Shown: positions 1 through 64,000 of the stretch, piece by piece
How positions within the stretch are numbered: position 1 is the first letter of the stretch
Layout: each line of letters begins with the position of its first letter
Virus record (IMG/VR): IMGVR_UViG_3300032050_000059
Length of the DNA stretch: 64,000 nt
Direction: 5' to 3' (one strand)
Source of the DNA: a virus
Taxonomy: Duplodnaviria > Heunggongvirae > Uroviricota > Caudoviricetes
Translations under genes and position numbers: made by a program
Notes under the pieces: generated by a model
What the model was told of the DNA's origin: nothing
The model's input: only the letters and a program-made list of their open reading frames with translations
Databases searched by the model: none

Positions 1-1636
1 TCACCCACTTACATTGTTTACCATCTACCCAGCGCTCTAGTCCTTCGGCTTGCTTACACACCATTTCACCCTTCAGCTTAATACGACGCACCCCAGGGAC
101 TCCACTAGCTTTACCAGCACTAATACGTTGCTTCTTTCTAGAATCAACAAATGTTTGCGGCACCTCTAGTGCATCTAAATCAATGAACGTACTCACCAAG
201 CTCTTGACAATCAATTGGAAATCTTGAATCAACTGACGCCATTGTGCCTTTGGATGGTTTCTAAGATTTAGGATGTTGTAATAATTGTCATAAGCCTGCA
301 CCATGCCCCCTGGTTTAGGACGAAGTTTGAAGGATTTCACCTTTCTAAACACATGCTCTTCTTCCCATTTACCTCCGTGTAAACTCTTGATATAGTCTTT
401 CTTAAGACCAGGAATACGCTCTCCCTCATAAACATACACCTTGTCAGCCATACGTTTTACAGATGTAATCTGATAATAATGCTTGGCATCACGCATTGCT
501 GACTTAGTCACTACAAACTTAGCCTCATACTCACCAAGGATGTATTCTTGTATCTTGGCAATACGAGAGGGCTCAATCAAACTTGTACCCTTGAACTTAG
601 GCTCAGCTATCTTAATTGTAGCAAACTTAGAAAGAGGATGTACATCCCAGGATGATGTGCCAAACTTAATCTCTCTACGGTCAGTGCTGAAATAGTTAAC
701 TATCTGTCTTACATCCTCTGTATCAGTGATGGTTTCATTGTACTTCTGGATGAAATAGTCAGCAGCTTCTTGTAGACGTTTAAGAATGACAACCTTAGCC
801 TCCTGTGTATATCTGATGGATTCTCTGTTAGGCGTAGGAAATATACCATCTGTCAGGCTGAATCTCAGCGCTACAGGAAGACCAATCCTCTCAATACCTA
901 GTTTGTTGAAGTCCATAGGATAATAAACATTATCCAAACAGATGTGCAGGTTGTTATCCTTGGCTAGTTCAGAGAACTGGAAATACTGGTGACGAACGAT
1001 TGTAAAATCATTATTAATGTCTTCCACATCAAAATACACGCTCTCAAAATAAGCTAGCTGTTCTCTAATCTTGTTCTTGAAGTCATACTTATCACGCCAG
1101 CTAACAGGAACAATCACCTTAACACCATTGGGCTGATCTGTAGGAGTTTCATAGAGAAGGTCAATAGTGTTGACATCTTCTCCCTCGTACATCATATACT
1201 TGCGTTCCATTCCATTCTTACGAGCAACGAAATAGAAGCTGGATGTATATGCTAGTGGGGCCTTAAAACCTAGACCCATCATGCCCAGCTCTGTAGAGCT
1301 ATTACGTTTGGTAGACTTACCATACTTGCTGATGATATTCTTTACGTCCTCAGCATCCAAACCAATACCAAAATCCTCCACGGAGAACTCAAATCCTCCA
1401 TCTTTTGTAGCTCTCAAGGCTACAACAATAGGCTTATCTACGCCTGCTCTTCTGTGACTATCCAGTGCATTTGATGCGCACTCACGGATAGTTGAACCTA
1501 TTGAGTCTGAATACAAATTCTTACTCAACATCTGCATCAACACCTGTGCAGAATCTAAGTCTAGGGACATCCCTATAGACTCGGTTGCCTCACCATCTTG
1601 GTGAATCATGGCTTCTTTCTGTTTCTCTAAAATCAT
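1..1636 (-). CDS. GHKL (Bergerat-fold) ATPase domain protein, 5' partial (start codon at 1636; the gene runs off the window start)
   Basis: Manual reverse translation from 1636 gives MILEKQKEAMIHQDGEATESIGMSLDLDSAQVLMQMLSKNLYSDSIGSTIRECASNALDSHRRAG... The N-box E-x-x-x-N-A-x-D (IRECASNALDS, Hsp90/MutL/topoII-like) is followed by glycine-rich G1/G2-like segments (DFGIGL, GLGFKA). ATG overlaps the stop of the upstream gene (ATGA). Confidence 0.45.
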   Translation of the reverse strand, partial: MILEKQKEAMIHQDGEATESIGMSLDLDSAQVLMQMLSKNLYSDSIGSTIRECASNALDSHRRAGVDKPIVVALRATKDGGFEFSVEDFGIGLDAEDVKNIISKYGKSTKRNSSTELGMMGLGFKAPLAYTSSFYFVARKNGMERKYMMYEGEDVNTIDLLYETPTDQPNGVKVIVPVSWRDKYDFKNKIREQLAYFESVYFDVEDINNDFTIVRHQYFQFSELAKDNNLHICLDNVYYPMDFNKLGIERIGLPVALRFSLTDGIFPTPNRESIRYTQEAKVVILKRLQEAADYFIQKYNETITDTEDVRQIVNYFSTDRREIKFGTSSWDVHPLSKFATIKIAEPKFKGTSLIEPSRIAKIQEYILGEYEAKFVVTKSAMRDAKHYYQITSVKRMADKVYVYEGERIPGLKKDYIKSLHGGKWEEEHVFRKVKSFKLRPKPGGMVQAYDNYYNILNLRNHPKAQWRQLIQDFQLIVKSLVSTFIDLDALEVPQTFVDSRKKQRISAGKASGVPGVRRIKLKGEMVCKQAEGLERWVDGKQCKWV

Positions 1637-2025
1637 TTTACTGGGAATTTAATACTGATTAATGCTTCTTTTGATTTTTTGTATCTGTCTAAGTCTTCTT
1701 GTTCTGTAAATATGCTCTCTGGATCTGCTATCTTAACAACACGAGACCCATTTAAATTTATACCACCTCCATAGATGTAGTCTTTGTAGAACAACTTAGA
1801 GCTAAATCCATGTTTTTTAAATCGTTCTCCAAGCCAGGTGTGGTTATCTAACTTACCAGCTTCCCAGTCTTTGAACTCCTTAAATCTATCTCCTGGAACA
1901 CCATAGTGATAGTATTGCACTGTGCCACTACCCTGTCCACAATACCACCCAAAGGATGTGTAATTGCTATTTGCCACCATAATAAAGTCTCCTATTTGGA
2001 GATCACCTCCATATCTTACTTTCAT
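1633..2025 (-). CDS. hypothetical protein (130 aa)
   Basis: ORF in an operon-like tight array with 4-nt overlaps to its neighbours. No recognisable motif. Confidence 0.5.
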   Translation of the reverse strand: MKVRYGGDLQIGDFIMVANSNYTSFGWYCGQGSGTVQYYHYGVPGDRFKEFKDWEAGKLDNHTWLGERFKKHGFSSKLFYKDYIYGGGINLNGSRVVKIADPESIFTEQEDLDRYKKSKEALISIKFPVK

Positions 2026-2369
2026 ATGTTATGCTTTTTGATTAACCAAATGTTTCTGTAATTGAGATCTACATACTTCTCAACAGTATAATTATCTGAA
2101 GCATTGTATTCTTTTCTAGTATATGTGCTTGTTCTACCATTGTATGTATGAGTGTAAGTTGTTTCTTTAATAGCCACCTTACACTTCACAGATTTGTAAA
2201 AGGTTTTGTTTGTTGGATTGTAAGTAGGTTGCACCTTCTTTGGTTCTACAGGTCTAATCACCTTAGCTCTGGCAATAGTTCCCTGTACAGAGTAGAGGAA
2301 CTCATCCCCCATCTGTAACTGTGTTACATCAATTTCCATAAATGTTTGTTTAGAAAGGTGGCTCTTCAT
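2022..2369 (-). CDS. hypothetical protein (115 aa)
   Basis: ORF overlapping both neighbours by a few nt. No recognisable motif. Confidence 0.45.
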   Translation of the reverse strand: MKSHLSKQTFMEIDVTQLQMGDEFLYSVQGTIARAKVIRPVEPKKVQPTYNPTNKTFYKSVKCKVAIKETTYTHTYNGRTSTYTRKEYNASDNYTVEKYVDLNYRNIWLIKKHNI

Positions 2370-3069
2370 AGAGCCAATAGATTGTGTAATTGTTGTTGTC
2401 TTTAATAATCTTGTTCACCTTGGTGAATACACCCTCTGTATCCCAATCAGTTTGCTTGTAAGAAGCACTGGCTGGATGACTGAGGACAAATGACCATGTG
2501 AACGGAGGAACGTAGCGCTCATATTTAGCAGCGTCCTTACCTAGAAATATAACAGGAACACCAGCTGTGTCTATTACATGCTCAAAGAAATACCTTGTGA
2601 AAGGTTCCCAAAGAGCAATGTGTGAGCCTGCCTTGTTGATTTCTGTGGTGAGCGCTGCGTTAAACATTAGCACGCCCTGGTGAGCTAAATAGCTAACATC
2701 TGGTGTCTTTTCATACTTAAGATTGAGCCCGTTATACAGGTCTCTCTCTATTCCACCATAGAATTGTTCTAGTGATGGCTGTAATGTCTTTGTAATAGAA
2801 CAACCCATAAGTAGGCCATCTGCTACATATACACCATTCTTAGCTGTGTGATAAGGACACATGCCCATCATCACCACCTTTAGATCATCCAGAGAAGTTT
2901 CTTTGAATGCTCTGAAGACATTAGAAGAAAGAGGGGCAATTTTCTTACCCCTCTTTGACTCCTTTTTGAGAAACTCATAGATCTTGTCGCATTCCTCACT
3001 CTCGATAAACGGTTGCATTTTTGTATGCCAGCTCTCATGAAACTGGTCTTTGAATTTCTCCCAAATCAT
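2350..3069 (-). CDS. ung: family-1 uracil-DNA glycosylase homolog with a non-canonical active-site motif (GMCPYH in place of GQDPYH)
   Basis: Colinear match to E. coli/human UNG motifs: KVVMMGMCPYH (cf. VVILGQDPYH), HQGVLMFNAALT (cf. QGVLLLNTVLT), ALWEPFT (cf. LGWETFT), GVPVIFLGKDA (cf. GVVFLLWGSHA), LSHPASAS (cf. HPSPLS). Confidence 0.75.
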   Translation of the reverse strand: MIWEKFKDQFHESWHTKMQPFIESEECDKIYEFLKKESKRGKKIAPLSSNVFRAFKETSLDDLKVVMMGMCPYHTAKNGVYVADGLLMGCSITKTLQPSLEQFYGGIERDLYNGLNLKYEKTPDVSYLAHQGVLMFNAALTTEINKAGSHIALWEPFTRYFFEHVIDTAGVPVIFLGKDAAKYERYVPPFTWSFVLSHPASASYKQTDWDTEGVFTKVNKIIKDNNNYTIYWLYEEPPF

Positions 3070-3851
3070 TAGAATTCCATTTCTAGTTGACGTAATACTG
3101 TTGGTTCAGCCACCTGAATCTCTGTAGGTGTCACCATAATCCCTGCAGCATTAACAAAGAAGCTATGCGCATTAATATGATTTCTCATCCAGAGGGAGGG
3201 ATGCACTTCCTTCATAGCATAAGTGGTGTGTTGATACAACTCCCACAAGCTACCTGGTGCACCATAATCAAAGGATGGATTATCAATCTGGCCTCTAATG
3301 ATGTTAAGCTGTGTGCTCTCAATAATGTTCTCCTCAATAATCATACGACCAACAAGCTCAGCTGTTGCACGCTTAGTGAGCTCTATATTCTTCATGGTCT
3401 CACGATCAGCCTGAATCCTTGTAAATGCTTCACCTGCTTGCTTGATGTATTCTGTGATAGCATTAGGTGTGAATGTTTGGATTTCTCCCTGATGCTTCTT
3501 TCTGAAGGCACCATAGTCACCTGATACACAACCATTTGAACAAATGAAGATGTGTGTACCAATAGCAAACTTCAAGCTCATAGACTTGTCATAGCTATTC
3601 TGCCAGCCAATTTGTAGCTGCATCTCATTATCTGCTACATTCTTGATGGTATATCTGCCATTAGCAACATTACCATCTCTGGCTGCAGAATACGATTCTG
3701 ATTCTAGTTCAAACCCTGCACCATGTATGCTCTCTAGTGTCAGGTCAATAAGCTGTTGATGTGTAACAGGCTTATAAGTTTTAGTTTCTTGTGGGATTTC
3801 TGCTCTCAACAGAATATCCTTTGCTGTAACGTAGGATTTCTTACTTTCCAT
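3069..3851 (-). CDS. hypothetical protein (260 aa), possibly a phage DUF932-like protein (weak)
   Basis: ORF with start/stop overlap to the UDG gene. No catalytic motif recognised. Confidence 0.4.
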   Translation of the reverse strand: MESKKSYVTAKDILLRAEIPQETKTYKPVTHQQLIDLTLESIHGAGFELESESYSAARDGNVANGRYTIKNVADNEMQLQIGWQNSYDKSMSLKFAIGTHIFICSNGCVSGDYGAFRKKHQGEIQTFTPNAITEYIKQAGEAFTRIQADRETMKNIELTKRATAELVGRMIIEENIIESTQLNIIRGQIDNPSFDYGAPGSLWELYQHTTYAMKEVHPSLWMRNHINAHSFFVNAAGIMVTPTEIQVAEPTVLRQLEMEF

Positions 3852-4855
3852 TATAATAGTTGTTTGTGTTTTAAATATGACTCAATTGCACCTAGTCCAT
3901 GTTCTTTGGCTAGATCAGCCCAATCTTTGATTCCTTCTGTCAGATAGTTACGTGGGACGTTAGCATACTCAAAATCAAACAGCTTGGTTATCATTTGACT
4001 ATTCTTTACACCCACCTCATCTGCATCAAAGGACAGGATTTGCCTGTCAGAGTTGGCCTTTAGATATTCTACATTCTCATCAGAAAAGCATGCTACACCC
4101 TCATTCTGGACAGCACAACAGCATGGAAATATCTTCTTCATCACCATATAATCCTTCTTGGACTTGTTGATGAATGCCACGCTGCAATTCTTTATATCCT
4201 CCTTACCATCCATGGTTGTAATAGGTACATTATTGGGCACCCATTTGCTTTTCTTGTCTCCAAAAGGACGATACACCTTCCAATGGCCATCATAGAGATA
4301 GCCAAATCTAAGTTCTGTATCCTTAATAGGAAACTTCTTTCTGTTGAGATAGAGCTGTTTGATAGAATAAACGTTGTTAGCTCTGAGATCGTCGAGACTT
4401 TGATAATACTGGTTCCAATAGGCTAGTTCCTCTTGTGTGAACTTCCTTGTAACCACCTGAATCAGGGAATAGCGCTTGCCCAGGTCCTCTGGTTGCTTAT
4501 ATTCCTTCTGAATAGCCTTGTATTTCTCTGTTGAGTTGCCTGGTAGAAATCCCAGTCCAAAGTCCTTATCAATCATTCTGAGCACATCGTCTATAGAGCT
4601 GAGATTGAACAGCATTTTGACAAATGTGAAGCAATCTCCACGCTTACTGGTATCACCAAAGTCTATAAAGGATAGAAACCCTCTCTTGTTCCCTATTACA
4701 AACGAGGGATTGTTCTCATTTCTGAAGGGAGATAGTGTTGCTTGGTTGATTTTCCAGTTCTTATCTGGCATGTAGAACCTGAATATATCATACTCTGATA
4801 TCTTGTTGAGCACAGCTTGAGGTGTGAGCCTCACCTTGATGTCACCTTGGATCAT
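3851..4855 (-). CDS. TOPRIM-domain protein, putative DnaG-type primase
   Basis: C-terminal segment QILSFDADEVGVKNSQMITKLF matches the TOPRIM DxD motif (cf. DnaG IILCFDGDRAGR). It sits in the replication gene cluster. The zinc-finger region is not evident. Confidence 0.4.
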   Translation of the reverse strand: MIQGDIKVRLTPQAVLNKISEYDIFRFYMPDKNWKINQATLSPFRNENNPSFVIGNKRGFLSFIDFGDTSKRGDCFTFVKMLFNLSSIDDVLRMIDKDFGLGFLPGNSTEKYKAIQKEYKQPEDLGKRYSLIQVVTRKFTQEELAYWNQYYQSLDDLRANNVYSIKQLYLNRKKFPIKDTELRFGYLYDGHWKVYRPFGDKKSKWVPNNVPITTMDGKEDIKNCSVAFINKSKKDYMVMKKIFPCCCAVQNEGVACFSDENVEYLKANSDRQILSFDADEVGVKNSQMITKLFDFEYANVPRNYLTEGIKDWADLAKEHGLGAIESYLKHKQLL

Positions 4856-5235
4856 TTGTAATCAATATACTGTTTTACTTCTTGAATATCTGAATCTGTT
4901 AGGATGTTTATCTTGCTCTTTAGACTGAAGCGCTCATCATTGAGATGATAGACACTCCTAGCCAATGAGATAAACTCTCCTTCAAAAATACCGTCTTTTT
5001 CAAGTTGTCTCAATCTATCCTCTACATTCCATAGTTGTGAATTCACTCCTATCAGATCCTCGTATAGGACAGAAATAGAATCATTTACAAGAAACGGATT
5101 GGCATTTCTAAACAGTCCTGAAAGTTCTTTTTCAACCTTTGCAAGCTTACTGGCATCTGTAATCTTGCTTTTCTTTATTTGCAGGATGCTGATCTTATCT
5201 ATCAGCTCACCCACACTCACTGGAATTGTTACCAT
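4852..5235 (-). CDS. hypothetical protein (127 aa), coiled-coil
   Basis: ORF with start/stop overlap to the neighbour. Confidence 0.4.
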   Translation of the reverse strand: MVTIPVSVGELIDKISILQIKKSKITDASKLAKVEKELSGLFRNANPFLVNDSISVLYEDLIGVNSQLWNVEDRLRQLEKDGIFEGEFISLARSVYHLNDERFSLKSKINILTDSDIQEVKQYIDYK

Positions 5236-5293
5236 AATAAAAATAAAGCCCCCACCATTTTACTGATGAGGGCTATTTGGAGGTTAAGGGAAT

Positions 5294-6157
5294 TTAATAA
5301 TCATCACCATCATCAGAAAGTACAGCATCTGACGCCACGAGGTTATCATCTGCATTATACTCCTTCAGATCACGGAGAATATAGAAGTCTCTACATCCAT
5401 ATTCACCTGTAACATTGAGCACGAAGCGCTCATGTGGTTTAAGGTCTTTTAGCTTCTTAGCACGAAGACCACTTTGAACTGTACCATCATTATAGTTGAT
5501 GAGACGGAAGTTCTTCAGAGCATAAGCTGGCAAGAATGCCTTGTTGTATATACCCTGATATTCTTTGTTCTCACCATCTTTCTCTTTCATGATGATTGTA
5601 GCAAGAGCACCAATGTTTGTGCAATAAGCACCATCCACTTGTGCTTTCAGCTCGCTAACATTACCTTTCATTAGCTTCTTCCAGTCAGCTTGTAGAACAG
5701 CGTTCTCTTTCATGAAGTCAAGCTTACCCAACCAGGTGCGCAAGAATTCATAAAGTTCTTCTTCTCCTACATATGCAACACGGTAGTCACGCTTTGTGAA
5801 CCAGTCAGCTAAATCATTAGCATCTGCAGCCCAAGCACATCTACCAACATTATTGATATATTGTTTCTTAGAACCGTCTTTGTTTTCACGCTCTTTGTCC
5901 TCTAGGAAGAATGAAGCCTTGAACTTATCTCCGCTCTTGACATCCTTCAACCAGACATCAACACGCAGATAGGTGTTCTTATCCCTGCTCTGTCCTAAAT
6001 ACTCTGTAGCTTTACTGTTCTCAGGAAGTTCAATTCCTAATACTTCTTTGTACTCTTCTGCTGTAGGATTGATGGCTATTACCTCAGCCTCAAACAAACC
6101 TACCTTCTTTGCGAATTCTTGTACTTGTTTCTGTTCTCTTTGATCACCTTGAATCAT
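5294..6157 (-). CDS. putative single-stranded DNA-binding protein
   Basis: 287 aa with an acidic C-terminal tail LSDDGDDY typical of SSB C-termini. It sits between the primase-like and ATPase/helicase genes. Confidence 0.4.
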   Translation of the reverse strand: MIQGDQREQKQVQEFAKKVGLFEAEVIAINPTAEEYKEVLGIELPENSKATEYLGQSRDKNTYLRVDVWLKDVKSGDKFKASFFLEDKERENKDGSKKQYINNVGRCAWAADANDLADWFTKRDYRVAYVGEEELYEFLRTWLGKLDFMKENAVLQADWKKLMKGNVSELKAQVDGAYCTNIGALATIIMKEKDGENKEYQGIYNKAFLPAYALKNFRLINYNDGTVQSGLRAKKLKDLKPHERFVLNVTGEYGCRDFYILRDLKEYNADDNLVASDAVLSDDGDDY

Positions 6158-6192
6158 TGCTTTGAATTTTAAATGTTAATTAATGTGTGCTT

Positions 6193-6864
6193 TTATTTAT
6201 AATACTCGTCTATTGTTTCTGATACTAGCTTCAGATTGTTTGGCACCTTCACATCAGTGAACATACCATCTGGGCTCTTAGCAGGATATTTTCTAAACCT
6301 GTTGGTTAGGAAATAATAATTGGATGTACCGTCTTTGCTCTCCTCAACAAATGTGTATAGACACACTGTCAACAGACCTTCTAAGACAATCTGATTGTCA
6401 ATCATCTTACCAGCTGTCTTAATCTTGTATCCTATAATCTCACCACCATCTTCAATAGTTTCAGGATGTGTGAAATAGAACACTTTAAGATCGTCACGAA
6501 GAGCACGGGCTGTTCTAAAAAGATCAACCATGTCTCTAGCCATCAGTGTAAACTTGGTGAAACCAGTTTCTGTGGCTTTTGCCATCATGTTAAAACCCAT
6601 GATGTAGTTGCTGTCCTCAATAATAATATTCTTGATGTGAGGAGCATCGTTGGATAGCTTGCGCAATCTCTGTGAAATCAGGTTTGCGTCATCTATCTCA
6701 TCATAATTTCTGTTCTCTCTGTTGTACAATTTCTCTGCGCCTTTGAATGGTAATTCTTTCTTTGCTACGTTGATGATGTACGTTTCTTTCGGGTCCAGAT
6801 GTTTGATTGAAGTGGACTTGCCTGTACCAGTTGGGCCCACAATTCCGATTAATTTACTTGCCAT
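6193..6864 (-). CDS. P-loop ATPase (Sak4/AAA_24-like RecA-fold phage ATPase)
   Basis: N-terminal Walker A IGIVGPTGTGKST. Size of about 220 aa is typical of phage AAA_24 ATPases next to helicase genes. Confidence 0.5.
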   Translation of the reverse strand: MASKLIGIVGPTGTGKSTSIKHLDPKETYIINVAKKELPFKGAEKLYNRENRNYDEIDDANLISQRLRKLSNDAPHIKNIIIEDSNYIMGFNMMAKATETGFTKFTLMARDMVDLFRTARALRDDLKVFYFTHPETIEDGGEIIGYKIKTAGKMIDNQIVLEGLLTVCLYTFVEESKDGTSNYYFLTNRFRKYPAKSPDGMFTDVKVPNNLKLVSETIDEYYK

Positions 6865-6922
6865 GTGCTTTGATTTAAAATATGTAGTTTAATGAGCTAT
6901 AAAGATACAAAATCCCTATGAA

Positions 6923-7999
6923 TTAAACAAATTTTATCTTGTTTTTATCAAAGAATTCTAGGGCTTTTTTCAGCCATTTTCTCTCTACATCCTCGTTTGT
7001 ACAAATGATGTATATCTTGGCCTTCTTATCTGGATTATCATACTCCATAGCCATACATCTGTTAATCTTCTGAGCCAGGTTTTCTGCATTACTATCGAAA
7101 TAGTTGATAATCACCTTGTTTAAGGGTTTATACGTAACTCCTGTGTTACCTATCTTTACAACAGCCATGTGATTACCCTCACCTGCAGCAAACTTCTCAA
7201 ACATATCCTTCTCACCCTTCTTTGAGTGATAGGAAGGAATGCCTAATGCATCAGCTATTTTAGTGACACCACAGAACACTAGAATGCGTTCATCCTTGAA
7301 GTTCTGTAATATTCTCCTGGTGCACTCACGCTTGGCTAAACTGTTCTGGATTATTCTCATCCTTGCGAGCCTAAGAAACATTGTGTTTTTACCCTCACGC
7401 TCAGATTGATTTATACCCCACGTGTATGCATCAAATTGTTTTTTCTCTGTTCTCATCTTACCCTTGTAGTCTTGCTTCACTCTGTCATCCAAAGGAACTA
7501 GCTTTACAACTATCTCATAATCAACAATTACGCCTTCCTGGATAGCTTGCTCAATAGTGTACGTAGCAATGACACACAAATCTAGGTGATCACAGAGTGT
7601 GTCCTCTGTCCATCTGGATAAGGTGCCTGTTAGTCCTAATACAACATCATTATGCTTGAGCAGGTCCTTGGTTGCAAATAGCTGATTATCAGAGAGTAAG
7701 TGAATCTCATCTATAATCACCATATCATACTTGTTATCCTTGTACTTATGGAGAGATAGATGGGTGGTATATGTGACACCACTGTCATCATATCCACGTT
7801 TCTCAAAGTCTGCTTGCCAGGCAGCTTTAATCTTTGTGTCTGGATAGGCAATAAGAATGTTCGATGGTTTGGTCTTCTCAAGGATGTTGATGGTAGTGTA
7901 AATCTTGCCAAATCTTGGGCATAGATTCAATATACCAAACTTCCCTGCTTTAATCCACACATCAGCAAACTCAGCTTGCCTTTGGTCTCTTAGTGTCAT
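6923..7999 (-). CDS. SF2 DEAD/DEAH-box helicase
   Basis: Motif II DMVIIDEIHLL (DEIH), motif III LGLTGT, and an N-terminal GKIYTT P-loop-like segment. Confidence 0.65.
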   Translation of the reverse strand: MTLRDQRQAEFADVWIKAGKFGILNLCPRFGKIYTTINILEKTKPSNILIAYPDTKIKAAWQADFEKRGYDDSGVTYTTHLSLHKYKDNKYDMVIIDEIHLLSDNQLFATKDLLKHNDVVLGLTGTLSRWTEDTLCDHLDLCVIATYTIEQAIQEGVIVDYEIVVKLVPLDDRVKQDYKGKMRTEKKQFDAYTWGINQSEREGKNTMFLRLARMRIIQNSLAKRECTRRILQNFKDERILVFCGVTKIADALGIPSYHSKKGEKDMFEKFAAGEGNHMAVVKIGNTGVTYKPLNKVIINYFDSNAENLAQKINRCMAMEYDNPDKKAKIYIICTNEDVERKWLKKALEFFDKNKIKFV

Positions 8000-8241
8000 A
8001 GTATTTTTATAAATTGTCCATTCCTGTCAAGCAGTTGCACCACACCAAACTTAGCATCATACTCCTCGATAATACTATCAAGTATATCACGAGGATTACG
8101 CCACATAGGTAGATAGGTGAGAAGCTCCTGACCAGATAGCATTCTACCATGCTTAGAGCTGTCATAGTTCTCCCTATACTTTTCATATATTAGTATAGTA
8201 GGATTGGTCCTCCTTATTATCAGGTAGTCTTCTCTTGTCAT
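7996..8241 (-). CDS. hypothetical small protein (81 aa)
   Basis: ATG overlaps the helicase stop (ATGA). It partially overlaps the alternative ORF 8183..8404 in another frame. Confidence 0.3.
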   Translation of the reverse strand: MTREDYLIIRRTNPTILIYEKYRENYDSSKHGRMLSGQELLTYLPMWRNPRDILDSIIEEYDAKFGVVQLLDRNGQFIKIL

Positions 8242-8406
8242 TAAAAAAGATTGACACGCTCCAGAAAAGCCATTCTAGATTCACCACTGTGTACTTGTCA
8301 GCAGCATCAGGACTTCTTAGGATTGTAATGGTTGGTAATAGAATAATCTGCCAATAGGATTCTTCCTTACAGGGAACTGTAGAGAAGGTTTTGATACTCA
8401 TCATAG

Positions 8407-9468
8407 TTATTTGTTTAAGAAATAGGTTTTGTTTGTCACTGCCTCATAATCAGAATCTGTAATAGCAGATTTCTTAGGCAACTCTTTGAACATACCAATC
8501 TGGCCCATAAAGCCTAGACCAATACGAACATCATCTTCACCATAGGAATTCTTTATCAGCCTAAGGTTTCTAAAATACTTAGCACCATACTGATCCTTCA
8601 GCTTATTCAGGTCATAACCACTAGGGTCAGCCACCTTATAACGCATAGGATCAAACAGCGCTAACACAACATCAGCATCATTCTGAGTCTGTGAACTCTC
8701 AGCAAAATCTTCTAGCTGAGGCTCAACATCACCATTCTTTATCCTGATGGGATTGCTAATATCACGATTGAACTGACTCACAACCACTGGCGTATATCCA
8801 TAGAAGTCACGAGCATATCTAAGCTCATCTGACATCTTATCAATAGCCTGCTTCTTGGTAGTCTGGTCCTTGGTTGTCTTCAATAGACCAATATGATCTA
8901 TGATGACAATAGTGATTTCATTCTCATGATTGGGGAAATAGCGCTTATTGAACTCATCCACCTGTTCAATCTTGCCATGCTGCAGAGCGTGAGCTTTAAG
9001 CTCCTTAGCAATACCTACAGCGTTCTCTGGACCATCGATGATTGTGATGACATCATCCATCCTCTGGATGTAATCTTCATACATCAAGAACAAATCATGC
9101 TCATCCTTGGACATCTTATCATTCCAGCCCAATAGCTTGCTTACGGGGATGATAATCCCTTGGTCAATGAATATCTTCCTACTCACCCATTTAGCTAGCT
9201 TATATGTTCTAGAGCGCTCCATAGAGCGATATATGATGCGTAGCTTAACGCCTGGATCTGGTTGACTGATATACCAATCAAATGGATTCAGGACAAACGC
9301 ATCATCAATAAAACTTGTCTTACCAGAGCCTGTTAAACCACCTACAAGGAAGTATATGCTCTTACGGATGCCAATATACCTATTGAGCCTATTAAAGCCC
9401 ATGGGTATACCGTTATTCCTCCCTTCTAGGCCAAGCTCTACTTCTTTCTTAAGTAGTTCAAAACTCAT
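8407..9468 (-). CDS. DnaB-like replicative helicase (RecA-fold C-terminal domain)
   Basis: Walker A GGLTGSGKTSF, Walker B-like VIIDHIGLL, and the H4 motif VVVSQFNRD (Q..R) typical of DnaB/T7 gp4 helicases. Confidence 0.65.
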   Translation of the reverse strand: MSFELLKKEVELGLEGRNNGIPMGFNRLNRYIGIRKSIYFLVGGLTGSGKTSFIDDAFVLNPFDWYISQPDPGVKLRIIYRSMERSRTYKLAKWVSRKIFIDQGIIIPVSKLLGWNDKMSKDEHDLFLMYEDYIQRMDDVITIIDGPENAVGIAKELKAHALQHGKIEQVDEFNKRYFPNHENEITIVIIDHIGLLKTTKDQTTKKQAIDKMSDELRYARDFYGYTPVVVSQFNRDISNPIRIKNGDVEPQLEDFAESSQTQNDADVVLALFDPMRYKVADPSGYDLNKLKDQYGAKYFRNLRLIKNSYGEDDVRIGLGFMGQIGMFKELPKKSAITDSDYEAVTNKTYFLNK

Positions 9469-10091
9469 ATATCAGTTCCTCCTACGGGTTTATCAGTTTC
9501 TTCAACCTTTCCACCCTCTTTAATTAATTCAATGAATGGTTCAAAGCTACGCTGATTCAGATAGGTGAAAGAGTTCTGCATATAACTAAGTCTGTTAGTG
9601 CTAGTTTTAACAGAGTTCTCTTTCTTCTGAAGGACATCAAAGTTCAGCGCTTCTATCATTTGAGCTGCTGTATATTCTCCCTCAAGAAGAATCTTATCAA
9701 ACCTGAGCCTGCATTCATCTTTATTCTGTCTCAAGCTTCTTGCGCCTGTGAACTTCTTACCCTTGTGGGTAAATGTATCAGTGCCTGGATATGCTTTCCA
9801 CCACTCTTCAAACTCTGTAGTGGCAGGCTTACGCTTAACAATCTTTGTTGCTTCTTTGCTTTCTATAAATTTAAGGAGCTCTGTCCCTTCTGTCGTTATC
9901 TTCTCATCACTAGTGGATATGAGTCCTTTTCTAATTAAAGTTTGATAGAGCGCAGCGATCTTCATGCTTCCTTCACAGAGAGGCTGAACATCCATCTGCT
10001 GCTCTATCAACTTTAAGAGATAAATAACGTCCAAGGAATAGCCTTTTTTAATCAGCTCTTCAAAATGGTAGGGCGTTATCTTTAAGTTCAT
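9465..10091 (-). CDS. hypothetical protein (208 aa)
   Basis: ORF overlapping the DnaB-like gene start by 4 nt. Its position suggests a helicase-associated function. No motif found. Confidence 0.4.
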   Translation of the reverse strand: MNLKITPYHFEELIKKGYSLDVIYLLKLIEQQMDVQPLCEGSMKIAALYQTLIRKGLISTSDEKITTEGTELLKFIESKEATKIVKRKPATTEFEEWWKAYPGTDTFTHKGKKFTGARSLRQNKDECRLRFDKILLEGEYTAAQMIEALNFDVLQKKENSVKTSTNRLSYMQNSFTYLNQRSFEPFIELIKEGGKVEETDKPVGGTDI

Positions 10092-10249
10092 CTGGCTGGA
10101 GTTTATTCTCGTAAATCACTGTAATCTTTGCAGGAAGTCTATTCTCTTCCTCTATAATTTCCTGCATAATTTCTTCTTCTGTTCTAGCTTTGTCAGCCTG
10201 CAAATATACAACATCTTTCAGGTAATCCCGCTCAAAATCTTCAGAAAAA

Positions 10250-10801
10250 TTAACAACTTGCCCATCCAAAGAATACGTATTTTCCTTCTTTTTCATTTGA
10301 TGACTTTTTGTAGGAGATGTTAGCTACAATAGGCTTTCCCTTCTCCAATGTTTTCTCCATCACAACTGTTGTGGGAGATTGATGTTTCTCTGTGTAAGCT
10401 CTTGCAGCTTTCACTGCATCTCCTTTCGTGTTATGTCTGCTTAATTCGCCTTCACGCTTATGCACAACATACTTGAGCACCCATTTCTTGGTGCCAGGAG
10501 TTACAATGTGTTGCACCTGTGTCTTTATTTTATTACCATTAGTCACAGGTTCCTCTAGACAGATACATTCTGCACCTTGGAACTTAGTAAGTTCATCGAT
10601 GCGCTTCTCAATGTAGTTATACAAAGGAAGTTTTGCAGCTTTATATTCTTTTGTTACATCTCTGAATCCTGGCGTAGAATTGATGGCACCACTATATCCT
10701 TGTTGGTGGCCATATTCTGCTTCAGCATCATCAACTGCGTTCTGGTATGCTTCTTTAGCAGACATACCTCTGCTGTTCACTGTAAATGATTGTGATCCCA
10801 T
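10250..10801 (-). CDS. hypothetical protein (183 aa)
   Basis: ORF. A 78-aa ORF at 10060..10296 partially overlaps it. Confidence 0.4.
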   Translation of the reverse strand: MGSQSFTVNSRGMSAKEAYQNAVDDAEAEYGHQQGYSGAINSTPGFRDVTKEYKAAKLPLYNYIEKRIDELTKFQGAECICLEEPVTNGNKIKTQVQHIVTPGTKKWVLKYVVHKREGELSRHNTKGDAVKAARAYTEKHQSPTTVVMEKTLEKGKPIVANISYKKSSNEKEGKYVFFGWASC

Positions 10802-10813
10802 AAATAATTGATT

Positions 10814-10957
10814 TTAATTGTCATCATCCTCATGCCAAAATGTAGTGGTTGGATCATCGATATCCTCTTCTTCCTCATATAGAGGGGCTTTGTTTATCTC
10901 ATAGGCAAGCCATACCCAGGCAGTCACTAAGACCGCAATAAAAATGTAAATGAACAT
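10814..10957 (-). CDS. small membrane protein (47 aa): one hydrophobic helix plus an acidic tail. Coordinates are approximate.
   Basis: Manual translation gives MFIYIFIAVLVTAWVWLAYEINKAPLYEEEEDIDDPTTTFWHEDDDN. It falls below the ORF-track length cutoff and fills the gap between 10801 and 10963. Confidence 0.3.
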   Translation of the reverse strand: MFIYIFIAVLVTAWVWLAYEINKAPLYEEEEDIDDPTTTFWHEDDDN

Positions 10958-10962
10958 AAGGA

Positions 10963-11394
10963 TTAGTCTTTAATGCGAAGCCCATATCCCAGGTCAAACC
11001 ACTGGAATGTTTGTTCAGCTTTGCCTTTGTTGAATTTAAACACCTTCCTCAGTAGAGGAATAGCGTAAGACTTGAACAGCTCGTGCTGTTGTGTGGTCAT
11101 TGTGAAGTTGTGAAACCACATTTCATCCTTTTTAGCATCCTCTATGGTTTTACCCACCATATTCAGCTGATACTCAATTAGATGGTCCTGTATATTTGTT
11201 CTATTGATGGTCACCTTGGGCTGTGGGAAGAATCTATTGAGCCTTATTTGCTCTAGGAATTCTTTTTTATCCCACACTTCCACATGTGGACGCTCTTCAA
11301 TAAAAGACAGCTTGACAATATCCCCTTTAATGTAACTGATGAAACAAGGAGTACCAATGTAGTCCTTGTACTTGTCTCCTTTTGAAAGTTTCAT
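10963..11394 (-). CDS. hypothetical protein (143 aa)
   Basis: ORF that abuts the polymerase gene stop. Confidence 0.4.
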   Translation of the reverse strand: MKLSKGDKYKDYIGTPCFISYIKGDIVKLSFIEERPHVEVWDKKEFLEQIRLNRFFPQPKVTINRTNIQDHLIEYQLNMVGKTIEDAKKDEMWFHNFTMTTQQHELFKSYAIPLLRKVFKFNKGKAEQTFQWFDLGYGLRIKD

Positions 11395-13352
11395 TAGAAT
11401 AAGGTTAACTGATTAGGATTAACTACCACCTTGCGCTTCTTGCCTTCAGATGCTATCTTATAGATGATCTTCTCAGCACGCTCAATGTAATAGTCATAAT
11501 TAATGTTATCCAGAGGATGTTTTTTGTCTAGGTGATTGCATACGGTGGCTAACCACTCACCAGCTTCCACTTGTGAAACACTGGCAGCACCACTTTGACT
11601 GTCCTCATTTTTAACCTTTAGGAGCTTTTCTCCTGTATTGGAGATGTAATAACGAATGAGCTTATTGTATAGCTTCTTCTCACCTGTTGACTTATCTATT
11701 CCTTCATAATGGAAATCCTTGCTAGCCTTTTGTCTCAGGCAGAAGTCAAAGATATTATTATGATTCCTAATAGTATGCTCAATAGGTATATCACGAACAA
11801 AATATTGTTCAAGAGCCATTGGTACAATGCGTGCTGACTTGTTCTTATGAAGCTCGAAATCTGTGAGGAAATCGCCTTTCTTCTTAATTTCTCCATCTGT
11901 TTTTATCGCAAGATAGTCATTTACAGTGGAAAATATAATTTTTTGATAGTCAGCTCGTTCTAGCTCATATTTGGTCAGTTCAGACCACCATTTGTTTATC
12001 TCATGCATCCTATCGATGAGTGTCTTCTTTATTCTTATAGTGACACCATCTGTATTTGCAGAGATAACACGTATACCAGCTAGTTCATAGGCCTCAATAA
12101 GCATCATCAGGCTCAGTTCACCTGTAATAGTGGTGAACATAGTGAGCTGCCTATCATAAATCCAGGATTGCATATCACTAGATTTGCCATAAACTGAGTT
12201 TACAGCAAGCTTCAGTGCACCTACAATACCCTTGATTTTCTTATCCTTCTTAGCTAAAGGCTTGAGTTCCAATCGCTTCTCAAACATGGCTTGATAGCCT
12301 CTGAGAAACGCAGATCCTAAGTGTTGTGGATAACGGCCATTATTAATGATGATGGCTGGATAATAGGAACTTACGTCCCAGTCTATAATCTCATGCTCAT
12401 CATCAGCTTCAAATATCTTAGGTTTATTCTCTGTATGCAGTCCGCCCTTCATGAAAGAATATACATTATCATAGAAATGTAGCTCCTCCTTAAAGTCATC
12501 CTGCAGCCCTAAGCTTAATCTCTTTATTCTCTTGAGGAAGTCTTGTAGCTCTTTGGTCTGAAACTCCACATATGGAGCAATACAGTTCTTTACAGCTATA
12601 GTCTTCCTAAAGAAGCCCTTCTTGGGCAGTTCTTTATATTCTATTCCCTTCTCCTGGCAATAGAACTTCTTAATCATCTCATCACCTATCTTACTATCAG
12701 AATAGTTGAGACAAGGGATACCGAACTCTTGCTCGATATCCTGTCTCAGCTCAATCTTATTATCTCCCTTATACAAGGGATGATCTGTTTGTCCAATAGT
12801 AACTAAATAGAATTGATAAGTGGCCCACACATCATTCAAACAATAACCCGTGATGGTAAAAATATCATCGCTGGTCATGTCTGTCTTGTTGTGATCAATA
12901 GGCATCTCCTCAATATTCTCAAGGTCCATCTCAAACTCTAATCTCTTCAGGCTCACTCTTCTATTCTTGTTGTCAAAGTGGTGTATCCTGAATAAGTCTA
13001 TTTGTTTGAGCGTGAGGTCTGTCTCACGATACTCTGGAAATACATCATGATTAGCATCATCAATAACATCAGATGCTTTCTGATTTATCCTGGCTGTAAT
13101 CTCTAGACTAGAGAGCTCATGCCAATTCTCATAGTTGCGTATCACCCATTCTATCACCTGAGAGTCAAAGCGCAAGTTGTTGTAGCCCACCCAATGATAG
13201 TCTTTGTACTTCTCTGTGAAATTAATAAACGCATCCAGATTGTTCTCATCCTTATTCACCTTGAACACTCTGTATGGTTCTTGAGGAATCAACGCCACCA
13301 CAAGGAAATATTCTTTAAGCGTCTCTATGTCATAAATGATTACATTGTCCAT
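11394..13352 (-). CDS. family-B DNA polymerase with 3'-5' exonuclease domain
   Basis: Exo I IIYDIETL. Pol motif A DWDVSSYYPAII (Dx2SLYPS-like). Motif B KLAVNSVYGKS (Kx3NSxYG). Motif C-like ISANTDGV. Confidence 0.8.
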   Translation of the reverse strand: MDNVIIYDIETLKEYFLVVALIPQEPYRVFKVNKDENNLDAFINFTEKYKDYHWVGYNNLRFDSQVIEWVIRNYENWHELSSLEITARINQKASDVIDDANHDVFPEYRETDLTLKQIDLFRIHHFDNKNRRVSLKRLEFEMDLENIEEMPIDHNKTDMTSDDIFTITGYCLNDVWATYQFYLVTIGQTDHPLYKGDNKIELRQDIEQEFGIPCLNYSDSKIGDEMIKKFYCQEKGIEYKELPKKGFFRKTIAVKNCIAPYVEFQTKELQDFLKRIKRLSLGLQDDFKEELHFYDNVYSFMKGGLHTENKPKIFEADDEHEIIDWDVSSYYPAIIINNGRYPQHLGSAFLRGYQAMFEKRLELKPLAKKDKKIKGIVGALKLAVNSVYGKSSDMQSWIYDRQLTMFTTITGELSLMMLIEAYELAGIRVISANTDGVTIRIKKTLIDRMHEINKWWSELTKYELERADYQKIIFSTVNDYLAIKTDGEIKKKGDFLTDFELHKNKSARIVPMALEQYFVRDIPIEHTIRNHNNIFDFCLRQKASKDFHYEGIDKSTGEKKLYNKLIRYYISNTGEKLLKVKNEDSQSGAASVSQVEAGEWLATVCNHLDKKHPLDNINYDYYIERAEKIIYKIASEGKKRKVVVNPNQLTLF

Positions 13353-13513
13353 TATTCTTCTATTTTCCAGTAGTGATCACATTCTTTCTTCTCCTCATTG
13401 TATGGAGGATTAACAAAATAGGATTGTCTGTATTCATTAGGTGTAGCTGTATATCTATAACAGTCTTCCTTCAGAGGACAATCTTTGCCTTCGCACATTG
13501 TGATATCGGCCAT
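13352..13513 (-). CDS. small Cys-rich protein (53 aa) translationally coupled to the polymerase gene
   Basis: Manual translation gives MADITMCEGKDCPLKEDCYRYTATPNEYRQSYFVNPPYNEEKKECDHYWKIEE. Its stop TAA overlaps the PolB ATG (TAATG), and its ATG overlaps the HNH stop by 1 nt. Confidence 0.35.
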   Translation of the reverse strand: MADITMCEGKDCPLKEDCYRYTATPNEYRQSYFVNPPYNEEKKECDHYWKIEE

Positions 13514-13929
13514 TAGATTTCGTTTTTAATATACTTGATAATATTCTCTAATATGTCTAGAGTTAATGATGACTTTAGAAGATTGGCTTTTCGAGATATC
13601 ACTCTGATATTACCTTTTACATATCCTTTATTGTTATCAACTCTATCTAAAGACATTGCATTTGGTAAATACCCATCGCCTTTTGCTAGTGTTAATCCAA
13701 GAATAGGACACTTTTCTGGTATGATTATATCCTCTTTTTCTATACTAAACTCAGTTCCATATTTTCTGGCTCTGGTTCTAGCAACATACCATAAATAATA
13801 TTGAGGGTCATTCTTAAACTTAACCTTTCTAGACGTCTCATATAAAACCTTATTGCCTTGTGAACGTTTTTCCTTATTTTTCTTTCTATACTCTATATCG
13901 TAGAGTCTCTTTTTTTCCTTGGATGTCAT
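13513..13929 (-). CDS. HNH homing endonuclease (HNH_3-type)
   Basis: C-terminal motif SLDRVDNNKGYVKGNIRVISRKAN. It is free-standing and immediately upstream of the polymerase gene. Confidence 0.75.
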   Translation of the reverse strand: MTSKEKKRLYDIEYRKKNKEKRSQGNKVLYETSRKVKFKNDPQYYLWYVARTRARKYGTEFSIEKEDIIIPEKCPILGLTLAKGDGYLPNAMSLDRVDNNKGYVKGNIRVISRKANLLKSSLTLDILENIIKYIKNEI

Positions 13930-14011
13930 AAGTTTACAATTTAGGACACAAGGTAAAACAAAAATGTCAGAAAACCAAATTTTTCAGGCACAAAATTTTA
14001 TATCTGGCATA

Positions 14012-14311
14012 CTATTTCTTTTTAGGAGCGGCCTTCTTAACTGCAGCCTTTTTCTTAGGAGCAGCTTTCTTTTTAGGCTTTTCAATAACATCAGTTTCAA
14101 GAACCACCTTAATAGCTAATGCCATCATCTCACGAAACTGATTACCTTCATCTTCAGTTGCCATAAGACATGCAAGAGCTGCTGTCATTGTTGTTGGATC
14201 ACCTTTCATTTTCACTGCGCACACTTCATCACTAGTACATACGATAGTGAGGCGTGCTGTTTCTTTTACAGCTTTCTTTGTAGCTGCTTTTTTGTTTACT
14301 GCTTTTGCCAT
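14012..14311 (-). CDS. histone H1-like lysine/alanine-rich DNA-binding protein
   Basis: N-terminus AKAVNKKAATKKAVK and C-terminus KPKKKAAPKKKAAVKKAAPKKK, resembling linker-histone / Hc1-like tails. Confidence 0.55.
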   Translation of the reverse strand: MAKAVNKKAATKKAVKETARLTIVCTSDEVCAVKMKGDPTTMTAALACLMATEDEGNQFREMMALAIKVVLETDVIEKPKKKAAPKKKAAVKKAAPKKK

Positions 14312-14542
14312 TTATTTGTTTTGATGGTAAATGTTTCTCACCTTATTGCCCAGTTCCTGGTCATTTGGTGTGTCTTCAATAATACTGTTTGGGATGAGTG
14401 TGTTTACACGCTCTGATCCCTTGTTATAACATGCTTTGCACAACTGTCCAATACCCTGAATATACCCAATACGCATGTCAATGTGTGTTTCAAAATCATA
14501 TGGTGTTTCTACACCACATATGATGCATACATCTTTTGCCAT
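14312..14542 (-). CDS. small Zn-finger protein (76 aa)
   Basis: CIICG...CKACY cysteine pairs. ORF in the early-gene array. Confidence 0.4.
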   Translation of the reverse strand: MAKDVCIICGVETPYDFETHIDMRIGYIQGIGQLCKACYNKGSERVNTLIPNSIIEDTPNDQELGNKVRNIYHQNK

Positions 14543-14591
14543 AAGAAAGGTGTTTTAAGTTTCCCCCACCAATATAGTGAGGGAAACAAAT

Positions 14592-14813
14592 TTACTTAAG
14601 TCTGCGCAATCTAACAACTCTTTTGTATGCGTCCGAAGGACAATAATACATTTTGTTGTTTTCTATCACCAGTCTATTAGTTTTCTTCTGTTTAAAGATG
14701 GCATCAATGAGCTTGTTAACATTGATGTTATCAGTGTCATCAGAATAAACTAATGGTCTGATTGGGCTCCATGAGGAGCGGTACACGAGGGATGATGAGG
14801 GTTGTGTAAGCAT
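14592..14813 (-). CDS. hypothetical small protein (73 aa)
   Basis: ORF in the early-gene array. Confidence 0.3.
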   Translation of the reverse strand: MLTQPSSSLVYRSSWSPIRPLVYSDDTDNINVNKLIDAIFKQKKTNRLVIENNKMYYCPSDAYKRVVRLRRLK

Positions 14814-14832
14814 GACTATATGGGTTTATGGT

Positions 14833-15153
14833 TTAGAAATATATTCTAATATGATCGTCATATCTCTCCACCCTTGCTATTTTCTGTGTAGGAGTTCTAG
14901 GAGTTTCCATTACAGCTGTTTCAGGAGCTGCAGGAGTTGTTGTATTCTTTTTCCTGCGTCTCTTTGGACCATTCCATTCTGCAATTTTGTACGTACGCTT
15001 AGCGAGATTGTACAATGTCATACGGAATGATTCTTCTGGTCTGTTGTACTGAGCTGCCAATCTTTCTGAAATAGAAACAATAGGCTCTCCTGTGCGAATA
15101 ATTGCTTTAAGTTGATTTACTTCTTCTGTTGTGAGGCGTTGTCCTTTTGGCAT
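14833..15153 (-). CDS. hypothetical protein (106 aa), possible HTH regulator with a basic C-terminus
   Basis: N-terminal LTTEEVNQLKAIIRTGEPIVSISERL is helix-turn-helix-like. It also contains a KRRRKK basic patch. Confidence 0.35.
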   Translation of the reverse strand: MPKGQRLTTEEVNQLKAIIRTGEPIVSISERLAAQYNRPEESFRMTLYNLAKRTYKIAEWNGPKRRRKKNTTTPAAPETAVMETPRTPTQKIARVERYDDHIRIYF

Positions 15154-15179
15154 TTTATTGAATTTTAATTGTTAGTGAG

Positions 15180-15380
15180 TTATTTGCTCTTTTTGTTGCT
15201 TACTTTATAACGTGCTTGATCTCTAATAGCTTGCATAGAACATCTGTAAGCAGATACAGCTCCCTTTAGAGAGGCTAAACTAGATGAATCTTTGAACCCT
15301 GAATAAGCATGATTGCCCATATCAAAGGTAGCGTTCTCGATGTGCTCTAACTTTTTAATAGATGTTACTTGAGTTTTCAT
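15180..15380 (-). CDS. hypothetical small protein (66 aa)
   Basis: ORF. Confidence 0.3.
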   Translation of the reverse strand: MKTQVTSIKKLEHIENATFDMGNHAYSGFKDSSSLASLKGAVSAYRCSMQAIRDQARYKVSNKKSK

Positions 15381-15882
15381 TTTCCAATTGTTTTAAAAGT
15401 CTTAAACACTTTAGGTAAATTATGTAATTCTTTCTTTGCTGTGGTGTAGTATACTCTCCTAGTTGATATCTGGCATATCTATCACTGGTCATAAATCTGT
15501 CACTATTTTCTTTCAACCATTGTTCTGCACGAATCCTATTCTTTTCTATATAAACAGGATTATTTTTAACTTTAGCATAATATCTAGCAGATCTCTCTGC
15601 AATAGTGAGAGGTGTTTTCTTGACTATTGGATGTAATTTTCTATATTCTCTACGCTTGGTCTTTTTTTTCAGTAAATAAGTTTGATAACTACGACGAGTT
15701 TTTCTATTTTCGTTATACTTTTTCTTATCGCAGTTTTTCCATCTATTTCTCTGATTTTCAAGACGTTTAGTAGAACACCAAAGTCTATCACCATGTGAAT
15801 ACCATTTTGTATTGCCACAACAAGGACATATCTTGTCTGGAATATCTATTGTAGGCATATCACCAGATTTCAAATCCTCCAC
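15355..15882 (-). CDS. basic Zn-ribbon protein (175 aa)
   Basis: CPCCGNTKW...WCSTKR zinc ribbon followed by a very lysine/arginine-rich region. Likely nucleic-acid binding. Confidence 0.4.
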   Translation of the reverse strand: MEDLKSGDMPTIDIPDKICPCCGNTKWYSHGDRLWCSTKRLENQRNRWKNCDKKKYNENRKTRRSYQTYLLKKKTKRREYRKLHPIVKKTPLTIAERSARYYAKVKNNPVYIEKNRIRAEQWLKENSDRFMTSDRYARYQLGEYTTPQQRKNYIIYLKCLRLLKQLENENSSNIY

Positions 15883-16432
15883 AATGGCGAAGGAATGTTA
15901 CAAAGTTTGTTACGTGATAGAGAGGAGCACTGTGTGATGGGAATACCAAATTACCTTTGTCATCCACCACCCCATTATAGAGAATAGTTCCAATTGGATG
16001 GTCCTGGTTTAGTTTCTCTGTTCTATCAGAGTTAATAAACCTGCCATCAGACGTGGTCCAGCTGCCTAAACATAGGTAGAATCTATCATCCTCATCATGC
16101 ATATTGGCATTATTGAGTATCATGAATGCCTCAATTGCGTCAGCTAATGCATCACAATCTTCCTGTGTCTTTAAGCCACCACCACTATTCTCTCCCCACA
16201 ACTTGGTATCAAAAGGAAGCTCTGTAGCATGTATAGCCATATCAGCTATTGCATGAATTGGTCTCCAACCCCACCAATTGCTTCTGAAATACACACCAGG
16301 ATTATTACTATGGAATAGATCCATAGAGTTGAAATACATACTCTTTTCATAATCTGTGGCTGTCTCCCAGTTTGGTTCTTTTGGGCGATCCCCTGTAATA
16401 CGAGGATTTATCCCAGCAATGTCTACTCCCAT
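15860..16432 (-). CDS. hypothetical protein (190 aa)
   Basis: ORF. No motif recognised. Confidence 0.4.
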   Translation of the reverse strand: MGVDIAGINPRITGDRPKEPNWETATDYEKSMYFNSMDLFHSNNPGVYFRSNWWGWRPIHAIADMAIHATELPFDTKLWGENSGGGLKTQEDCDALADAIEAFMILNNANMHDEDDRFYLCLGSWTTSDGRFINSDRTEKLNQDHPIGTILYNGVVDDKGNLVFPSHSAPLYHVTNFVTFLRHCGGFEIW

Positions 16433-16620
16433 AAACTGTTTTTTGATTTTGAATAATCTTGCATCATTTGATTTGCTGTAATGATCCCTGACCTATCCAC
16501 ATATAGTCTGCCAACATGTAAGTCTTGCATCCATCTGTGAAAACGAGGATCTTGTTGTGTCTGTGCTCTTTCAGACTCAATTTCTTGAAGTCTTTGAATA
16601 GAAATGTGCTCTAAATTCAT
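16423..16620 (-). CDS. hypothetical small protein (about 66 aa; internal Met start chosen to avoid overlap with the upstream gene)
   Basis: The 126-aa ORF 16423..16803 overlaps 16637..17224 by 160 nt. Shortening it to the MNLEHISIQ... start removes the overlap. Confidence 0.25.
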   Translation of the reverse strand: MNLEHISIQRLQEIESERAQTQQDPRFHRWMQDLHVGRLYVDRSGIITANQMMQDYSKSKNSLWE

Positions 16621-16636
16621 ATTCTCTTTGTTTTTG

Positions 16637-17224
16637 TTAAGAATTGTCGTCCATATCTGTTTCATCATCTTCTTCATCATAATATATTTCTCCCTCTCCC
16701 TTACATACAGGACAGGCTGTGTCTGGTGTAGCACCATATCCTGAACCATTACAATGTCCACATAACCAAGGACCATCATCCTCTTCTTCCTCTTCCTCAT
16801 CATCCCATGTGTCAGGAATAGACATAGTCACCTTGTCTGCGTAAATAATAGGATTCACCTCATCCTCATGAGCAAAATCCCATTCATCTATCTCAATGTG
16901 TACATATCCATCCCATTCATTAATGATAAGATTGATATCCTTTAGTTCTACATCTCTGAGCTCATCGAACTCAGGACCATCATCCCACCATCCAATCTCA
17001 TGTGGCTCAGCTATCACCTGCTCATCATAAATTAAATAAGGCTCTACAGGCGCACCATGTTTAGCTATGAACTCTTGCATGGGTTCTAAAGGAAACTTAT
17101 CAAGTGCCCATATCTCTGAATATTCTTTTCTGGTGCCTGGATTGAGTTTTGTAATAAACCACATTCCTAGCTCCAATTGCTTAGGCATATAGCTCTTAAG
17201 TACGAGTTCTGCGGTGAAATGCAT
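16637..17224 (-). CDS. acidic protein with a C-terminal DnaJ-like CxxCxGxG zinc finger (195 aa)
   Basis: CGHCNGSGYG...CPVCKGEGEI motif pair, and an EEEEEEDD acidic tract. Confidence 0.4.
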   Translation of the reverse strand: MHFTAELVLKSYMPKQLELGMWFITKLNPGTRKEYSEIWALDKFPLEPMQEFIAKHGAPVEPYLIYDEQVIAEPHEIGWWDDGPEFDELRDVELKDINLIINEWDGYVHIEIDEWDFAHEDEVNPIIYADKVTMSIPDTWDDEEEEEEDDGPWLCGHCNGSGYGATPDTACPVCKGEGEIYYDEEDDETDMDDNS

Positions 17225-17226
17225 AA

Positions 17227-17445
17227 CTATTTGTTTTGCAGATGTTTAAGAATGTCTTTCTCTTTAAATGTACGCTTCTGTGGATTAGCAGCACCCATAG
17301 GATCTTGTGTACTATCTACACGAACACATTCGTACAGATCATCTCCTAAATGTTTAGCCACCTTCCATGCTTGATACAATGATTTGCCAGCTGTGCCAGC
17401 CTCATGTCTTTCAATATGCTTTCTGAATATTGTTCCTATTCTCAT
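17227..17445 (-). CDS. hypothetical small protein (72 aa)
   Basis: ORF. Confidence 0.3.
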   Translation of the reverse strand: MRIGTIFRKHIERHEAGTAGKSLYQAWKVAKHLGDDLYECVRVDSTQDPMGAANPQKRTFKEKDILKHLQNK

Positions 17446-17471
17446 ATTATTCTTTTTTATATGTTTCGTAG

Positions 17472-17801
17472 TTATTTTTTTTCAGGTGTTCCAAAAGGAC
17501 CAATAATATAATCATCTATTTCTCTGTCATTAAGATATTCTTGTTCATTTGCATAGTTCTCTGCATCATTGATATGATTGCATTGAGCATCTGTATATCC
17601 AGCATTATAATCTTTTATACGCTGCTCTTTCTCCATTGCTTTGGCTTGGTTAATAAGATTATCCAATAGCAACCATTCAATAGTGACATAACCCAATCCT
17701 GAATTATTTTCTAATTGCTGCTTGAGCCATTCTACTGCTGTTTGTTGTGCCATGTTTTGCATTTTTAAGGATTCTTGTTGTGCAATTTGTAGCTCACACA
17801 T
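17472..17801 (-). CDS. hypothetical protein (109 aa), Q-rich
   Basis: ORF. Its ATG at 17801 is embedded in a palindrome and tandem-repeat cluster. Confidence 0.4.
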   Translation of the reverse strand: MCELQIAQQESLKMQNMAQQTAVEWLKQQLENNSGLGYVTIEWLLLDNLINQAKAMEKEQRIKDYNAGYTDAQCNHINDAENYANEQEYLNDREIDDYIIGPFGTPEKK

Positions 17802-18310
17802 GAGCTATAATGTCCGTTATAACGGACAAAAATGAGCTATAATGTGCATAATAACGGACATTATACTCTTTTGGATATAAAAAGGCAATATATTGCTCTT
17901 TTATATGCTTTCGGGTATAGAAAACAGTTTTACGTACGTAAAAGTGTGATTTACAGCACTTTTTCAAACATAAAAATGGAGCAGCCTATGTTTCAAGACT
18001 GCTCCTGTGTACTTACTAATAACCCAACCCTTCGAGTTCATATGCATTAGCTTCCACAACAATATTGCCATGGCTCACTGAATACATAAATAAGATGTGC
18101 AAGCGATTTGCAAGGGCTTGGAATAGTTTAAACTCTGTTGGTGTGAATGTGATCTTTTTCATTTTGAAGGATTGTGTGTTGTTGATTAATAAGGACGATT
18201 TGCTTTACGAACAACCTGTTCCCAAGTCATTCTACCCTTGCAGCCATAACCTGTGGTCCTGCAAGACGACATAAATATAGCAATAACTGCTAACAATAAC
18301 AATTTTCTCA
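17802..18310. promoter_or_regulatory. ORF-poor regulatory region dense in perfect palindromes and a 30-bp tandem duplication
   Basis: Perfect palindromes: TGTCCGTTATAACGGACA (17811-17828), GCAATATATTGC (17886-17897), TTTTACGTACGTAAAA (17927-17942), and the hairpin GGAGCAG-N14-CTGCTCC (17979-18006). There is a tandem ATGAGCTATAATGT... duplication at 17802 and 17832, and an inverted copy ATAACGGACATTAT at 17851-17864. Confidence 0.5.
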
Positions 18311-18493
18311 TTAGAACTTGTTTTTAGGGTTGAGAAATTCCTTTTTATTATCCATGAGAGATGTAAATATCCCTTCACATGCATTATCCCAATGTGAGCT
18401 GTCCCACATAATAATGCTAACTATTGCATGCCATGCAATGAATGGTGAGGCTAATGCTATAGACACACCATAATAAAACCATCTTAACAACAT
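18311..18493 (-). CDS. small hydrophobic (membrane) protein (60 aa)
   Basis: The hydrophobic stretch YYGVSIALASPFIAWHAIVSIIMW. Confidence 0.35.
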   Translation of the reverse strand: MLLRWFYYGVSIALASPFIAWHAIVSIIMWDSSHWDNACEGIFTSLMDNKKEFLNPKNKF

Positions 18494-18565
18494 AACTAAT
18501 TGATTTACAAATTAATAATAACTGATTGATTATCAGCTGATTAATACTATTTTCTGTATTCTAGA

Positions 18566-18600
18566 TAAATAAAAAGGGGACCGTGTAGACACACATCCCC
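18566..18600 (-). terminator. candidate rho-independent terminator for the leftward transcript
   Basis: On the minus strand: GGGGATGTGTGTCTACACGGTCCCC stem-loop followed by TTTTTATTTAT. Confidence 0.45.
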
Positions 18601-18824
18601 GTACGATTGCTTGCTTCCATAATATCTTTAACACCCTAATTTATCCAACTTACAGGTGTCATGGCTGTCCCTATTGCTAGGTTAGGAATAGTCATTCGTC
18701 CTCATGAGGTCAAGCTGACTGGCTTAGGTGTTCTCCCTATACACCAATGTACGTTCCCATATGGCTATCACACCATTTCTCATCGTATTGGGCATACTAT
18801 CTGTGGATTAGACAGAACGTAAGT

Positions 18825-19022
18825 TTATAATCCTCTAAATGTCCCATCAGGGAAAGCATATTCTTCCCACTCGCCATTCACAGGCACCATAACACTATTG
18901 TCATACATATTAATGACAACAATACGTTCTCCCTTATCTAATAACTTATCTAATCCCTGTTCAGGAAACTCTCCTGTGTATTTGACACATGTCTTCTGTG
19001 TCTTGTTGATGATGATGTACAT
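18825..19022 (-). CDS. hypothetical small protein (65 aa)
   Basis: ORF. It has a conserved upstream element shared with neighbouring gene starts. Confidence 0.35.
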   Translation of the reverse strand: MYIIINKTQKTCVKYTGEFPEQGLDKLLDKGERIVVINMYDNSVMVPVNGEWEEYAFPDGTFRGL

Positions 19023-19050
19023 AACTGATTGATATTTAAATGATTAATAA

Positions 19051-19587
19051 CTATTTATCTGCTTGTGCATCGTAATGCGCTTGTCTATCTTCCTCTGTAT
19101 AGCCTGCTGAGTCATATTCTGGCTCTTCATCATCAGCCCATACATATTCCACTGTCTCAATCTTCATCTGCTTTCTAACCACACCTCTTTCCTCATCCCA
19201 TGCATACTGATCATTAATGTCATCCACTTCTATGAACCACTTACAATCCTGTTGTAGTTCTTGAGCAAAGTTGGTTAACACATATTCCACAGACTTCCAA
19301 TCTGAATAATAAGCACTAGGAAGATATCTTTCTCCTGCCATTCTTATTGTAGAAACCCAAATAAGTGGTTCTTCATGACCATCCTCAGCTACCATAATGT
19401 CAAATGTGGCACATAATGTAGGATAGGAACACTTGTCATTAGTATACCTAACAGCAAACATTTTTGCCATTGTAGGAATGTGAGCAAACTTGTATGGCTT
19501 ACCGTGGAAGGAAACTTGACGATCTCCAAAATAAAGGTGACCATCTTCAATTTTAACTCCATTAGGGAGAGCAAATTCTTTTGTCAT
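19051..19587 (-). CDS. hypothetical protein (178 aa), acidic C-terminus
   Basis: ORF. Confidence 0.4.
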   Translation of the reverse strand: MTKEFALPNGVKIEDGHLYFGDRQVSFHGKPYKFAHIPTMAKMFAVRYTNDKCSYPTLCATFDIMVAEDGHEEPLIWVSTIRMAGERYLPSAYYSDWKSVEYVLTNFAQELQQDCKWFIEVDDINDQYAWDEERGVVRKQMKIETVEYVWADDEEPEYDSAGYTEEDRQAHYDAQADK

Positions 19588-19789
19588 AACAATCGTTTAA
19601 ATGGTTAATTAATGCTATATTTATCCTCTAATAATTTGATTCTCTGTTCTACCAATTTACCTATTAAAAGTGTCTATGGGTCACACTGCCTCTCTCTAAC
19701 TCACACTAAATCAATGAGTTATGAGTTGGAAGTAATGATGAGCCCACCCTAAGGAATGGTAATTCCCCACCCATATATATAATAGAAGA

Positions 19790-19818
19790 AAGAATGTCCC
19801 CATTGAGAGGACATTCTT
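19790..19818 (-). terminator. candidate terminator hairpin downstream of gene 19826..20251
   Basis: 10-bp perfect stem AAGAATGTCC/GGACATTCTT with a 9-nt loop. On the minus strand it is followed by TCTTCTATTATATATAT. Confidence 0.35.
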
Positions 19819-19825
19819 CTATTCA

Positions 19826-20251
19826 TTAGGCGTTCATCAAGCTGTTGATGAGTTCATCGCTTGCTGGTGCAACAGCAAGTGTTTCATAACGCTTGATTTG
19901 GGAGTTAACCCTTGCATCTTCAAGTTTCTCATCACGAAGAGAAGACCATTGCATCTTGTTAATGTAAGTGCTGAAATTGAGTGTATCAATTTCTGTGGCT
20001 GTTACATTACCATCATCATCAACTCTATCAATAGTTGATGTTCCAGGGATGAGTGTGATGCTTTTAACATTACCGCTCTTAAAATCGGTGTTAAAAGGAT
20101 GGTCATCTGGTACAGAGAATACTACATTGTTTCTCTGATAACGAGTGAAGGTCTTGCCATCTTTTGCTCTTTGACCTTTTTTGTACTTCAAGCCACTTTG
20201 TACAAAAGCAACTTCGTAAACACTTTCATCTTGCAACTTAATTGGTTCCAT
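19826..20251 (-). CDS. hypothetical protein (141 aa), first gene of the leftward arm
   Basis: ORF adjacent to the divergent switch region. Confidence 0.45.
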   Translation of the reverse strand: MEPIKLQDESVYEVAFVQSGLKYKKGQRAKDGKTFTRYQRNNVVFSVPDDHPFNTDFKSGNVKSITLIPGTSTIDRVDDDGNVTATEIDTLNFSTYINKMQWSSLRDEKLEDARVNSQIKRYETLAVAPASDELINSLMNA

Positions 20252-20733
20252 AATGCCCTTTCAGTTTTTTGTGTGGTGACTCCACATTTTACAGTTAATA
20301 ATTATTAAGGAAAAGAACAGGGGGGCTATCCCGACTCTCCAAATTCTGCTGGGGGTTTCTGGATGGAATACCCTCCCCTCCCATGCACATAATAGGTTTT
20401 TGGTTCCACGTGGAACATGGGGGGATTGTCAACCTATAGGCTTACATATGGGGGTGTTTTGTCAGCTTATAGGTTTACAAAAAAAATTTTGTTGGTTATA
20501 TGGAGGATGTGTTATAACTTTGGGGCGGTGGGTGGGTTAGGTGATAGTTCCGTCCTATGGATATATGAGCAATTGGTGGTTTGAAGTGGTTGACGGATGT
20601 CTCTGAGCTAAGAATATAAGAATGGGGAAGGTGTATCTGGTTGAAAATAAGACATAATATAGCAATAGTATAAAAGATTGTATTTGACTATGTTATAAAG
20701 TCTTCCTATCTTTGTATCAACTACATTAACAAT
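20252..20733. promoter_or_regulatory. divergent intergenic switch region: G-runs, direct repeats, a perfect palindrome and a host-type promoter
   Basis: The 14-bp perfect palindrome GTTCCACGTGGAAC (20403-20416). Two roughly 30-bp direct repeats, GGGGGGATTGTCAACCTATAGGCTTACA (20419-20446) and GGGGGTGTTTTGTCAGCTTATAGGTTTACA (20450-20479). Several further G5-6 / C-rich runs. Local GC is well above the genome background. Confidence 0.55.
20683..20714 (+). promoter_or_regulatory. Bacteroidetes sigmaA-type promoter (-33 TTTG / -7 TAnnTTTG) for the rightward operon
   Basis: TTTG (20683-20686), then a 20-nt spacer, then TATCTTTG (20707-20714), about 20 nt upstream of ATG 20734. This matches the Bacteroidetes consensus spacing of 19-21 nt. 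Confidence 0.5.
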
Positions 20734-21078
20734 ATGAAGGTCATATTACAAAAGCTGAAGAAACAGGAGGAGGATAGCTATCTGGTAGCAGAGAGGTATT
20801 ACACCATCCTGTCAGCTATTAATGATCTTAAGCTGACACAAAGGGAAATACAGCTTTTGGCTTTTACGGCTATTAGGGGGAATATATCCTATGCCAATAT
20901 AAGACAGGACTTCTGTGATAAGTATGGCACCACCAACCCCTCTATAAACAACATCATTTCCAGGCTGAAGAAGATGGGGGTGCTGGTGAAGGATGGGACA
21001 AAGGTGAAGGTGAACCCCAAAATACTATTAAACTTTGAAAACGATGTCACCCTTGAAATCAGACTTGTTCACAGATAA
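20734..21078 (+). CDS. hypothetical protein (114 aa), possible HTH regulator
   Basis: First ORF of the rightward arm. Contains the segment LTQREIQLLAFTAIRGNISYANI. Confidence 0.4.
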   Translation: MKVILQKLKKQEEDSYLVAERYYTILSAINDLKLTQREIQLLAFTAIRGNISYANIRQDFCDKYGTTNPSINNIISRLKKMGVLVKDGTKVKVNPKILLNFENDVTLEIRLVHR

Positions 21079-21085
21079 TAAGCCC

Positions 21086-21502
21086 ATGAGCCTTCCTGTT
21101 AAGGATTGGATCATTAGAAAGCTGGCTGTGAAGATGATGCTGGGGGAGAAGACCATTGAGGCTGTTGTCAACCATCAGTTTCAGGAAGCTAACAAGGCGC
21201 TGACAAAGCATAAGAGTTTGGAGATCAGTGGGTTTGGCAAGTTCTTCTTCAATGAGGGAAAAGCTGTCAAGCAGATGGCGAAGTTTGAAAGCCAGAAAGA
21301 GCTGTTCAGCAGGATTTTGGAGAACGAGGTGTTGACGGACCAGAAAAGGAAGTCGATAGAGCTCAAGCTGCAAATAGCCCTAGATAACATAAGAGACTTA
21401 AAACCAAAGATGTATGTCGATGATTTCCCAGATTTACGAGGGGTGGAGGAACAATTTGATACCCCCAGAGAAGATGAGGACAGCGATCATAGAGACGAGT
21501 AA
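21086..21502 (+). CDS. hypothetical protein (about 139 aa; internal Met start chosen to avoid overlap)
   Basis: ORF 21035..21502 trimmed to the MSLPVKDW start. Confidence 0.35.
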   Translation: MSLPVKDWIIRKLAVKMMLGEKTIEAVVNHQFQEANKALTKHKSLEISGFGKFFFNEGKAVKQMAKFESQKELFSRILENEVLTDQKRKSIELKLQIALDNIRDLKPKMYVDDFPDLRGVEEQFDTPREDEDSDHRDE

Positions 21503-21509
21503 TGAAAGA

Positions 21510-21713
21510 ATGAGGATCTGTAAGCAGTGTGAGTTTCATTCAGCTAACAGAAAAGATTATAAAACCATCCGTCCTGATGCTCATTGTACCCATTGTGGGT
21601 GCACCCTGTCTGCAAAAACCAAATGTTTATCATGTGAGTGTCCACTACAGAAGTGGATTGCTGTGGTTACGCAAGAACAAGAAGAGCAAATAAAAAAAGA
21701 TGATGGAAAATAA
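21510..21713 (+). CDS. small Zn-ribbon protein (67 aa)
   Basis: MRICKQCEF...CTHCGC...CLSCEC: three CxxC pairs. Trimmed from ORF 21414..21713. Confidence 0.35.
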   Translation: MRICKQCEFHSANRKDYKTIRPDAHCTHCGCTLSAKTKCLSCECPLQKWIAVVTQEQEEQIKKDDGK

Positions 21714-21960
21714 AGAGGTTGTTTTAAAGAAGATTCCCCTGAGGGTGTTGATAGACATTCTTCAGGATGCCTGGAACAAGGGAGCTGACTACATCGATAT
21801 TATTGGTGTGGCAGACGAGGTTCAGGACAATATAGCCATTGCTATAAAAGAAGAATATTTTAATACCAATCCAGAGGAAGAGTTTGAGGTGGATGTGGAG
21901 CTAGAAAAGCTGGATGAAGATAAAGACATTACTGACGAAGATTTAAACCAATTAATATGA
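21700..21960 (+). CDS. hypothetical acidic protein (86 aa)
   Basis: ORF. D/E-rich C-terminus. Confidence 0.35.
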   Translation: MMENKEVVLKKIPLRVLIDILQDAWNKGADYIDIIGVADEVQDNIAIAIKEEYFNTNPEEEFEVDVELEKLDEDKDITDEDLNQLI

Positions 21961-22139
21961 ACCCTGTAGTAGAAGCATGGATTGTTATTGAGAAACTGGG
22001 AGCTCTTGTGGCTACACCAGGCATCTCAGAAGATGTTAAAACTCTAGCTAACGAACAGATTGCTAAGCTTTTAAAGGATGTAGTTACACCTGGACTAAGC
22101 AAGCTCTCTGCTAGTTCGGCTGGAATTATTGCCTAAATT

Positions 22140-22427
22140 ATGCATATGGGAAAACCCAATGATTATTACAGAGTGCTTGCACTCCTCCAGCAATTACAAG
22201 TTAGCTATCCTAATTACAATATGGGTAGACATATAGCCACTGCGCTAGATGAGTATGGAGATGTGTGGGGACTTACAGATAGAGAGATATTGTTTGCTCT
22301 GGAGAAGTATAAGGCTGAGCTGGATATGGATGTCCCACATACGGACGAGAGTGAGATAGACCAGATTATAAAGGAGGGGATGAATCTGGAGAATATACTA
22401 AAAGAAGAAGATGGCGAAGACTATTAA
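22140..22427 (+). CDS. hypothetical protein (95 aa)
   Basis: ORF. Confidence 0.35.
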   Translation: MHMGKPNDYYRVLALLQQLQVSYPNYNMGRHIATALDEYGDVWGLTDREILFALEKYKAELDMDVPHTDESEIDQIIKEGMNLENILKEEDGEDY

Positions 22428-22746
22428 AAAAACTACATACGTAAATGCTGAGCTTGATTGGGCAGAACAGCAGCTTTCCTCATGGAAGGCTTATGTGGAT
22501 GCCAATCCCCTGCATGAACTTAAGGATAGAATTGAGTGGAAACCAACGGCTAAAGGAGGCATGCTTCCTATGGTGATCGCATCAATCGAAGCACAGGGTA
22601 AGTTTATACAGGAAACAATGAAGAACTACTTAGCTCTTCTTGAGGTGGTGGAGAAACTACGTGAGAAAGAGGAAGCTAAAGTGGAAATCAGAGGTAATGG
22701 AGAACTAAGCTCCATGGCTGAAGACTTCCTTAAGAGCAGAAGATAA
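22411..22746 (+). CDS. candidate terminase small subunit (111 aa)
   Basis: Small coiled-coil ORF immediately upstream of the large terminase. Its stop overlaps the large terminase ATG. The call is positional only. Confidence 0.3.
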   Translation: MAKTIKKTTYVNAELDWAEQQLSSWKAYVDANPLHELKDRIEWKPTAKGGMLPMVIASIEAQGKFIQETMKNYLALLEVVEKLREKEEAKVEIRGNGELSSMAEDFLKSRR

Positions 22747-24773
22747 TGAACGAGCTTAAGAGCATAGACTACAAAGACTGGTTTATTAACCAGGGGCGTC
22801 TGCCTGACCGTGAGTCTGCAGAGTATAAGCCGTTTTTTGACTTTCATAGAGAAATATGCTTGAACGGGTGCTTAATGAACGGGGTGTATATCAACCCATT
22901 CCTTTACTGGCACCTGAATGTTTGGCATACAGAGGTGGATGTTGTAGATGAAAGAGGACGCATCTTCCAGAAATATGCAAATCCCCTGTTACGTGATAAC
23001 GAATGGATTGTGACAAATGAGATTGACAGGGCACAACAAGATAAAAAGGGCTTGGTGATACTAGGAATACGACGTTTTGCCAAGTCTGTTTTAGAGGCTT
23101 CTTACATAGGGTGGGGCGCAACATTTGATGAAAACTCCCAGAATGTGATCGCTGGGTTAAATGCCCCCGACATAAAGCTGATCACAGATAAGCTGGACAA
23201 GGGCCTCAACTTCCTTCCTGAAGCATGGAGATGGCAGAGAGTTGAGGACAACTGGAAAAACCAAGTCACCCTAGGTATTAAGACTCGTGGAGGAGAACGT
23301 ATACCATTTTCTCAAATCCTCATCCGTAACTTGGATGAAGGTAATAACGAAGAAGCTATTGCAGGTACCAAACCTCGTAAACTAATCATTGACGAGATTG
23401 GTAAGGGCAACTTCCTCAGAGGCTTTCAGGCAGCTGTGCCAGGTTTCACCACACCTTATGGTTGGGGATGTTCTCCTCTACTTACAGGTACAGGTGGTGA
23501 CATGAAGAAATTCATGGATGCCAAGAGCCTAATGTTTGACGTGGACAACTTCAACTTTCTCACTTATAACAATGAGAAAGATGACAGAAGGGTGCACGGA
23601 CTTTTCATTTCCTATAAGTATAGGATGGAAGCTAAGGAAGAATCCACACTTGGAGCATTCCTTGGACATTCAGAGGACAGCGATTTGAACAATGTCCCTA
23701 TGCTTGTAAGTAATGAGGAGAAAGCAAAGGAGATAACAGAGAACAATCTCGAACGCCTTAAAAAGGCTGGAGATAGAGTGGCCTATCTGAAGGAAAAGAT
23801 GTACTATCCTATGGAGGTGGATGACATCTTCCTGAATGAGGACACAAATATATTTGACATAGAAGCAGCCAAGCGTCAAAAAGGTAGGTTGCTCATGCAG
23901 GGGCGTACAGGAACTCCTGTTATTCTGTTTCATGATGGTGAGAACATCAGCCATGAGTTTACAGATAAACAGCCCATAACCAACTTCCCCCTAAAGAACA
24001 GTGACTTGAAAGACGCTCCTGTTGTCATCTACGAATTTCCCATCGAAAATCCTCCATATGGACTTTATGTGGCTGGTGTGGACCCATATAGACAAGGTCA
24101 AGCTGCATATTCCACCTCTCTTGGTAGTGTGTACATTTATAAAAGAATGCATGACATAACAGGAGAGAAATATCAGGATATGTTCGTAGCTTCGTACTGC
24201 GCTAGACCTGAAAAGAAGGAAACATGGGAAGAACAGGCTAGATTGCTCATCAAATATTACAATGCTAGAACGCTTTGTGAGAATGATGACATCTCCTTCA
24301 TAGAATACATGAAAGCAAAGGGAGATGCACACTATCTAGAGAAACAACCTGACTGGCTGAAAGAAGTGGTGCCTGGAACAACAGTGAAACGTGACTATGG
24401 TGTACACCGTTCTGCAGATAAGATAAGAGACTACCTGCATAACTGTCTGAAGAAGTATATGGAGGCTGTGATATATCAGGAGAAGGATGAAGATGGAAAG
24501 GTGATTAAAGAAGTGACAGGTGTATCAAAGATATTTGATCCCGTGCTGTTGGAAGAGATAATTCAGTATAACGATCAAGGTAACTTTGACCGTATTGTGG
24601 CTGCAGAACTTGCTATTGCTCAGGCTCTTAAGATGGACCCTGTGATGGGCAAGGTGGGAGGATCATCAGATCCTAGAGTGAGTGCGATATTCAAACCCAA
24701 CAAGAAGAACGTATTGTTCACAGAATCTCGTGGGTTATTTAATAAAAGGAAAAAAAGTAAACTATTTTTATAA
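22746..24773 (+). CDS. terL: terminase large subunit (ATPase plus RNaseH-like nuclease)
   Basis: 675 aa. Walker B-like KLIIDEIG and P-loop-like ILGIRRFAKS. C-terminal nuclease-like VAGVDPYRQG. Immediately followed by the portal gene. Confidence 0.65.
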   Translation: MNELKSIDYKDWFINQGRLPDRESAEYKPFFDFHREICLNGCLMNGVYINPFLYWHLNVWHTEVDVVDERGRIFQKYANPLLRDNEWIVTNEIDRAQQDKKGLVILGIRRFAKSVLEASYIGWGATFDENSQNVIAGLNAPDIKLITDKLDKGLNFLPEAWRWQRVEDNWKNQVTLGIKTRGGERIPFSQILIRNLDEGNNEEAIAGTKPRKLIIDEIGKGNFLRGFQAAVPGFTTPYGWGCSPLLTGTGGDMKKFMDAKSLMFDVDNFNFLTYNNEKDDRRVHGLFISYKYRMEAKEESTLGAFLGHSEDSDLNNVPMLVSNEEKAKEITENNLERLKKAGDRVAYLKEKMYYPMEVDDIFLNEDTNIFDIEAAKRQKGRLLMQGRTGTPVILFHDGENISHEFTDKQPITNFPLKNSDLKDAPVVIYEFPIENPPYGLYVAGVDPYRQGQAAYSTSLGSVYIYKRMHDITGEKYQDMFVASYCARPEKKETWEEQARLLIKYYNARTLCENDDISFIEYMKAKGDAHYLEKQPDWLKEVVPGTTVKRDYGVHRSADKIRDYLHNCLKKYMEAVIYQEKDEDGKVIKEVTGVSKIFDPVLLEEIIQYNDQGNFDRIVAAELAIAQALKMDPVMGKVGGSSDPRVSAIFKPNKKNVLFTESRGLFNKRKKSKLFL

Positions 24774-27367
24774 TGGCTATCATTAGATATACCAAGGATG
24801 CTACGATTAGATATGCCTATCTAAACATATTCCCTGATCAGTTCAAGACTGACAAGGAAAAGCAAGATGAGAGTTGGATAAAGAACACCATGGACTACTT
24901 TGCAAACAAGGCATATGCTGAGTATGTAAAGAATCGTGACACCTTTGTCAAGAATTATGACTTAATGAAAGGCATCCTTCGCATGGAGGACTTCTATCAA
25001 GAACCTCAGGTGAGAAGTTTTACAGATATGATGACAGCTGATTTACAGCTTCCTGCATATGTAAAGATGTATTCCATCATAACCACTCCTGTTAACGAGC
25101 TGGTTGGCGAGATATCAAAACGTCCAGACACCTTCCGTGTTAAGGCATTTGATGATGACAGTAAAGCTGAAGAGCTACAGTTTAAGACAGAGATTCTTCA
25201 GCAATACGTTTTAAATGAGGCTAAACAAAAAATCATACAGTCTGCTGCTCTAAGTGGAGAAGAAATTTCTGATGAGGAATTGCAGCAGATGAGTTTTGAA
25301 CAAGTGAAAGAACAATTGGATGCTTACACATCTGTGGCTGAAAAATGGGCCAACCATGTTCTCACTTGTCAGAAAGCAGAGTTTAACTTAAAAGAAAAGT
25401 CAGAAGACGCCTTCCGTGATATGTTGATATCTGGAAGGGAGTTCTATCACATATATGAAGACAACTCAAAACTTGGATTTAATATTGAGGTGGCTAACCC
25501 AAAGAACACTTGGTTTCTTACAACTCCTGATCGTAAGTGGATCTCTGATCCTACAGGTAGAGCTCAGGGGGCTTATGCCGCTGGTACAGTTCAGGTTATG
25601 GAGCTTTCAGAAATCATTGAGAGTATTCCTGACCTCACCAAAGAAGAGATTGATCACTTACGTTCATCTCTTCAAGACTATGGATTGATTAATGTACGTG
25701 AGTCCAACCTTGGTAATCCTGATGCGATTCCTGGTATAGACTCTGTAATGTATGATACATATGATCCTCTTGTTCTTCAAACTCGTATGATTATTGAATC
25801 AGAGATGAAGGAGAACAATGATGGATTAAAAGACTTCTTGGGACTTACATCTAACGTATCTTCCTTTGGATACAAATACGTTGTTGTTCGTTGTTACTGG
25901 ATTAGTAAGAAGAAGATTGGTAAGCTCATCTATCTAGATGAATTGGGCAACGAACAGTCTGTTCTGGTAGACGAGAACTACAAATCTGGTACTGTTCCTA
26001 CACAACAGAGTTTGGAGTGGGGATGGATTAATCAGTGGTATCAGGGTACAAAGATTGGTCCAGACATCTATCACATCAAACCATTCAAGCTTCTTAACTA
26101 TTGTCCCATCATTGGTACAACTTATGAAGTGAAGAACACGGAGGCTAAATCTCTGGTGGATTTGATGAAGCCTTTCCAAGTGTTGTACAACGTTTGTATG
26201 AACCAGTTGTACAAATTGCTTGAGAAGGAAGTGGGTAAGGTGTATTTGACTTCCATCAGACATATTCCTGTTCCAAAGGATGGTGATGCTCAAGATGCAT
26301 TAGACATCTGGGAAATGGAAGCACGTAACAGGGGTGTTGTATTTATTGATGATAGCCCTGAGAACTTAAAGAGTCCTTCAAGCTTCAACCAGTTTAGGGA
26401 TATTGACCTTACACGTACACAGGAGATTCAATCTCGTTATACACTTGCTCAACAAATGAAGAATGAATGTTGGGAACTAGTAGGTTTGTCTAAGCAACGT
26501 CTTGGTTCTGTATCAGCTAGTGAGTCTGCAACAGGAACTAACACAGCCATTCAACAATCCTATTCTCAGACAGAACCTTTGTTTGTAGCACATGAATATG
26601 TTCTTGGACAGCTATATCAAGCCATCATTGATGCTGCCTTGTATGTAGAATCCAAGAAGCCTCAGTCTACACTCTCTTACATTACAAATGAAGGAGAGTC
26701 AGCATTTGTTTCTGTAAATGGTTCTGATTTAAGATTCCGTGATTTGAAAGTGTTCTTGACTAATCGTCCTGAGGATACACAAATGTTTAATGAGCTTCGT
26801 CAACTTGCTCAGGCTGTTATTCAGAACGGTGGAAGCTTGTACGATGTGATTGAGCTTTACAGCACCAAGTCTATGAGAGCCATGAAGAAGGTGTTCAAAG
26901 ATTTGCGTGATAAACAAGATGCCATCCAGCAACAGCAATTGCAACAAAAACAGCAAGAGCTTGATCAGCAACAACAACAAGTTGCAGCTCAATTGCAACA
27001 AGCTCAATTGCAACATGAACAACAAATTGCTCATGATGATTATCAGAAAGAGCTTGATAGAATCAATAAGAAAGAGATTGCTATAATTTCAGCCACAGGT
27101 TATGGAAAAGTGGCTTCCGAAGATGCAAACTCTAATGCTGTTCCTGATGTGTTGGAAGTGAGCAGGCTTGCTAATGAAGAAACATCTGCAGCAAATCAAC
27201 ATCAGGCAAAGCTTATGGAAATAGCATCCAAAGAAAGACAGGCTGCTGAAAAGCTAGCTCTGGAAAGAGAGAAGCTTCAGGTGGATAGAGAAAACCAAAA
27301 GAATGACTTAGCCGTAGCTAAAGAAAATGCTAAAGGAAGAGCTAAGCAACCTAAATCCAATAAATAA
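24773..27367 (+). CDS. portal protein
   Basis: 864 aa. Its ATG overlaps the terminase stop (TAATGG). Gene order is terminase-portal-scaffold-capsid. Q-rich C-terminal coiled coil QQQLQQKQQELDQQQQQVAAQLQQAQLQ. Confidence 0.55.
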   Translation: MAIIRYTKDATIRYAYLNIFPDQFKTDKEKQDESWIKNTMDYFANKAYAEYVKNRDTFVKNYDLMKGILRMEDFYQEPQVRSFTDMMTADLQLPAYVKMYSIITTPVNELVGEISKRPDTFRVKAFDDDSKAEELQFKTEILQQYVLNEAKQKIIQSAALSGEEISDEELQQMSFEQVKEQLDAYTSVAEKWANHVLTCQKAEFNLKEKSEDAFRDMLISGREFYHIYEDNSKLGFNIEVANPKNTWFLTTPDRKWISDPTGRAQGAYAAGTVQVMELSEIIESIPDLTKEEIDHLRSSLQDYGLINVRESNLGNPDAIPGIDSVMYDTYDPLVLQTRMIIESEMKENNDGLKDFLGLTSNVSSFGYKYVVVRCYWISKKKIGKLIYLDELGNEQSVLVDENYKSGTVPTQQSLEWGWINQWYQGTKIGPDIYHIKPFKLLNYCPIIGTTYEVKNTEAKSLVDLMKPFQVLYNVCMNQLYKLLEKEVGKVYLTSIRHIPVPKDGDAQDALDIWEMEARNRGVVFIDDSPENLKSPSSFNQFRDIDLTRTQEIQSRYTLAQQMKNECWELVGLSKQRLGSVSASESATGTNTAIQQSYSQTEPLFVAHEYVLGQLYQAIIDAALYVESKKPQSTLSYITNEGESAFVSVNGSDLRFRDLKVFLTNRPEDTQMFNELRQLAQAVIQNGGSLYDVIELYSTKSMRAMKKVFKDLRDKQDAIQQQQLQQKQQELDQQQQQVAAQLQQAQLQHEQQIAHDDYQKELDRINKKEIAIISATGYGKVASEDANSNAVPDVLEVSRLANEETSAANQHQAKLMEIASKERQAAEKLALEREKLQVDRENQKNDLAVAKENAKGRAKQPKSNK

Positions 27368-27897
27368 TGTTTGATAGGCTAATAGACCTACTAACAGGCT
27401 GGTTTGAACAATTGCTTCCTTTCTTCATCGTAAGGGATTATGAGGAAGCAGTTGTTCTAAGGTTTGGTAGGTTCCACAAGGTGGCTAAACCTGGTTTCCA
27501 CTGGCGCATCCCTTTTGTGGATGAGCCTATGGAACAGCATGTTGTGGTCACTACTATTAGCCTGGCTCCCCAGAGCTTATACACAAAAGACAAGCAGAAC
27601 ATTGTGGTGAAAGGTGTGATTAAGTATAGAATCTCTGATGTTCAAACCTTCCTTCTGGAAGTGTATGATGCTCAGGACGCTATATCAGATATGACCCAGT
27701 CTATCGTTAAGAACATCATCATGGATAAAACCCTGGATGAATGCATAGATCCTGAGATAGACAACACCCTCACGAAGAAAGCTAGGGTGGAAGCTAAGAA
27801 GTGGGGAGTGGAAATCCAACAGGTAACCCTCACTGACCTAGCTCCAATTCGTTCTTTCAGGCTTATAAACGATACCATCGTAAACAAACTTGATTAG
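27367..27897 (+). CDS. minimal SPFH/band-7 (stomatin/prohibitin-like) domain protein
   Basis: Colinear with QmcA/stomatin SPFH: EAVVLRFGRFHKVAKPGFHWRIPFVDEP (cf. WTVERFGRYTKTLQPGLSLVVPFMDRI), LAPQSLYTKDKQNIVVKGVIKYRISD, KKWGVEIQQVTLTDLAP (cf. NPWGIKVTRIEIRDVRPP). Confidence 0.7.
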   Translation: MFDRLIDLLTGWFEQLLPFFIVRDYEEAVVLRFGRFHKVAKPGFHWRIPFVDEPMEQHVVVTTISLAPQSLYTKDKQNIVVKGVIKYRISDVQTFLLEVYDAQDAISDMTQSIVKNIIMDKTLDECIDPEIDNTLTKKARVEAKKWGVEIQQVTLTDLAPIRSFRLINDTIVNKLD

Positions 27898-28019
27898 AGT
27901 AAATTAGATTAATGCTATATTATCTACGAAAAACCCTCATATAGCAACATAACTCTTTGCTATTCAATTATATCTATCTATTTTTACAGGCGTATAAACC
28001 AAATTAAAATAAACTACAT

Positions 28020-29306
28020 ATGGCTGAGAACCTTGATAGTCCGTCATTCGGCAACTTTAGTATTGAAAATACTATGGAAATGGGACCTGGGGGAGCAGAA
28101 TTGTTAAACGATCTGTTGTCTCCTGAGACTTCTACAAGCAACCCTGATGGTATTCAGGAGATTGTAAAGAATGTAGAAGATCCTGCCCCTGCTCCAAAAC
28201 CTGATGTTCCTAAGGGAAAAGAAATTGTCCCTAAAGAAGATGGTAAAGAACCTACAGGTCAAGACCTCATCTCAAGCTTCCTTGGTGATAACACTGATGA
28301 AGAAGAGGCTGAGGATACACAACCCACTGACAATCAACCAGTTAAAAAGAAAGCACCTGAAGCAAAACCTGCTGAAGCTGCTCCTGCTGATGAAGAAGAG
28401 AGCGAAGAGGGTGATGAGCAAGTGAGTCAATTTACAGCTCTTTCCCGTGATCTCTTTAAACTTGGTGTCTTTTCAAAAGATGAAGAAGAGGAAGATGTAA
28501 ACATCTCCACTCCTGAAGAATTCCTTGAGCGCTTCCAAAATGAGAAGAAGAAAGGAGCTGTTGAAATGGTACAAAACTTCATTGGTCAGTTTGGTGAAGA
28601 CTATCAACAAGCATTCGACGCTATATTCGTAAAAGGTGTTAGTCCTAAAGAATACTTTGGTACCTACAATAATGTAGTGAGCTTTTCTGAAATGGATCTG
28701 TCACAAGAGAACAATCAAGTGGCAGTGATAAAGCAAGCATTAGCTGACCAAGGTTTTGAGCCTGAGGACATTAACACAGAAGTTGAAAGACTTAAAAACT
28801 ATGGTGATCTTGAGAGCGTAGCTACAAAGCACCATAAAGTGTTGGTTAAAAAGGAAGCCGCAAAGCTCTCACAAATGGAGCAAAAGGCTGAACAAGAACT
28901 CCAACAAAAACAGGCAATTAAAAACCAATACATCCAAAACGTTCAACAAGTTTTACAAGATAAGTTGAAATCTAAGGAGTTTGATGGAATCCCCATCAAT
29001 CCCAAGTTGGCTAACGAACTACAAGACTTCCTACTGGTAGATAAGTACAAAACTCAGTCTGGTGAAACCCTGACTGATTTTGACAAGACCATCTTGGAAT
29101 TGAAGAGACCTGAGAACCATGCAACAAAAGTGAAGGTTGCTCTCTTGCTCAAAATCCTAGAAAAAGATCCCACCCTATCTACCATCCAAAAAACAGGCGT
29201 TTCAAAGAAATCAAACGAACTGTTTGGGGAAGTGGCTAGACAAGTGACTCGCACTAAGACAGCAAGTAGCTCTCAGCCTTCTAAACAAAATTCATGGTTC
29301 ATTTAA
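28020..29306 (+). CDS. acidic coiled-coil protein, candidate scaffolding protein
   Basis: 428 aa, very E/D/K-rich, with the low-complexity tract PEAKPAEAAPADEEESEEGDE. Sits between the portal and the major capsid gene. Confidence 0.45.
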   Translation: MAENLDSPSFGNFSIENTMEMGPGGAELLNDLLSPETSTSNPDGIQEIVKNVEDPAPAPKPDVPKGKEIVPKEDGKEPTGQDLISSFLGDNTDEEEAEDTQPTDNQPVKKKAPEAKPAEAAPADEEESEEGDEQVSQFTALSRDLFKLGVFSKDEEEEDVNISTPEEFLERFQNEKKKGAVEMVQNFIGQFGEDYQQAFDAIFVKGVSPKEYFGTYNNVVSFSEMDLSQENNQVAVIKQALADQGFEPEDINTEVERLKNYGDLESVATKHHKVLVKKEAAKLSQMEQKAEQELQQKQAIKNQYIQNVQQVLQDKLKSKEFDGIPINPKLANELQDFLLVDKYKTQSGETLTDFDKTILELKRPENHATKVKVALLLKILEKDPTLSTIQKTGVSKKSNELFGEVARQVTRTKTASSSQPSKQNSWFI

Positions 29307-29333
29307 ATTTTCATTAAATAAAAGGATAACAAA

Positions 29334-30887
29334 ATGGCAATTCAAACAATCCCAGGTCTAACTGGCTTCACGTATGCTCGTGTCGCATCTATGGACAAGC
29401 GTGCTGTGGGTAAGCTAACTGACGCTAACCACCTGGAGAGCTTTCACTCAACTGAGCCTGCTGATTACGATAAGAAAATCATCAGCCTCTACACACAGAG
29501 CTCTCTTTACAGCAATGACTTCCTAGACATGATCAACAAAAGCACGCCTTATTACATTGATAATAATAGCGATGCTTGGAAATGGCAAGTAGCTGTTCCC
29601 TACAAATTCCCTAAGATTATCGACATCCCTGCTTCAACTCTTGAGTTGAGCAAGCCTGGTATCGATGGTCAAGAGTTCCAATTGGTAATTGACACAAACG
29701 AGTTCTCTAAGAACGCAATCGTTTCTGTTGGTTCTCGCCAATATGGTCCTCGCTTTTACGTTATTAAGGATCCAGTTCCTTGGAACATGGGCTTCCTTTA
29801 TAGCTTCACTTTGGTTACAGACAATCCAACTGTAGACTTCGTTAGCCCTACCTTCTTGCAAGTGGGTATCGAACTTGAGTTGGTTGATGCTGCAATTGGT
29901 GAGTTCGATCAAGATTTGTTAGGTCTTCCTCGTTTGGGTGAGCAAATCACAATGTTTGAATCTTTGGGTTCTGCATATGGTTTTGAGCACAAAATCACTG
30001 AGTGGGCTGATGACAAAATGATGCGTGACTCTGCAGGACGTCCTTTGGATATCCTTGTTTATGCACCTCAGCGTCGTAACCAACTTCCTTTGACTCGTAA
30101 CGATGTTAAATGGGAGCCATTCATTGAGTTCTGGATGCGTAAGTCTATGCTTGAGTTGAAAGTTAAGCGTATGATTTGGTCTCGTCCTGGTACTGTTAAG
30201 ACTAACGGTAGCAAGCAAGAACTTAAGCGTACATCTGCTGGTGTTTATCACAGAATGCGTAATAACGGTAACTTGGTTCAGTACAACCGTGGAGAATTCA
30301 CTGCAAACTTGATTCGTTCAGTGTTTGGTGATTTGTTCTATCGTCGTGTGGATGTTAAGGACCGTCGTGTTAAAATGTATACTAATGAAGCAGGTTTTGA
30401 CGTGTTCCAACAAGCTTTGAAGACAGACGCTTTGAACAGTGGTTTGACATTCATGGCTGATAGCGGAAACCGTTACATGCAAGGAGAAGGTCAACACATC
30501 ACTTACAACTTTGCATTCGATGCAATGGTTACTCGTGAGACTGGTCGTGTTGAATTGATTCACTTGAAAGAACTTGACCTGCCTCAATCTAACCTTGAAT
30601 TTGGTCAGAACAAGAAGTCAACTCCTGTATTCATGGTGTTCGACGTATCTCCAATGTCTGATGGTTCTTTGGTTAATAACATCCGTGAAGTTCGTATGAA
30701 GGGTGCACCTTCTATGACTTGGGGTTATATCGATGGAACTCGCCACCACTTGGGCTTTGCTAAGTCTCAGGGTATGAGCTCTGCGAACAAATTCCCAGGA
30801 TATGAAATCTGGATGAAGGATCGTTGTGATGTATTCATTGAAGACTTGTCTCGTACAGTCTTGATTGAGGAAATCCCACAATTCTAA
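29334..30887 (+). CDS. major capsid protein
   Basis: 517 aa. Gene order fits. Extreme translation-optimised codon usage (Arg almost exclusively CGT; GGT/GCT/GTT/AAC/GAC preferred), unlike neighbouring genes. Followed by a multi-hairpin element. Confidence 0.6.
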   Translation: MAIQTIPGLTGFTYARVASMDKRAVGKLTDANHLESFHSTEPADYDKKIISLYTQSSLYSNDFLDMINKSTPYYIDNNSDAWKWQVAVPYKFPKIIDIPASTLELSKPGIDGQEFQLVIDTNEFSKNAIVSVGSRQYGPRFYVIKDPVPWNMGFLYSFTLVTDNPTVDFVSPTFLQVGIELELVDAAIGEFDQDLLGLPRLGEQITMFESLGSAYGFEHKITEWADDKMMRDSAGRPLDILVYAPQRRNQLPLTRNDVKWEPFIEFWMRKSMLELKVKRMIWSRPGTVKTNGSKQELKRTSAGVYHRMRNNGNLVQYNRGEFTANLIRSVFGDLFYRRVDVKDRRVKMYTNEAGFDVFQQALKTDALNSGLTFMADSGNRYMQGEGQHITYNFAFDAMVTRETGRVELIHLKELDLPQSNLEFGQNKKSTPVFMVFDVSPMSDGSLVNNIREVRMKGAPSMTWGYIDGTRHHLGFAKSQGMSSANKFPGYEIWMKDRCDVFIEDLSRTVLIEEIPQF

Positions 30888-31065
30888 GGCCCCCCTGTAA
30901 TCTCAGAATTACAGGTCTGCTTCCTCTGGAAGCGTACATATACCGAGAAGAGAATGCCCCCCACACTCCCATGTGGGGGAGCTCTTCTCAAATTACAGAG
31001 TGTTTGGATTGGGGAGTCTCCCAGTCGCTGGCCCTTCGGTGGGAACCACTCTGCAAATAAAACCA
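30888..31065 (+). ncRNA. GC-rich multi-hairpin RNA element downstream of the capsid gene (terminator/attenuator cluster or structured RNA)
   Basis: Hairpins: CCTGTAAT-CTCAGA-ATTACAGG (30894-30915). GCTTCC-TCT-GGAAGC (30919-30933). GAGAAGAG..CCCCCACA-CTCCCA-TGTGGGGG..CTCTTCTC (30945-30989). CAGAGTG...CACTCTG (30996-31053), enclosing a CCC-TTCGGT-GGG hairpin. Confidence 0.45.
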
Positions 31066-31081
31066 AATAAATAAACTACAT

Positions 31082-32050
31082 ATGGGTAAGTTAGGTAAAA
31101 TCTCAACAATTAAGAAGGAGTATAATAACTCACAACTTCAGACAATGCAAGGTGGTCTTGCACTTAAAGGCTTAACACGTATTCCTGGAACAGGGGTGTT
31201 TAAATATCCCTACAAGGAGCTGGATGGTCAATACAGAACAGGACTTGATCCTAATGCTGCATACATCCGTAGAATCTCTGATCCTCTAGAAAGAGAGATG
31301 GAGATTGAACGTGTTACAAAACTTAAAGACAAGTTACAAGCTGCACTTGGTGATATTGACTTAGGTCCTCGTTCTAGTTTCTGGAACTATGGATTGTCTA
31401 CATCTACACAAGATAGTTTGCATGTTCAGCCTGTGAAATTGCTGGATGGTGATAACTTCTTCGATCTTGCTATTCCTCTTCAGGAATTAGCTTTCTCTTG
31501 GTTACGTGTTCATCCAACAATTGCAAGCTCATATCAAGCTTGGGAACGTGGTGAATATGCTGCTGAAACTCAGTTCTATGTAGCTGATGATGAAATCGAG
31601 AATGCTGTACTCTTCAAGAAGAAGCAACTTATCAATAAAGCTATTGTTAAGTTTGACAGTATGACTCCTGAGAAGAAGAGAAAAGTGGCACGTTTGTTGG
31701 GACTACCTGTAACTGATGATACTAAAGAGGAAGCAGTTTACAACCTTGTAGACAACGTCCTTAAACAAACCGAGTTTAAAAACGGTAAGTATCAAGGTCT
31801 GAATCCTGTTGAAGTGTTCACACGCTTTGCAGACATGAAAGACAACTTACTCCATATTAAAGACTTAGTGAAACAAGCAATTGCTCACTCTGTTTATAGA
31901 GCTAAGCCAAATGGTAAAATCTATGAAGGTGAGTTTGAAATAGCTAAGGACGAAGATGATTTAATTAAACAACTTGCAGATGATGACAACCAAGACTTGC
32001 TCTTGACCCTCGAAGGTAAGTTGAAAACTAAGAAATTAGCTGCAGTATGA
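31082..32050 (+). CDS. hypothetical virion protein (322 aa)
   Basis: ORF in the head/tail module. Confidence 0.45.
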   Translation: MGKLGKISTIKKEYNNSQLQTMQGGLALKGLTRIPGTGVFKYPYKELDGQYRTGLDPNAAYIRRISDPLEREMEIERVTKLKDKLQAALGDIDLGPRSSFWNYGLSTSTQDSLHVQPVKLLDGDNFFDLAIPLQELAFSWLRVHPTIASSYQAWERGEYAAETQFYVADDEIENAVLFKKKQLINKAIVKFDSMTPEKKRKVARLLGLPVTDDTKEEAVYNLVDNVLKQTEFKNGKYQGLNPVEVFTRFADMKDNLLHIKDLVKQAIAHSVYRAKPNGKIYEGEFEIAKDEDDLIKQLADDDNQDLLLTLEGKLKTKKLAAV

Positions 32051-32778
32051 TACCAGTAGACAGTTTGTTGTACAAGATAGACCAAAAACTAAATAAACTG
32101 TCAACCAACATTCACCAGCAAATAAACTTAGAAGATAAGATATTGGCTTTGAATGAAGCCCAAATAAAGCTGATAAAACAAAAGGTTGATGGTTTTAGTG
32201 TAATAAGTGGAATGGGACTCGACGCTTTCAAGAAGCGTTATGAGGACCTCCAAAGCTTGGTCATAACCTACAACCACCAGCCCCTTAAGTTGAAGCTTAA
32301 GAACAAAGAACTAAATCAATGGTTTGCCAATATACACCTACTTGATCCCAAGTATATGTTCTACATAGATGCATATGTAATTGCGGACAAAGGAGTGTGT
32401 AAGGACAGAAAGATCTGGATTAACAGAGACTTGGCTAAACATGGTGACCTTCAGTTCATTCTGAATAACGACCATTACAAACCAAGCTTTGAATACCAAG
32501 AGACTTTCAACTTCCTTTCGACAGATGAAATAAGCATCTTTACTGATGGCACGTTCACACCAAAGCATATCTACATGTCATACATGAGATATCCTGTTTA
32601 CATAGACAAAACTGGTTATGTAAGATTTGATGGAACTGACTCAACAGATCAAGACTGCGAACTTGAACTCTATCTAGAGGATGAATTGGTAGACTTAACC
32701 GTACAAAACCTGGCTATGTACACAGAGAACGCTGCTGCTGTTCAGAGTGCACAGTTCAGGATACAGACAAACGAATAA
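32047..32778 (+). CDS. hypothetical virion protein (243 aa)
   Basis: ORF overlapping the neighbour by 4 nt. Confidence 0.45.
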   Translation: MIPVDSLLYKIDQKLNKLSTNIHQQINLEDKILALNEAQIKLIKQKVDGFSVISGMGLDAFKKRYEDLQSLVITYNHQPLKLKLKNKELNQWFANIHLLDPKYMFYIDAYVIADKGVCKDRKIWINRDLAKHGDLQFILNNDHYKPSFEYQETFNFLSTDEISIFTDGTFTPKHIYMSYMRYPVYIDKTGYVRFDGTDSTDQDCELELYLEDELVDLTVQNLAMYTENAAAVQSAQFRIQTNE

Positions 32779-32806
32779 ATTTTTTAATCACCTAAAATAA
32801 AGCAAA

Positions 32807-33979
32807 ATGGCTGATTTTTCATTAACTACGCTCTTCGTAGTACCAGTAGGGCAAACTGCGCTCCCTAGCTCTGGATCTACGCAAGACTTAACAGCAGGTC
32901 AGGTAGGTATCTACAAAGCTGACTACACTGTTGCCAACGCTGGTAACATTGCTGCTGCTCCTTACTTTTATATTGCGCAGGGCCGTACTAACACTTATCT
33001 GCAAGGCTCTAAGCGTTCTGATAAGATTAAAGGATGTCCTTCAGGTGCTGGTTGCAATAGCAACGTAACTGAATGGTATAAAGTGAACGGTTGTCCTACA
33101 CCATTGACTCAGATCACTGATGTAGTTAACTGGAACGTACAGTGTGGTGACATTGTTACCTTGACACTTCGTGCTCACTCTAGCTATTTGGATACTTTGT
33201 ATTTCAACGGTTTCACTCGTTCAGTGACTGTAAATGCTCCTTGTTGCAACTGTGGTGATAACCCATGTGACACTGTAGACATTCCTGCATTCATTGATGA
33301 TGTTATCTACCATTTGAATTTGCAAGCTCCAGGTAACAACCCTGATAACATCACTTTCTCTGACTTCTATCAGTTCCAGAGAATTGGTAATGACCAAAAC
33401 GCTTTCTTGCGTATCACTGGTAAGCCTCTTACCAAATATGGTCAGCCTTGTGATGTTGCAGCGTTTCCTTTCGAGTATGACAGAATGTGGTTCCGTACAT
33501 TCGTATTCAGTGGACCTGCTACAACTGCTGACTTCATTGTAGCTGATCCTTGTAACGTTGTTGCTGATCCTGTAATTGTACAGCGTTCTTCTTACGCTAC
33601 TGGTACTTCTGCAGAGATTGCACAATTGGAGAAAAACTTCTACAGCTACCAAGCTGGTTACTTGAAGCATCTCTACAGAATGAATGGTTACAATGAGAAC
33701 TTTGAAAGCTGGGTGAGTGATGGTACAACTTATACCACCTACTACATCAAGTTTAATGAGTATAACAAGTCTGAATACAGCTGGGGTGACTATATCAAAG
33801 AAGACAGCACTGTAATTATTGCTGTTGAAAAAGATAGTCTTGCTGAAGCTGCTATTGAGGCTGTTCTTGTAGCTGGTCTTGGTGCAGTGGCTGATGAGAA
33901 TGGAGTTTGTGTAACAACTACTTCTACCACAACCACAGTATGGCCTTCTACTTCTACTACTACAACCTTGATTCCGTAA
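32807..33979 (+). CDS. abundant virion protein candidate (390 aa), Cys-rich with a C-terminal poly-Thr tail
   Basis: Same extreme CGT/GGT/GCT codon bias as the capsid gene. C-terminus TTTSTTTTVWPSTSTTTTLIP. Confidence 0.5.
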   Translation: MADFSLTTLFVVPVGQTALPSSGSTQDLTAGQVGIYKADYTVANAGNIAAAPYFYIAQGRTNTYLQGSKRSDKIKGCPSGAGCNSNVTEWYKVNGCPTPLTQITDVVNWNVQCGDIVTLTLRAHSSYLDTLYFNGFTRSVTVNAPCCNCGDNPCDTVDIPAFIDDVIYHLNLQAPGNNPDNITFSDFYQFQRIGNDQNAFLRITGKPLTKYGQPCDVAAFPFEYDRMWFRTFVFSGPATTADFIVADPCNVVADPVIVQRSSYATGTSAEIAQLEKNFYSYQAGYLKHLYRMNGYNENFESWVSDGTTYTTYYIKFNEYNKSEYSWGDYIKEDSTVIIAVEKDSLAEAAIEAVLVAGLGAVADENGVCVTTTSTTTTVWPSTSTTTTLIP

Positions 33980-34068
33980 TAGTAGGATAGTAACCTAGAT
34001 TATATTAACCTAAGCCAGAGGTGAGAGGATACAAACTCAGATCCTCTGGCTTATTTATTTAGAACAAC

Positions 34069-34632
34069 ATGCCAGATTTAAAATTAGATATATTAGTAAT
34101 CCCTACATATAATGTAACCACATTGGGGGTTGCTGATGCTTCTACCTACCCAACTAATCCACCTGTTGTTTCTGGTGCTACAATTGAGATTACTGTTCCT
34201 GGATTTGGTACATTCTTTAAACCGTTCAGTGTTAACGACTTTAATATATTCACTACATCAAACTTGGGTATAACACCTCCAGGGATAGATCAACCTCTTC
34301 CTGATGGTGTGTATCGTTTGAAATATTCTGTTGCTCCTGCGTATAAAAACTTTGTAGAAAAGTCAATTATGCGCATTGAACAGCTACAAGAAAAGTTTGA
34401 TGGTGCGTTTATGAAGTTGGATATGATGGAATGTGATAGAGCTATAAAAACACAAGCGTTTGTAGACCTGAACACCATAAACTTCTTCATCCAGGGAGCT
34501 CTAGCTGCTGCAAATAACTGTGCTGATGTTGAAGCAACAAAGATGTACAATCAGGCAGATATGATGCTGAATAACTTTATTAAAAACAATTGTGGCTGTT
34601 CTGGAAACAACTACGTCATAAACTTCTACTAA
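34069..34632 (+). CDS. hypothetical virion protein (187 aa)
   Basis: ORF. Confidence 0.4.
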   Translation: MPDLKLDILVIPTYNVTTLGVADASTYPTNPPVVSGATIEITVPGFGTFFKPFSVNDFNIFTTSNLGITPPGIDQPLPDGVYRLKYSVAPAYKNFVEKSIMRIEQLQEKFDGAFMKLDMMECDRAIKTQAFVDLNTINFFIQGALAAANNCADVEATKMYNQADMMLNNFIKNNCGCSGNNYVINFY

Positions 34633-34633
34633 T

Positions 34634-34786
34634 ATGGCAGTATGTAAAAAATGTGGAGCTAAGGTTGGATGTGGATGTCAATTGATTAACGGTCTTTGTG
34701 CAGCATGTAACAGTGCTGTAAAACAAGGAAGAAAACTTATAGGAAATGTTATCACCCAGGCTTACAAGTTGTCCAGAATGCGCTAG
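34634..34786 (+). CDS. small Cys-rich protein (50 aa)
   Basis: Manual translation gives MAVCKKCGAKVGCGCQLINGLCAACNSAVKQGRKLIGNVITQAYKLSRMR. Below the ORF-track cutoff. An alternative 88-aa ORF lies at 34746..35012 in another frame. Confidence 0.3.
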   Translation: MAVCKKCGAKVGCGCQLINGLCAACNSAVKQGRKLIGNVITQAYKLSRMR

Positions 34787-35012
34787 TATTCCTGCACTCA
34801 TTGCTACAATAGATTGCAAGCTAGCTGAACTAGGAAACAACTTATACAATAATGTTGTATTTATGTTGAACCAGCCTGTACCTGGAGGTGTGATGCTGGC
34901 CCTCATAAACTACAGAAGAATACTTGCTTACAAGTATTGTAACCCCGATTATGCTGCTCCATATACAGTGAATATGATAGCTAGCAGAGTTAAACTTTTA
35001 AAATATAAATAA

Positions 35013-36140
35013 ATGTCTAACAATTGTTCAAATTGCTATAATGGTTGTGCAGAAACCATATCTGATCAATGTGTAAGATATACGGGTGTTGATGTTCCCG
35101 TTTTGGGAATTCAAACAGGAGATTCTCTCTCGTATGTTGAACAAGCTTTGATTACGTTCCTAGTTTCTACACTAGATGGTACAGGAATAAAGCTTGTTAT
35201 TGATCCTCAAATCATCTGTGAGATTGTAAACAAAAACCTTATAGAATGTGAAGATCTCACTCTTCCAAATGTAATACAAGCACTAATCAAAGCTATCTGT
35301 GAGTTAGACGAAAGACTTACTTCTCTTGAACTTGATTTTGCTGCTTTAGAGGGACCATATGATGTAGATTGTCTTGAAGGTGTGAACAGTGGTTCTGGAA
35401 CCCATGACATTCTTCAGGCAGCAATCTATAAAATATGTGGACTGGAAATTGACCTTACAGCTCTTGCTATTGATGTAGATACAAACTACGTTAAGTTGTC
35501 TGAGCTTAATGCCTTGATTGCAGCCTATCTTGCTAGCGTAGGAACAAGCACCAAGTTCTACAATCGTATGGTTCCATACACTGTTGTAGAATTTTATGGT
35601 GATCCTGCTGGTAAGTTTGATGTAACAGGTGCTGGTACTGGTGACTGGGAAAAAATCTATTTGTGTAATGGTAACAATGGCACTCCTGATAAAAGAGGAC
35701 GTGTACCAGTTGGTGCTACAACAGGAATGGGTGGTGGAGCTTTGAATCCTGCAGTTGATCCTGCTGTTTCTGGCAACCCTGCTTACACTCTGTTAGGAAC
35801 CGCTGGTTCTAACACAGTGACTCTTTCAGCTACACAGATTCCTGCTCACTCTCACAGTGCTACAAATACTGTCACTGTTACCAACCACACTCACAATACT
35901 GTCTTAGTTGGAACTCAGGTGGGACTTACATCTACCACTCCTATTGCACAAACTGCTACATATGGAGGCAATACAAGTTATAGCTTGTCAGGTGCTGTAG
36001 GTACACCAAATATAGGCGTTACTAGTGAGAACAAAAGTGATGTAACAGTGGATACTGTGATTGGATCTACAGGAGGCGGATTAGCCCATACAAACTACCA
36101 GCCTGGTCTGGGATGTTATTACATTATGTACATTCCTTAA
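35013..36140 (+). CDS. tail fibre protein with a phage tail-collar domain
   Basis: GDWEKIYLCNGNNGTPDKRGRVPVGAT...TLSATQIPAHSHSATNTVTVTNHTH matches the Collar domain signature (LCdG..tPDlRGr...G....lt..qlP.H.H) of T4 gp12-like fibres. Confidence 0.65.
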   Translation: MSNNCSNCYNGCAETISDQCVRYTGVDVPVLGIQTGDSLSYVEQALITFLVSTLDGTGIKLVIDPQIICEIVNKNLIECEDLTLPNVIQALIKAICELDERLTSLELDFAALEGPYDVDCLEGVNSGSGTHDILQAAIYKICGLEIDLTALAIDVDTNYVKLSELNALIAAYLASVGTSTKFYNRMVPYTVVEFYGDPAGKFDVTGAGTGDWEKIYLCNGNNGTPDKRGRVPVGATTGMGGGALNPAVDPAVSGNPAYTLLGTAGSNTVTLSATQIPAHSHSATNTVTVTNHTHNTVLVGTQVGLTSTTPIAQTATYGGNTSYSLSGAVGTPNIGVTSENKSDVTVDTVIGSTGGGLAHTNYQPGLGCYYIMYIP

Positions 36141-36154
36141 ACTTCTTACGTAAA

Positions 36155-36439
36155 ATGATATTCCTTCCAGAAAATCCTTGCTGTAATCCTATACCAGTAA
36201 CAAACACTATTCCTTGCCCTGGATCAAATCCTTGTGCATCAAATATAGTGTCCTCTGATTATGTTGGGTATAGTGGTCCTAATCTTCCCTGTACAACTAT
36301 CCAAACCTGCAACACACTCACAGTGTCTTTGCAGAAGTTGGATGAACAAATCTGCATTCTTAAAAGCACTGTATATTCTTTACAGCAGCAGATTAATGCA
36401 ATTAATGCCACTACCACTACAACAACTACACTTATTTAA
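36155..36439 (+). CDS. fibre-associated Cys/Pro-rich protein with a C-terminal poly-Thr (about 94 aa)
   Basis: Trimmed from ORF 36113..36439 to the MIFLPENPCCNP start. Ends NATTTTTTTLI. Confidence 0.35.
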   Translation: MIFLPENPCCNPIPVTNTIPCPGSNPCASNIVSSDYVGYSGPNLPCTTIQTCNTLTVSLQKLDEQICILKSTVYSLQQQINAINATTTTTTTLI

Positions 36440-36450
36440 ATCAATAACCC

Positions 36451-37287
36451 ATGACGGTATTAATAACATTAACAATAGCTGGAACTGATACAGGACCATT
36501 TGATCTCTACTCAGATGTAGATGGTTATGTATCAGCGTTTGAGACAGGAGTGAGTAAAGCAGCCTTAGAAGCTGGCTATTCCTCAGCTCTTGTTCCAAAT
36601 GGCACAACAGTGATCAGAGTGAAGTCTACAGGAATTTGTACAAATTATGTAGACATTACAGTGACCACAACCACTACAACCACAACCAGCAGTACCACAA
36701 CTACAACCACCACTACAGCTTTTGTATGTGCTGATTGTAAAACTTGGAACTATGTATCTGGAAACATTCCATTAGGAGGAGACATCATTCACTACTACAG
36801 CTGCTATGATGGCACCCCTCAAACCAGAGTGTTGAGCTTTGGTGATCCTGATGGAGACTTCTGTAACTGTAATAGCGTAGATGCTCCATACACAGAGAAT
36901 GGCACTATAATTACAGAGGTGGGAGTGTGTACAACCACCACTACTACCACCCTATTTACAAACTTGGTATTTGACTTGACAACTGGTATAGGTGGGTATA
37001 CAATCGGTGGAATAGATGTAAACTTTGTAACACCAACCCTCACTGGAGGTACAGATGTTCCATTCAGCACAGATACACACTCATATAACACAAGTCAAAC
37101 AGGCCCAAGCGAAGAGTTGAATATATTTGTTTCATCGTTCACTCTGAACGGTTGTATCACTGTAACTGACAGCTCATCAACGAGTTATCAACAGAATGTA
37201 AGCTCGTCTGGGACATACACTTTCTCAGGACTAGTTATTGACAACATAACACCTGTCCTTGTAGTATGTGCAGATAACGTATGCTAA
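36451..37287 (+). CDS. tail fibre/receptor-binding-like protein with two poly-Thr linkers
   Basis: TVTTTTTTTTSSTTTTTTTTAFVCADC and CTTTTTTTLFTNL linkers separate Cys-containing modules. Last gene before a strong terminator. Confidence 0.45.
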   Translation: MTVLITLTIAGTDTGPFDLYSDVDGYVSAFETGVSKAALEAGYSSALVPNGTTVIRVKSTGICTNYVDITVTTTTTTTTSSTTTTTTTTAFVCADCKTWNYVSGNIPLGGDIIHYYSCYDGTPQTRVLSFGDPDGDFCNCNSVDAPYTENGTIITEVGVCTTTTTTTLFTNLVFDLTTGIGGYTIGGIDVNFVTPTLTGGTDVPFSTDTHSYNTSQTGPSEELNIFVSSFTLNGCITVTDSSSTSYQQNVSSSGTYTFSGLVIDNITPVLVVCADNVC

Positions 37288-37325
37288 CTGACTAAAAAAG
37301 CCTTGTTTGTTGGTTTTCAAGGCTT

Positions 37326-37361
37326 CTCCCTGGGGTTTCAACCCTGGGGAGTTTTTATTTT
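37326..37361 (+). terminator. rho-independent terminator ending the capsid/fibre transcription unit
   Basis: CTCCCTGGGG-TTTCAA-CCCTGGGGAG: a 10-bp stem with 2 G-U pairs, followed by TTTTTATTTT. It is preceded by a second hairpin AAGCCTTG-N12-CAAGGCTT (37298-37325). Confidence 0.6.
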
Positions 37362-37466
37362 ATAACAAAGTTAGTTAGTACCAATAATGAACTTCGTTAA
37401 AATAATTTGGAAAATATCAAAAAACTTTCGTACCTTTAGGCCAATTTTAATCAAACAAAACCGTAA

Positions 37467-38717
37467 ATGCCTGAAAATCAATCTCTTCTGCAACAGCTGG
37501 AGCAGATGCTTCACTGGAAGAAAAGCAAAAAGTTTTATGCAGACAAACTAAACATTACAGAGAATGAAGTGGATGAGCTGTTGAAAGAATTAAAAGGTTC
37601 ACAAGATGCTCAGAATGAGGCAGAGATAGCAAGCTATATTGGAGAACTGGAAGATGCAATTGTAAGGTTTTCCGAGGATATACAGAAGGGAACAGGTGAG
37701 GTGGTGTTCAACTCTAAGGAAGAAATCAAGAGTTTGGACGAGTTGATTGAAAAGTGCAAGATTGATACAGACAAGTGGGAAATAACTAAATACGTACAAA
37801 ACTACTGGGGAAATGCTGAACAGCCCCACTACCAAGTTAAAGCTTGGCTAGGAAAGAAGAAAGGTGAGCAGATATTCCAGGACAGCTTTGTTAGCTTCCT
37901 TGAGACATATGAACCTGTTTCTCCTGAAATAGTAGCTCCTAAGTTTGATTCATCCAAGAAAGAAGCATGTCTAATTATCAACAAGCAGGATTCCCATTTA
38001 AACAAGCTAGACGTAGGAGGAGAGAATGATATAGAACAGCGCTTCGGTGATTTCATCCAGAGGGTGGAAATAATCTTAAACCAAGCTGCTCTAGCTAACA
38101 ATCTCACAGATATCAAATACATCATTGGTTCTGATGAGTTCAACAGTGAGTTCACTAATACAACTACAAAGGGCACCCCACAACAAAACATCCTATCCTA
38201 TCACGATTCTTTCCAAGCAATCTGTGATCATGAGGTGAGCGTGATAAACTTGCTTCTTCAAAGAGGTGGAGATGTGGAGGTGATATTTGTAGCTGGCAAT
38301 CATGATGAATATGTAGGATGGCATTTAGCCAGTTGGTTGAAAACCTACTTTAGAAACGAGGAGCGTGTGTTCTTTGACATCTCTCCAAGATATAGGAAGT
38401 ACGTAAGTTATGGTAGCTCTGCAATGATGTTTAATCACGGAGATGCTCTAAAGCCTGCTAAACTTGCGCACTTGTTCCCAATGGAGTTTAAACATGGATG
38501 GTCAGATCATGATAACTTCTACATCTTTACAGGTGACAAACACCATGAGATGAGTTTAGATTTTAACGGTATTAAGTTCTATCAGCTTCCAGCTTTCTCC
38601 ACAGCTAAAAGTAGCTGGGATGATAAAAATGGATACACAATAAGCAAGGGAGAGGTGACAGGATTTTTGATAGACTACGATAACGGAATAACGAATATAT
38701 TCAAACAGTATTTATAA
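37467..38717 (+). CDS. calcineurin-like metallophosphoesterase domain protein with an N-terminal coiled coil
   Basis: Ordered MPP motifs: INKQDSHLNK (D-x-H), IIGSDEFN (GD), FVAGNHDEY (GNHD/E), FNHGDA, FTGDKHHE (GH). Confidence 0.5.
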   Translation: MPENQSLLQQLEQMLHWKKSKKFYADKLNITENEVDELLKELKGSQDAQNEAEIASYIGELEDAIVRFSEDIQKGTGEVVFNSKEEIKSLDELIEKCKIDTDKWEITKYVQNYWGNAEQPHYQVKAWLGKKKGEQIFQDSFVSFLETYEPVSPEIVAPKFDSSKKEACLIINKQDSHLNKLDVGGENDIEQRFGDFIQRVEIILNQAALANNLTDIKYIIGSDEFNSEFTNTTTKGTPQQNILSYHDSFQAICDHEVSVINLLLQRGGDVEVIFVAGNHDEYVGWHLASWLKTYFRNEERVFFDISPRYRKYVSYGSSAMMFNHGDALKPAKLAHLFPMEFKHGWSDHDNFYIFTGDKHHEMSLDFNGIKFYQLPAFSTAKSSWDDKNGYTISKGEVTGFLIDYDNGITNIFKQYL

Positions 38718-39445
38718 TGTCAACTTTTAGGAAGTTAGTTTCAGATGTACGCTCTATGCACAAGTTGCTCTCCACGGACAACTTGATCACGGATAGAGCT
38801 GTTATGTCTGAAATTAAGAACAATGCCTTCCTCCTGATAAAGCGTGAGACTAACTTGAGGAAGTTATGGGCAACCGATACAGTTTTTACCACCATTCCCT
38901 GCTTGGAGATGGTGGAAGTTCCTATTTCTGAATGCTGTGATTACGCAGATCCTTGCACTGTAGCTAGAACTAAATTCAAGCTACCTCGTATTACTGAAGG
39001 TAACTATCAGTATGTGATTCAGGGTGTTTATTCTATAAACGCTATGAGTGGTCAAGGAAAGAAACTTAAGGAAATAACCATCAACCGATACGTAAACTTG
39101 CTCAAACTTCCCATCATTAAAAAGGAAGAATACTACTGGATTTCTAATGGATATTTGTATGTGAACAACCCTCTTTTGAAAGCAATCAGACTTGTTGCTC
39201 TTTTCGAGGAAGATGTTCCAAATGCAATTATGTATCCTGAATGTGGATGCGGAACTCCTGATTATACACCAGAGCAACTCTGTGTAAATCCATTAGACAA
39301 GGAGTCACCAGTTCCAGGCTATCTGGAAAAGCAAGTGTTAGAGCTCACTTCTCAAAAGCTTCTCTCTACGTATTTCAGATTGAAAACAGACATCACAAGT
39401 GATGGCGTTGATGGTCAAGCACCTAACGCCCCAAACTTGAGATGA
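38717..39445 (+). CDS. hypothetical virion protein (242 aa)
   Basis: ORF whose ATG overlaps the upstream stop. Confidence 0.4.
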   Translation: MSTFRKLVSDVRSMHKLLSTDNLITDRAVMSEIKNNAFLLIKRETNLRKLWATDTVFTTIPCLEMVEVPISECCDYADPCTVARTKFKLPRITEGNYQYVIQGVYSINAMSGQGKKLKEITINRYVNLLKLPIIKKEEYYWISNGYLYVNNPLLKAIRLVALFEEDVPNAIMYPECGCGTPDYTPEQLCVNPLDKESPVPGYLEKQVLELTSQKLLSTYFRLKTDITSDGVDGQAPNAPNLR

Positions 39446-39446
39446 T

Positions 39447-39926
39447 ATGAGAGTGAAAATAGACTGGCGAAGCGCTAGTAAAGATAACTACAACAGTTTC
39501 TGCAAGAAGCATCCCTCCATCAAACTTACATTTGATGAATGGAGAAACATCATCTATTCCTACAACGAGGCTTTCAAAGAATACATCCTAGAGACAGGAG
39601 AAAGAGCAAAGCTTCCATTTGGATTTGGTGAGTTCTCTGTCAACAAAAAGAAGCGTAGAAAGATGAAAGGAAAGGATGGAAAAGAGGACTTTGTTAATCT
39701 TCCTATAGACTGGAAGAAGACAAGAGAAAAGGGTAAGAGGATTTACAACTTCAACTTCCACACTGAGGGATATTTCTTTGGATGGGTGTGGTTCAAGAAC
39801 ACAGCTAGATTTAGACAATCAAATCTGTGGTATTTCAAAGCTTCCAGAAACACATCTAGACTGCTGTCACACTATCTAAAAACGGATGATAAATACCAAC
39901 ATCTTTATCACGAATGGAAAAAGTAA
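39447..39926 (+). CDS. hypothetical basic protein (159 aa)
   Basis: Contains a KKKRRKMKGKDGKE basic patch. ORF. Confidence 0.4.
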   Translation: MRVKIDWRSASKDNYNSFCKKHPSIKLTFDEWRNIIYSYNEAFKEYILETGERAKLPFGFGEFSVNKKKRRKMKGKDGKEDFVNLPIDWKKTREKGKRIYNFNFHTEGYFFGWVWFKNTARFRQSNLWYFKASRNTSRLLSHYLKTDDKYQHLYHEWKK

Positions 39927-39931
39927 AATAG

Positions 39932-40903
39932 ATGTCATACTATTACAAATATAATTTCATCAGCCCTGAGCCTGTGTATTCCACTGTTAAGGAGGAATTC
40001 AAAAGTTATTTTGATACAGGAGCTGTTGACGATTTAATGTTCCCTACCTACTTAGACAAGTGTCTAAGAAAGCTAGGTAGAACCACTTATGTGATTTCTC
40101 AGGAAATCCTACACATCTGTGACTACGAAGCTAGACTTCCAGACAACTTCTATGCTGTTCGTGAAGCATGGCTTTGTACAGCTGTAAATGGCTATCCCTA
40201 TCAACAGGCTAACTCTTTCTATTCACAGGCTGCCAGTTCTACAACAATTCAGGTGAGCCCTGTAATTGTGTATGGTAACCCTTGTAATGAGGGTGGATGT
40301 GACAATCCTTTCTGCCCTAAGTGTATGCCTGATTTGGTACAAGCTGTCTACAAGACAAACAACCAAGCCCCTGTGCTATATCGAAAGGAATATCTTCTCA
40401 AGCCTGGTAATATCTCCGCACAAGATAACTGTGGTGTAGACTATACCAGCAATTGGGAATTCTATCAAGAGGCACCTCCTCTACGTGAGTTCACTCCAGG
40501 ATCTGCTGGTTATGACTCATTTGACATCAGAGACAATAAGTTTGTAACAAACTTCCGAAATGGTGTTGTACATCTTCTTTTCTATGCTACAGAATATGAT
40601 GCTGGTGGAAATCAGCTAATTCCTGACAACTATCGTATCAGGGAGTTTATTGAGGCTTTCATCAAATACAAAGTGATTGAAACTCTCACCAATCAGACCA
40701 ACGATGAGACTTTCAACCAGCTTCAAACCAAGCTAGCTTTCTATAAACAACAGGCTGATGAAGCATTCATCATGGCTGATATTGAGATTAAGAAGCAAGA
40801 TCCTTGGACTAAGCAGCGTAGGATTAAGAATGACTTGAACAGATTTAATATGTATGAACTCCCTAACCGTACTAACAGATATGGTTGGAGACGAAATAAC
40901 TAA
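39932..40903 (+). CDS. hypothetical virion protein (323 aa), Cys-rich
   Basis: ORF. Confidence 0.4.
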   Translation: MSYYYKYNFISPEPVYSTVKEEFKSYFDTGAVDDLMFPTYLDKCLRKLGRTTYVISQEILHICDYEARLPDNFYAVREAWLCTAVNGYPYQQANSFYSQAASSTTIQVSPVIVYGNPCNEGGCDNPFCPKCMPDLVQAVYKTNNQAPVLYRKEYLLKPGNISAQDNCGVDYTSNWEFYQEAPPLREFTPGSAGYDSFDIRDNKFVTNFRNGVVHLLFYATEYDAGGNQLIPDNYRIREFIEAFIKYKVIETLTNQTNDETFNQLQTKLAFYKQQADEAFIMADIEIKKQDPWTKQRRIKNDLNRFNMYELPNRTNRYGWRRNN

Positions 40904-40908
40904 TACTA

Positions 40909-43900
40909 ATGGCTGAATTGGAAAAGGGCAATATTAAACAGGAGTACAATAATGCTACCACTGGTCTTAACATGGACCAAACTGTTAACCAGATCCAAAA
41001 GGGTAGGTTAACTTATGCATTGAATGCTGCTGTTGAAAACTTTGATGCTAATTCTGTAAACTATCAGAATGAGCCAGGGAACGAACTTTGTGTTACGTTC
41101 CCTTCTGGCTTTATACTTATAGGTACCCACTTCATCCAAGAGAAGAACAAACACATATTCTTCATCACTAATCCAGAAACTGGCGGAAGTCAGATTGGAT
41201 ATATGGAGAACAATGATTGTGTGTATCGTGTGATTGTAAATGCTCCCTGTCTTAACTTTAACATTGACCATCCCATTCATAAGGTGGCGCATAAGATTAC
41301 TAATTGCACCACTGAAATATATTGGACAGATGGATTTAATCCTAGGAGATACCTAGATATTGATGATGTACCAAAAGTTCTAAAATCTGGAACTCCTTTC
41401 TGCGATCCAGAATATACAGACGATCTAGACTGTAATCAACTTAAGCTTCAACCCAACTTTAAGATTCCTCAACTGGAGGTAACTGATGTTACAAGCACAG
41501 GTAATCTGATTGCTGGTACATATCAGTTTGCTATACAATACTCTGATCCTCAGGGTAATCCGTACACTTCCTACTATTCCATCACTAACCCAACACCAAT
41601 CGCTGATCCATTCATTACATCAGTGAACTTCAACTATCCTGTTGGGAAATCTATCATCCTCAATATAAGCAATCTTGAGGACACTGGACTATACCAGTAT
41701 TTCAACCTGGCAGTGATTAAGACAGTGAATGACATCACTTCTGTAGAACTGGTGGGCACCTACTATATTGACAACCTCCAGAAACAAATCACATACACTG
41801 GTCAGAACGTTACACAGATTCGTTTGACCATCAATGATATATTTGAGAAGTTCCCTTATTATGACGTTGCACAAGACCTCACAAATGCGCAAGATGTTTT
41901 AATCTGGGACAATCTTACATCTATTGATCGTATCAACTATCAAAGCATTGCTAATCAGATTCCTCTGCTATGGGAAACTTATCGTATCCCTGCCACAGAA
42001 AACTATGCAGACGAACTGAATGCCACCAATCTCAGAGGTTATCTAAGAGATGAGGTGTATGCTTTTGAAATAGTATTCTTGCTTAAGAATGGTAAGCAAA
42101 CTGATGGATTCCACATTCCTGGTAGAATCAAAGGTCCTGCAGAGAACTTGCAACCTGATGTTCCAGATACCAACCCAGACTTTATAGGCGTTCCTGATTA
42201 CACATCTGGAGGAGTAGGATATTCCCCATATTGGAAAATCTACAACACAGGATCTGTAATTGGTACAAGTCCTGGTTATTCACCAGCTCCTGACTACAAA
42301 GGACCATACCAATATGGTCAATTTGCATATTGGGAGTCTACAGACACCTATCCTTGTAACAAAGATGTATGGGGTGATTTAGCTGGCCAACCAATCAGAC
42401 ATCACAAGTTTCCTGATATTAATGTAAGCCCTGCTTACGAATCAAAGATATTCACAGGACCTGGTGGAATGGTGATGGGTAATGATGCAGTGTTCCCTAT
42501 TGGTGTACGTATTGACGTACAACAGGTATCTGCTCTCATTCAGTCTTCTAGTCTTACAGATGATCAGAAGAGTGATATTGTGGCATTTAAGATTGTTCGT
42601 GCTGATCGTGGCACTAATAAGTCTATCATTGCTAAGGGTATTCTTAGGAATGTAAATACATACGAGAGAGAAGAAGAGATTTACTACTATCCTAACTACC
42701 CATACAACGATCTTAACGCAGATCCATTCCTTAATACAACAAACAATGCCTATTCACAAATCTGTGATGGGTATAATGTATTTATAGACACACTTGCTGT
42801 AGATCCTGCTGGAGGACCTGACTTTGCAGAAATAGAATGGACAGATTGTAATACAAACAAACTTACAAAGAAGAAGGTTCTTGCCATTGGTGTCTATCCA
42901 TTTTGCTCAATTGGTAAACCTAGAATCCTTGGACCTGCAACAGGTAAAGTGGGACTTTCTACATATGAAGTGTGGACTGCCCAGGTTTGTAACACAAGTC
43001 CTTTTGGATTTGCACAAGGTGGTAGAATTGAGTGGGATGATATCTACACTGGTATAACCACAGATTGGGTATCTGGATGGCCCACATTCCCAACACTTAC
43101 ATTATATGTAGTTCCTGGAACTGTTCCTGTACAAATTGAAGGACCTGGTGAAATATGTTTCAATGGTCCTACACTTGTGACAGGACCTGATTGTAAAGGA
43201 GAAAATCCTCAACCAGGATTTACAGAGAAATACAGACAGATATTCAACTCTCCTGAAACTTCATTTGGACAGCCATTCTTGGGTGATATTCTAAAGCTTG
43301 AGAGTGTGATGTTTGGTAGAGGCAAGGCTCACTTTGTTGAGGTGAAGGATAATGCTAAGTATAAGCTCTTAACAGAAGAAGCTCAGCGTGATGCTCTTGA
43401 AAGTGCTGAAGACTTAGGAGATATCACCACACCGTTTAACGCCACTGCTATGTTTACAGCATATCAGGCGTATTTGACAATATATGTAAACGGTATCACA
43501 AGAAAGAACTATGCCTACTCTTTCAACTCTATAGCTGATTATAACTATGGAGTGGGAGTTCCTGATAACCTTGGCATCAAGCAAAGAACTCTAGACATTG
43601 CTAGATATTTGATTCCTGGTGTTTTGAACGTTGGTGATATACATAATATCAACAACTTCCAAAGAGAATCATCTGTCTACCTAAGAACTGACCTAACTAA
43701 GACAGCTCTTCCTTTCCCAGACCAGAGCCCTAATATGCTATCTGGAGGAAATCCTATAGTGACAGACATTTCGAGATTTACCATCTCTGAAAAAAACAAA
43801 TGTCAAGCTCCTGCTAGGGAAGAAGACATATCTGTTGTTTCCTACTATGCATCTCTTAAGAATGTGTTTGTCAATCAGTACGGACAGATCTATTCTTATG

Positions 43901-45984
43901 ACACTGTAGACACTGGTTTCCAAGCACTTGTAGATGACATCACTCCTAATGTATCAACTATATTTGGTGGTGATACATTCATCAGCAGATTTGCTTTCAA
44001 GACCAAACTTCCATTCTTCATAGATAATCGTGTAAATGCTCCTGATGATAGTGATATATTCTACGATGAGATTGGTAATATAGCCTATCCAAAATACTGG
44101 CACTCAGCACGTTCCATCCTGAAAGATTATGCAATCACAGGTGTGGGCGTACTATCAAACATCATATCTTACAAAGCTCACAACTTTGACTGTCCAAACA
44201 GTCAATTTGTAGCTCCTGGACAACCTAAGGATAGCAATCCTGGAAGAACCTATTACGATGGATATTTCTATCTGTTTGCATATGGTATTCCTAACTTCTA
44301 TTGTGAGAGCTCTTACAACGTAGATTTACGTCAGGCATTCAACAATAGAGAAGGTGACTTCTGGCCTCACGTGAGCACAGGTATTCCTGATGACTGGGTG
44401 CAGCAGAGCTTTGTTCCTATTATTCAGGACAACACCTACTACTATAATGTAACCTATTCTAAACAGAACAGGGAGAACACATTTACCCATTTGCCTATCG
44501 ACTGGGACAAACCTTGCTATACATACTATCCATTCAGAGCTATCTATTCTGATTCTCAGAACATTGATTCTGATAACAGAGTGAATAGCTGGTTGATTTA
44601 CAGAGCCATATCTTACTATGATTTCCCACAGAACTATGGAAATCTGATATCTCTAGACGGAATCCAGAACAGAGCTGTTCTTGCTCGCTTTGAGAACAAG
44701 ACACTCATGTACAACAACCTTCTTACGATAGATACAAGTAACCCTCAGGCTGCATACGTAGGTAATCCTATGCTGTTCAGAGGAGCACCTCCAATTGACT
44801 TTGCAGAAACTGATTTAGGATATGTAGGAAGTCAAAACAAGATGTTGTTGAAGATCCCACAAGGACAAGTGACTGCAGATGCTAAACGTGGTCAAATCTT
44901 CCTCATTAGTGGTACACAGGCTGTGGACATATCTGGATTTGGTTCAGGAGTAAACAGGTTCCTTACAGACCACTTAGCGTTTGAAATCTTACGTTACTTC
45001 CCCAAGGTAAACACTGATAACAACTATGCAGGTATTGGTTTGCATGGTGTATATGATAGTAAGTATGACCGTGTGTTAATCACTAAGCTTGATTACATTC
45101 CAAAAAGAAATGATATTGTATATGATGAGGTTACAAAAGAGTTCTATATAGTTAAAACTGTTAACGGTTTAACTATTAAAACTCCTGTAAACTTAACTGA
45201 CCAAGAATACTTCTGTAACAAGAGTTGGACATTATCCTTCAACTTTAATACTAAGAGCTGGATAAGTTTCCATACATATCTGCCTAACTGGTATATTGGA
45301 GAGAACAACTTCTTCTATTCTGGTATTAATGGATGCTGTGAAGACTTTGAGGTGATTGCTGGTATACCTGGACCTGTTCCAACCACCACTACTACTTCTA
45401 GTACATCTACCACATCTACCAGTTCTACTACTACAACCACTACAACACGTGATTGTCGTCTTGAAGGAGAAGTTGAGATTACAGATTGTCCTCTTGATGG
45501 AACAGCTATTGTAACTGTACCTGCTCCAAATCCTCCTTGTGAAAGACCTCAAGGATTAACTCAAGAGGCGTTCTTTACAGGATATGATATAATTATTCCG
45601 CCAAGCAACACTGTATCTACAGGAAGTGCAACAGACGCATGTGATGCTGTAAACTACCTGAATACATTCGGTGGAAGCTATGTGAATGTTATTCCTACAT
45701 ACGTCCTAGTAGAATACCAAGGATTGTACATAGGATCTGATGTATACATATTCAACGGTACAACAGACTGTGAGACTATTCCTGATGGCTGGTATTTCAC
45801 AGGAGCATCTCAGGCAGTGAATACAGTGTTCCATGTGGTGGGTGGTGAAATCTCAATGATTGTTGTTTGTCAACCTACAACAACTACAACATCAACTAGT
45901 AGCACAACAACTACTACAACCACTACAATAGTTCCTGTTGATTGTATATTTGGTGGAACAGCAGAGGAAACAGCACCTTTATAA
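40909..45984 (+). CDS. giant virion/tail protein (1691 aa) with a poly-Thr linker and a C-terminal module
   Basis: Long ORF. TTTTSSTSTTSTSSTTTTTTT linker at about aa 1485. Second T-rich tract TTTTTSTSSTTTTTTTT near the C-terminus. Confidence 0.5.
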   Translation: MAELEKGNIKQEYNNATTGLNMDQTVNQIQKGRLTYALNAAVENFDANSVNYQNEPGNELCVTFPSGFILIGTHFIQEKNKHIFFITNPETGGSQIGYMENNDCVYRVIVNAPCLNFNIDHPIHKVAHKITNCTTEIYWTDGFNPRRYLDIDDVPKVLKSGTPFCDPEYTDDLDCNQLKLQPNFKIPQLEVTDVTSTGNLIAGTYQFAIQYSDPQGNPYTSYYSITNPTPIADPFITSVNFNYPVGKSIILNISNLEDTGLYQYFNLAVIKTVNDITSVELVGTYYIDNLQKQITYTGQNVTQIRLTINDIFEKFPYYDVAQDLTNAQDVLIWDNLTSIDRINYQSIANQIPLLWETYRIPATENYADELNATNLRGYLRDEVYAFEIVFLLKNGKQTDGFHIPGRIKGPAENLQPDVPDTNPDFIGVPDYTSGGVGYSPYWKIYNTGSVIGTSPGYSPAPDYKGPYQYGQFAYWESTDTYPCNKDVWGDLAGQPIRHHKFPDINVSPAYESKIFTGPGGMVMGNDAVFPIGVRIDVQQVSALIQSSSLTDDQKSDIVAFKIVRADRGTNKSIIAKGILRNVNTYEREEEIYYYPNYPYNDLNADPFLNTTNNAYSQICDGYNVFIDTLAVDPAGGPDFAEIEWTDCNTNKLTKKKVLAIGVYPFCSIGKPRILGPATGKVGLSTYEVWTAQVCNTSPFGFAQGGRIEWDDIYTGITTDWVSGWPTFPTLTLYVVPGTVPVQIEGPGEICFNGPTLVTGPDCKGENPQPGFTEKYRQIFNSPETSFGQPFLGDILKLESVMFGRGKAHFVEVKDNAKYKLLTEEAQRDALESAEDLGDITTPFNATAMFTAYQAYLTIYVNGITRKNYAYSFNSIADYNYGVGVPDNLGIKQRTLDIARYLIPGVLNVGDIHNINNFQRESSVYLRTDLTKTALPFPDQSPNMLSGGNPIVTDISRFTISEKNKCQAPAREEDISVVSYYASLKNVFVNQYGQIYSYDTVDTGFQALVDDITPNVSTIFGGDTFISRFAFKTKLPFFIDNRVNAPDDSDIFYDEIGNIAYPKYWHSARSILKDYAITGVGVLSNIISYKAHNFDCPNSQFVAPGQPKDSNPGRTYYDGYFYLFAYGIPNFYCESSYNVDLRQAFNNREGDFWPHVSTGIPDDWVQQSFVPIIQDNTYYYNVTYSKQNRENTFTHLPIDWDKPCYTYYPFRAIYSDSQNIDSDNRVNSWLIYRAISYYDFPQNYGNLISLDGIQNRAVLARFENKTLMYNNLLTIDTSNPQAAYVGNPMLFRGAPPIDFAETDLGYVGSQNKMLLKIPQGQVTADAKRGQIFLISGTQAVDISGFGSGVNRFLTDHLAFEILRYFPKVNTDNNYAGIGLHGVYDSKYDRVLITKLDYIPKRNDIVYDEVTKEFYIVKTVNGLTIKTPVNLTDQEYFCNKSWTLSFNFNTKSWISFHTYLPNWYIGENNFFYSGINGCCEDFEVIAGIPGPVPTTTTTSSTSTTSTSSTTTTTTTRDCRLEGEVEITDCPLDGTAIVTVPAPNPPCERPQGLTQEAFFTGYDIIIPPSNTVSTGSATDACDAVNYLNTFGGSYVNVIPTYVLVEYQGLYIGSDVYIFNGTTDCETIPDGWYFTGASQAVNTVFHVVGGEISMIVVCQPTTTTTSTSSTTTTTTTTIVPVDCIFGGTAEETAPL

Positions 45985-45996
45985 AAGAAAATATAA

Positions 45997-46860
45997 ATGG
46001 CAAAGACAATCATCATAAAGTTAACTAGCTCAGGTCCTTCAATAGGTCCATTCACAATCTCTGATGAGTTTGGAAACGTTATTGCAACTAACGTTTCTAA
46101 AGCTGATTTGATTGCTGGAGTGAGCTATAGCGTAGGTGATGATGTTAATATTGTTGTAATAGAATCCACTGGTAAGTGTAAGAGCAAGAAGAGTTTCCCA
46201 GTTGGTGTAGTGACACCTAATGATTTGGCATTCGATGGATACAAACAAATCAAAACTGCTTGTATCTGGAGGCACCTGACTAACCCAGAGATATACAATA
46301 CATTCTATGGAAACATAGAACCTTATATCATCGAGTATCCTTTTGCCTACCAATACTACGATGAAATCCTTCAGAGTGTACAGGATTACACTAAGTCATA
46401 CAAATACCTTCCTACAGACGATGGTATTTTCAACGACAACAGAAGGATAGCTACTAATAACTACTTCAACAAGGCTGTTCTATATAACGATCAGCAGTCC
46501 ACTGGTATACTTGAGTTGGTTCCTAAACCAATCAACAACCTGAAGGAATACATGAAGTATCCTATATATAGCACTGATAGTAAGACAATTACATTCACAA
46601 AGAGTGATAACTTCTATCAGTATAACACATTCTGGTCATTGGTTAGAGATAAGGCTGTACCTCTGTTTGTAAAGAGCTGTGAATCTCTATCTATAGACAA
46701 GCTTGTGAATCAACCTAATATGGACTACGGCAAGAGATCTTTCAAGAAAGAACCTCTAAGAGCTAAGGATCTAAAGGTGAGACACATTCTGGACAATAGT
46801 TCAGAAACTCATTTGGTTTCCCAGTTTATTTACACACCTGCTCAAATCTCTTACAAATAA
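45997..46860 (+). CDS. hypothetical virion protein (287 aa)
   Basis: ORF. Confidence 0.4.
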   Translation: MAKTIIIKLTSSGPSIGPFTISDEFGNVIATNVSKADLIAGVSYSVGDDVNIVVIESTGKCKSKKSFPVGVVTPNDLAFDGYKQIKTACIWRHLTNPEIYNTFYGNIEPYIIEYPFAYQYYDEILQSVQDYTKSYKYLPTDDGIFNDNRRIATNNYFNKAVLYNDQQSTGILELVPKPINNLKEYMKYPIYSTDSKTITFTKSDNFYQYNTFWSLVRDKAVPLFVKSCESLSIDKLVNQPNMDYGKRSFKKEPLRAKDLKVRHILDNSSETHLVSQFIYTPAQISYK

Positions 46861-47765
46861 TGGCAAAGAAACTCACATCAGCAAAAGCAAAGGAAATCCT
46901 ACACGACAAGAGCGTGCATGGGCATCCTTTGACAGACAAGCAAAGAAGATTCTTCGGTGCTATAGCTGGAGGTGCTAAGCCTTACAAAGCTGAGGAAGGT
47001 GGATGGTTGGATAAGTATGAACAAGGAGGATTGGTATTGAAGCAAAAGAAACAAGATAACTACGGTAAAAAAGGCAACTATAACGACTATACAATATCCA
47101 CTCCCCCAGGATTTGTAGGTATGGGTAATAACCTCAAAGGTCGCAACTACAGTCCTGCGTGGGGTGGACAGTTTCAAGATGGTGGTAATTTGATGCCTGC
47201 TATGGCTGGAGCTAACCAAACTGTTCCTATGGCTCAATTGGGAGACAGTGTTAAACCCATCCCAATGCAATTAGCAATGGGAGGAAGTCTTCCTGGTGCT
47301 GTTGGGTTCACGTACGCACGCACGGTGGGAGCTGCTCCTGACAATGGTCCATATGCTAAGAAGACAAAGGCTAGTGCACAGAATGGACAGGAGATGAAAT
47401 ACTACCAAGCAGGACTAGATTTCAAACCTAAGACTATTAGTCAAGATGGGTCTGTTATAGATCCTGAAGGATACTGGAACCCAGACAACTGGGGTAAATC
47501 AGTTATCATCCCATCCACAGATATCACTATGAAGGGTGTGGATCAACCACTAATTGGTGTATCTGACACAGGAGATGTACAATATATGGAGCCTGGAGAG
47601 GATTATGAATTTGATGGTGAATATGTAACAGAATATCCTGTAGCTAAGGGAGGAATTAGTGTGAATAATGCTGATGCTCAACCTATTAAAAAGTTAGATC
47701 AATTACTTAACTTTACAAACTATAACAAACCAACCAAGGGCGGCTGGTTAGATAAATATAATTGA
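46860..47765 (+). CDS. Gly-rich virion protein (301 aa) with GGWLDKY repeated near both termini
   Basis: AEEGGWLDKYEQGG near the N-terminus and PTKGGWLDKYN at the C-terminus. FQDGG-type motifs are shared with the next protein. Confidence 0.4.
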   Translation: MAKKLTSAKAKEILHDKSVHGHPLTDKQRRFFGAIAGGAKPYKAEEGGWLDKYEQGGLVLKQKKQDNYGKKGNYNDYTISTPPGFVGMGNNLKGRNYSPAWGGQFQDGGNLMPAMAGANQTVPMAQLGDSVKPIPMQLAMGGSLPGAVGFTYARTVGAAPDNGPYAKKTKASAQNGQEMKYYQAGLDFKPKTISQDGSVIDPEGYWNPDNWGKSVIIPSTDITMKGVDQPLIGVSDTGDVQYMEPGEDYEFDGEYVTEYPVAKGGISVNNADAQPIKKLDQLLNFTNYNKPTKGGWLDKYN

Positions 47766-47766
47766 T

Positions 47767-50700
47767 ATGAAAAAACAGATGCTTAAAATCGCTGGTGTCA
47801 AGTCTGAGAAGGAGTTCTACAAGAAGTTTCCTACAGAAAAAGATTTTATGGCTAAGCATGGTAAAGCTTTCAAGAAAGCTCAAATCGGTTCATATATCGG
47901 TGGTGAATCAGATGCAGGTTTCCAACCTGTTAACTTCCAAGAGATGTATGATGCTGTTGACTATGGTGTTACAGGATCTACAGATCAAATGCGTAAGGAT
48001 GAACAGCTTAGACAAGCACAGATTAAAGCTGCCCAAGAGGAATCTGGCAAAGGAGGTGGTGGAGGACTTGGTAATATTGCCAATGTTCTTCAGAGCGAAG
48101 AGCTTATGACTGCCCTTAGTAGCGCAGCTGGTGCTGCTAGAAAAGGTAAGAAGATTAAGAAAGCACAGCCTGGAGAAGTGATTGAATCAGACACTCCTGG
48201 TGGAATGGGAAGACCTTTGCCTCCTGAGCTGAGACAAGATGAGTTTGATATAGAAGAGAAACCAGGAGGAGACTTTCTTAAACAAATATCTAAGTATGCA
48301 GGTCCTGCAGGTAAGATAGTTGAAGGTATTCAACAGTTGAAAGAAGAGAAGAAGGCTCTACAAAGAGCTCAGCAGATGCAGGGAGTGAGTGATGTTGTAA
48401 GACAAGCTGCTAATACACGCCCTGAAGAAACCAAACGTAGATATGTTCGTCCTGAGGATATTACAAATACAGGAGAGGAGTTCTTCCCAATATATGGCGT
48501 AGGTACAAATGTGCTTGCAAAAGATGGAGCTTCTGTTGGTGGTGGAGAAATCATGAACACGTTTGCTCCTAATACACTTTACGATGATCTTGGATATGAA
48601 CCTTTGAATGAGAGCGAAAGACTTAAGCAATTCTACTATGGTGGCAAAATGAGAACAGCTCAGACTGGTCTAGAAGCATTTGCTCAAGCTGGTGGAGGAG
48701 ACATGGCTAGTCAACTAATTACTGGTATCACTGGTGAAAACGCTGGTGGTAACATCGGTGGAACTATTGGTAAGACAGCAGGAATGTTTTTTGGACCAGT
48801 TGGAAGTATGGTAGGTCAAGCAGCTGGTCAACTTATTGGATCTGCTTTAGATAGAAAACCACAACAAATTAAAAAGGCAAAAGAAGCTACACAGAGAAAC
48901 ATTAAAGCTACTGCTCTTCAATCAGGGTTCCAAGGTGGACAAGCACAATATACATCATTCATGCAGGATGGTGGTACAACATCTCCTTATGAGTGGGTTA
49001 GTCATACATGGCAACCTCAGGTGATAGCTACCTTTGGAGAACACAAAGTGAGCCAATTGCTTAGACCTCCAAAGGATGCTGATATGCTCAGAGCTGGTGG
49101 TCATCTTAAAGAATACACTCCTCCTAGTGCAAGAGCTATGTCTACAGAAAGACCTAACTTCCAAATGGGTGGAGAGCTCCAAACACATTGGGGTGGATAT
49201 GCTGAGCCTATGTCTCAGAATCCTTATTTACCTGGAACAGGAGAAACCGTTATGTTCAGAGGACAATCCCACGATGAGTCTGATGGAAGAGGAAATACAG
49301 GTATTGGTATCACCTATGGTGGTAACCCTGTAGAGGTGGAGAGAGGTGAGCCTATGTTTGAATTGCAAGAAGGTGGTGAGATAGATCCTGCAACAGGAGA
49401 ACCTAAAAAGTCAGGTGTTGTACTTGGTAATATCAAGATTACAAAAGCTTTTGCAGATATGCTAGGCGATACTAAAGCTGAAGGTATGAAGTTTAAGACT
49501 TATGGTGCTGATCTATCTAAACAAGAAAATAAACAGAACAAGTTGATTGAGAAGGCGTTAGATAGAATTGATAACATGAATGTTGAAACATCTATTGATA
49601 AGATTGCAGCTGACACTGCTATGATAGATATATATGGTGGAAATGCTAAACTTAAAGACTTGGCAGATAAGAAAATAAACGCAGCCTCTCTTCAGAATGC
49701 TATTAATGATACAAAGGAAGAAGGATTTCTAAAGATTACAGATAGAGGTGATGTAAGAGCTGAGAAGGGTGCTAAGATTCCAAAAGCCCAAACTGGTGAA
49801 GATGTTCCAAAAATAGACGAGAAAAGCTATGATTATCTAAAAGGTCTATATGAGTCTGCCAAACAAGAAGAGGGTAAAAAAGGTGGAGGTCCTGCTACCT
49901 TAAGATTCCAACAGGAATATCATAAGCTTGCAAAACCTTTTGCTGAAAGAATTATAGCCAGTGAACCTTTAACTAGATTTGGAAAGAAAAAGGGATATCC
50001 TGTCACTGATGTAAGAAGTAATGAAGATTCTATCTTTGGAAAGAGGACAAAACAATACATGGCTGCTCTAGATGAAGCTGAGAAACAAAAACCTGTTGTC
50101 CCTGTTGAAGAAGGTAAACCTGGTCCAAAAGTAGAACCTATAAAACCTGTTACAGAAAAAACAACTGAGGACACTATTGATGTGGAAGAGGATAAGACTA
50201 AGCGTAACTACTGGATGGATATATTCAACCAGGTGGCTCCTTATCTGAGACCAAGTGATGTTGAAGACCTTGATCCTAACCAATTGGCTGGTGAGATGTA
50301 TGCTCTTGCTACCAACCAGGTTCAGCCTGTGTATGCCCAGACATTCACTCCTCAGCTCACAGTTCCTTATGATATCTCTCTTCAGGACATTCTGAACGAA
50401 AACAGAGCAACTACAAGAGCACAACAGAGACTTGTTGGATACAATCCTGCTCTGCAAAGTCAGCTTAGCGCACAAGAATACTCTGCTAATCAGAGAGTGC
50501 TTGGTGAGCAGTTCCGTATGAATCAAGCATTTAAGAACCAGATTTACAAAGAGAATAGGGATAAGCTTGACCAAGCAAACCTTGCAAATTTGCAAATCCT
50601 TGATACTCAGGCACAAAGACAAGCTGAGGCTTTGTCTAAGACCAAGGCTACCACACAGGCTGCTCTCAACTCTATTGCTAGCAAGTATGCTCAGAACAAG

Positions 50701-50940
50701 CTGGAGAACAGAACCTTGGCTACCTACGAGAATCTGTACAACTATCGCTACGATCCTAGATTCAGGGCTATCAATATGAACCCTCTGGCTCAGTTTAACA
50801 TTCCCCAACTTGCAGATTACACTCCTGAGGAACTTCGTGCTATGGCTCTTCTTAGAGAAAAAGAGAGCAAAACCACCAAGAAATCCTCTGAGGAGAAGAA
50901 AAGAAATGGCGGTATTGCCAAAGCATTTAAAAATCTCTAA
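47767..50940 (+). CDS. large Gly/Gln-rich virion protein (1057 aa); tape-measure-like or ejection/cargo protein candidate
   Basis: Recurrent K-A-Q-x-G motifs, xQxGG motifs, a GGGGGLG tract, and a Q-rich coiled-coil C-terminus. Confidence 0.4.
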   Translation: MKKQMLKIAGVKSEKEFYKKFPTEKDFMAKHGKAFKKAQIGSYIGGESDAGFQPVNFQEMYDAVDYGVTGSTDQMRKDEQLRQAQIKAAQEESGKGGGGGLGNIANVLQSEELMTALSSAAGAARKGKKIKKAQPGEVIESDTPGGMGRPLPPELRQDEFDIEEKPGGDFLKQISKYAGPAGKIVEGIQQLKEEKKALQRAQQMQGVSDVVRQAANTRPEETKRRYVRPEDITNTGEEFFPIYGVGTNVLAKDGASVGGGEIMNTFAPNTLYDDLGYEPLNESERLKQFYYGGKMRTAQTGLEAFAQAGGGDMASQLITGITGENAGGNIGGTIGKTAGMFFGPVGSMVGQAAGQLIGSALDRKPQQIKKAKEATQRNIKATALQSGFQGGQAQYTSFMQDGGTTSPYEWVSHTWQPQVIATFGEHKVSQLLRPPKDADMLRAGGHLKEYTPPSARAMSTERPNFQMGGELQTHWGGYAEPMSQNPYLPGTGETVMFRGQSHDESDGRGNTGIGITYGGNPVEVERGEPMFELQEGGEIDPATGEPKKSGVVLGNIKITKAFADMLGDTKAEGMKFKTYGADLSKQENKQNKLIEKALDRIDNMNVETSIDKIAADTAMIDIYGGNAKLKDLADKKINAASLQNAINDTKEEGFLKITDRGDVRAEKGAKIPKAQTGEDVPKIDEKSYDYLKGLYESAKQEEGKKGGGPATLRFQQEYHKLAKPFAERIIASEPLTRFGKKKGYPVTDVRSNEDSIFGKRTKQYMAALDEAEKQKPVVPVEEGKPGPKVEPIKPVTEKTTEDTIDVEEDKTKRNYWMDIFNQVAPYLRPSDVEDLDPNQLAGEMYALATNQVQPVYAQTFTPQLTVPYDISLQDILNENRATTRAQQRLVGYNPALQSQLSAQEYSANQRVLGEQFRMNQAFKNQIYKENRDKLDQANLANLQILDTQAQRQAEALSKTKATTQAALNSIASKYAQNKLENRTLATYENLYNYRYDPRFRAINMNPLAQFNIPQLADYTPEELRAMALLREKESKTTKKSSEEKKRNGGIAKAFKNL

Positions 50941-51026
50941 CTAATTCAGTTAGAGAGAATTACCAAAATCTGTTAGTGCTCTTGGAAATTATAATTCTTT
51001 CTATTACATTTGTAACTTAATACTCT

Positions 51027-53690
51027 ATGGCCTCTTATACAGACATAATACCCCAGTTTAACCCCTATATCCAGCAGCTTCCTGTGGAGGCTATGGTGCA
51101 GGTGGGTATGGAGAAACAGAAGCGCTATGATGAGGGGGTCCAAAAGATTCAGTCTCAGATAGATAGTGTAGCTGGCTTGGACATATACCATCCTTCAGAT
51201 AGAATGTATTTGCAGTCTAAACTGAATGAACTTGGTAACAATCTTAGAACTGTGGCCGCTGGTGATTTCTCCAACTATCAGCTTGTCAACTCTGTAGGAG
51301 GTATGACTACCCAGATTGTTAAAGACAAAAATGTACAGAATGCTGTACGTTCTACACAACAGATTAGGAAGCAACAAACTTTGATGGACCAGGCTAGGGA
51401 GAAAGGTACCCTCCATAGAAACAATGAGATTTTCTTCAACGACCAGGTGATCTCCTATCTGAATAACAATAAAGTGGGACAGGTATTTGGTGAGAACTAT
51501 CAACCGTACACTGACTACCAGAAAAAGTGGTTGGAAGTCCAAAAGAGTCTTGGTATAAAGGAAACACAAACAGATCTTCCATTTGTAATGCAAGATGGTA
51601 AGATAGTCATTGACCCAAAGACCAAGAAGCCTATGGTCAATGATTACATGGTAAGGGAAACCTTCAAAGGTGTTGATGCTCAAAGACTTAAGGAAGCCAT
51701 CATGGCAGCTATGGATGATAATGACTATGCACAGATGAAGATTGATGCATATGTTAGCTACAAGGGATACACACCTGATATGCTTATTAAGGAAGCTGAT
51801 AGCACTTATAGGTCTAACAAAGAGGAGTTGACAAAGACTATAGACAATCTAACCATCCTGAAAACTCAGAATGTTGGAAATCAACAGATGACCAAGGATA
51901 TAGATGTTCAACTTGAACAATATAAAAAACAGCTGAAGAATACAGAAGATCAGTATAGAGATGTAATAGCAGGAATTCAGGCAAATCCTGAGGGATACAA
52001 ACAGAAGCTATTTGCAATGAATTCTATAAACAACTTTGCTAATAGTTTCTCAAACATATCCCATATTCAAAATATTGTAGATAGTCCCATCAAAAAACAA
52101 ATGAATGAGGACAGAGCCTACAACTTCAAGGTGGTTGAGTTTAACACAAAGAATGCTCAGTGGCAGAAAGAGTTTGGTTTAAAAGTAGCTACAGAATCTA
52201 GACTTGCAAATAAAGAAGCATTTGACCAAGCACTAGCCTTATATAAAGAAGGATTGGGTCCTAATCCTCTTGGTCCAACTACAGCTAAATATGTTGGAGC
52301 TCCTCCTACAGATAAAGAGATATTGGATGGAATGGTAGAAAGCTTTAAACAAGGAGCTGACATAGACCAACTGAATAATGACAAGAATGCATTAAAGGTG
52401 AATTGGGCAAAGAACCAGCCTTCTAAAGCAGACTATGCAAAACAGAAAGGAATAGATCTTAAAAACTATACAGACGCACAATATAGAGCTGATTTAGATA
52501 AACAATTCAACAGTGACTTAGCTGCATATAATTCAAACAAGAACTCTGTAGATGCTCCTACAAGAAAAATCCTTGGTCAGTATTCTGAGCTGGATAGATT
52601 GTATAAGCTTAAGGTTAATGCAATAAATGATGCAACTGAAAAAGCAAACGCACTTCATCCTGAAGTGACTGAAGAGGCAAATAAGCTATCTAACAATAAG
52701 GTGAGCTTTTTGGATTATACATTTAAAGATGGAAAACCTGGAGTGTATAACATACTAACAAAAAGTGCAAGAGAGATATACGAAGATATTCAATCTGGAA
52801 AAGCCACATTAAGAGTGGACAAAGCTCCTGGAGGATATATTGTACTTAGATATCCTGGTTCAAATATTACATATGAAATATCTAAGAAAGGTGGATTCTT
52901 TGGTTCTGACAAGGTGGGAGGAAAACAAACAAGAGAATTGCTTTTGTCTGTTCATGATACATACAACAGAGTAGGACAGTCTATTAAAAATAGAGATGCA
53001 GACTTTGCAAAAATACTTGGTGAAACTATCAACTCTGTAGCTCCAGTATCATCATTGCTTCCAAAGGGAGCAACAAGCACTCTTCTACCTTTGATAGAGG
53101 ATAAACTAGGAAGAGAGCAAAAAGGACAGACAGAGGAACTAGCTGGCTTTGTAAAAGGTAAGGATTTTAACTTTGACACTGTAAAAGAACTAGCTCTAAA
53201 TCCTGACACTAAGGTGACTCATACTACCTGGGGAGATAATGTATTCATTACAATGACTGGAATGCTAGGTAAAAATCTTGCAACTCAGAAGTTTAAGATT
53301 TCAAAGTCTGACTTTGCTACAATGTATCCAAATCTTGTTGACAATACAAATATGGATTTCTGGCAATCAGCAGCAGCAAATGGTAGCACCAACTACAAAT
53401 ATCACGTTGCTAAGAGCGCTTTGATGAATCCAGATGATGCTTTCACTTCTGGCACTTACGATATTCCATCTAAGAAATACATAGTGAAGGGTGATATCTT
53501 CTTTGATCAAACTGACAAAAACAACACCACCCCTGTTGTTTATGTAAAAAGTAAAAAGACAGGAAAGGTTGTTCCTATTCCTGGCGAGGTGTTTTCTACT
53601 TTTTCAGGTTCTGAAAAATCAATGTATCAAGTGAATGATCTGTTGATAGAGAACTACTTTAAAAATAATAATCTAGATGCCGATTTTTAA
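51027..53690 (+). CDS. large virion protein (887 aa), K/N/D-rich
   Basis: ORF. Candidate -7 promoter element TACATTTG at 51005-51012. Ends with tandem stops TAATAA. Confidence 0.45.
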   Translation: MASYTDIIPQFNPYIQQLPVEAMVQVGMEKQKRYDEGVQKIQSQIDSVAGLDIYHPSDRMYLQSKLNELGNNLRTVAAGDFSNYQLVNSVGGMTTQIVKDKNVQNAVRSTQQIRKQQTLMDQAREKGTLHRNNEIFFNDQVISYLNNNKVGQVFGENYQPYTDYQKKWLEVQKSLGIKETQTDLPFVMQDGKIVIDPKTKKPMVNDYMVRETFKGVDAQRLKEAIMAAMDDNDYAQMKIDAYVSYKGYTPDMLIKEADSTYRSNKEELTKTIDNLTILKTQNVGNQQMTKDIDVQLEQYKKQLKNTEDQYRDVIAGIQANPEGYKQKLFAMNSINNFANSFSNISHIQNIVDSPIKKQMNEDRAYNFKVVEFNTKNAQWQKEFGLKVATESRLANKEAFDQALALYKEGLGPNPLGPTTAKYVGAPPTDKEILDGMVESFKQGADIDQLNNDKNALKVNWAKNQPSKADYAKQKGIDLKNYTDAQYRADLDKQFNSDLAAYNSNKNSVDAPTRKILGQYSELDRLYKLKVNAINDATEKANALHPEVTEEANKLSNNKVSFLDYTFKDGKPGVYNILTKSAREIYEDIQSGKATLRVDKAPGGYIVLRYPGSNITYEISKKGGFFGSDKVGGKQTRELLLSVHDTYNRVGQSIKNRDADFAKILGETINSVAPVSSLLPKGATSTLLPLIEDKLGREQKGQTEELAGFVKGKDFNFDTVKELALNPDTKVTHTTWGDNVFITMTGMLGKNLATQKFKISKSDFATMYPNLVDNTNMDFWQSAAANGSTNYKYHVAKSALMNPDDAFTSGTYDIPSKKYIVKGDIFFDQTDKNNTTPVVYVKSKKTGKVVPIPGEVFSTFSGSEKSMYQVNDLLIENYFKNNNLDADF

Positions 53691-53691
53691 T

Positions 53692-56600
53692 AAAGATTTA
53701 CCAGCTTTTGATAAGCCACTTGAAGGATTTCCCAAAGAGCAAGAAGTCTATAAGGGAAAGGTGTTGCCTGACACCCTGCATCCTGCTGTCCCAAATCTAG
53801 ATTCAGACTTTGGACAGGTGGGTACTGGAGATGTTCAAGACCTATTCAGAATGAACTCTGTCCAATCAGGACCTATATTCGGATCTACAATAAGTGAGCT
53901 TTCTAGAAACAAGAGGTATGATTATTATAAGCCAGGAACAAACTATGAAGATTTATATGCAAGAGTACAACCCTGGTACAAGCAGATTGGTAACGGTCTT
54001 GTAAAAGGGGGTGCCTTTATGGTGGGCACCTTTGCACAATCATTCAATAGTATTCCAGAAACAATAAACGCTGTAGCAAAAAAAGATTTATCTGAGCTTG
54101 CTGGAAAAGACTCTTATGTTAGTCCTATAGATGATTGGTATAGAAATCTAGAAGATCTCTATCCCAACTACTATTCAGACTATGAGAAAGCACATCCTTT
54201 TAAAAGCATCCTAGGTAGTGGCTTTGCTAACACCTTTGGAGACAAGTTTGTTAAGAACCTTGGATTCATGGGTGGTGCTATTGCTGGTGCTGTAGTGCAG
54301 GATTTTGCCATAGGTGCTCTTACACAAGGACTTGGTGAAATTCCTTTGCTATCTAACCAGATAGGAAAAGCAGCTCTTTACATGAATAAAATCCTATCCT
54401 CAGAAAGCAGGGTGGGAAGAGCATTGGGTGCTAGTGAAAAGGGTATACTTACATCGTTTCTAGATAGCGGTGTGCAAGCTGGTAGAACAGCTGAGCAGCT
54501 CAATAGAATGGAAACATTGGCTCAATTGGCTGCTTCTAGAAAGATTAACAATCAGTTTAGATATGGACTTAATCTGTGGACATCTGCTCTCACTGAGGCA
54601 GGAATTGAGTCAAGAGATGGATACAGAACATTGAAGACTGATCTGATTGATCAATACAAGCTTGACAACTATGGATTAGAACCCACTGGAAAAGACCTGA
54701 AAGATATTGAGGATATTGCTACATCTGCTATGAATGCTAGGGAAATAGGAAACCTTGGCATCCTCCTTGTATCAAACGCTATACAGTTTGAAAACATATT
54801 AAGACCTTTCTCTTCAGCAAGAGTAGGTGTAACCTCTCCTATATTCCAGGAAATTGCTGGTAAGCGCATTGCTCTTCAAGATGGACTAATGGGTGGCTAT
54901 TCAGAAATAGTGCCTAAGTCTACATTTGGAAAGATAGTTAGAGACATCAAACCATATGCACCTGAACTGTTTACAGAAGGTGTGTTTGAAGAGGGTGGAC
55001 AGTTTGCAATAGAAAGAGGTACGTACGACTATTACAATAAGAAGTATTTTGATCAGAAAAATAACAAATCAAGAAACGACTTAGCTGAATTCATTGATTC
55101 TATAGGAACTGGACTAGTTGACCAATTCAGAACAACAGCTGGTTGGGAGAACATGTTCCTAGGAGCTTTGACAGCAGGACTCACTGGTAAAGCAAAGAGT
55201 GTATATAGTAACATAAAAGGTACAGGATCAAAAGCTCAGATAGCTGCTGAGATTAACAATCTCAACTCTAGCCAGCTCATGGGTGTATTTGAGAACAACT
55301 TTGAAAATGCTGCTCAACAGCTTAAGGCTTCTAAAGACATGGAAGCTGCTGTTAAGAAGAGAGATATATTTGAATACAAGAATGCTCAGTTTAGAGCTTT
55401 GTTCTCTTGGGCAAATGCCAGAATGCAGGGCAACAGATATGGTCTTCTAGAGGAAGAAATTAAACTTGCCAAAGAACTTCCTAATGAGCAATTCAAACAA
55501 ATGTTTGGATTTGATGCTACGGCAGACAACAGACAGGTTGTAAATGCATACCTGTCATTGGTTCAAGAGGAAGCTAATAAGATTAAGAGAAACTACGACA
55601 AGATCAATGAGTTCTTTGTAAACCCTTACAAGTATATTAGAACTCCTAAGACTGATGAGGAAATAACTGAAAGCGAGAACTACAGGAAGTATGAGAACTA
55701 TAAGACAGCAATGACTTATTTCCCATCCTTGATTGATCATGCTGACAGAAGAACCGATGAGATACAGAAAGAACTGATTGACATCAATCCTCTATTGTCT
55801 GTAGATATAGTTAAGAAACTTGGTAGTGTTGACTCGCTATTAGACTTGGCTAAAGAATATGAGAAAGAGGCTACAACATCTCTTGGTCTAATTAGTGACA
55901 TCACCACTCCTGAGGAAAGAAAGAAACTGGAGAGAAGAGCTAAGACACTTAGAAACCTAGCAGAAAAAATATATGGTGTTACAGACACCTACTATTTAGT
56001 AGCAAAAGATGAGATGTCTAAAGATGTTCTTTCTAGGAAGGAAAATCTACCAGGCGACTATCTTAAGCTATTTGACAACCTAGTAAACTTTGAGATTAAC
56101 GGAAGAGACCCTCTAAGAACTGATAAGAACATCAAACATCCTCTGGATGTAGAAAAGGCTATCTCTCTAGCTGTAGATCTTAACAGACTGGCTGAGATGA
56201 AGAAAGATGCAGGAGATGCATTTGATATTCTATCTAATCCTGAGAAAGGGTTTGACGAGTTTAACAAGGTGGATGAGAACAGACTTCCTCCTAAACATTC
56301 TCCTGAGTCAGAACTCACTCCTGGTAGAGAGTATGAAACTTCAAATCTTGGTAAGTATAGAACCAGGAAGATTGCTGATGGAAGATACCAAGTGATTAGT
56401 CCAGACAAGACTATTGTATCTACACATCCTTCAAAAGAAGAAGCATCTGCCACTACTAAGTATTTGAATGAAAATCTAAGCAGCCTACTTAAGGTGACTG
56501 TGGTTAGAGATAATGGAGATGGCACTATCAGAATCACTGACTCTAATGGTGACATTCAAGATATTCCTAAAGCAGATATATTAAAATACACTCCTCTTGA

Positions 56601-59600
56601 AACCCAAGAGGAAAAGATAGCTAAGCAGAAAGAGCAAATAGCTAATGAGCAGAAAGACCTAGAGGCAGATTCTGGAAACGTAAACACAGGAAACCCTGCA
56701 GAACCTTACGGTAAAGAAAGTGCTCTTCCTGATATAAAGATATTGTTCAGCTCAAGCACTACAGAATCTGAAGGTAGTGATGATCCTAACTGGCAGAAGA
56801 ATGCTGCTCTGTCTCCTATTCACATTAAGAATTCTAGAGAGTTTTTAAACAAGGCACAGGGTTTTGCTAATAGAGCAAACCTAAGAGCCATCCTTATCAC
56901 TCCTCTATTGGAGAAAGCATATGGATTAGAGGGACTCACTCAAATCTCCTATGGTGTCAGAAATGAGGACCTAGCAACACAAGAACAAAAAGACAAGTTC
57001 TTAAAAGACACTACAGATTTAAACAATGGATTCATTGCCCAAGTGTTTGTAGAACAAGTAGGTAGTGATCTATACTTTATTGATAAAACTGGAAACAAAC
57101 TTGGTAAGTTTGGAGAGCAATTAGATGAAACCAAACTTGGTAATGTTGTTTTCCAGACAATGCGTAGAGCTGCTCTTAAAGATAGTCAGGGTGGTACAAA
57201 AGCAAGAAGTGGACAGGAGGAAGAAGCTAAAGTATATCTAGAAGCTTGGAAAAAAGAAAGAGCAAACATATTTGCTACAGATCCTAACGCCTCTCCTACA
57301 GTTTATGAGTTCAACATATCTAGAGGTATACCTATAGATGGTGATACTCCTAATCATGTAGCAGGCACACTGATTACATCTGATCCTAAGGAAGAAAGAC
57401 AAGTTCTTAAGGGTCAATCAATTATACAGATTCCAACAACCAAGACTATCACATTCAAAGGAAGAGCTATAAACTTCCCTAATGGCAGACCAGTTCTTGT
57501 ATATGGTGACAATGTTGCCTTCTTGAACAATGTGAAGTTGGATGGCAAGAGAGCTCAGGTGATATATGCTGTTATTGAGAAGATGGCTAATGACATCACT
57601 CAGAGAGCTAATGCTGGAAAGAAGATTGTATTCAGTAAGACAAAAGAAGCCAAGTTCCTGCAGAACATTCTCTATTGGAGAACAGGAGATACAAAAGAGG
57701 GTTCTAATCAGATAAACATTTCTGAGGATGGAACCACAATATCTTTTGCTGGTAAGTCATTCCCTATTGCTAAACTGGCTGAGAATAAGAAGGAATTAAT
57801 TGAGGCCATCAGTAACTCCTACCACAATACAAACAACAAGAGCTTGTCTGAGGAAATGTTCAGCAAGTCCTTTACAGAGTTCTACATTGAGAAGGGAGAA
57901 CTCAAGTCTCGTGATTGGGCTAACTACCAGTCCTACTTGTTGTCCTCTACATTCCCAGATGGATCTAAGAGAGCTGCAGCTGACACCCCTCTTACAACTA
58001 AAATAGCTATTCCTCTTTCTGAGATTCCTTATACACATAAGCAGAAATACTCAACTCTTATAGGACTTGAGCTTCCTATTGGTGTAATAAACAAACCTGC
58101 TGCAGAAGCTAAAGAAACTGTTGTAGAAGCTCCTAAAGGTAAGTTTGATTACAACGGAACAAAAGAGAACACCACTCCTATTCTGAGCTTTGGTAATGTA
58201 TCCTTCACTGTTAAGGAAGGAGAAGATCCTCAGTTCTTGGTAGACAGCGAGGAGTTTAAGAAGACACAAGATAACCTTGTTAAGAAACTAAGACAAAACT
58301 CCCCAGAGGCAGATGAGGAATCATTGGTTAAACAAGCCAATGGTGTCATCCTCAGTGTTGTTAGAAAGGAAGTGGATAATGATCTAAAGACTGCTACAGT
58401 TGAGGAAGTTGTTCCCACTGCTGAGGAAGTAAAACCTACTGAGGAAGTAAAACCTGTTGAAGAGAAAAAAGAAGAAGAACCTAAGAAGACACAGTTTGAT
58501 CCTAAGAAGACAAAGAAGAGAGGAAACCTATTCAGAGCTGTAAGTGAGACTGATGAGTCTGAGAGAATGACTGAGGCTGATATTGAAGCCTTTAAGAAAT
58601 GGCATGCTGAGAAGGTACCTCAAATCCCTTATGAGATTCTTGGACAGATGGTAACCATCAATCCTAATAGAAAGGCATGGGGTGTGTTTGAAAATGGTGT
58701 GGCTAAGTTTGTACGTGGTGGATTGAGAGCTACAGAATACCATGAGATATTTCATGGCATATGGAGAGGATTGCTAAACGCTGATGAAAGAGCTGCTATT
58801 GTAAAAGAGTTTAATGCTAAAGAGGGTAGCTTCAAAGACAGGCTTAGTGGTAAGACTATCAACTTTGCTGATGCTACAGAAGAGCAAGTGGAAGATAGAC
58901 TAGCTGATGACTTCAGTGATTACAGAAAAGGTAAGCTTGCTGCTAGAACTTTAGGAGATGCTATCCGTGAGTTCTTCAAAAGAATCATGGATTTCTTCAA
59001 GTCCTTTGTAGCCAAACCTACATTAAAGGACCAACTGTTTGATAATATTGAGCAAGGTAGATTCAAAGATAGAGAGCTTGCACCTGAGGTTAAGAACCTA
59101 GGCCCAGCTTACAGAGCTGCAGAAGGTCTTAACGAACAGCAGACTAACGAGTTTGTTCAGGATATGACAGCCCTATCTTCTGCCATGATCTTTGGAAATG
59201 GAAAGATAGGTGCAATTGATAAGTCAGCCATCTATGATATTAGAAAGATAACCAGCAAGCAAGTGTTTGATGAGATTAAAAACATCTACACTGAGCAGGG
59301 CTGGATGGATCAACTTAGTGAAAACACCTGGAATGATCTGGTTGAAAAGACTAAGCGCTCCCTAAAAGCCAACCTTAAGGTTTCCTTTAATGAGGAAGAC
59401 TTGGTGAACATCAACGATGAGCAAAGTAATAACAGAGACTATGCTCCAGAACCATTCTCTACAGACTATAAGAAGTCTGCTCCTGTTGGAATAAAGTTCA
59501 CATCTTCTACTATTCCTAAGACCAAAGCAATGAGTCAGGAGGGTAGAACATCTCTCACTCTTCCTGATCTAAAAGATACTAATAATCTTTATTCACTGGT

Positions 59601-62600
59601 TCCTTATGGACAAGTGTTCTCCACTGTAATCAACGCCCTCCATAATACAAGCATTGGTAAAATAGCTGGAAAACTTCTAAAACTAAGCCAGAAAGACTCT
59701 GACTATGTTAGATTCTTCCAAAGGGTGGGAGGAGATCTGGAAACAGGAACTCTTCCATTTGGAGACTTCAAGTATGATGATTGGAGATTGTTTATAGAAT
59801 TGGTACAGGTGTATACAAAACAAAAGCCTGATGCTAGGATAGAATACATACAAGGAAATCAGGTGTATTCTGGTTCTGCGCTTGTAACAGGTATTGTCAA
59901 CACCACTGTTAAAGGATGGATACAGAACATCAGAAACCTGGCTAAAGATCCAGACTCAATCATTAAATATGATAGTATAGATAAATCCTACACAATTGAG
60001 GATATATCAGATGTAAAGATTGACAGCCCTAAAGAACAATTGGAGTTCCTTGCAAAGCTGGGAGTAACATTCTCTAAGGATGCATATGACCGTCTTAGCA
60101 AAGATATTAAAGAGAACAAGTTCCCAACAGCTGTAAGCTCTATTAAGAACACCCTGCTTAAGGATAAGCAGATCATGAATGTTCAGAAGAAAACTCTGGA
60201 CATCGGAGGTCCTCTAAATACATTGGCTGAGTTCCTGGTAGGTGCTACTAATCCTATTCAGGCAAGCACCCGTACAAACATCACAGGTAACCAAGCTAAC
60301 TCATTTGCAGATAGCAACGCTCCTTCTGTGTTTGAAACCACATTCAATGAGGTGGGAAGTATACAGGAGCTGTTCCAAATCAGACCTGAGCTACAAGATG
60401 TGTTCTCTAAAGGATCACAAGTGCTCAAACTTGGTGGACTGTTCTTTGATGAAGACGGTAAGAGAACTAACTTAAAGATTAAGTTGGGATATATCGAAGG
60501 AAGAAACAACAATGACACCTCTTCAGGAAAGTCAGTTGGTAATCTTACAGAGGGAGAAAAGCTTTCTTTGGAGATTAACCAGAACCTGAATGGTCAGTTC
60601 TATGTACTGATTCCTGCAGATAGCTCTACAGAATGGATGATGAATCTAGGAAACAATGTAGAGTTTGCTGAATTTGAAACAGGAGAGGCATGGGACAAGG
60701 TGAATAACATATTCAAGGATTATCTATTTGATGACGTAGCTCTTGCCCTAGATGCTGATAACAGAAAAGATATTAGAAACCTTGGAGACAGAGCAAGAGA
60801 TCTTCGCTTCTTTGGAGAGATTCTCTCTGAGAAATACGCTTCTGCCATCCAGGAAATGATTGATGATGAGAGATCACTTAGTGATATCCAAACATACATC
60901 AATGAGAACTTTAAGGATAGAGAGGTTGAAGACCCAGTGGGTAACAAGAAAATTGTTCTTGGTATAGAGTCTGACATCAAAGCTTTCATAAATGGTTCAG
61001 CACAAGAAACCATAGAAAACCTGAAAAACACAGGTGAGCTTTCTTTCACAGATGAAGGTTTTCTTAAATATGAATCTCTTGATGGCAACTTTGCTAGCAG
61101 AGAAAGTTTAAAAAAGAATGAGCTAAGTGAGGAAGATGTTACAAACATTATAATGTTTGCTAATACCAACCAGATCATTAGCAACTTTGAGTATCACAAG
61201 ATATTGTTTGGTGATCCTTATCAGTTTGCTATTAAGGATAATCAGCTAGATGAGACTAAGCGTATTAAGAGCTTCCTCTCTCCAAGAAGAATGACTGTTG
61301 ATCTTGTGGAGTTTAACTCATTCCTTAATGATAATGTGAACAATGCTGATGGAATAAAGCTTGATCCTAAAGATCCAGGCTACCACACCTTCAAGTCTTA
61401 CACAAAGACTATTACATTGAATGATGTGAAGGTGGCTAGTTCACTGGCTAATAATCCTAATCTTTCTAAGGAAGTGAGAAAAGCCTTCCTTGATATCACT
61501 GAGGCTGACGCTTCTTCTATTCTTGAGCTAGGCACATATAGAGAGGTTAAGATTAAGAACTCTCAGTGGCCTAAGGAAGCAGAAGATTGGTATCAATGGC
61601 AGATGGCTTATACCAGACAGAACATGCCTGGATATGAATACACTAATCCTGTTCTTGAGGAACATGACAAAGCATTGGTAGCTACTCCTGAGCCTAGTTT
61701 CGTAATAGAGGTGCTGAAGCCAATTGTATCTGGTGTAAAGAACAACAAGAACAGAATTGAGCTTGTGCTTGATAAGTTCTCCCAAATGCCCATCTACTAT
61801 AAGGCTGTACAGGGAACTAGTCTTGAAGATGTATATCTGAGAATGATTAATCCTGATAACCAAATAGGTTATGCTATCATGGTGTCTGGTAGAAAGGTGG
61901 GTGCTCAGAAATTGTATGAGCTATACAAAGGTGGCAAACTAAACAGTGATGCTTTCTCTGAGGAAGACATTGTTGAGGTGCCTTGGAAGATATATGGTAT
62001 ACAGGTGGAGAATAGTTATGAAGGTCCTGGTTACCAAACTAGAGGTAGTCAGCTTACAAAGATATCTACCCTTGACCTATATGCATACGGTGAACCTATT
62101 GGTGCTAATGCTGAGAGAAAAGAAGCTATTAGAGCTGCTGTAAATAAGAACAAAGACATCCTTAGTAGATACCATAAGAATAAATATGAAGGTTTCCTTA
62201 AGAAAGCTGGACTAGAAGACTTGGAAGGTGTGTACAGAATTGTAGACAGAGCTGCTCTTGCTAAGGCTCTGCAGGATGAGATGTTCAAAAGAACTCTGTC
62301 TGAGAATGTAGTGGATAGTATACAACTTGATGAAAACAACGAGTTCATCATTCCTTTTGAGGCTTCTCCTGCATATGTTCAGATTAGAAACATCATCTAT
62401 TCTTTCATAGATAAGGCTATCGGTTCTCCTAAAATGTCAGGTGGTCCATATGTACAGGTGCCTGTAACAGGATGGGAAAGTGCTTCTAAGGGAAGAGGTC
62501 TGGCTGTAAAGACAAAAGATGGCTACAAAAAGATAAGCAGAGAAGAGTATGAGGCTATGGAGGATAAGAAAGGTGTAATCCTTACAGAGGACACTCTTAA

Positions 62601-64000
62601 GATATATGAGGATGAGAAGGGTAAGAGATATTGTGAGGTGATGATTCCTCACTGGTTCAGAGATTTGGGCAAGCTGTCTAAGAAGACAGATGCTGAAATC
62701 CTGCAATATCTGAACACTCCTGAAGGAAGAAAGATACTAACAGGTGTTGGTTTCCGTATTCCTACACAGGCGCTAAGCTCTGCAGAAGTGTTTGTTGTGA
62801 AGGGCTTCCTTCCTAAGGCTATGGGTAAGACGGTGGTTGTTCCATCAGCCATCACTACAAAAGCTGGATCTGACTTTGATATAGATAAACTCAACATGTA
62901 TCTGAAAGCCACCTATATTGATAGGAATGGTAATCTCAAACTTGTCACTCTTGAGGGTGATGAGGCAAGTACAAGAGCTTTCTATACAAAGGTGTTCAAT
63001 GATTCATTAGCTGGAAAACAAATGTACAAGACTGAGCTGTTGGAAGCTGCACAGATCTTATCATACAACCTTGATGATCCTAAGAATCTTGTAGAGAAAT
63101 ATGCTAATACATTAAACATTGTTCTTGAAGGAGTTACTGACTCATCTGACTATGAGCAGGCTATAATAGATGATATTAATGAGCTTGGAGATGAAAACAT
63201 TCAGAAGGGTCTGAGAGAGAAGTTTGTAGATGAGATGTATACAAAAGCTCTTGAAAATGAATACTATGAGAGCCTAGAAGAACTGCTTACACTCCCTGAG
63301 AACTTCAGCAGATTGGTGAATCCTGTAACTGATGGTGGTCTGAAGAAGCTAGCTGGAAAGATAGATGCATTGAAAGGATATGATGAAGCAGCTGTTAAGA
63401 ACAAGCTTCTTAATAGAAACTTCCTGAGCAATCTAAGGAATGCATTCATCACTGGTAAGAAGTGGGTGGGTATTGTGGCTACAAACATCACAGGACACTC
63501 TCTTGCACAGAAGTCTAAGATTATAATTGATCCAGTTAGATTTGAAAATGTTAAGAATAGAGACGAGAGAAACATTCTTAAATACAATGGTGGACAGATC
63601 CTCCTTGATCATAACACTATAGAAGTGGATGGTAAGACATATGCTTCTATCTCAGGAATCTATGATGCTAAGAATGAAGGATACATCTCTGATGGTTTAT
63701 CTGGATATGCTACAGCTGTTGTGGACGTTGCTAAAGACCCATACATCTTGAGAATCATTAAGAGCGATCTTTTGATAAGCACATTCATGTTCCTCAGAAG
63801 AGTAGGTGTTCCTAATGAGCAGCTGGCAATGTTCATGAACCAGCCAATCATAGATGAGTATATTAAGCTCTTAGATAAGAAGAAGTCAAAAACTCTATTT
63901 GATTCAAGATATATAAATGAGATACAGGAGTTTTTCCCTCATCTTAAACAAGACATAACTAATACGTTTGATAAGGATGGTCTTGAAGAAAACATCAAAA
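53692..64000 (+). CDS. giant virion protein (more than 3400 aa, 3' partial) containing a crAss-like virion RNA polymerase DPBB catalytic segment; start codon uncertain
   Basis: Frame 53692... is stop-free to the window end. The first in-frame ATG is at 53851; GTG is at 53761. At 62792-62886 the translation reads GFRIPTQALSSAEVFVVKGFLP...VVPSAITTKAGSDFDIDKLNMY, paralleling RNAP beta-prime RAPTLH...NADFDGDQMAVH. An HEIFH motif lies at 58741-58755. Confidence 0.6.

Follow-up and report, generated by a model that had tools for sequence, protein, structure and literature searches.

A selectively maintained family-1 uracil-DNA glycosylase homolog without the catalytic aspartate in a phage replication module

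The window, a stretch of 64,000 nucleotides from a crAss-like Caudoviricetes virus (IMG/VR record IMGVR_UViG_3300032050_000059), carries a replication arm on the minus strand with a DNA polymerase gene at its head. This arm holds a gene for a protein with the uracil-DNA glycosylase (UNG) fold, together with the following genes:

2350..3069, minus strand: UNG-fold gene, 239 aa, ATG start; [C/S/A]PYH class of a phage family-1 UNG clade
3069..3851, minus strand: DUF932 gene (Pfam PF06067, 4.8e-10), immediately upstream of the UNG-like gene
3851..4855, minus strand: DNA primase gene (phrog_12622, 3e-33), a conserved neighbour on the upstream side of the UNG-like gene
11394..13352, minus strand: DNA polymerase with the family-B motifs DVSSYYPA, KLAVNSVYG and NTDG (phrog_1252, 3.3e-141)

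The stop codon of the DUF932 gene overlaps the start codon of the UNG-like gene (TAATG). The primase was found upstream of the UNG-like gene in 73 of 80 loci, and DUF932 is an optional insert between the two, detected by tblastn in 59 of the 80 and absent from 14 that have room for it. In the annotated Flavobacterium phage FpV4 the primase lies directly upstream of the UDG gene; gp75 of crAss001, which precedes the UDG gene of that phage, is unrelated to the DUF932 protein of the window. The polymerase was of the window type (PolB) in all 39 near-clade loci with a visible polymerase slot and PolA was seen in two of the catalytically decayed relatives described below, an anecdotal association of polymerase type with active-site state. 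DnaB is encoded at 8407-9468. Megablast of positions 1-12000 gave no match among annotated phages, and the genome is without a close cultured relative.

The protein encoded at 2350..3069 is unambiguously a family-1 UNG homolog, both by sequence and by fold. Its best phmmer match in the PDB was 3tr7 (E=1.6e-16) and UNGs accounted for about 55 of the 60 chains among the matches listed, while the NCBIfam Ung models matched at E=4e-34 and phrog_12143 over the full length (5.8e-33). All Ung equivalog cutoffs were missed, with 118.3 bits against 162 for NF003592, the best NCBIfam match, and 92.6 bits against 185.75 for TIGR00628; the Pfam UDG family PF03167 fell just short of its gathering threshold (23 versus 24.3). 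The AF2 model of the 239-aa protein reached a pLDDT of 96.1, and its top Foldseek matches in the PDB were all family-1 UNGs (TM 0.75-0.82). The query thus shares with E. coli Ung and human UNG2 a common fold, at a TM of about 0.8, and full-length homology. The active-site features map as follows:

2848..2865, minus strand: water-activating loop G69-M70-C71-P72-Y73-H74 (canonical GQDPYH), from the sequence and its alignment to GQDPYH
2857..2859, minus strand: Cys71 codon TGT within the GMCPYH loop
2848..2850, minus strand: His74 codon, the last residue of GMCPYH
2803..2823, minus strand: A83-D84-G-L-L-M88-G89 segment (canonical AHGLCFS), with the stacking Phe158 replaced by Met88
2659..2661, minus strand: Asn137, the retained uracil-specificity residue (human Asn204; GVLMFN aligned to GVLLLN)
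2461..2478, minus strand: H198-P-A-S-A-S203 loop (canonical HPSPLS), with the catalytic His kept and the intercalating Leu replaced by Ala/Ser
2476..2478, minus strand: His198 codon within LSHPASAS

In the PDB phmmer and homolog alignments Cys71 aligns without gaps to the catalytic Asp of GQDPYH, and neither the loop nor any other part of the alignment offers another Asp that could be placed in this column. Comparison with diverse UNGs therefore bears out the original prediction of a family-1 homolog in which the catalytic Asp is replaced, along with the Gln next to it. The prediction had further described a motif-for-motif match to UNG; LSHPASAS is present, but the wording was too strong, as the query differs from family-1 UNG in Asp145 (to Cys), Gln144 (to Met), Phe158 (to Met), Ser247 (to Lys) and Ser270 (to Ala). 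Leu272 is matched by Ala in some alignments and by Ser in others, and the loop that follows PYH is four residues longer. Pro146, Tyr147, His148, Ser169, Asn204, Gly246, His268 and Pro269 are kept. The uracil pocket is complete, with Tyr73 (Tyr147), Asn137 (Asn204) and His198 (His268), and in the [C/S/A]PYH class these positions are conserved in 28/29, 29/29 and 29/29 proteins, respectively. The DNA-backbone-contacting Ser99 and Gly177 are also retained, but neither the stacking Phe158 (Met88) nor the intercalating Leu272 (Ala/Ser in HPASAS) is present. The column of Phe158 holds F, M or L among Asp-bearing relatives too.

The replaced residue is a genuine feature of these phages. GMCPYH was found in 119 of 120 near homologs, the remaining one reading GLCPYH, and the motif had no mention in the literature searched. 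Among 81 sequences (the window gene and 80 IMG/VR loci) Cys occurs in 71, encoded by TGT in 54 and by TGC in 17, and nine loci with orthologs 82-85% identical have Ala instead (GMAPYH). Orthologs with GMAPYH and GTSPYH, taken together 70-85% identical, are equally constrained. The dN/dS ratio of the UNG-like gene is about 0.1 (0.06-0.13), indicating purifying selection. The agreement of independent metagenomic homologs, the use of both Cys codons and the dN/dS ratio exclude a sequencing error. A misassembly or a decaying pseudogene as the source of GMCPYH has virtually no chance of being correct for the same reasons, the open reading frame moreover being of full length and folding confidently, and this explanation was rejected.

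The query is a derived, selectively maintained sub-type of a UNG branch found in crAss-like and related Bacteroidota phages. To this branch also belong crAss001 gp74, cr128_1 and FpV4 gp54, which are about 30% identical to the query, lie like it in a replication module and share its HPA-type 'Leu' loop. However, these UDGs keep the Asp and carry Pro at +3, their loops reading GQDPYP in the alignment, in contrast to [C/S/A]PYH(T) in the class of the query. Judged from the aligned sequences, the ancestral loop of the branch is the Asp-bearing GQDPYP, and Asp was also the root state of the catalytic column in the neighbour-joining tree, the one type of tree on which this state rests. Where Asp is gone, C, S or A stands in this column across the clade; in the class of the query the loss is coupled with a gain of His at +3, usually followed by Thr75, which gives the class signature G[ML][CSA]PYHT. 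The pair D+P was counted 41 times, C+H 20 times and S+H 10 times, D+H only twice (Fisher p=1.7e-12, a statistic that ignores kinship). Among the representatives, His at +3 accompanies Cys in 19/22, Ser in 8/19 and Ala in 2/4. In non-acid proteins without this His, His268 survives in only 18/33. No compensating acidic residue peculiar to the [CSA]PYH class was detected when one was sought; Asp84, which may serve as an alternative catalytic acid, stands in place of His154 clade-wide in the alignment, Asp-type members included.

The retained pocket and the exchanged Asp together imply that the protein is probably slow or non-cutting and not an ordinary repair enzyme. The UDG fold can dispense with an Asp in this part of the loop, as MUG/TDG (family 2), SMUG1 (family 3) and UDGb (family 5) excise bases without it, and UdgX illustrates how a His of the loop can acquire a new chemical role. 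These are nevertheless separate families with other loops (GINPG, GMNPGP, GLAPA), whereas the query is a family-1 protein. They lend some plausibility to a fully competent glycosylase in which a Cys71 thiolate and a His74 imidazolium replace Asp, whether electrostatically, as general base or through a covalent S-glycosyl nucleophile. The pairing with His, tighter for Cys than for Ser or Ala, the fixation of Cys in near homologs while synonymous codons vary and the intact uracil pocket all speak for such a new catalytic solution. We nevertheless consider it unlikely: the thiol must be dispensable, given that the GMAPYH and GTSPYH orthologs are under the same constraint, and the Leu wedge and two DNA-pinching Ser residues are missing. 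The thiol-based mechanism put forward in the original prediction is thus improbable in its obligatory form, with Ala in relatives as close as 82-85% arguing against an essential nucleophile.

The interchange of Cys, Ala and Ser implies that no particular side-chain chemistry is needed at this position, which fits an absence of catalysis equally well. The laboratory mutants hUNG D145N and E. coli D64N resemble the query in having lost the Asp with the uracil pocket intact, and mutants of this type bind U-DNA. The query differs from them in being natural and fixed under selection, in having Cys (Ala/Ser) and not Asn, and in the other clade-wide changes. Since hUNG D145E and D145N lost nearly all activity, the query protein could be completely dead. 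The hUNG D145N/L272R double mutant still cleaved in crystals, slowly, and His148, which adjoins the catalytic water, may assist Asp145 (PMC8730318).

Relatives in which catalytic residues have decayed bear on this point. His268 is lacking in 21 representatives, often together with the Asp and Asn204, and these proteins keep W14, P46, F55, G85, H150, W154, F157, G177, F215 and W232 at a conservation of at least 0.9. Five of them (P0128, P0131, P0150, P0164 and P0184) lie in the same replication-module neighbourhood as the query, defined by a primase and/or DUF932 upstream and/or a GHKL-ATPase gene downstream, as located with tblastn. A sixth, P0217, was found in a more distant phage replication module. 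The decayed relatives form long, mostly isolated branches, the nearest relatives of P0128 being about 50% identical, and a search of IMG/VR for DNA of P0128 found none. They belong to lineages other than the class of the query. Persistence of both scaffold and slot in the decayed members may point to a core role independent of catalysis, as for the poxvirus protein D4.

A catalytically dead pseudo-glycosylase, binding DNA (perhaps uracil-DNA) or acting as a replisome scaffold and never excising, is an alternative of real though lesser weight. It would account for the missing Asp and its interchangeable substitutes, for the additional changes of the Leu272 wedge, Phe158, Ser247 and Ser270, for the near-inactivity of the hUNG D145 mutants and for the stripped clade members that persist in the same slot, and vaccinia D4 provides a precedent. 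On the other hand, Tyr147, Asn204 and His268 are near-invariant in the [C/S/A]PYH class and decay in the truly dead relatives, and the tight co-selection of His74 with the loss of Asp would be difficult to account for in a loop devoid of chemistry.

In our judgement the best explanation, which we put forward tentatively and as quite possibly correct, is a replisome-linked uracil-recognising protein with strongly slowed excision and a core role that does not depend on catalysis. Three parts of this explanation are ones that we infer, namely that the protein binds uracil, retains some activity and associates with the replisome. The protein would flip and recognise uracil in phage DNA at the replication fork, in keeping with its expression alongside the primase. 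Hydrolysis would be strongly slowed compared with canonical UNG, with His74, possibly as a Cys71-His74 pair, positioning the water that is normally activated by Asp145. Base excision would not be needed for the function that holds the gene in its slot, and the protein would act as a replisome accessory in the manner of D4. The uracil-DNA binding or sensing role suggested in the original prediction is compatible with the invariant Tyr73, Asn137 and His198, as far as residues can indicate it.

The same pocket residues weigh on the earlier suggestion that the protein targets a different modified base. A glycosylase or reader retargeted to another or a modified base and tied to an unusual composition of the phage DNA could draw on the changes Gln144 to Met and Phe158 to Met, which alter the lining of the pocket, and the loop opens with G-M much as the GMNPGP motif of SMUG1 does. 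Yet the class conserves both Tyr73, the residue that keeps 5-substituents out, and Asn137, the reader of O4/N3-H, which argues against a new base specificity, and Phe158 already varies in Asp-bearing relatives. Pfam and PHROG scans of 27 ORFs of the window and of eight ORFs beyond its left edge in the closest genome (L001, in which the adjacent 10 kb were scanned) detected no base-modification, dUTPase or Thy genes, neither in the replication arm nor in these 10 kb, and their matches were limited to replication proteins, an endonuclease VII-like protein, HNH, a GHKL ATPase and RNR. The proposed link to unusual base content consequently found no backing in these ORFs, and we regard retargeting as improbable.

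Still more improbable is an anti-defence decoy, that is, an inactive UNG look-alike that keeps host Ung away from uracil or AP sites in the phage DNA, or that titrates a host factor. The uracil pocket kept without the Asp would suit it, and a preprint lists, without data, the crAssphage UDG among likely anti-defence genes (PMC10983915). Against this, PADLOC gave no match for the UNG-like or the DUF932 protein, the location and the translational coupling are those of a primase/replication module and not of an early or anti-defence cluster, and stoichiometric shielding of a genome is implausible.

The replisome-linked reading has its nearest parallel in vaccinia D4 (poxvirus D4/E4), whose role as processivity-factor subunit is essential for replication and independent of catalysis (PMC1936997). 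D4 and the phage clade are both divergent viral family-1 UNGs, and the phage clade keeps its scaffold where the catalytic residues are lost. The verified sequence of D4 has the loops GIDPYP and HPAARDR, so that its water-activating and HPA loops are altered like those of the Asp-type phage relatives, and the window phage has a family-B polymerase, as does the poxvirus (E9 in the D4 system). However, D4 keeps Asp68 and is an active glycosylase, whereas the loop of the query is without Asp; the partners of D4 are A20 and the polymerase E9, whereas a contact of the phage protein with its polymerase is purely hypothetical; and the sequence match between D4 and the query is weak (E of about 0.02 by PDB phmmer).

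The data suggest that the UNG fold was recruited to the phage replisome for a catalysis-independent role, which could have happened independently of the poxvirus D4 case or be ancestral to it. A bolder version, rather speculative at present, is that the UNG-fold protein behind the primase is a replisome subunit that rides on or reads the template DNA, its excision chemistry being an evolutionarily tunable add-on. If so, it would correspond, in a bacterial virus, to poxvirus D4 or to the uracil read-ahead pocket of archaeal PolB, with excision fully on (Asp), re-wired as in the query (Cys/Ser-His pair) or switched off (sister lineages). 'Uracil-DNA glycosylase' is a routine annotation in the abundant crAss-like and aquatic Bacteroidota phages, and for the [C/S/A]PYH class this name is probably wrong about the activity. 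To enzymologists the clade offers a natural series that begins with Asp+Pro, passes through Cys/Ser/Ala+His and ends with proteins stripped of all catalytic residues, on one scaffold and in one genomic slot, which amounts to a ready-made experiment on the contribution of the water-activating loop of UNG.

Features of the UNG-like gene, with the loop and both codons read from the DNA.
2350..3069, minus strand: UNG-like gene, an ORF of 239 aa with an ATG start
2848..2865, minus strand: loop G69-H74 (GMCPYH, within VVMMGMCPYH)
2857..2859, minus strand: Cys71 codon TGT
2476..2478, minus strand: His198, in LSHPASAS

Sequence and structure searches agreed on the family of the encoded protein. A phmmer search of PDB sequences matched almost exclusively UNGs (top 3tr7, E=1.6e-16), NCBIfam Ung models matched it (best E=4e-34) and phrog_12143, a PHROG family of "unknown function", spanned its full length (5.8e-33). 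The AlphaFold2 model, computed with 50 homologs as input (pLDDT 96.1, pTM 0.91), found only family-1 UNGs as top PDB structural matches in Foldseek (TM 0.75-0.82), and its BFVD matches were likewise UNGs. By homology we place the protein in the family-1 UNG superfamily, in line with the original prediction, and in the UNG clade of Bacteroidota phages. The phmmer alignment set GMCPYH over GQDPYH without a gap, which bears out the predicted replacement of the catalytic Asp and the neighbouring Gln (Asp145->Cys, Gln144->Met). The claim that the protein matches UNG motif for motif goes too far, as four other positions differ: Phe158->Met, Ser247->Lys, Ser270->Ala and the intercalating Leu272->Ala or Ser. 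Three defining features of canonical UNGs are missing (Asp145, Leu272 and Phe158), and all curated cut-offs are missed (NCBIfam 118 vs 162 bits; Pfam 23 vs 24.3); to class the protein as an Ung equivalog would be wrong. Its best annotated relatives are UDGs of Crassvirales, Flavobacterium and Cellulophaga phages, each below 33% identity. The crAss papers give only the plain label "UDG", and the literature searched contained neither a mention of GMCPYH or GLCPYH nor a description of a class of phage family-1 UNGs that lacks the Asp.

The altered loop is widely conserved. A large protein database contained 1457 homologs, and in the best 120 of these (75-88% identity) the loop was GMCPYH in 119 and GLCPYH in one. 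Among 81 sequences, comprising the window gene and 80 IMG/VR loci (61-90% identity, many on contigs of 105-119 kb), we found GMCPYH in 61, GMAPYH in 9, GLCPYH in 8, GFCPYH in 2 and GTSPYH in 1; Cys was encoded by TGT in 54 and by TGC in 17, and the His of PYH was unchanged throughout. Pairwise dN/dS against the closest relatives was 0.06-0.13, and the gene is under purifying selection. The loop count in the best 120 homologs, the use of both Cys codons and the dN/dS values effectively exclude a sequencing artefact. As proteins with Ala share 82-85% identity with those that have Cys, the thiol is favoured and not indispensable; of the proposed mechanisms, one with an obligatory thiol is therefore unlikely.

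The best 150 of 5907 matches from an exhaustive HMMER search of 50%-identity representatives were analysed. With E. coli and human UNG as the root, an NJ tree gave Asp as the ancestral state and a minimum of 17 switches between an acidic and a non-acidic residue; the cultured relatives crAss001 gp74, cr128_1 and FpV4 gp54 carry GQDPYP and, in addition, an HPA-type loop. Residue 145 was coupled to the residue at +3 (D-P 41, C-H 20, S-H 10, E-A/S 10, D-H 2; Fisher p=1.7e-12 without a correction for phylogeny); His accompanied Cys in 19 of 22 representatives. The [C/S/A]PYH class, to which the window protein belongs, has the signature G-[ML]-[CSA]-P-Y-H-T, and a search for a compensating acidic residue elsewhere in this class found none.

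Retention of pocket residues in 138 full-length representatives, by loop class.
Asp or Glu class (n=76): Tyr147 76, Asn204 74, His268 70
[C/S/A] + His class (n=29): Tyr147 28, Asn204 29, His268 29
Other non-acid class (n=33): Tyr147 30, Asn204 27, His268 18

With such retention the [C/S/A] + His class is not on a decay path; it is a second arrangement, kept as strictly as that with Asp. A third recurrent loop, G[MQ]EPY[AS], has Glu for Asp and, linked with it, an Ala or Ser at +3 (P0148, P0151, P0166, P0219, P0241, P0261 and other representatives), notable given that hUNG D145E is reportedly nearly inactive (PMC8730318). Separately, Asp84 (2818-2820, minus strand) replaces the canonical His of AHGLxFS (human His154) in about 90% of the phage clade (ADGLAFSC), with or without the catalytic Asp.

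Judged from its residues, the uracil pocket of the window protein is intact. In human UNG, His148 was described as a possible helper of Asp145, and cleavage by D145N/L272R was still seen in crystals (PMC8730318). We tentatively favour, at a little short of an even chance, a composite reading in which the protein would still flip and recognise uracil, the hydrolytic step would be slowed with His74 taking over water positioning, perhaps in a Cys-His pair that restores negative charge, and the selected core function would be that of a replisome accessory. A fully active enzyme, for which the Cys-His pair would be a complete solution, seems distinctly unlikely. Altered base specificity is improbable, as the invariant Tyr and Asn disfavour it, and the same residues make the suggested targeting of a different modified base unlikely.

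Other members of the clade have gone further. His268 was lost in 21 representatives, often along with Asp and Asn204; these keep W14, P46, F55, G85, H150, W154, F157, G177, F215 and W232 at >=0.9, and lie only slightly farther from the root of the tree. Five lie in the replication-module neighbourhood of the window gene, and a sixth, P0217, in a more distant phage replication module.

Neighbourhoods of the five His268-less representatives.
P0128 (loop GPPPYV, N204H, H268D): complete PolA, DnaB, SF2 helicase, AAA_24, primase, DUF932 series; GHKL-ATPase downstream
P0164: PolA, DnaB, SF2 helicase, AAA_24 and primase upstream
P0184: primase and DUF932 upstream; GHKL-ATPase and rIIB-like gene downstream
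P0131 (3-kb contig): DUF932 upstream; GHKL-ATPase downstream
P0150: GHKL-ATPase directly downstream

Because these five share that neighbourhood, the UNG scaffold appears to be kept in this slot without glycosylase chemistry. For the window protein itself, whose class retains the pocket residues, a completely dead binder or scaffold is a rather unlikely alternative. Poxvirus D4, whose polymerase-processivity role with A20 needs no catalysis (PMC1936997), is the obvious precedent for such a scaffold. Vaccinia D4 (GIDPYP + HPAARDR; motif table in PMC1936997, sequence confirmed against PDB 8q3r_D) shows the same pattern as the three cultured relatives. Phage PolA-UDG fusions scan the template ahead of the polymerase, and UDGs encoded in trans were proposed to dock likewise (preprint 10.1101/2025.03.26.645540). 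A D4-like phage replisome subunit is an idea open to testing. Enzymologists of base-excision repair would take note of the contrast between Asp coupled to Pro and Cys coupled to His, and of the way catalysis is lost by degrees.

The window is crAss-like phage DNA, with a minus-strand replication arm (DNA polymerase of phrog_1252, replication initiator, DnaB, SF2 helicase, Sak4/AAA_24 ATPase, primase, DUF932, UNG-like gene) and a plus-strand structural arm.

Further features of the window.
2-1636, minus strand: GHKL (HATPase_c) gene downstream of the UNG-like gene, cut by the left end
11394-13352, minus strand: DNA polymerase with family-B motifs DVSSYYPA, KLAVNSVYG and NTDG
13513-13929, minus strand: endonuclease VII / HNH-like gene adjoining the polymerase gene (phrog_3322, 1.3e-32)
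53677-64000, plus strand: giant ORF of at least 3441 aa, ending the structural arm and running off the right end

Primase lies upstream of the UNG-like gene in 73 of 80 loci, and in FpV4 it directly precedes the UDG gene. The presence of DUF932 between the two genes is optional: 14 relatives' loci with enough upstream sequence lack it, and there primase adjoins the UNG-like gene. TAATG stop-start overlaps among the three genes (3067-3071 and 3849-3853, minus strand) imply translational coupling. For a gene so placed, a role as an anti-defence decoy appears very improbable. The replication arm, and the closest genome's 10 kb past the left edge of the window, yielded no recognisable gene for base modification, dUTPase or thymidylate synthase, which speaks against the suggested link to unusual base content. 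The polymerase had no Pfam match and no PDB sequence match; this PolB type occupies the slot in 39/39 near-clade loci with a visible polymerase slot, and PolA occupies it in two relatives whose UNG-like gene lost catalytic residues (L084 1-136; L091 1-1436). With only these two PolA cases, polymerase swapping could be correlated with the active-site state.

The GHKL region of relatives lies at L001 11045-13345, L092 4710-8432 and L084 9625-12875, and the uncut protein has 766 aa. In L092 a rIIB-like gene follows, suggesting a rIIA/rIIB-like pair; a LAGLIDADG homing-endonuclease gene apparently splits the GHKL gene of L084 and L085. In size and position the giant ORF is reminiscent of the very large, virion-associated proteins of RNA-polymerase type in crAss-like phages. 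The strand switch between the arms (~20000-21500), where GC and AT skew change sign, may contain a divergent promoter or an origin.

Follow-up and report, generated by a model that had tools for sequence, protein, structure and literature searches.

We analysed a 64,000-nucleotide stretch of phage DNA (the window) and found that the interval 17754-18015, which lies between two minus-strand genes in its leftward arm, is non-coding. This interval is probably a control region between leftward transcription units 1 and 2, comprising a terminator, promoters and tandem operators for a helix-turn-helix (HTH) repressor. The analysis established the structure and covariation of the terminator, the non-coding status of the interval, the conservation and portability of a 58-bp module within it, and a layout that this module shares with hipBA-like promoters. 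The initial annotation had already proposed that the palindromes clustered here belong to a non-coding, regulatory region, and this was borne out, as the open reading frames (ORFs) that run across them are cut or absent in relatives. Orthologous regions were also checked for a conserved protein across the palindromes, and the ORFs there are not conserved. The capsid of the window phage matches the Pfam family Crass_capsid. Its best match from a cultured phage, a Leptolyngbya phage, is only 25.6% identical, so that no annotated relative was usable, and a DNA search with 17400-18400 against 50,697 GenBank phages gave no match. The source appears to be an uncultured phage whose capsid is of the crAss type and which is related only distantly to the crAss-like phages.

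The interval begins, in the direction of leftward transcription, just past a 48-codon gene (18016..18162, minus strand, stop codon at 18016-18018) that would be the last gene of unit 1. Its protein is 70-100% identical in 11 viral contigs, where a hairpin or a substitute for it always follows. In the window this is the GGAGCAG...CTGCTCC hairpin, which was found by a consensus scan for terminators (17968..18005, minus strand). Its 10-bp arms (17978-17987 and 17996-18005) contain six G-C pairs and one G-T pair and enclose an 8-nt loop; the stem, read as 18005..17996 and 17987..17978, begins 10 nt past the stop codon at 18016 and is followed by the tail AUUUUUAUGU. The fold has an energy of -18.4 kcal/mol on the minus strand (z = -5.9) versus -14.7 on the plus strand. 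When seven sequences were aligned, 98.6% of the stem cells were paired, two pairs showed compensatory changes (G-C to A-U and U-A to C-G), a U-G wobble was seen on the sense strand only, and the pairing score was reached by 1 of 500 shuffles. This covariation is supportive rather than proof because the sequences are related. The GGAGCAG hairpin is predicted to be an intrinsic terminator of the upstream gene. The palindromes had been suggested to be operator sites; for the duplicated unit described below this is still the reading that fits best, but the GGAGCAG hairpin, with its U-tract and compensatory pairs, is better taken as a predicted terminator than as an operator.

All four palindromes or hairpins that had been described are present at their reported places, and so is the duplication, although its period is 32 bp and not 30: the direct repeat sets 17795-17826 against 17827-17858 with 84% identity. 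The palindrome AGCTCA-CACA-TGAGCT belongs to a longer dyad at 17787-17810. Across the whole window, palindromes of at least 12 bp are not enriched (14 observed, against 18 +/- 4 in random sequences from a first-order Markov model). Inside 214 bp here there are three, a clustering matched by only 6 of 200 random sequences. The window has three palindromes that reach 16 bp, where about 1.3 are expected per 64 kb, and two of these sit at this locus. The motifs of the locus occur nowhere else within the window. Conservation is a stronger argument than these statistics. When the palindromes were compared with related phages, as the initial annotation had advised, the repeat module proved to be 89-93% identical to that of relatives versus 78-80% for the adjacent 48-codon gene.

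The start codon of the downstream gene had been placed inside the AGCTCA/TGAGCT palindrome, and homologues do not bear this out. Matches to relatives by tblastn start at residues 13-20 of the 109-codon ORF, and the homologous proteins begin with MAQQTAV or MKQTAVEWL, equivalent to M17 at position 17753. It is probably this codon, and not the ATG at 17801, that is the true start of a 93-codon gene (17472..17753, minus strand, MAQQTAVEWL...), with 17754-17801 serving as leader. Because the true start would lie about 48 nt downstream, the gene start would not be embedded in the palindrome. In close relatives the gene is replaced or missing.

The duplicated unit corresponds to a 58-bp module, in which two 18-bp dyads TGTnnnTTAnnAnnnACA follow each other at a distance of 31-33 bp, with TAATG...CATTA as flanks. 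In the window, the promoter-proximal B-dyad 1 (17843..17860) is imperfect, reads TGTCCGTTATTATGCACA on the minus strand and begins at the final T of a TATAAT hexamer, while B-dyad 2 (17811..17828) is the perfect palindrome TGTCCGTTATAACGGACA, its centre 32 bp from that of dyad 1. The module (17806-17865) was found in at least six distinct genomic contexts of phages and also in Bacteroidota genomes. The pattern used to search for it fixed TGT, T7 and ACA and allowed centre spacings of only 31-33 bp; the conservation of TGT and T7 is therefore not independent evidence, and the 31-33 bp between centres in 15 phage and 10 bacterial modules, whose spacers are unrelated in sequence, is the only spacing sampled. 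The CATTA flank lies outside the pattern and is mostly retained. In the 15 distinct phage modules, half-site positions 4-6 vary and the spacer sequence is not conserved; the dyad consensus is TGTnnnTTA|TAAnnnACA, with T at position 8 and A at position 9 each in 56 of 60 phage half-sites. The module lies past the stop codon of a DNA polymerase gene in L010, L053, L082 and L184, 19-22 nt ahead of a gene start in L094 and L181, in a divergent control region in L036, L044 and L119, between convergent genes in L145 and L178, and past the stop codon of another gene in L150. No gene is its constant neighbour among the module-bearing loci, and none of the 12 further phage modules from a second metagenome scan adjoins a regulator gene. 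Matches of the L133 type lie at the 3' end of an integrase gene, come from one sample throughout and are probably unrelated.

We read the module as putative tandem operators for a dimeric HTH repressor that would gate the second leftward unit. The same dyads could instead act in RNA, the module and the A-dyad forming hairpins in a 5' leader or intercistronic region that serve as an RNase III-type processing site, a stabiliser, or a translational or nut/boxB-type antitermination signal. The module does fold well (-27.1 kcal/mol, z = -7.9; -8 kcal/mol for the A-dyad), several phage modules abut stop codons or shortly precede starts as T7 RNase III sites do, and position 4/15 covaries within dyads by a symmetric C:G to G:C swap, which a short hairpin predicts likewise. 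However, compensatory changes are absent from the long hairpin of 58 nt, which scored below all 500 shuffles, and position 6/13 is unpaired in six of eight second dyads. Direct-repeat half-sites are as similar to each other as inverted ones: in the variable triplet the similarity of h1 to h3 is 0.71, equal to or above that of every inverted pair, and hybrid dyads such as TGTCCG...TGCACA exist. What is kept is sequence (TGT, TTA and the flanking TAATG) and not pairing, and no Rfam family was matched here at threshold, the only matches being sub-threshold and attributable to chance. Moreover, dyad 1 of the bacterial modules described below lies over the -33 region and would not be transcribed. 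These observations make an RNA-level role unlikely, and the half-sites are predicted to be repeated sites for a protein and not the arms of a stem.

Three candidate promoters, all on the minus strand, accompany the putative operators. The first, P1, is a putative element, the box TATGTTTG at 17965..17972, which fits perfectly the -7 consensus of Bacteroidota sigma-A, TAnnTTTG (PMC7366714). L015 and L016 retain it unchanged and L017 has TACGTTTG in its place; we saw no conserved -33 element alongside it, and an 8-mer match is weak evidence taken alone. The second, P2 (17860..17888), is a sigma-70-like candidate with a scan score of 10/12, consisting of TTGCCT (17888..17883), a 17-nt spacer and TATAAT (17865..17860). 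Both hexamers and the 17-nt spacing recur in four lineages, including L015, L016 and L023, although the spacer sequence differs; the -35 hexamer is missing in L182 (ATGCAT) and in L017. Sigma-70-like sites in a 2-kb scan were equal in number to the shuffled expectation (11 versus 9 +/- 3), and a Bacteroidota host does not normally use -35/-10 promoters (PMC7366714). With a -35 that is not universal and a host type that would not normally use such promoters, P2 counts in part against the operator reading. The third, P3 (CATTTTTG, 17827..17834), spans the spacer and dyad 2, matches five of the six specified positions of TAnnTTTG, and shares its register with TATATTTG of the chromosomal modules L161, L163 and L165; it may be a promoter and is listed here as a candidate. 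Within the window, the TATAAT of P2 adjoins dyad 1, and CATTTTTG adjoins dyad 2; these motifs are absent from some phage copies.

Taken as a control region, the interval might work as follows. Transcripts of unit 1, which would carry small early ORFs, would come from a divergent region near 20.3-20.7 kb and stop at the intrinsic terminator 18005..17978 with its U-tract. Transcription would restart just downstream from at least one promoter, the candidates being the -7 box TATGTTTG, TTGCCT-N17-TATAAT, and the -7-like box inside the module. The two copies of the tandem duplication would be 18-bp dyad operators with the half-site TAATGTnnnTTA and centres three helical turns apart, overlying the -10 hexamer of P2, the start site and the initial ~45 nt of the transcript. 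Two HTH repressor dimers binding cooperatively would then switch off unit 2, which would lead to the replication genes. Protein binding to the module, the choice of promoter and the direction of regulation are steps that we infer from the sequence comparisons.

The remaining dyads may be additional protein sites of the same switch. The D-dyad TTTTACGTACGTAAAA (17928..17943) is the most widely retained element of the intergenic region, being intact in the window, L015, L016 and L017 and present as one-base variants in L018-L023, including loci without the B module. Because the changed base may lie in one arm or the other (L018 versus L022), an RNA stem specific to one strand is disfavoured. The C-dyad GCAATATATTGC (17885..17896) forms the middle of an imperfect palindrome of 58 bp (17862-17919), and the two TTGC ends of the C-dyad palindrome are -35-like hexamers, one per strand; one or two copies of the C-dyad occur in L015, L016 and L023. 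The same three relatives carry the 24-bp A-dyad with a variable 4-nt centre, together with downstream A-boxes. In the window it reads TTGTAGCTCA-CACA-TGAGCTATAA (17787..17810), and an extra A-box lies at 17833-17842, inside the spacer that separates the B-dyads. Similarity to relatives breaks inside the A-dyad, at 17800 for L015 and L177 and at 17785 for L011-L014.

A counterpart of the module exists at bacterial promoters. A degenerate pattern applied to 185,579 species genomes matched 13 genome contigs, of which 12 belong to Bacteroidota, and nine of the matches lie directly upstream of a gene for a ~105-residue HTH_31 (XRE) protein whose ATG falls within the CATTATG flank. A HipA-like ORF comes next in at least seven of these nine loci, with HipA_C confirmed by Pfam for L163. 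The right flank TTA, which the pattern did not specify, is present in 9 of 13 matches, and the -33 TTTG and -7 TAnnTTTG elements of the bacterial modules fall within the two dyads. The Bacteroidota HTH_31 loci thus resemble the phage module in carrying TAATG-TGTnnnTTAnnAnnnACA-N13-15-TGT...ACA-TTA directly upstream of the gene, mostly followed by the HipA-like ORF. In contrast to them, the phage module lacks a cognate HTH gene, whether adjacent or detectable elsewhere in the window, its dyad 1 lacks the -33 TTTG, its downstream genes are unrelated phage genes, and its triplets are CCG and GCG where the chromosomal ones are TCA, TTA and TTG. Because CCG and GCG are absent from every hipB promoter among the 185,579 species genomes, the link to HipB-type proteins is one of shared layout and not of an identical site. 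In E. coli, cooperative binding of HipB to the hipBA promoter involves four dyad operators of the form TATCC-N8-GGATA (PMC3920265), and there, as proposed for the module, several dyads in helical phase overlap the promoter.

Other known systems resemble the region in part. The middle promoters of the crAss-like phage phi14:2, which has a Bacteroidota host, consist of -35/-10-like blocks used by E. coli sigma-70 RNA polymerase, and an extended conserved motif lies upstream of its middle genes (bioRxiv 10.1101/2020.03.07.982082). In character they are like P2, a likeness drawn from their description and not from their logo; the phi14:2 motif has many copies per genome, whereas the module region is single-copy in the window. 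Operators of lambdoid phages (OR/OL, P22, 434) are 14-18-bp dyads lying over early promoters and bound by cooperative repressor dimers, and their sequences diverge between related phages. Those of temperate lambdoid phages comprise three sites ~24 bp apart beside cI and cro, whereas the module has two sites at a distance of 32 bp and no nearby repressor gene; no integrase or lysogeny module was seen in the window. We found no description of this module family, and the region overall is of an ordinary kind.

The portability of the module also fits a selfish or recombinogenic palindromic cassette, of the MITE or PeSL type, that has no regulatory role of its own and is kept by spread or gene shuffling. 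The module occurs in six or more contexts and marks boundaries of insertion or replacement (similarity to L015 and L177 ends at 17800), the L036 copy sits on a ~110-bp insertion, and a GIY-YIG gene lies behind the L010 copy. PeSLs of T4-type phages, as described by Arbiol and colleagues in 2010, are reportedly short cassettes of a promoter plus a palindrome that flank variable ORFs and mark recombination boundaries; they are said to be defined by an early promoter with a stem-loop and to be present in many copies per genome. Here, in contrast, each locus holds a single copy and the window only one, and the palindromes resemble protein sites. The spacing is strict, phages with only 30-68% identity between their proteins share the same invariant half-site positions, and a clear operator layout is found at bacterial promoters. 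A cassette with no regulatory role is consequently improbable, but the selfish and operator readings are compatible and not mutually exclusive: the module may be a portable promoter-operator cassette, with gene cassettes swapped at its edges.

An internal replication origin, another of the functions first suggested, would make the dyads iterons for an initiator such as the Rep_O-like winged-helix protein encoded at 20734..21078. Repeated dyads in an AT-rich intergenic stretch upstream of helicase and polymerase genes would suit this role, the phage has a sub-threshold match to the N-terminal domain of Phage_rep_O (E = 2e-4), and it encodes an HU/IHF-like protein. However, there are only two B-dyads, as opposed to the three or more iterons plus AT-rich unwinding region, inside or next to the initiator gene, of a lambda ori-like origin. 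The initiator-like gene lies 2.9 kb away with its own 20-bp dyads at 20427-20479, GC skew turns at the divergent region instead, and the same layout is found at bacterial hipBA promoters. The position of the module also shifts among relatives, where it may even lie between convergent genes or 19 nt before a start codon. Origin function is accordingly disfavoured and strikes us as quite unlikely.

If the module is a set of operators, a protein should bind it, and the window, which is part of the genome, was searched for one. No XRE/HipB-like protein was found there by tblastn, none of ~40 window ORFs matched an HTH family above the Pfam threshold, and all 69 ORFs compared with a HipB profile by hhalign scored below 4% probability; the cognate binder thus appears to be missing from the window. 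PHROGs and Pfam searches with the neighbouring small ORFs yielded nothing useful. Two HTH-like proteins had been put forward as regulators. For the one at 14833..15153 no match to an HTH family was detected, and the one at 20734..21078 is the winged-helix protein, whose gene everywhere co-occurs with the separate pair of 20-bp dyads at 20427-20479, conserved in L011, L012, L036 and L119. The module does lie upstream of a homologue of the winged-helix gene in L036, L044 and L119, yet there it is on a ~110-bp insertion, and this candidate was rejected; tblastn with the protein against 50,697 GenBank phages gave no match. The MAQQTAVEWL-family gene comes after the module in four lineages and was rejected as an obligatory autoregulator because L177 and L015 carry the module without it. 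HipB-like proteins of viral contigs were set aside as well, their contigs being unrelated to the module-bearing phages, and no match came from searching metagenomes exactly for an autoregulated gene that carries the phage-type site TGTCCGTTATAACGGACATTATG. DnaA boxes, CRP sites and LexA boxes misfit by their spacing or by the variable position before ACA.

One way to account for the binder is that the phage has cis sites only and is controlled by a labile XRE/HipB-type antitoxin of the host, an idea that we consider quite unlikely. Unit 2 and the replication genes within it would in that case not be expressed before the repressor decays after infection or under stress, and the toxin-antitoxin regulator would act as an early-to-middle timer or, in a carrier state, as a dormancy switch. 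If this were true it would be a new kind of phage-host coupling; otherwise the interval is an ordinary phage control region. In either case, transcriptional control is almost unknown in crAss-like and other uncultured Bacteroidota phages, and the region offers a concrete, testable cis-regulatory map with a terminator, promoter candidates and a 58-bp putative operator module. Since the module is common to many uncultured phage lineages and shares its layout with hipBA-like promoters, it is a ready bait for the regulator, and it may also mark cassette boundaries in mosaic phage genomes.

Coding by the small plus-strand ORFs, or coupling between them (MSYNVRYNGQK followed by the 72-codon ORF), is extremely improbable, for although both exist in the window they are antisense to all neighbouring genes and shortened or missing in relatives, and the initial ORF residues persist only through their overlap with the conserved DNA motif. 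The translational coupling first suggested for the overlapping ORFs has no support. The 72-codon ORF (17832..18050, plus strand) shrinks to 36 codons in L011 and to 37 in L012 and lacks its start motif in L080, and we regard it and the 11-codon mini-ORF (17800-17835, plus strand) as spurious; a 57-codon minus-strand ORF has 35, 49 or 33 codons elsewhere, and an alignment of the relatives (A1) contains gaps of 1-2 columns. Elsewhere in the window, stop-codon recoding had been suspected at 53.7-64 kb and was ruled out, this part being a single giant ORF that runs past the window end.

The region at 17802-18010 is a real, conserved phage control region of an ordinary kind, and, as far as we could ascertain, the family of operator modules it contains has no earlier description. 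The window, from an uncultured phage, encodes a crAss-type major capsid protein (29334-30887, Pfam Crass_capsid), a P22-like portal and a DnaB-like helicase. No DNA-level similarity to any GenBank phage was found, and the top match of its capsid among cultured phages is 25.6% identical. Its genes form two divergent arms with their junction at about 20.3-20.7 kb; the leftward arm is encoded on the minus strand, and 17802-18010 is the gap separating a 48-codon gene (18016..18162) from ORF 17472..17801. We also noted that 53677-64000 (+) is a single ORF of more than 3,441 codons that extends past the window end; it is absent from the ORF listing, which makes the region appear empty, and stop-codon recoding is not the cause.

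All of the palindromes listed in the initial annotation were found at their positions. The tandem duplication described there is a genuine direct repeat (84% identical), with a period of 32 bp rather than 30. Palindromes of at least 12 bp are not enriched across the window (14, versus 18 +/- 4 in random sequences); a cluster of three inside 214 bp, as seen here, arose in just 6 random sequences out of 200. Of the three palindromes of at least 16 bp in the window, two fall in the control region, and the control-region motifs occur at this single locus in the window. The third-longest perfect palindrome, CAAACATTATAATGTTTG at 61142-61159 within the giant ORF, includes ACATTATAATGT, which amounts to two module flanks back to back.

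The proposal that the palindromes are non-coding held when we looked for a conserved protein spanning them and found none. The 72-codon plus-strand ORF has 36 codons in L011 and 37 in L012 (L-numbers denote phage or Bacteroidota contigs retrieved for comparison) and lacks its start motif in L080, while a 57-codon minus-strand ORF has 35, 49 or 33 codons in other loci; the MSYNV residues persist only because a conserved DNA repeat overlies them. The gene start had been placed at the ATG of ORF 17472..17801. Since relatives match this ORF only from residue 13-20 onward and its homologues begin MAQQTAV or MKQTAVEWL, the true start is most likely 17753, with 17754-17801 as leader. The first ~17 codons of MAQQTAVEWL-family genes (ATGGCACAACAAACAGCAGTAGAATGG, window 17727-17779) share 81-100% nucleotide identity between otherwise unrelated loci (window, L001, L004, L005, L010 and L053) and may be a recombination linker; some loci hold two or three paralogues. 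A leader motif, TTGTAAATCAATTAGTTATG, recurs just 5' of start codons: in the window at 18494-18530, ahead of gene 18311..18493, and in L015, L016, L018 and L023 in leaders downstream of the module. It may signal translation initiation or act as a -7-like promoter.

Relatives were drawn from IMG/VR and JGI metagenomes by exact and degenerate pattern searches and by flanking-protein searches. Interval 17785-18304 is 75-86% conserved in L011-L014, L015/L177 and L016, in which the downstream gene is swapped or absent, and identity is 89-93% for the repeat module versus 78-80% for the coding gene beside it. Across the replication genes (5244-13526) L177 matches the window at 95.7% identity, but over 17800-18521 at only 78%, and it lacks 17472-17800; the control region is therefore a mosaic junction. 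Similarity to L015/L177 ends at 17800, within the A-dyad. The first gene past the module (17472-17800) behaves as a swappable cassette, missing in L177/L015 and, in L012/L179, exchanged for a family member that is 30% identical. The third gene past the control region (16637-17224, minus strand) encodes an acidic protein of 195 residues with two CxxC pairs close to its C-terminus, and weak matches to the DnaJ zinc-finger domain (E = 0.0016) and a Q-like antiterminator PHROG (E = 0.0046).

Read along the minus strand in transcription order, the region opens with a hairpin, the predicted intrinsic terminator that closes the first leftward unit. It lies 10 nt past the stop codon and consists of a 10-bp stem and an 8-nt loop followed by AUUUUUAUGU; it folds at -18.4 kcal/mol (z = -5.9) on this strand versus a weaker -14.7 on the plus strand. 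Pairing is kept in 98.6% of cells in seven distinct relatives, two pairs carry changes in both partners (one from G-C to A-U, the other from U-A to C-G), and at one pair five sequences have U-G, a pairing possible in the sense RNA only. Next come TATGTTTG (17972..17965), a perfect match to the Bacteroidota -7 box kept in L015, L016 and L017; the D-dyad TTTTACGTACGTAAAA, the most widely retained element, which occurs even without the repeat module; and the C-dyad GCAATATATTGC, whose ends give a -35-like TTGC on either strand. The candidate promoter P2 (TTGCCT-N17-TATAAT) follows, kept in four lineages despite spacer variation and lost in two others; sigma-70-like promoters have a precedent in the middle promoters of phi14:2, a crAss-like phage infecting a Bacteroidota host. 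B-dyad 1 (17860..17843) begins at the final T of TATAAT, and a 14-nt spacer that includes an A-box and ends in CATTTTTG leads to B-dyad 2 (17828..17811, a perfect palindrome), the A-dyad (17810..17787) and a 33-nt leader before the ATG at 17753.

The two B-dyads make up a 58-bp module, and 15 distinct phage modules share the form TAATG-TGTnnnTTAnnAnnnACA-N13-15-TGTnnnTTAnnAnnnACA-TTA, with dyad centres 31-33 bp (three helical turns) apart and spacers unrelated in sequence. A selected RNA or DNA stem was weighed as an explanation. As a 58-nt RNA hairpin the module is thermodynamically favourable (-27.1 kcal/mol); no compensatory changes were seen in this hairpin, which scored under all 500 shuffles. 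In the local dyads C:G changes symmetrically to G:C at one position, and six of eight second dyads contain an internal mismatch. The triplet at half-site positions 4-6 varies (CCG, GCG, GCA, CCC, GTC, CTA, TGA, GGC), its likeness is 0.71 between the direct-repeat half-sites h1 and h3 and 0.24-0.67 between inverted pairs, and hybrid dyads exist. We read the module as four copies of a putative protein half-site rather than as a stem. The analysis shows the structures, their conservation, the portability of the module and the lack of coding; we infer a scheme of protein binding, promoter choice and repression in which early transcription would end at the terminator and the next unit would begin at a promoter somewhere in 17975-17820. 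Two repressor dimers on the B-dyads would hold that unit off, spanning the -10 hexamer, start site and early transcribed part of candidate P2, and the remaining dyads would contribute extra control.

The module is portable among phages, occurring in at least six contexts: the junction of the window type; directly at the end of a DNA polymerase gene, with the TAA of TAATG serving as its stop codon (L010, L053, L082, L184); past the stop codon of another gene (L150); 19-22 nt 5' of a gene start (L094, L181); on a ~110-bp insertion within the divergent control region (L036, L044, L119); and with convergent genes on both sides (L145, L178). Immediately behind the module in L010, a 134-codon ORF (9770-10174) with a GIY-YIG-like motif (GIYHLFYNELLVYIGMS), missing where the corresponding junction occurs in L053 and in the window, looks like a free-standing homing-endonuclease insertion.

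A degenerate module pattern matched 13 contigs among 185,579 species genomes, 12 of them Bacteroidota, among which are the isolates Puia dinghuensis and Dyadobacter sp. CY312. Nine bacterial modules lie directly 5' of a ~105-residue HTH_31 (XRE) gene whose ATG falls within the CATTATG flank; a HipA-like ORF is next in at least seven of these nine (HipA_C Pfam-confirmed for L163), and by sequence the loci are hipBA-like operons. Chromosomal copies carry TTTG within dyad 1 and, 19 nt downstream, a TAnnTTTG box (e.g. TATATTTG) ending on the TG of dyad 2, a placement that matches the -33/-7 geometry of Bacteroidota promoters (PMC7366714). The layout therefore points to an autoregulated promoter-operator like that of E. 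coli hipBA, whose four dyads are bound cooperatively by HipB (PMC3920265). A GC-richer variant with the same layout precedes a HipB-like gene (L169/L170). Phage and chromosomal modules also share features not set by the search pattern, namely the right flank, a T-run before dyad 2 and a central TATAA. Two more bacterial matches sit 5' of AAA_14 ATPase genes, one of which adjoins a WYL-domain gene, and a Paludibacter contig carries the module as three tandem 32-bp units; these observations cover L155 3732-3785, L166 3691-3744 and L159 2145-2234.

No XRE/HipB-like protein was found in the window by tblastn, by Pfam on ~40 ORFs or by hhalign (69 ORFs, all below 4% probability), so the putative binder would be encoded beyond the window, too divergent for recognition, or host-encoded. 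A MAQQTAVEWL-family gene lies 3' of the module in four lineages and is absent from L177 and L015. The phage-type triplets CCG and GCG were not found at hipB promoters in the scan of 185,579 species genomes, which makes a host HipB less likely as the binder. The winged-helix protein at 20734..21078 (sub-threshold Phage_rep_O match, E = 2e-4) more likely binds two other dyads of 20 bp each, at 20427-20446 and 20460-20479, since its gene travels with them in the window, L011, L012, L036 and L119. These dyads, TGTCAACCTATAGGCTTACA and TGTCAGCTTATAGGTTTACA, lie 33 bp apart among G-runs, 5' of the winged-helix gene, in a divergent control region (20403-20479) that also holds the palindrome GTTCCACGTGGAAC at 20403-20416. 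They probably form a second operator pair, which may be where the winged-helix protein itself binds.

Follow-up and report, generated by a model that had tools for sequence, protein, structure and literature searches.

Which regulatory elements occupy the place where the two gene arms of this phage part, and which protein would act on them? The DNA analysed here (the window, 64 kb in full) is environmental and belongs to a Bacteroidota-type crAss-like phage. An initial annotation had pointed to G-run-prefixed direct repeats and a 14-bp palindrome at this place, and had read them as a replication origin with iteron-like repeats and/or as promoters of the virion RNA polymerase.

Organization of the strand switch

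The strand switch described in the initial annotation is real. Leftward ORFs occupy the window up to 20251, rightward ORFs begin at 20734, and the sign of the GC skew flips in the 482-bp intergenic region between them. The arm that runs leftward in the 64-kb window is devoted to replication and the one that runs rightward to packaging and structure. Further down the leftward arm there are genes for a DNA polymerase, a DnaB-like helicase, a helicase and a primase. The cumulative GC skew, which had been proposed as a check, was calculated over the 64-kb window and reaches its minimum at ~20 kb, matching the switch; this skew switch coincides with the coding-strand switch and the two signals are inseparable. 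The repeats, the palindrome and the G runs that had been listed were all found in the sequence, and 6 of the window's 46 runs of four or more G sit within the intergenic region. Regarding base composition, GC is indeed higher in 20280-20560 (0.438, against a window mean of 0.395 with sd 0.029), but calling the rise sharp was an overstatement, and 7% of equal-sized windows reach this value. In the interval 20541-20733, GC is 0.33.

The flagged segment lies at the heart of a conserved control region from which the two arms of this crAss-like phage diverge. The general idea of a conserved, functional control region at this point is borne out. Its features are collected in Table 1, in which the call of the HU/IHF-like gene was carried over from a relative (L229).

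Table 1. Features at and around the strand switch, with positions in the window
Feature	Position	Strand	Description
First leftward gene	19826..20251	-	141 aa, no family match, heads the replication arm
Block 1	20316..20395	.	Conserved 80-bp G-run/C-run element (nhmmer profile)
Perfect 14-bp palindrome	20403..20416	.	GTTCCACGTGGAAC; second putative dimer-binding site
Operator site 1 (putative)	20427..20446		TGTCAACCTATAGGCTTACA; 20-bp near-palindrome, preceded by G6 at 20419-20424
Operator site 2 (putative)	20460..20479		TGTCAGCTTATAGGTTTACA; 20-bp near-palindrome, preceded by G5 at 20450-20454
A8T4 tract	20479..20490	.	12 bp, between site 2 and P1
Promoter P1 (predicted)	20488..20522	+	Bacteroidota type
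G-rich box	20522..20536	+	GGGGCGGTGGGTGGG; near-invariant, P1 transcript start
Promoter P2 (predicted) and invariant upstream block	20654..20714	+	
First rightward gene	20734..21078	+	114-aa predicted winged-helix protein, universal in the clade
HU/IHF-like DNA-binding protein gene	21044..21502	+	Pfam Bac_DNA_binding 2.2e-6, above cut-off

The switch region showed no similarity to cultured phages when it was compared with 50,697 phage records by blastn (DNA) and tblastn (protein). Rfam gave nothing for the switch region at E <= 1 apart from one chance-level match, and no match for the whole window at gathering thresholds; no tRNAs were found, and no signs of lysogeny in the window's phage. A genome terminus or pac site at this region was considered and discarded: the ends of the relatives' contigs are scattered and a few of them fall at the G/C runs, which suggests assembly breaks and not a fixed end.

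Block 1, the short palindrome and the first rightward gene

Block 1 begins 65 bp from the ATG of the leftward gene and contains G6-CTAT-CCC (20320-20332), G5 (20351-20355) and CCCTCCCCTCCC (20371-20382). The nhmmer profile found it in 74 of 81 sources, once in each and always in the same orientation. Most relatives have a leftward ORF of about 130-142 aa whose start is some 25-65 nt left of the block. The possibility that block 1 is a structured RNA was rejected, since RNAalifold on 54 sequences gave six pairs (G-run/C-run only) with no compensatory change, and no promoter precedes it on the + strand. The 14-bp palindrome is the only match to GTTYCACGTGRAAC in the window at <=2 mismatches; at this same threshold about 50 of 80 relatives have the motif at the corresponding position, and one relative (L070) carries three copies of this type of palindrome. 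An A/T tract of the AAAAAAATTTT type is also conserved in the region, and lies directly after block 1 in deep relatives.

The AF2 model of the 114-aa protein (pLDDT 76.5) has a predicted H-H-H-H-E-E winged-helix topology. Its family comprises 1542 homologs and is named as MarR family by JGI. The Foldseek search with this model returned nothing at E <= 0.001, the best match being the N-terminal domain of T4 MotA (E 4.9e-3, not significant), and the PDB profile search gave nothing significant (best FocB, E 0.096). The Pfam profile Phage_rep_O matched the protein at 2e-4 with 22.3 bits, below the cut-off of 28.7, and 30 of 32 family members match it at E <= 0.01 (best 2.2e-5). With this sub-threshold Pfam score and an hhalign probability of 0.2%, homology of the protein to lambda O is not supported.

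The repeats are two dyad sites

The repeats extend over 20419-20446 (GGGGGGATTGTCAACCTATAGGCTTACA) and 20450-20479 (GGGGGTGTTTTGTCAGCTTATAGGTTTACA). The repeat search gave two 28-nt copies with 79% identity, 33 bp apart from start to start. What the initial annotation overlooked is that each direct repeat is itself a 20-bp imperfect palindrome, TGTMA-N3-TATA-N3-TKACA, which both window sites match with no mismatch; the clade consensus of this near-palindrome is TGTCAAGCTATAGCTTTACA. Since the 33-bp spacing corresponds to about three helical turns, two protein dimers could be bound on the same face of the helix.

The search for the motif elsewhere, also proposed as a check, was done over the 64 kb with <=3 mismatches, and all matches are confined to these two sites. 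With the motif as originally written, the same tolerance gave four strand-matches against 0.17 expected, a number that none of 100 shuffles reached. The two repeats and the 14-bp palindrome behave like putative protein-binding sites, in agreement with that part of the initial proposal. The sites do not fit the motifs published for LexA of Bacteroidota, GGA-N5-TCC and CTAA-N5-TTAG.

Two predicted promoters point rightward

Both predicted promoters contain the two boxes of the Bacteroidota primary-sigma type (-33 TTTG/-7 TAnnTTTG) with a spacer of about 19-23 bp. In P1, the -33 box is TTTG (20488-20491) or TTG (20492-20494) and begins 8 bp past the end of site 2, the -7 box is TAACTTTG (20515-20522), and transcription is expected to start near 20526-20530, which places the centres of the two sites at about -58 and -91. 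P1 is a second strongly conserved host-type promoter inside the flagged interval, which the first reading had overlooked. The pattern TTTG-N18-24-TAnnTTTGGGG was found in 52 of 53 distinct relatives, where the boxes are kept, the sequence of the spacer drifts and its length is usually 21. A G run also begins at 20522. The GGGGCGGTGGGTGGG box has its sole match in the window here, is present in virtually every relative, and its columns are invariant in alignment A1. The fold of the P1 leader is not significant (z = +1.18).

P2 consists of ATAATATAGC (20654-20663), TTTG (20683-20686) and TATCTTTG (20707-20714). It ends 19 nt before the ATG at 20734, and it is the only strict match to TTTG-N19-21-TAnnTTTG in the window. 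Its two boxes are the canonical -33/-7 promoter that had been ascribed to the rightward operon, and this assignment stands. On the leftward side, no canonical -33/-7 promoter for the first gene was found on the minus strand of 20252-20500. The statement that the leftward genes lack host-type elements is thus right for the first gene, but not for the arm as a whole, where host-type matches occur at 17996 and 14617.

Conservation of the sites in relatives

The comparison covered 53 distinct relatives and was anchored on the flanking G/C-run block 20316-20395. At least two palindromic sites are present in 25 of them, one in 13 and none in 15, and many relatives carry one-site or mismatched versions. 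The dyad palindromes are accessory, and block 1, P1 and P2 are universal. The loss of the sites in 15 of 53 lineages, with block 1, P1 and P2 universal, fits an optional regulatory input.

The initial annotation was to be given up if the repeats were not conserved in relatives; they are conserved. The sites are kept down to relatives with 65% identity in the neighbouring protein. Information content is 1.4-1.5 bits per position in the sites against 0.6-0.75 in the spacer and flanks, the values being somewhat inflated by the gathering of sites by consensus match. Of 34 phage site pairs, 25 have the 33-bp spacing, as do 30 of the 33 bacterial pairs described below, and this phase and the core bases survive where the flanking non-coding sequence no longer aligns. 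On the other hand, the distance from site 2 to P1 lies anywhere between 57 and about 240 bp in the clade, with an additional inverted repeat between the two in deep relatives. Because this distance is not fixed, control of P1 in particular is best supported for the close relatives of the window.

The same sites precede mmpA-mmpB genes in bacteria

The exact pair pattern, with 24 specified bases, was searched in 596 Gb of bacterial genomes and matched 17 bacterial contigs, at least 13 of them from Bacteroidota, against <1 expected by chance. In 15 of the 17 contigs, 2-4 copies of the site form an array that repeats every 33 bp exactly, and the distance between this array and the start of an HTH gene is 2-50 bp. 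This gene is TIGR02612, "mobile mystery protein A" (146 bits against the NCBIfam cut-off of 122.6), and in the 15 contigs it is followed by TIGR02613, "mobile mystery protein B", with a Fic domain (260 bits). In a sixteenth contig, the gene next to the sites encodes a different XRE-type HTH protein. A cultured carrier is Pinibacter aurantiacus MAH-26 (L218), with the array at 6060-6155 and the mmpA gene at 6156-6614. The position-frequency matrices of the phage and bacterial sites correlate at 0.84. From the position of the arrays we infer that MmpA would regulate its own operon through them, by analogy with type II toxin-antitoxin systems.

The mmpAB pair is a patchily distributed, mobile cassette. 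MmpB resembles the candidate defence family PDC-S04 and SoFic. No match to the Citrobacter mmpAB locus was found in E. coli, so there is no ready E. coli model, and of the four papers in the searchable literature that name the protein, none deals with binding.

Among phages, one sub-lineage of four relatives (L031, L033, L109 and L184) has an inserted ORF that matches the MmpA HTH in its C-terminal half (local HMM 8e-12, TIGR02612 1.6e-6). The palindromic sites lie directly at the end of this ORF, and a further site precedes the ORF's own promoter. A single-peptide scan of limited sensitivity placed MmpA-like genes elsewhere in the clade's IMG/VR phages only in the L031/L033 lineage, and no homolog of MmpA or MmpB was found among the window's ORFs at E <= 10. 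In other Bacteroidota-type phage groups, the same pair lies near XRE-type HTH genes and the 114-aa protein is absent.

A putative operator pair for an MmpA-type regulator

Regarding these data, the explanation that we favour, to which we give about an even chance of being right from sequence comparison, is that the dyads are an operator pair for an MmpA-type HTH regulator acting on P1. We infer both the binder of the dyads and its effect on P1; an MmpA-type HTH dimer is proposed because the mmpA-mmpB arrays consist of sites of this kind with an identical period. Two dimers of this XRE-type protein would occupy the dyads on the same helix face and would modulate P1, by repression or by upstream activation, and P1 would fire rightward into the arm of winged-helix, IHF-like, terminase and structural genes. 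Since no MmpA-like protein is encoded in the 64 kb, the binder would most likely be encoded by the host, or it could be encoded in the unseen part of the phage genome. The bacterial arrays share with the window the 20-bp dyad, the 33-bp period and the tandem copies. They differ in layout: with 2-4 copies, they lie across the promoter and right against the start codon of mmpA, whereas the two copies of the window precede a separate -33/-7 promoter and neither mmpA nor mmpB is present. A point against this reading is that long-term conservation of sites for a host factor with patchy presence needs explaining.

Alternative explanations

The dyads could instead be operators for a protein found throughout the phage clade, chiefly the 114-aa winged helix, which would autoregulate P1 and P2. 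The likeness to the mmpA operators would then be convergence, or deliberate mimicry that lets the phage protein bind the host operon. The gene is the first one downstream and universal in the clade, the predicted fold is that of a DNA-binding winged helix, and the conservation of the sites demands a reliably available binder in a window that has no MmpA-like gene. At marO, MarR recognises a pair of ~20-bp dyads with 13 bp between them, and the arrangement here (two ~20-bp dyads 13 bp apart) matches this layout, also with an adjacent winged-helix gene that bears the MarR family name. Nevertheless, the 114-aa protein has no significant sequence or structure match to MarR and the sites occur without it: the same motif and period are found at the 17 bacterial loci and in the other phage groups, which have no homolog of this protein. 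Conversely, two relatives (L005 and L009) have lost both sites and yet keep a ~90% identical 114-aa protein. At those bacterial loci and in those other phage groups, the adjacent DNA-binding gene is of XRE-type HTH, and in the L031 sub-lineage an MmpA-like HTH abuts the sites. This explanation is considered unlikely. It is improbable, too, that the sites are what remains, in a state of decay, of an HTH cassette of the L031 type captured earlier, with no present function in the window's phage. Such decay would account for the patchy distribution, the many one-site or mismatched versions and the adjacency of the HTH gene in one sub-lineage only, but both window sites match the motif perfectly, and phase and core persist beyond the alignable flanks (0.7 bits in spacers against 1.4-1.5 in sites).

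Iteron-type origins carry several, usually three or more, essential and conserved direct repeats bound by the initiator. Here there are just two copies, each of them a dyad, absent in 15 and single in 13 of the 53 distinct relatives. As they are only two and are missing in 28% of lineages (15/53), which otherwise retain the region together with a 114-aa protein ~90% identical to that of the window, the sites cannot be an essential origin element. An origin in which they are iterons for a 114-aa initiator and the IHF-like protein, with the A/T tract as unwinding element, has little chance of being correct. A variant of it would have P1 and its invariant G-rich start prime replication through a persistent R-loop, as in ColE1, T4 and mitochondrial origins. 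The GC-skew sign change and cumulative minimum speak for an origin, but cannot be separated from the coding-strand switch. The 114-aa family gives consistent sub-threshold matches to the N-terminal winged helix of lambda O, but Pfam stays below its gathering score and hhalign against lambda O at 0.2%. The HU/IHF-like gene that follows would suit an origin, and the repeated dyads with G/C runs, near a winged-helix gene and with an A/T tract nearby, recall lambda ori. However, lambda ori has four iterons ~20-24 bp apart inside the O gene and a long A/T-rich region, whereas the window has two sites 33 bp apart that are dispensable in relatives, homology to O is unsupported and the A/T tract is only 12 bp. 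In prototypic crAssphage an origin is predicted at the strand switch next to repL (PMC10983915). Three universal elements to which no role could be given, namely block 1, the A/T tract and the G-rich box with its invariant sequence, also count for this reading. An origin could lie elsewhere in this region. A weak "replication initiation protein" match is found elsewhere, at 9465-10091 beside the DnaB-like helicase, with no iterons found near it. Moreover, the same motif with its 33-bp period marks promoters of bacterial HTH-Fic genes and not origins. The iteron reading of the repeats is not supported. The other initial proposal, that the repeats are promoters from which the virion RNA polymerase drives the leftward genes, has only a very slight probability. 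The first leftward gene has no -33/-7 promoter and the phage encodes large crAss-type virion proteins. Against this, the motif is unique in the 64 kb and does not recur upstream of other units, block 1 intervenes in the 170-230 bp between the motif and the leftward ATG, the sites are lost in 28% of lineages, and there are host-type promoter matches further down the arm. Furthermore, by analogy with studied phages, the leftward arm as a replication module would be middle and dependent on host RNAP. In phi14:2 (preprint) and crAss001 a small block at one genome end makes up the virion-RNAP operon, and the replication genes are middle genes read by the host RNAP; in phi14:2, these are sensitive to rifampicin and the early transcripts share no motif (preprint). 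The uniqueness of the motif and this analogy tell against the proposal.

Implications for crAss-like phages and their hosts

If the dyads are operators for an MmpA-type regulator, the closest known parallels are of two kinds. LexA boxes in temperate phages are host-regulator operators inside phage control regions. As with LexA, the regulator that binds in a phage promoter region would be encoded outside the phage and would tie phage transcription to the state of the host; unlike LexA, it would be the HTH protein that accompanies Fic in a toxin-antitoxin or defence-like module. The phd-doc operon of phage P1 is an autoregulated type II toxin-antitoxin system whose toxin Doc has a Fic-type fold. 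It resembles the present case in its tandem palindromic sites, cooperative antitoxin binding and an operon with a Fic-fold toxin, but the phage sites described here are detached from any toxin-antitoxin gene pair.

A host-encoded binder would couple the phage arm to the state of the host's Fic toxin-antitoxin or defence module. A broader proposal, made tentatively and with clearly less than an even chance, is that the whole clade of lytic crAss-like phages and at least two other Bacteroidota phage groups keep, within the central control region, the operator of a host HTH-Fic module, either to read the state of the module or to titrate MmpA. In the former version, the packaging and structural arm would be gated on the presence or decay of the MmpA antitoxin-repressor. 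In the latter, the operators on replicating phage genomes would serve as decoys for MmpA. Gain or loss of the sites in a lineage would depend on the presence of the cassette in its hosts.

What is truly universal in the switch region is block 1, P1 and the invariant G-rich start, and these are the right targets for locating the origin and the promoter of the leftward genes. Apart from the virion RNAP and a generic host-type promoter motif, very little is known about how crAss-like phages control their transcription, and a concrete regulatory element with a testable candidate family of binders is now defined. As far as the searchable literature goes, this is also the first predicted operator for the widespread HTH-Fic pair "mobile mystery protein A/B", a module that resembles candidate defence systems, and it is linked to phages. 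If host MmpA does bind these sites, phage expression would be wired to a host toxin-antitoxin or defence repressor, which would be a new type of cross-talk between phage and defence.

Organization of the genome around the strand switch

All long ORFs to the left of 20251 are leftward and all those from 20734 onwards are rightward, and the sign of the GC skew flips at this strand switch. Searches with the switch region found no similar cultured phage at the DNA or protein level; the promoters of the window are of the Bacteroidota −33/−7 type. The first rightward gene encodes a 114-aa protein with 136 relatives in IMG/VR, on contigs of up to ~117 kb, and 1542 homologs in a large protein collection. 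The structural model of this protein (pLDDT 76.5) shows a winged helix, and none of its structural neighbours was significant (T4 MotA N-terminal domain ranking first, E = 4.9e-3). The main features are collected in the table.

Features of both arms and of the switch region (window positions unless a contig is named)
Feature	Position	Strand	Description
DNA polymerase	11394-13352	-	
DnaB-like helicase, helicase, primase		-	
Block 1	20316-20395		80-bp G-run/C-run element; once, on the same strand, in 74/81 sources
Palindrome			GTTYCACGTGRAAC; ~50/80 loci
Dyad 1	20427-20446		TGTCAACCTATAGGCTTACA
Dyad 2	20460-20479		TGTCAGCTTATAGGTTTACA
P1	20488-20494, 20515-20522	+	TTTG/TTG, spacer, TAACTTTG
G-rich box	20522-20536		GGGGYGGWGGGTGGG (GGGGCGGTGGGTGGG); putative P1 transcript start; near-invariant in the clade
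P2	20654-20714	+	invariant block CATAATATAGCAAT; 19 nt 5' of the ATG
Large terminase, crAss-type	22746-24773	+	PHROG match, 4e-86
Portal	24773-27367	+	PHROG match, 4e-93
Major head protein	29334-30887	+	PHROG match
Virion protein, 1691 aa		+	
Inserted 158-aa ORF	L031:2138-2611		in the switch region of one sub-lineage (also contigs L033, L109, L184)

Other features were observed along the arms. A 208-aa protein (9465-10091, -) encoded next to the DnaB-like helicase gene weakly matched the PHROG family phrog_270 ('replication initiation protein', 6e-5), with no Pfam match and no iterons nearby. In the leftward arm, a stretch of ~1 kb (17802-18825) holds only short ORFs (41-60 aa) and a −33/−7-like match at 17996 (-). 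Between the first and second leftward genes (19743-19822, -) there is a hairpin (AGAAGAATGTCC...GGACATTCTTTCT) followed by TATATATGGGTGGGG-N15-GGGTGGG, and pairs of CCCNCCC occupy the equivalent relative position in ~30 relatives. The nested G/C-rich hairpins of the intergenic region 3' of the major head protein gene (30888-31081; CTGTAAT...ATTACAG and GAGAAGAG..CCCCCCACA-CTCCC-ATGTGGGGG..CTCTTCTC) are probably a terminator or RNA-stabilising structures.

Conserved elements of the switch region

Alignment of 16 relatives, followed by a scan of 80, revealed a constant order of elements: block 1, palindrome, dyad pair, P1, G-rich box, variable leader and P2. P1 is found in 52 of 53 distinct regions with both boxes kept, while the sequence of its usually 21-nt spacer varies, a pattern typical of genuine promoters. 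The leader 3' of the G-rich box is variable, shows no unusual stability and contains a small ORF in some deep relatives. In most relatives, the distance from block 1 to the ATG of a leftward ORF (~130-142 aa) is roughly 25-65 nt, the position expected of a leftward promoter or 5' leader. No covariation was detected in block 1, and searches for Rfam families and tRNAs gave no hits. Several lineages present a C run able to pair with the first G run of block 1, shifted by ~9 nt (GGGGGG-ATATGTCAAC-CCCCC).

The G-rich box resembles a G-quadruplex (tracts of 4, 2, 3 and 3 G) and, like GGGAGGGGAGGG (20371-20382, -) and the box at 19743-19779 (-), is on the sense strand of its own transcription direction. 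In a sub-lineage represented by contigs L040 and L055 (for L040, positions −900 to −600 with respect to the 114-aa gene), block 1 and the dyads are separated by a −33/−7 promoter and a 72-aa ORF, the dyads and P1 by an additional inverted repeat (ATAATGTGTC...GACACATTAT), and P1 and P2 by an 80-aa membrane-like ORF. Several clade contigs in IMG/VR (L013, L032, L001) stop within the switch region, 1 and 6 nt short of the P1 −7 box and within block 1. The probable cause is a break in assembly, either at G/C runs or where variable flanks begin, a physical end being less likely.

The initial annotation had described this region as a GC-rich switch carrying G runs, a palindrome and 30-bp direct repeats. 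The quoted strings are all in place and the G runs are clearly concentrated here; the 'sharp' GC rise is present but modest (0.438 vs 0.395, with 7% of equal-sized windows as high). Of the host-type rightward promoters, it had recognized P2 and missed P1, which is inside the interval it flagged.

The repeats as a pair of dyads

The direct repeats are real, consisting of two 28-nt copies with 79% identity, 33 bp apart, and each copy contains a 20-bp near-palindrome. The motif, which it had been proposed to look for elsewhere in the genome, has no further match in the 64 kb even at 3 mismatches, and none of 100 shuffles equalled the count. The repeats are kept in relatives: across 19 distinct pairs in exact 33-bp register, the sites carry 1.4-1.5 bits per position, with some ascertainment bias because they were chosen by consensus, and the spacers and flanks 0.6-0.75 bits. 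Of 34 phage pairs, 25 are spaced by 33 bp and 7 by 32 bp. The G-run prefix of the dyads is limited to close relatives, the deep ones having other spacers. Bacteroidota LexA motifs did not fit the sites.

Retention of the dyads is patchy. Among 53 distinct regions from block 1 to P1, 25 present at least two sites, 13 one and 15 none, and site-less lineages such as those of contigs L005 and L009 keep block 1, P1, P2 and a 114-aa protein ~90% identical. This pattern (sites in 72% of lineages) fits an optional input tied to a patchy cassette better than an essential cis-element.

The same motif in bacterial mmpA-mmpB operons

A single-site scan of IMG/VR gave mostly background among the matches listed; those in the clade always preceded the 114-aa gene. 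A second phage group also emerged, which carries TTTAAGCTTATAAGTTTAAA-N13-TGTAAGCTTATAGGTTTACA and lacks a 114-aa homolog, block 1 and P1. In this group (L087, L097, L101, L105, L126, L127, L146, L163, L172 and L186) the pair is directly 5' of genes for a 77-aa DUF736-like and a 66-aa HTH-looking protein; other genes, judged by eye, are presumably of RecT/exonuclease recombination and sigma-like types.

IMG/VR and bacterial genomes were then scanned for the exact pair TGTNANNNTATANNNTNACA-N13-TGTNANNNTATANNNTNACA (24 specified bases), for which chance expectation is estimated at ~0.002-0.1 in 596 Gb, depending on base composition. It was found in 10 IMG/VR stretches, of which 5 belong to the clade. 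An exact dyad pair with 33-bp spacing is also present in L183, L203 and L205, three viral contigs related to each other, where it falls within the coding sequence of a 224-aa ORF. The bacterial collection yielded 17 contigs, at least 13 from Bacteroidota (including Chitinophagaceae, Cytophagales and Bacteroidaceae) and others from Citrobacter, Sedimentisphaerales and Alteromonadaceae. In 15 of the 17, the pair belongs to a 2-4-copy array with an exact 33-bp period that ends 2-50 bp 5' of the start codon of a 137-166-aa HTH gene, followed by a gene for a ~198-aa protein. The former product is 'mobile mystery protein A' (MmpA; TIGR02612, 146 bits against an NCBIfam cut-off of 122.6), which also matches HTH_VI and CapH. 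The latter is 'mobile mystery protein B' (MmpB; TIGR02613, 260 bits, above the NCBIfam cut-off), with a Pfam Fic domain and matches to the PADLOC candidate defence family PDC-S04 (2.6e-19) and SoFic. Several arrays lie on large contigs of chromosomal DNA, surrounded by unrelated genes (as in the isolate Pinibacter aurantiacus), and are therefore the operon's own control region and not phage DNA. Nothing was found in the literature about the mechanism of this gene pair.

In the bacterial arrays (L207-L223, e.g. L218:6067-6152) the last dyad ends 2-3 bp 5' of the ATG, the preceding spacer often begins with TTTG and the dyad's right half (TAACTTTA) looks like a −7 box, so a promoter seems to be embedded in the array, with a nearly leaderless mRNA. 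In the Citrobacter contig (L207), a 986-aa ORF 3' of mmpAB looks by eye like a restriction enzyme subunit.

Outside the main phage clade, every occurrence of the motif adjoins an XRE-type HTH gene. Inside the clade, a local HMM built from 14 bacterial MmpA proteins matched (8e-12) the ORF inserted in the switch region of L031 and the three related contigs. The N-terminal domain of its product we take, by eye, to be T5orf172-like; the C-terminal HTH aligns with that of MmpA, including the GWIKA.R...MS..QLG..L.(I/V)(T/S)(R/K)Q signature, and TIGR02612 matches only this part (1.6e-6). One dyad and a −33/−7 promoter precede the gene, whose 3' end is right at two more dyads, only 23 bp apart, followed by P1. 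In the only clade lineage with an additional DNA-binding gene here, that gene is MmpA-like.

Origin, virion RNA polymerase promoters or operators

The initial annotation had read the repeats as an iteron-type origin and/or virion RNA polymerase promoters for the leftward genes. Its observation holds and the repeats are conserved. A regulatory hub in which protein-binding repeats accompany host-type promoters agrees with our data, but neither specific reading is supported. There are just two dyads and, as 28% of lineages lack them, they cannot be an essential origin element. The skew switch is inseparable from the coding-strand switch, and the similarity of the 114-aa protein to Phage_rep_O, weak and consistent across members, is below threshold and was not confirmed by profile comparison with lambda O. 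Still, an origin independent of the repeats may be located in this region, perhaps primed by transcription from P1: block 1, the A/T tract (A8T4, 20479-20490) and the invariant G-rich P1 start are universal, and the origin of the prototypic crAssphage was predicted at its strand switch (PMC10983915).

Virion RNA polymerase promoters are not supported either. The motif is confined to a single locus, which is far from the start of the leftward gene. Early transcripts of phi14:2 have no upstream motif in common, and host RNA polymerase reads its middle and late genes; crAss001 has its early genes in a small block at one genome end, with replication functions among the middle genes. The first leftward gene does lack a −33/−7 pair 5' of its start, as had been noted; should there be an unusual leftward promoter here, block 1 is the candidate.

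The repeats are best explained, from sequence comparison, as MmpA-type operators upstream of P1. Dimers of an MmpA-type HTH protein would bind both dyads cooperatively on a single helix face, the dyads being three helical turns apart, and would modulate P1. The second dyad ends 8 bp upstream of the P1 −33 box, and a start near 20528 would put the site centres at about −58 and −91. The bacterial arrays overlap their promoter, implying autorepression, whereas the upstream position in the phage would allow either repression or upstream activation. The local HMM found no MmpA-like gene in the 64-kb window, so the binder is probably host-encoded, although it could also come from the ~45 kb of genome beyond the window. 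Read as MmpA operators, the dyads would tie an environmental crAss-like phage clade to a bacterial HTH-Fic module, a link that appears to be new.

Follow-up and report, generated by a model that had tools for sequence, protein, structure and literature searches.

SPFH proteins are understood as anchored cages, closed by coiled coils, that fence off membrane patches and proteases. The protein described here, a mini-SPFH encoded in a 64,000-nucleotide stretch of crass-like phage DNA (the window), has the SPFH1+SPFH2 core and the RxG, PG and TKD-like motifs in common with the cellular members (stomatin, HflK/HflC, QmcA (YbbK), prohibitin and flotillin), but it is 176 aa long where they have about 250–420 aa. 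An amphipathic helix replaces their transmembrane (TM) or hairpin anchor, while their coiled coils (CC1/CC2) and cap are missing. Unlike the stomatin/QmcA-NfeD pair, mini-SPFH has no protease, NfeD or STOPP partner gene nearby, and unlike HflK/HflC it has no TM segment or signal peptide, is a single gene and scores below the equivalog cut-offs. The isolated SPFH domains of stomatin (mouse 4fvf/4fvg/4fvj; Pyrococcus PH1511 3bk6) are soluble, SPFH-only and of comparable size, and mini-SPFH superimposes on them with a Foldseek RMSD of 1.1–2.0 Å over about 105 residues. These are, however, laboratory truncations of anchored proteins, whereas mini-SPFH is a natural truncation with an N-terminal helix and RSxRL tail of its own.

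Other phage SPFH proteins have been described, namely Kayvirus MbpS, the PHROG 200 ‘lipoprotein’ of T4-like and Vi01-like phages and the ‘prohibitin/band 7’ proteins of Rhizobium/Agrobacterium phages. They are about 260–390 aa long and described as membrane-anchored or as lipoproteins, whereas the mini family lacks both their anchor and their tail, and the similarity between the two is weak (phrog_200, E=1e-7; tblastn, 22–35% identity over partial length). MbpS is encoded in a lysis region, as is mini-SPFH at two of the loci considered below (L098 and L083). Members of the mini family are present in databases under automatic names: UniProt A0A6J7WFI0 from an uncultured Caudovirales phage (173 aa) is called ‘HflK’, and JGI entries are called ‘regulator of protease activity HflC’. 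A BFVD model of the A0A6J7WFI0 type aligns with a TM-score of 0.87–0.88 over 172 columns at 27% identity. HflK, HflC and stomatin are the nearest sequence families, but the NCBIfam equivalog scores of the window protein are far under their cut-offs (TIGR01933, 84.5 versus 159.4 bits; TIGR01932, 61.3 versus 134.4 bits), and score and topology together rule out the name HflK/HflC, so that these labels on mini-SPFHs are not justified. No published description of the family was found in the literature searched.

The gene and the parts of its product are as follows.

27367..27897, plus strand: mini-SPFH gene, 176 aa plus stop (Band_7, AF2, Foldseek, constant length)
27367..27420, plus strand: amphipathic N-terminal helix, residues 1–18 (45-member consensus MFxxLIDxxxxxWxxxxP, model)
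27421..27846, plus strand: SPFH1+SPFH2 core, residues 19–160 (phmmer alignment to stomatin over residues 19–161, AF2 strand/helix order)
27847..27894, plus strand: short tail, residues 161–176, with the RSxRL motif (R165), replacing the coiled-coil cage wall

At 176 residues the protein is a pared-down but true representative of the stomatin/HflK (SPFH) membrane-scaffold family. Its sole Pfam match is Band_7 (PF01145; E=4e-28, 99.1 bits against a gathering cut-off of 23.6 bits, residues 21–160), and phmmer against the PDB returns stomatin (3.5e-13), HflK (5.8e-12) and QmcA (2.7e-10). The AF2 model (pLDDT of 91.7) finds stomatin, HflK/C, QmcA, prohibitin, erlin and flotillin as its best Foldseek matches at a probability of 1.00, with E-values from 1.5e-14 to ~1e-8 overall and of 1e-14 to 1e-11 for stomatin, HflK and QmcA, a TMq of 0.61–0.78, reaching 0.77–0.78 in the top matches, and a TM-score to human stomatin of 0.77. 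The SPFH/band-7 identity proposed in the sequence-only reading is thus borne out by structure prediction; its alignment along the whole length holds for residues ~19–161 but not for the family-specific helix (1–18) or the low-confidence tail (161–176). Six core residues (R32, G34, G43, P49, Q69 and G147) are invariant in the consensus of 45 family members. The length of 176 aa is kept exactly in >120 clusters at 72–93% identity and is constant across hundreds of relatives, and dN/dS is ~0.065, near the TerL and portal values, a rough estimate with dS saturated in many pairs. Judged by this constancy of length and low dN/dS, the ORF is a real gene under purifying selection. There is no catalytic motif in the protein, and it matches no protease family, the prohead types S78, S77, S14, S49 and U9/U35 included, the fold being that of SPFH.

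At the N-terminus the model helix spans residues 2–16, and residues 1–18 sit where cellular SPFH proteins have their TM or hairpin anchor. Across the 45 family members this helix is amphipathic with a high hydrophobic moment and 3–7 charged residues among the first 24 (6 in the window protein), and the 19-residue hydropathy of the N-termini is mostly under the threshold of 1.6. By the same crude hydropathy test the window protein has no TM segment or hydrophobic anchor (best 19-residue Kyte-Doolittle mean of 1.16) and, by extension, no signal peptide. At the other end the chain stops 16 residues past the last SPFH strand in a tail without helix (pLDDT of 62, then 49), whose R165 is shared by 90% or more of the family members. 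No CC1/CC2 coiled coil is present, the model having no helix beyond residue 146, and the lack of TM and coiled-coil extensions, already read from the letters alone, therefore stands. Mini-SPFH is the membrane-proximal half only: a conserved amphipathic helix, SPFH1 and SPFH2. Because CC1/CC2 and the C-terminal cap are absent, it would not be able to build a closed cage in the known way, and whether it oligomerises without a coiled coil is uncertain. Alternatively, the N-terminal helix could be a signal for protein docking or for packaging.

The gene lies within a head module on the plus strand.

22746..24773, plus strand: large terminase, TerL (phrog_6681, 4e-86)
24773..27367, plus strand: portal, 864 aa, with a Q-rich variable C-terminal tail (P22_portal, 5.5e-15; phrog_6547, 4e-93)
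27365..27369, plus strand: TAATG overlap of the portal stop and SPFH start, translational coupling (from the sequence)
27898..28019, plus strand: conserved intergenic region, the 3' bound of the cassette slot (aligns across slot states)
27911–27922, plus strand: AATGCTATATTA, candidate late promoter for the scaffold and MCP genes (motif within the intergenic region)
28020..29306, plus strand: scaffold-like protein, 428 aa (precedes MCP; acidic low-complexity N-terminal half; phrog_16294, function unknown)
29334..30887, plus strand: major capsid protein (MCP), crass type (Crass_capsid, 6.4e-26; phrog_11589)

Pfam and PHROG matches confirm the order TerL, portal, SPFH, scaffold-like protein and MCP, as well as the overlap of the SPFH start with the portal stop, where the ATG and the TAA have one base in common. 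This TAATG junction is identical in 36 of 45 SPFH-carrying relatives and persists when a different cassette fills the slot (e.g. L124); mini-SPFH is translationally coupled to late or virion genes. The scaffold-like protein has syntenic homologues in L091 and L097, and its position points to a scaffold role. With further matches to crAss_MUZ (4.2e-38), CrAss_Ring_2 (8.7e-19) and CrAss_Ring_1 (2.7e-11), the virion module is by its gene content crass-type (Crass_capsid, P22_portal, ring 1/2, muzzle). The intergenic region at 27898–28019 is alignable among all three states of the slot and with the distant L091, and the AATGCTATATTA motif occurs 3 times against 0.65 expected. A sigma-70 promoter scan (21 matches, 25 expected) and a terminator scan (10 versus 7.4) showed no enrichment, and a sigma-70-like match at 27983–28010 is not above chance. 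The phage is distant from cultured crass-like members and has no close cultured relative: the head module found nothing in INPHARED by megablast, and the single tblastn match of the MCP is Leptolyngbya phage Lbo-JY46 (26% identity), a syntenic phage in which portal is followed by a 408-aa protein and MCP with no gene in the slot.

The sequence-only reading had placed the gene where a prohead protease normally sits. It was correct that the module contains no recognisable protease, and a Pfam search of the scanned ORFs of the whole window was likewise empty for protease, NfeD, ClpP or S49 families. The idea of a protease slot, however, does not hold: the module is crass-type, the slot is bare in Lbo-JY46, 18 of 63 close relatives lack the SPFH gene there, and family members occupy varied positions. 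Neither the crAss001 structural atlas (term search) nor a Crassvirales review mentions a protease, and no sign of prohead-protease use in crass-type modules was found. With the known prohead proteases (HK97/S78, T4 gp21/S77, ClpP/S14 and S49) mini-SPFH has in common only its location, after portal and ahead of scaffold/capsid, which matches HK97-like modules; there is no similarity in sequence or fold and there are no catalytic residues.

The slot itself was followed in 63 relatives with MCPs 96–100% identical to that of the window, fetched by an MCP-profile scan and not via SPFH; the scan yielded close relatives only and is an unbiased sample for slot states. Forty-five of the 63 carry SPFH in the slot, 16 carry instead an unrelated pair of genes, and in 2 (L139 and L168) it is empty, the SPFH-less genomes having been examined over 13–20 kb each; these could carry a copy elsewhere. 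The portals of these SPFH-less relatives are 82–87% and their scaffolds 63–88% identical to those of the window, the slot states are intermingled on a portal NJ tree, and SPFH alleles have been exchanged independently of their flanks (L055–58). DNA identity drops at 26.9–27.3 kb, in the variable tail of the portal gene. A sliding-identity test for a sharp cassette boundary around SPFH was suggestive and no more, since the C-terminus of the portal varies whichever genomes are compared. The alternative pair, non-homologous to SPFH and mutually exclusive with it in the slot, encodes an acidic protein of ~80 aa (18 D/E versus 5 K/R) and an 84-aa HExxH protein, a putative mini-zincin. The HExxH protein is also encoded at the end of late operons in ~35-kb phages of other kinds, at a distance from the head genes, and both cassettes transfer among unrelated phages. 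The portal-scaffold slot is thus a recombination-prone cassette site in an abundant uncultured crass-like lineage, whose host is probably a member of the Bacteroidota. Since 16 of 63 relatives have an unrelated cassette and 2 of 63 an empty slot at MCP identities of at least 96%, mini-SPFH is, on the evidence of these genomes, dispensable for capsid assembly; with high confidence we regard it as an optional accessory gene and not as a head-assembly protein or protease substitute. The sequence-only reading had named orthologous phages with a clear prohead protease at this position as grounds for rejecting it; unrelated genes were indeed found there, including the putative mini-metallopeptidase, but no recognised prohead protease. 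The possibility that the HExxH protein is itself the prohead protease was rejected: it is exclusive with SPFH, empty-slot phages have the same capsid yet lack it, and elsewhere it lies far from head genes. The three states of the site (SPFH, mini-zincin pair, empty) offer natural near-isogenic variants in which the selective advantage of each can be compared.

In the wider family, full-length proteins of 168–190 aa that are 31–53% identical to the window protein make up 150 or more clusters (50% identity) and have the N-terminal helix and RSxRL tail in common. Among 120 bacterial loci with the PGLHWKIPF motif, by contrast, 119 reach no more than 90 bits against the mini-SPFH HMM, with C-terminal tails of 76–277 residues, and the lone mini form (211 bits) is on a 6.7-kb MAG contig; many of these cellular loci have a second SPFH ORF adjoining, as expected for hflK-hflC pairs, whereas mini-SPFH is single. 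The mini-SPFHs (~175 aa) thus form a large, apparently phage-specific family, sharply set apart from the cellular SPFH proteins. A viral family of this size, strongly constrained yet without anchor or cage wall, shows that the SPFH1/2 module is useful alone, and makes mini-SPFH a natural minimal system for the study of SPFH1/2 action at membranes.

The order portal-SPFH-scaffold of the window recurs in L091 and L096, and the portal-adjacent slot is also used in the distant crass-like clades L091, L095 and L096. Elsewhere the gene lies upstream of TerL, with portal running directly into scaffold (L097), between a ring protein and a ~1500-aa protein placed where the window has its muzzle-like gene (L092, L094), after sheath and tube (L093), behind a 2-TM holin, SAR-type lysozyme, spanin-like protein and 66-aa ORF (L098), or after a holin-like gene with an M15 endolysin and a spanin-like gene further on (L083). 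In all contexts the late strand encodes it, in tight coupling with the gene before it. Mini-SPFH is mobile among unrelated phages and among positions, and its function is not to be read from its place in a head module. Between L095 or L096 and the window the SPFHs are 51% identical but the MCPs only 21% and the portals 25–28%, so that SPFH divergence appears decoupled from that of the head proteins. Mini-SPFH often lies deep in virion operons with start/stop overlap, which is unusual for a moron, since the classic ones are found at the edges of modules and bring their own signals.

The best reading, which we consider about an even proposition, is that mini-SPFH is a dispensable accessory product, co-expressed late, that acts on the host membrane; of the roles suggested in the sequence-only reading, membrane microdomain organiser during infection is the one that stays viable and is favoured. 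The protein would stay cytoplasmic because signal peptide and TM segment are absent, and it is rather probably membrane-peripheral on the cytoplasmic face, where it could dock on the inner leaflet of the host inner membrane via the N-terminal helix and the SPFH1 face, like stomatin, QmcA and flotillin. Open lateral assemblies might then change a membrane microdomain at a late stage of infection. The likeliest target would be a late membrane event, e.g. holin/lysis timing, or the access of membrane proteases to phage or host substrates, and the capsid would not be the target. A role specifically in late membrane events or lysis timing is less likely than not: Kayvirus MbpS, an SPFH protein encoded within a lysis region (PMC7150955), provides a precedent, while lysis-gene neighbours occur in only 2 of about 9 independent contexts and none was recognised near mini-SPFH in the window.

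Two further readings also place the action in the host cell, and we consider both unlikely. In one, SPFH-protease hubs of the host (cytoplasmic stomatin/QmcA-NfeD, or HflK/C-FtsH) are the target and mini-SPFH is their dominant-negative mimic or modulator, a capless subunit that intercalates in a host ring or binds the ring's partner and so alters the proteolysis of membrane proteins of phage or host. The nearest sequence families fit, as does the exact retention of the ring-forming SPFH1/2 part with loss of the cage-closing part, and the exclusive alternative cassette, with its zincin-like mini-protein and acidic partner, is suggestive of a shared proteolysis theme, although to connect the two cassettes in function is conjectural. 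The SPFH domains of HflK/HflC lie in the periplasm behind an N-terminal TM segment, whereas mini-SPFH appears to have no export signal; its HflK and HflC scores are far under the NCBIfam cut-offs, and the window encodes no NfeD partner. The other reading is an anti-defence or superinfection-exclusion cassette guarding the membrane of the infected cell against membrane-acting abortive-infection effectors or secondary infection, and to this we attach a similarly small probability. A three-state recombining site in near-identical phages is the pattern of host-interaction and counter-defence genes, SPFH alleles swap, the alternative cassette holds a small, very acidic protein, and both cassettes are mobile among unrelated phages. 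Against this, mini-SPFH is coupled to late virion genes, whereas genes for exclusion and anti-defence tend to be early; PADLOC, whose library comprises defence and not anti-defence proteins, gave no match, and in the literature searched no SPFH protein has an experimentally supported anti-defence role. It is a long shot that the slot is a host-interaction site whose two occupants attack one membrane SPFH-protease quality-control or defence hub, with mini-SPFH a new viral dominant-negative SPFH class; if so, mini-SPFH would act by opening or poisoning the SPFH cages of the host, and the alternative cassette would bring a minimal protease of its own.

That mini-SPFH is packaged in the virion as cargo or ejection protein, acting on the next host's membrane at entry, is very doubtful. 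Its place among virion genes in the ring and sheath-tube contexts and the conserved N-terminal helix as possible packaging signal would suit such a role, but near-identical virion backgrounds can dispense with the gene or replace it, and it is also found at the end of lysis cassettes. A term search of the crAss001 atlas text returned no SPFH-like virion protein, and in the only phage-SPFH proteome found, that of the Vi01-like Sajous1, gp200 has 3 retrievals versus 311 for the top-listed assembly protein gp140. The weakest reading, a capsid-assembly cofactor or prohead-protease substitute or partner acting on portal, scaffold or capsid protein, is highly improbable and largely refuted, for although the gene is directly 3' of portal and coupled to it, recurs in that slot in distant clades and lies inside the virion operons of other phages, the slot is empty or filled by an unrelated cassette at 96–100% MCP identity, L097 and Lbo-JY46 run from portal to scaffold directly, SPFH and head proteins diverge independently, and catalytic motif and protease-family match are both absent. 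The capsid-assembly or DNA-ejection cofactor of the sequence-only reading is unsupported on the same grounds of slot occupancy and varied position, and as the capsid apparently assembles without mini-SPFH, pursuit of a protease slot would be wasted effort. One version of the assembly reading makes the protein a membrane platform that nucleates the portal and likens it to T4 gp40, which is said to act in this way.

The 176-residue product of the ORF directly behind the portal gene (mini-SPFH) is soundly assigned to the SPFH (Band_7) family. It matches Pfam Band_7 with 99.1 bits (E=4e-28), phmmer aligns residues 19-161 with PDB sequences of stomatin (3.5e-13), HflK (5.8e-12) and QmcA (2.7e-10), and an AlphaFold2 model built from 45 family members (mean pLDDT 91.7) shows the SPFH fold, for which Foldseek returns human stomatin, HflK/C, QmcA, prohibitin, erlin and flotillin (E down to 1.5e-14, TMq 0.77-0.78). 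The 'HflK/HflC' names given automatically to relatives in JGI and UniProt are rejected, since mini-SPFH scores far below the cut-offs of the NCBIfam HflK and HflC models. The sequence-only reading had recognised the SPFH domain and its lack of transmembrane and coiled-coil extensions, and both observations hold: a hydropathy scan of the whole protein finds no stretch that reaches the hydrophobicity of a transmembrane helix, and a coiled coil is absent because the modelled chain ends 16 residues past the final SPFH strand, leaving an SPFH1/2 core with neither anchor nor cage wall. Two elements had escaped that reading, a conserved amphipathic helix formed by residues 1-18 (MFxxLIDxxxxxWxxxxP) and a conserved RSxRL motif in the short C-terminal tail.

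The gene is embedded among head genes, its ATG sharing one base with the portal TAA (TAATG) and preceding the scaffold-like and capsid genes, both as originally described.

Features of the window
27367-27897, +: mini-SPFH ORF, 176 residues
Directly upstream of mini-SPFH: portal, 864 aa (Pfam P22_portal 5.5e-15; phrog_6547 4e-93)
Neighbour: large terminase (phrog_6681, 4e-86)
Downstream, directly before the capsid gene: scaffold-like acidic protein, 428 aa, family unassigned
Downstream neighbour: crass-type major capsid protein (Pfam Crass_capsid 6.4e-26)
21035-21502, +: probable HU/IHF-like ORF, 155 aa, at the start of the late strand (Bac_DNA_binding 2.7e-6)
53677-64000, +: giant ORF, >3,441 codons, continuing past the window end

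Together with crassvirus ring proteins 1 and 2 and a muzzle protein encoded farther downstream, the terminase, portal and capsid genes identify the window, by gene content, as part of an uncultured crass-like phage. No close relative was found among 50,697 deposited phage genomes, in which the sole capsid-protein match is Leptolyngbya phage Lbo-JY46 (26% identity). IHF-like genes are a conserved feature of crass-like phages, and the Bac_DNA_binding match most likely belongs to the 155-aa ORF. Other crass-like phages carry giant virion-associated, RNA-polymerase-like proteins, for which the giant ORF (no match in an NCBIfam scan of its first 1,108 residues) is possibly a candidate.

Relatives were collected via the capsid protein rather than via SPFH (80 loci, MCP 96-100% identical), and the slot between the portal stop and the conserved intergenic region before the scaffold-like gene was scored in the 63 loci covering the portal C-terminus. 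It holds an SPFH gene in 45 of these, two unrelated small ORFs within the same ~600 bp and with the TAATG junction to portal kept in 16, and nothing in two (L139, L168), where the conserved intergenic region and then the scaffold-like gene come immediately after the portal stop; each relative is known over 13-20 kb only, so that these are local states and a mini-SPFH copy could lie elsewhere. The three states are mixed across a neighbour-joining portal-protein tree, in which, for instance, L128 (HExxH pair, described below) is sister to L121 and L115 (SPFH) and L139 (empty) stands beside L117 (SPFH). Compared with the window, loci L055-L058 have flanking proteins about 86-99% identical and an SPFH protein only 73% identical, and two classes of SPFH identity (72-79% and 83-98%) are seen, which suggests that recombination exchanges SPFH alleles. 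Every comparison also shows a hot spot of divergence in the Q-rich tail that ends the portal protein (26.9-27.35 kb). Near-identical capsids are therefore built with SPFH, a substitute or nothing; as judged from 13-20 kb per relative, mini-SPFH is dispensable, which argues strongly against head assembly or maturation requiring it and against the capsid-assembly cofactor proposed from sequence.

The substitute encodes two proteins, a very acidic one of 77-83 aa and one of 84 aa in which the motif HExxHxxHPxWSE is invariant.

Loci with the acidic and HExxH pair
L124:7082-7550: equivalent to window slot 27367-27897
L120, L125, L126, L128, L137, L138, L141, L142, L145-147, L153, L156, L158, L162: other relatives
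L299:6805-7252, L300:6805-7252, L301:6751-7270: unrelated ~35-kb phages

The 84-aa protein has homologues in 119 clusters and no match in a Pfam search; its AF2 model (pLDDT 89.8) retrieves from the PDB only zincins as top matches (PprI/IrrE, selecase, abylysin, Wss1, CapP), all weakly (E about 1e-2). In the ~35-kb phages the pair closes the late operon behind an endolysin and an RNase_H_2-like exonuclease, with an acidic partner 41% identical, and the pair therefore travels between phage groups as a unit. The HExxH protein was rejected as a 'missing' prohead protease, being mutually exclusive with SPFH, missing from empty-slot phages and elsewhere unlinked to head genes.

While the SPFH protein itself was correctly observed in the sequence-only reading, its headline interpretation of the position as a prohead-protease slot fails. 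No protease, ClpP, S49 or NfeD family was detected in the ORFs scanned within the 64-kb window, in line with the earlier remark that the module has no recognisable protease. The crAss001 structural atlas and a Crassvirales review contain no mention of a prohead protease, the review describing the assembly mechanism as not established. In Lbo-JY46 the syntenic module has the order terminase, portal, 408-aa protein, capsid and lacks an SPFH gene, none being matched in an HMM scan of the 25-kb locus. The lack of a detectable protease in this crass-type head module is not an anomaly needing a substitute.

In other phages the mini-SPFH gene occupies varied positions.

Positions of the mini-SPFH gene
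L091, L096: same slot, other crass-like clades
L095: same slot, homing endonuclease inserted ahead of the SPFH gene
L097: upstream of terminase, portal there directly preceding the scaffold-like gene
L092, L094: flanked by genes for a tail ring protein and a ~1500-aa protein, the latter where the window has its muzzle-like gene
L093: in a 176-kb myovirus, behind its sheath and tube genes
L098: final gene after a 2-TM holin, signal-anchored lysozyme, spanin-like protein and 66-aa ORF
L083: beside a holin-like ORF, M15 endolysin nearby

The gene is mobile and remains in a late co-expression context, lying on the late strand throughout and abutting or overlapping the upstream gene in most cases. 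Between the window and L095/L096 SPFH is 51% identical versus 21% for the capsid protein and 25-28% for the portal, and SPFH evolution is therefore decoupled from that of the head proteins. In L095, a 126-kb crass-like contig, portal and SPFH are separated (6000-6998) by a homing endonuclease of NUMOD type and by an 89-aa ORF whose hydrophobic N-terminus is lipoprotein-like.

Among 1.84 billion cluster representatives, searched exhaustively with HMMER, 5,785 matched, the best 150 nearly all full-length (168-190 aa, 31-53% identical to the query), and a profile search added 701 members, many on 65-176 kb contigs. Bacterial species-representative genomes were scanned for stretches that code for PGLHWKIPF, the motif of the family; this sample of at least 120 loci is biased by the motif, and the score gap is nonetheless large, 119 of the 120 loci listed encoding long cellular SPFH proteins (≤90 bits to the mini-SPFH HMM, 76-277 extra C-terminal residues, often an adjacent second SPFH ORF as in hflK-hflC pairs) and one scoring as the mini form (211 bits; L191, a 6.7-kb MAG contig). 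The family is large and apparently phage-specific. Constraint is strong (dN/dS about 0.065, dS saturated), with purifying selection on par with terminase and portal. The L191 contig was deposited as 'Candidatus Saccharibacteria' and the 113-kb contig of P0114, which also carries the gene, as 'Cytophagia bacterium'; both are of phage size and probably mis-binned phage DNA, and their labels give at most a weak hint of the host.

With no export signal, mini-SPFH would stay cytoplasmic. Its amphipathic helix lies where stomatin instead has a membrane-inserted element, and SPFH1 is the membrane-proximal domain in solved SPFH cages, so that the simplest model would be peripheral docking on the inner leaflet of the inner membrane, where the protein may form open, lateral assemblies. 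Our preferred reading is that it would influence membrane events late in infection, e.g. lysis timing or membrane-protease access, because of the lysis-cassette contexts and the precedent of Kayvirus MbpS, an SPFH protein encoded inside the lysis region (PMC7150955). Alternatively, mini-SPFH may interfere with host SPFH-protease hubs, may be a counter-defence or exclusion factor, as the cassette polymorphism of the slot suggests, or may be packaged as cargo; an obligatory part in capsid assembly is least likely.

Phage SPFH genes have stood in annotations for twenty years (e.g. T4-like 44RR, Aeh1 and RB43, Vi01-like phages, Kayvirus, Burkholderia CSP3 and satellite AH14b), and our literature search found no functional study of them. 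Databases already contain automatically named mini-SPFH members, and the search found no paper describing the family; a distinct, widespread phage SPFH family without anchor or coiled coil appears to be new, as does a three-state cassette site behind the portal gene.

Finally, the scaffold-like gene is preceded by the motif AATGCTATATTA (27911-27922), which is kept whatever the slot state and also in L091, a distant clade; two copies with a single mismatch occur close to the divergent early/late junction (19611-19622, +; 20655-20666, -). With 3 matches in the window against 0.65 expected, a count reached in 3 of 100 shuffles, the motif is a candidate phage late promoter.
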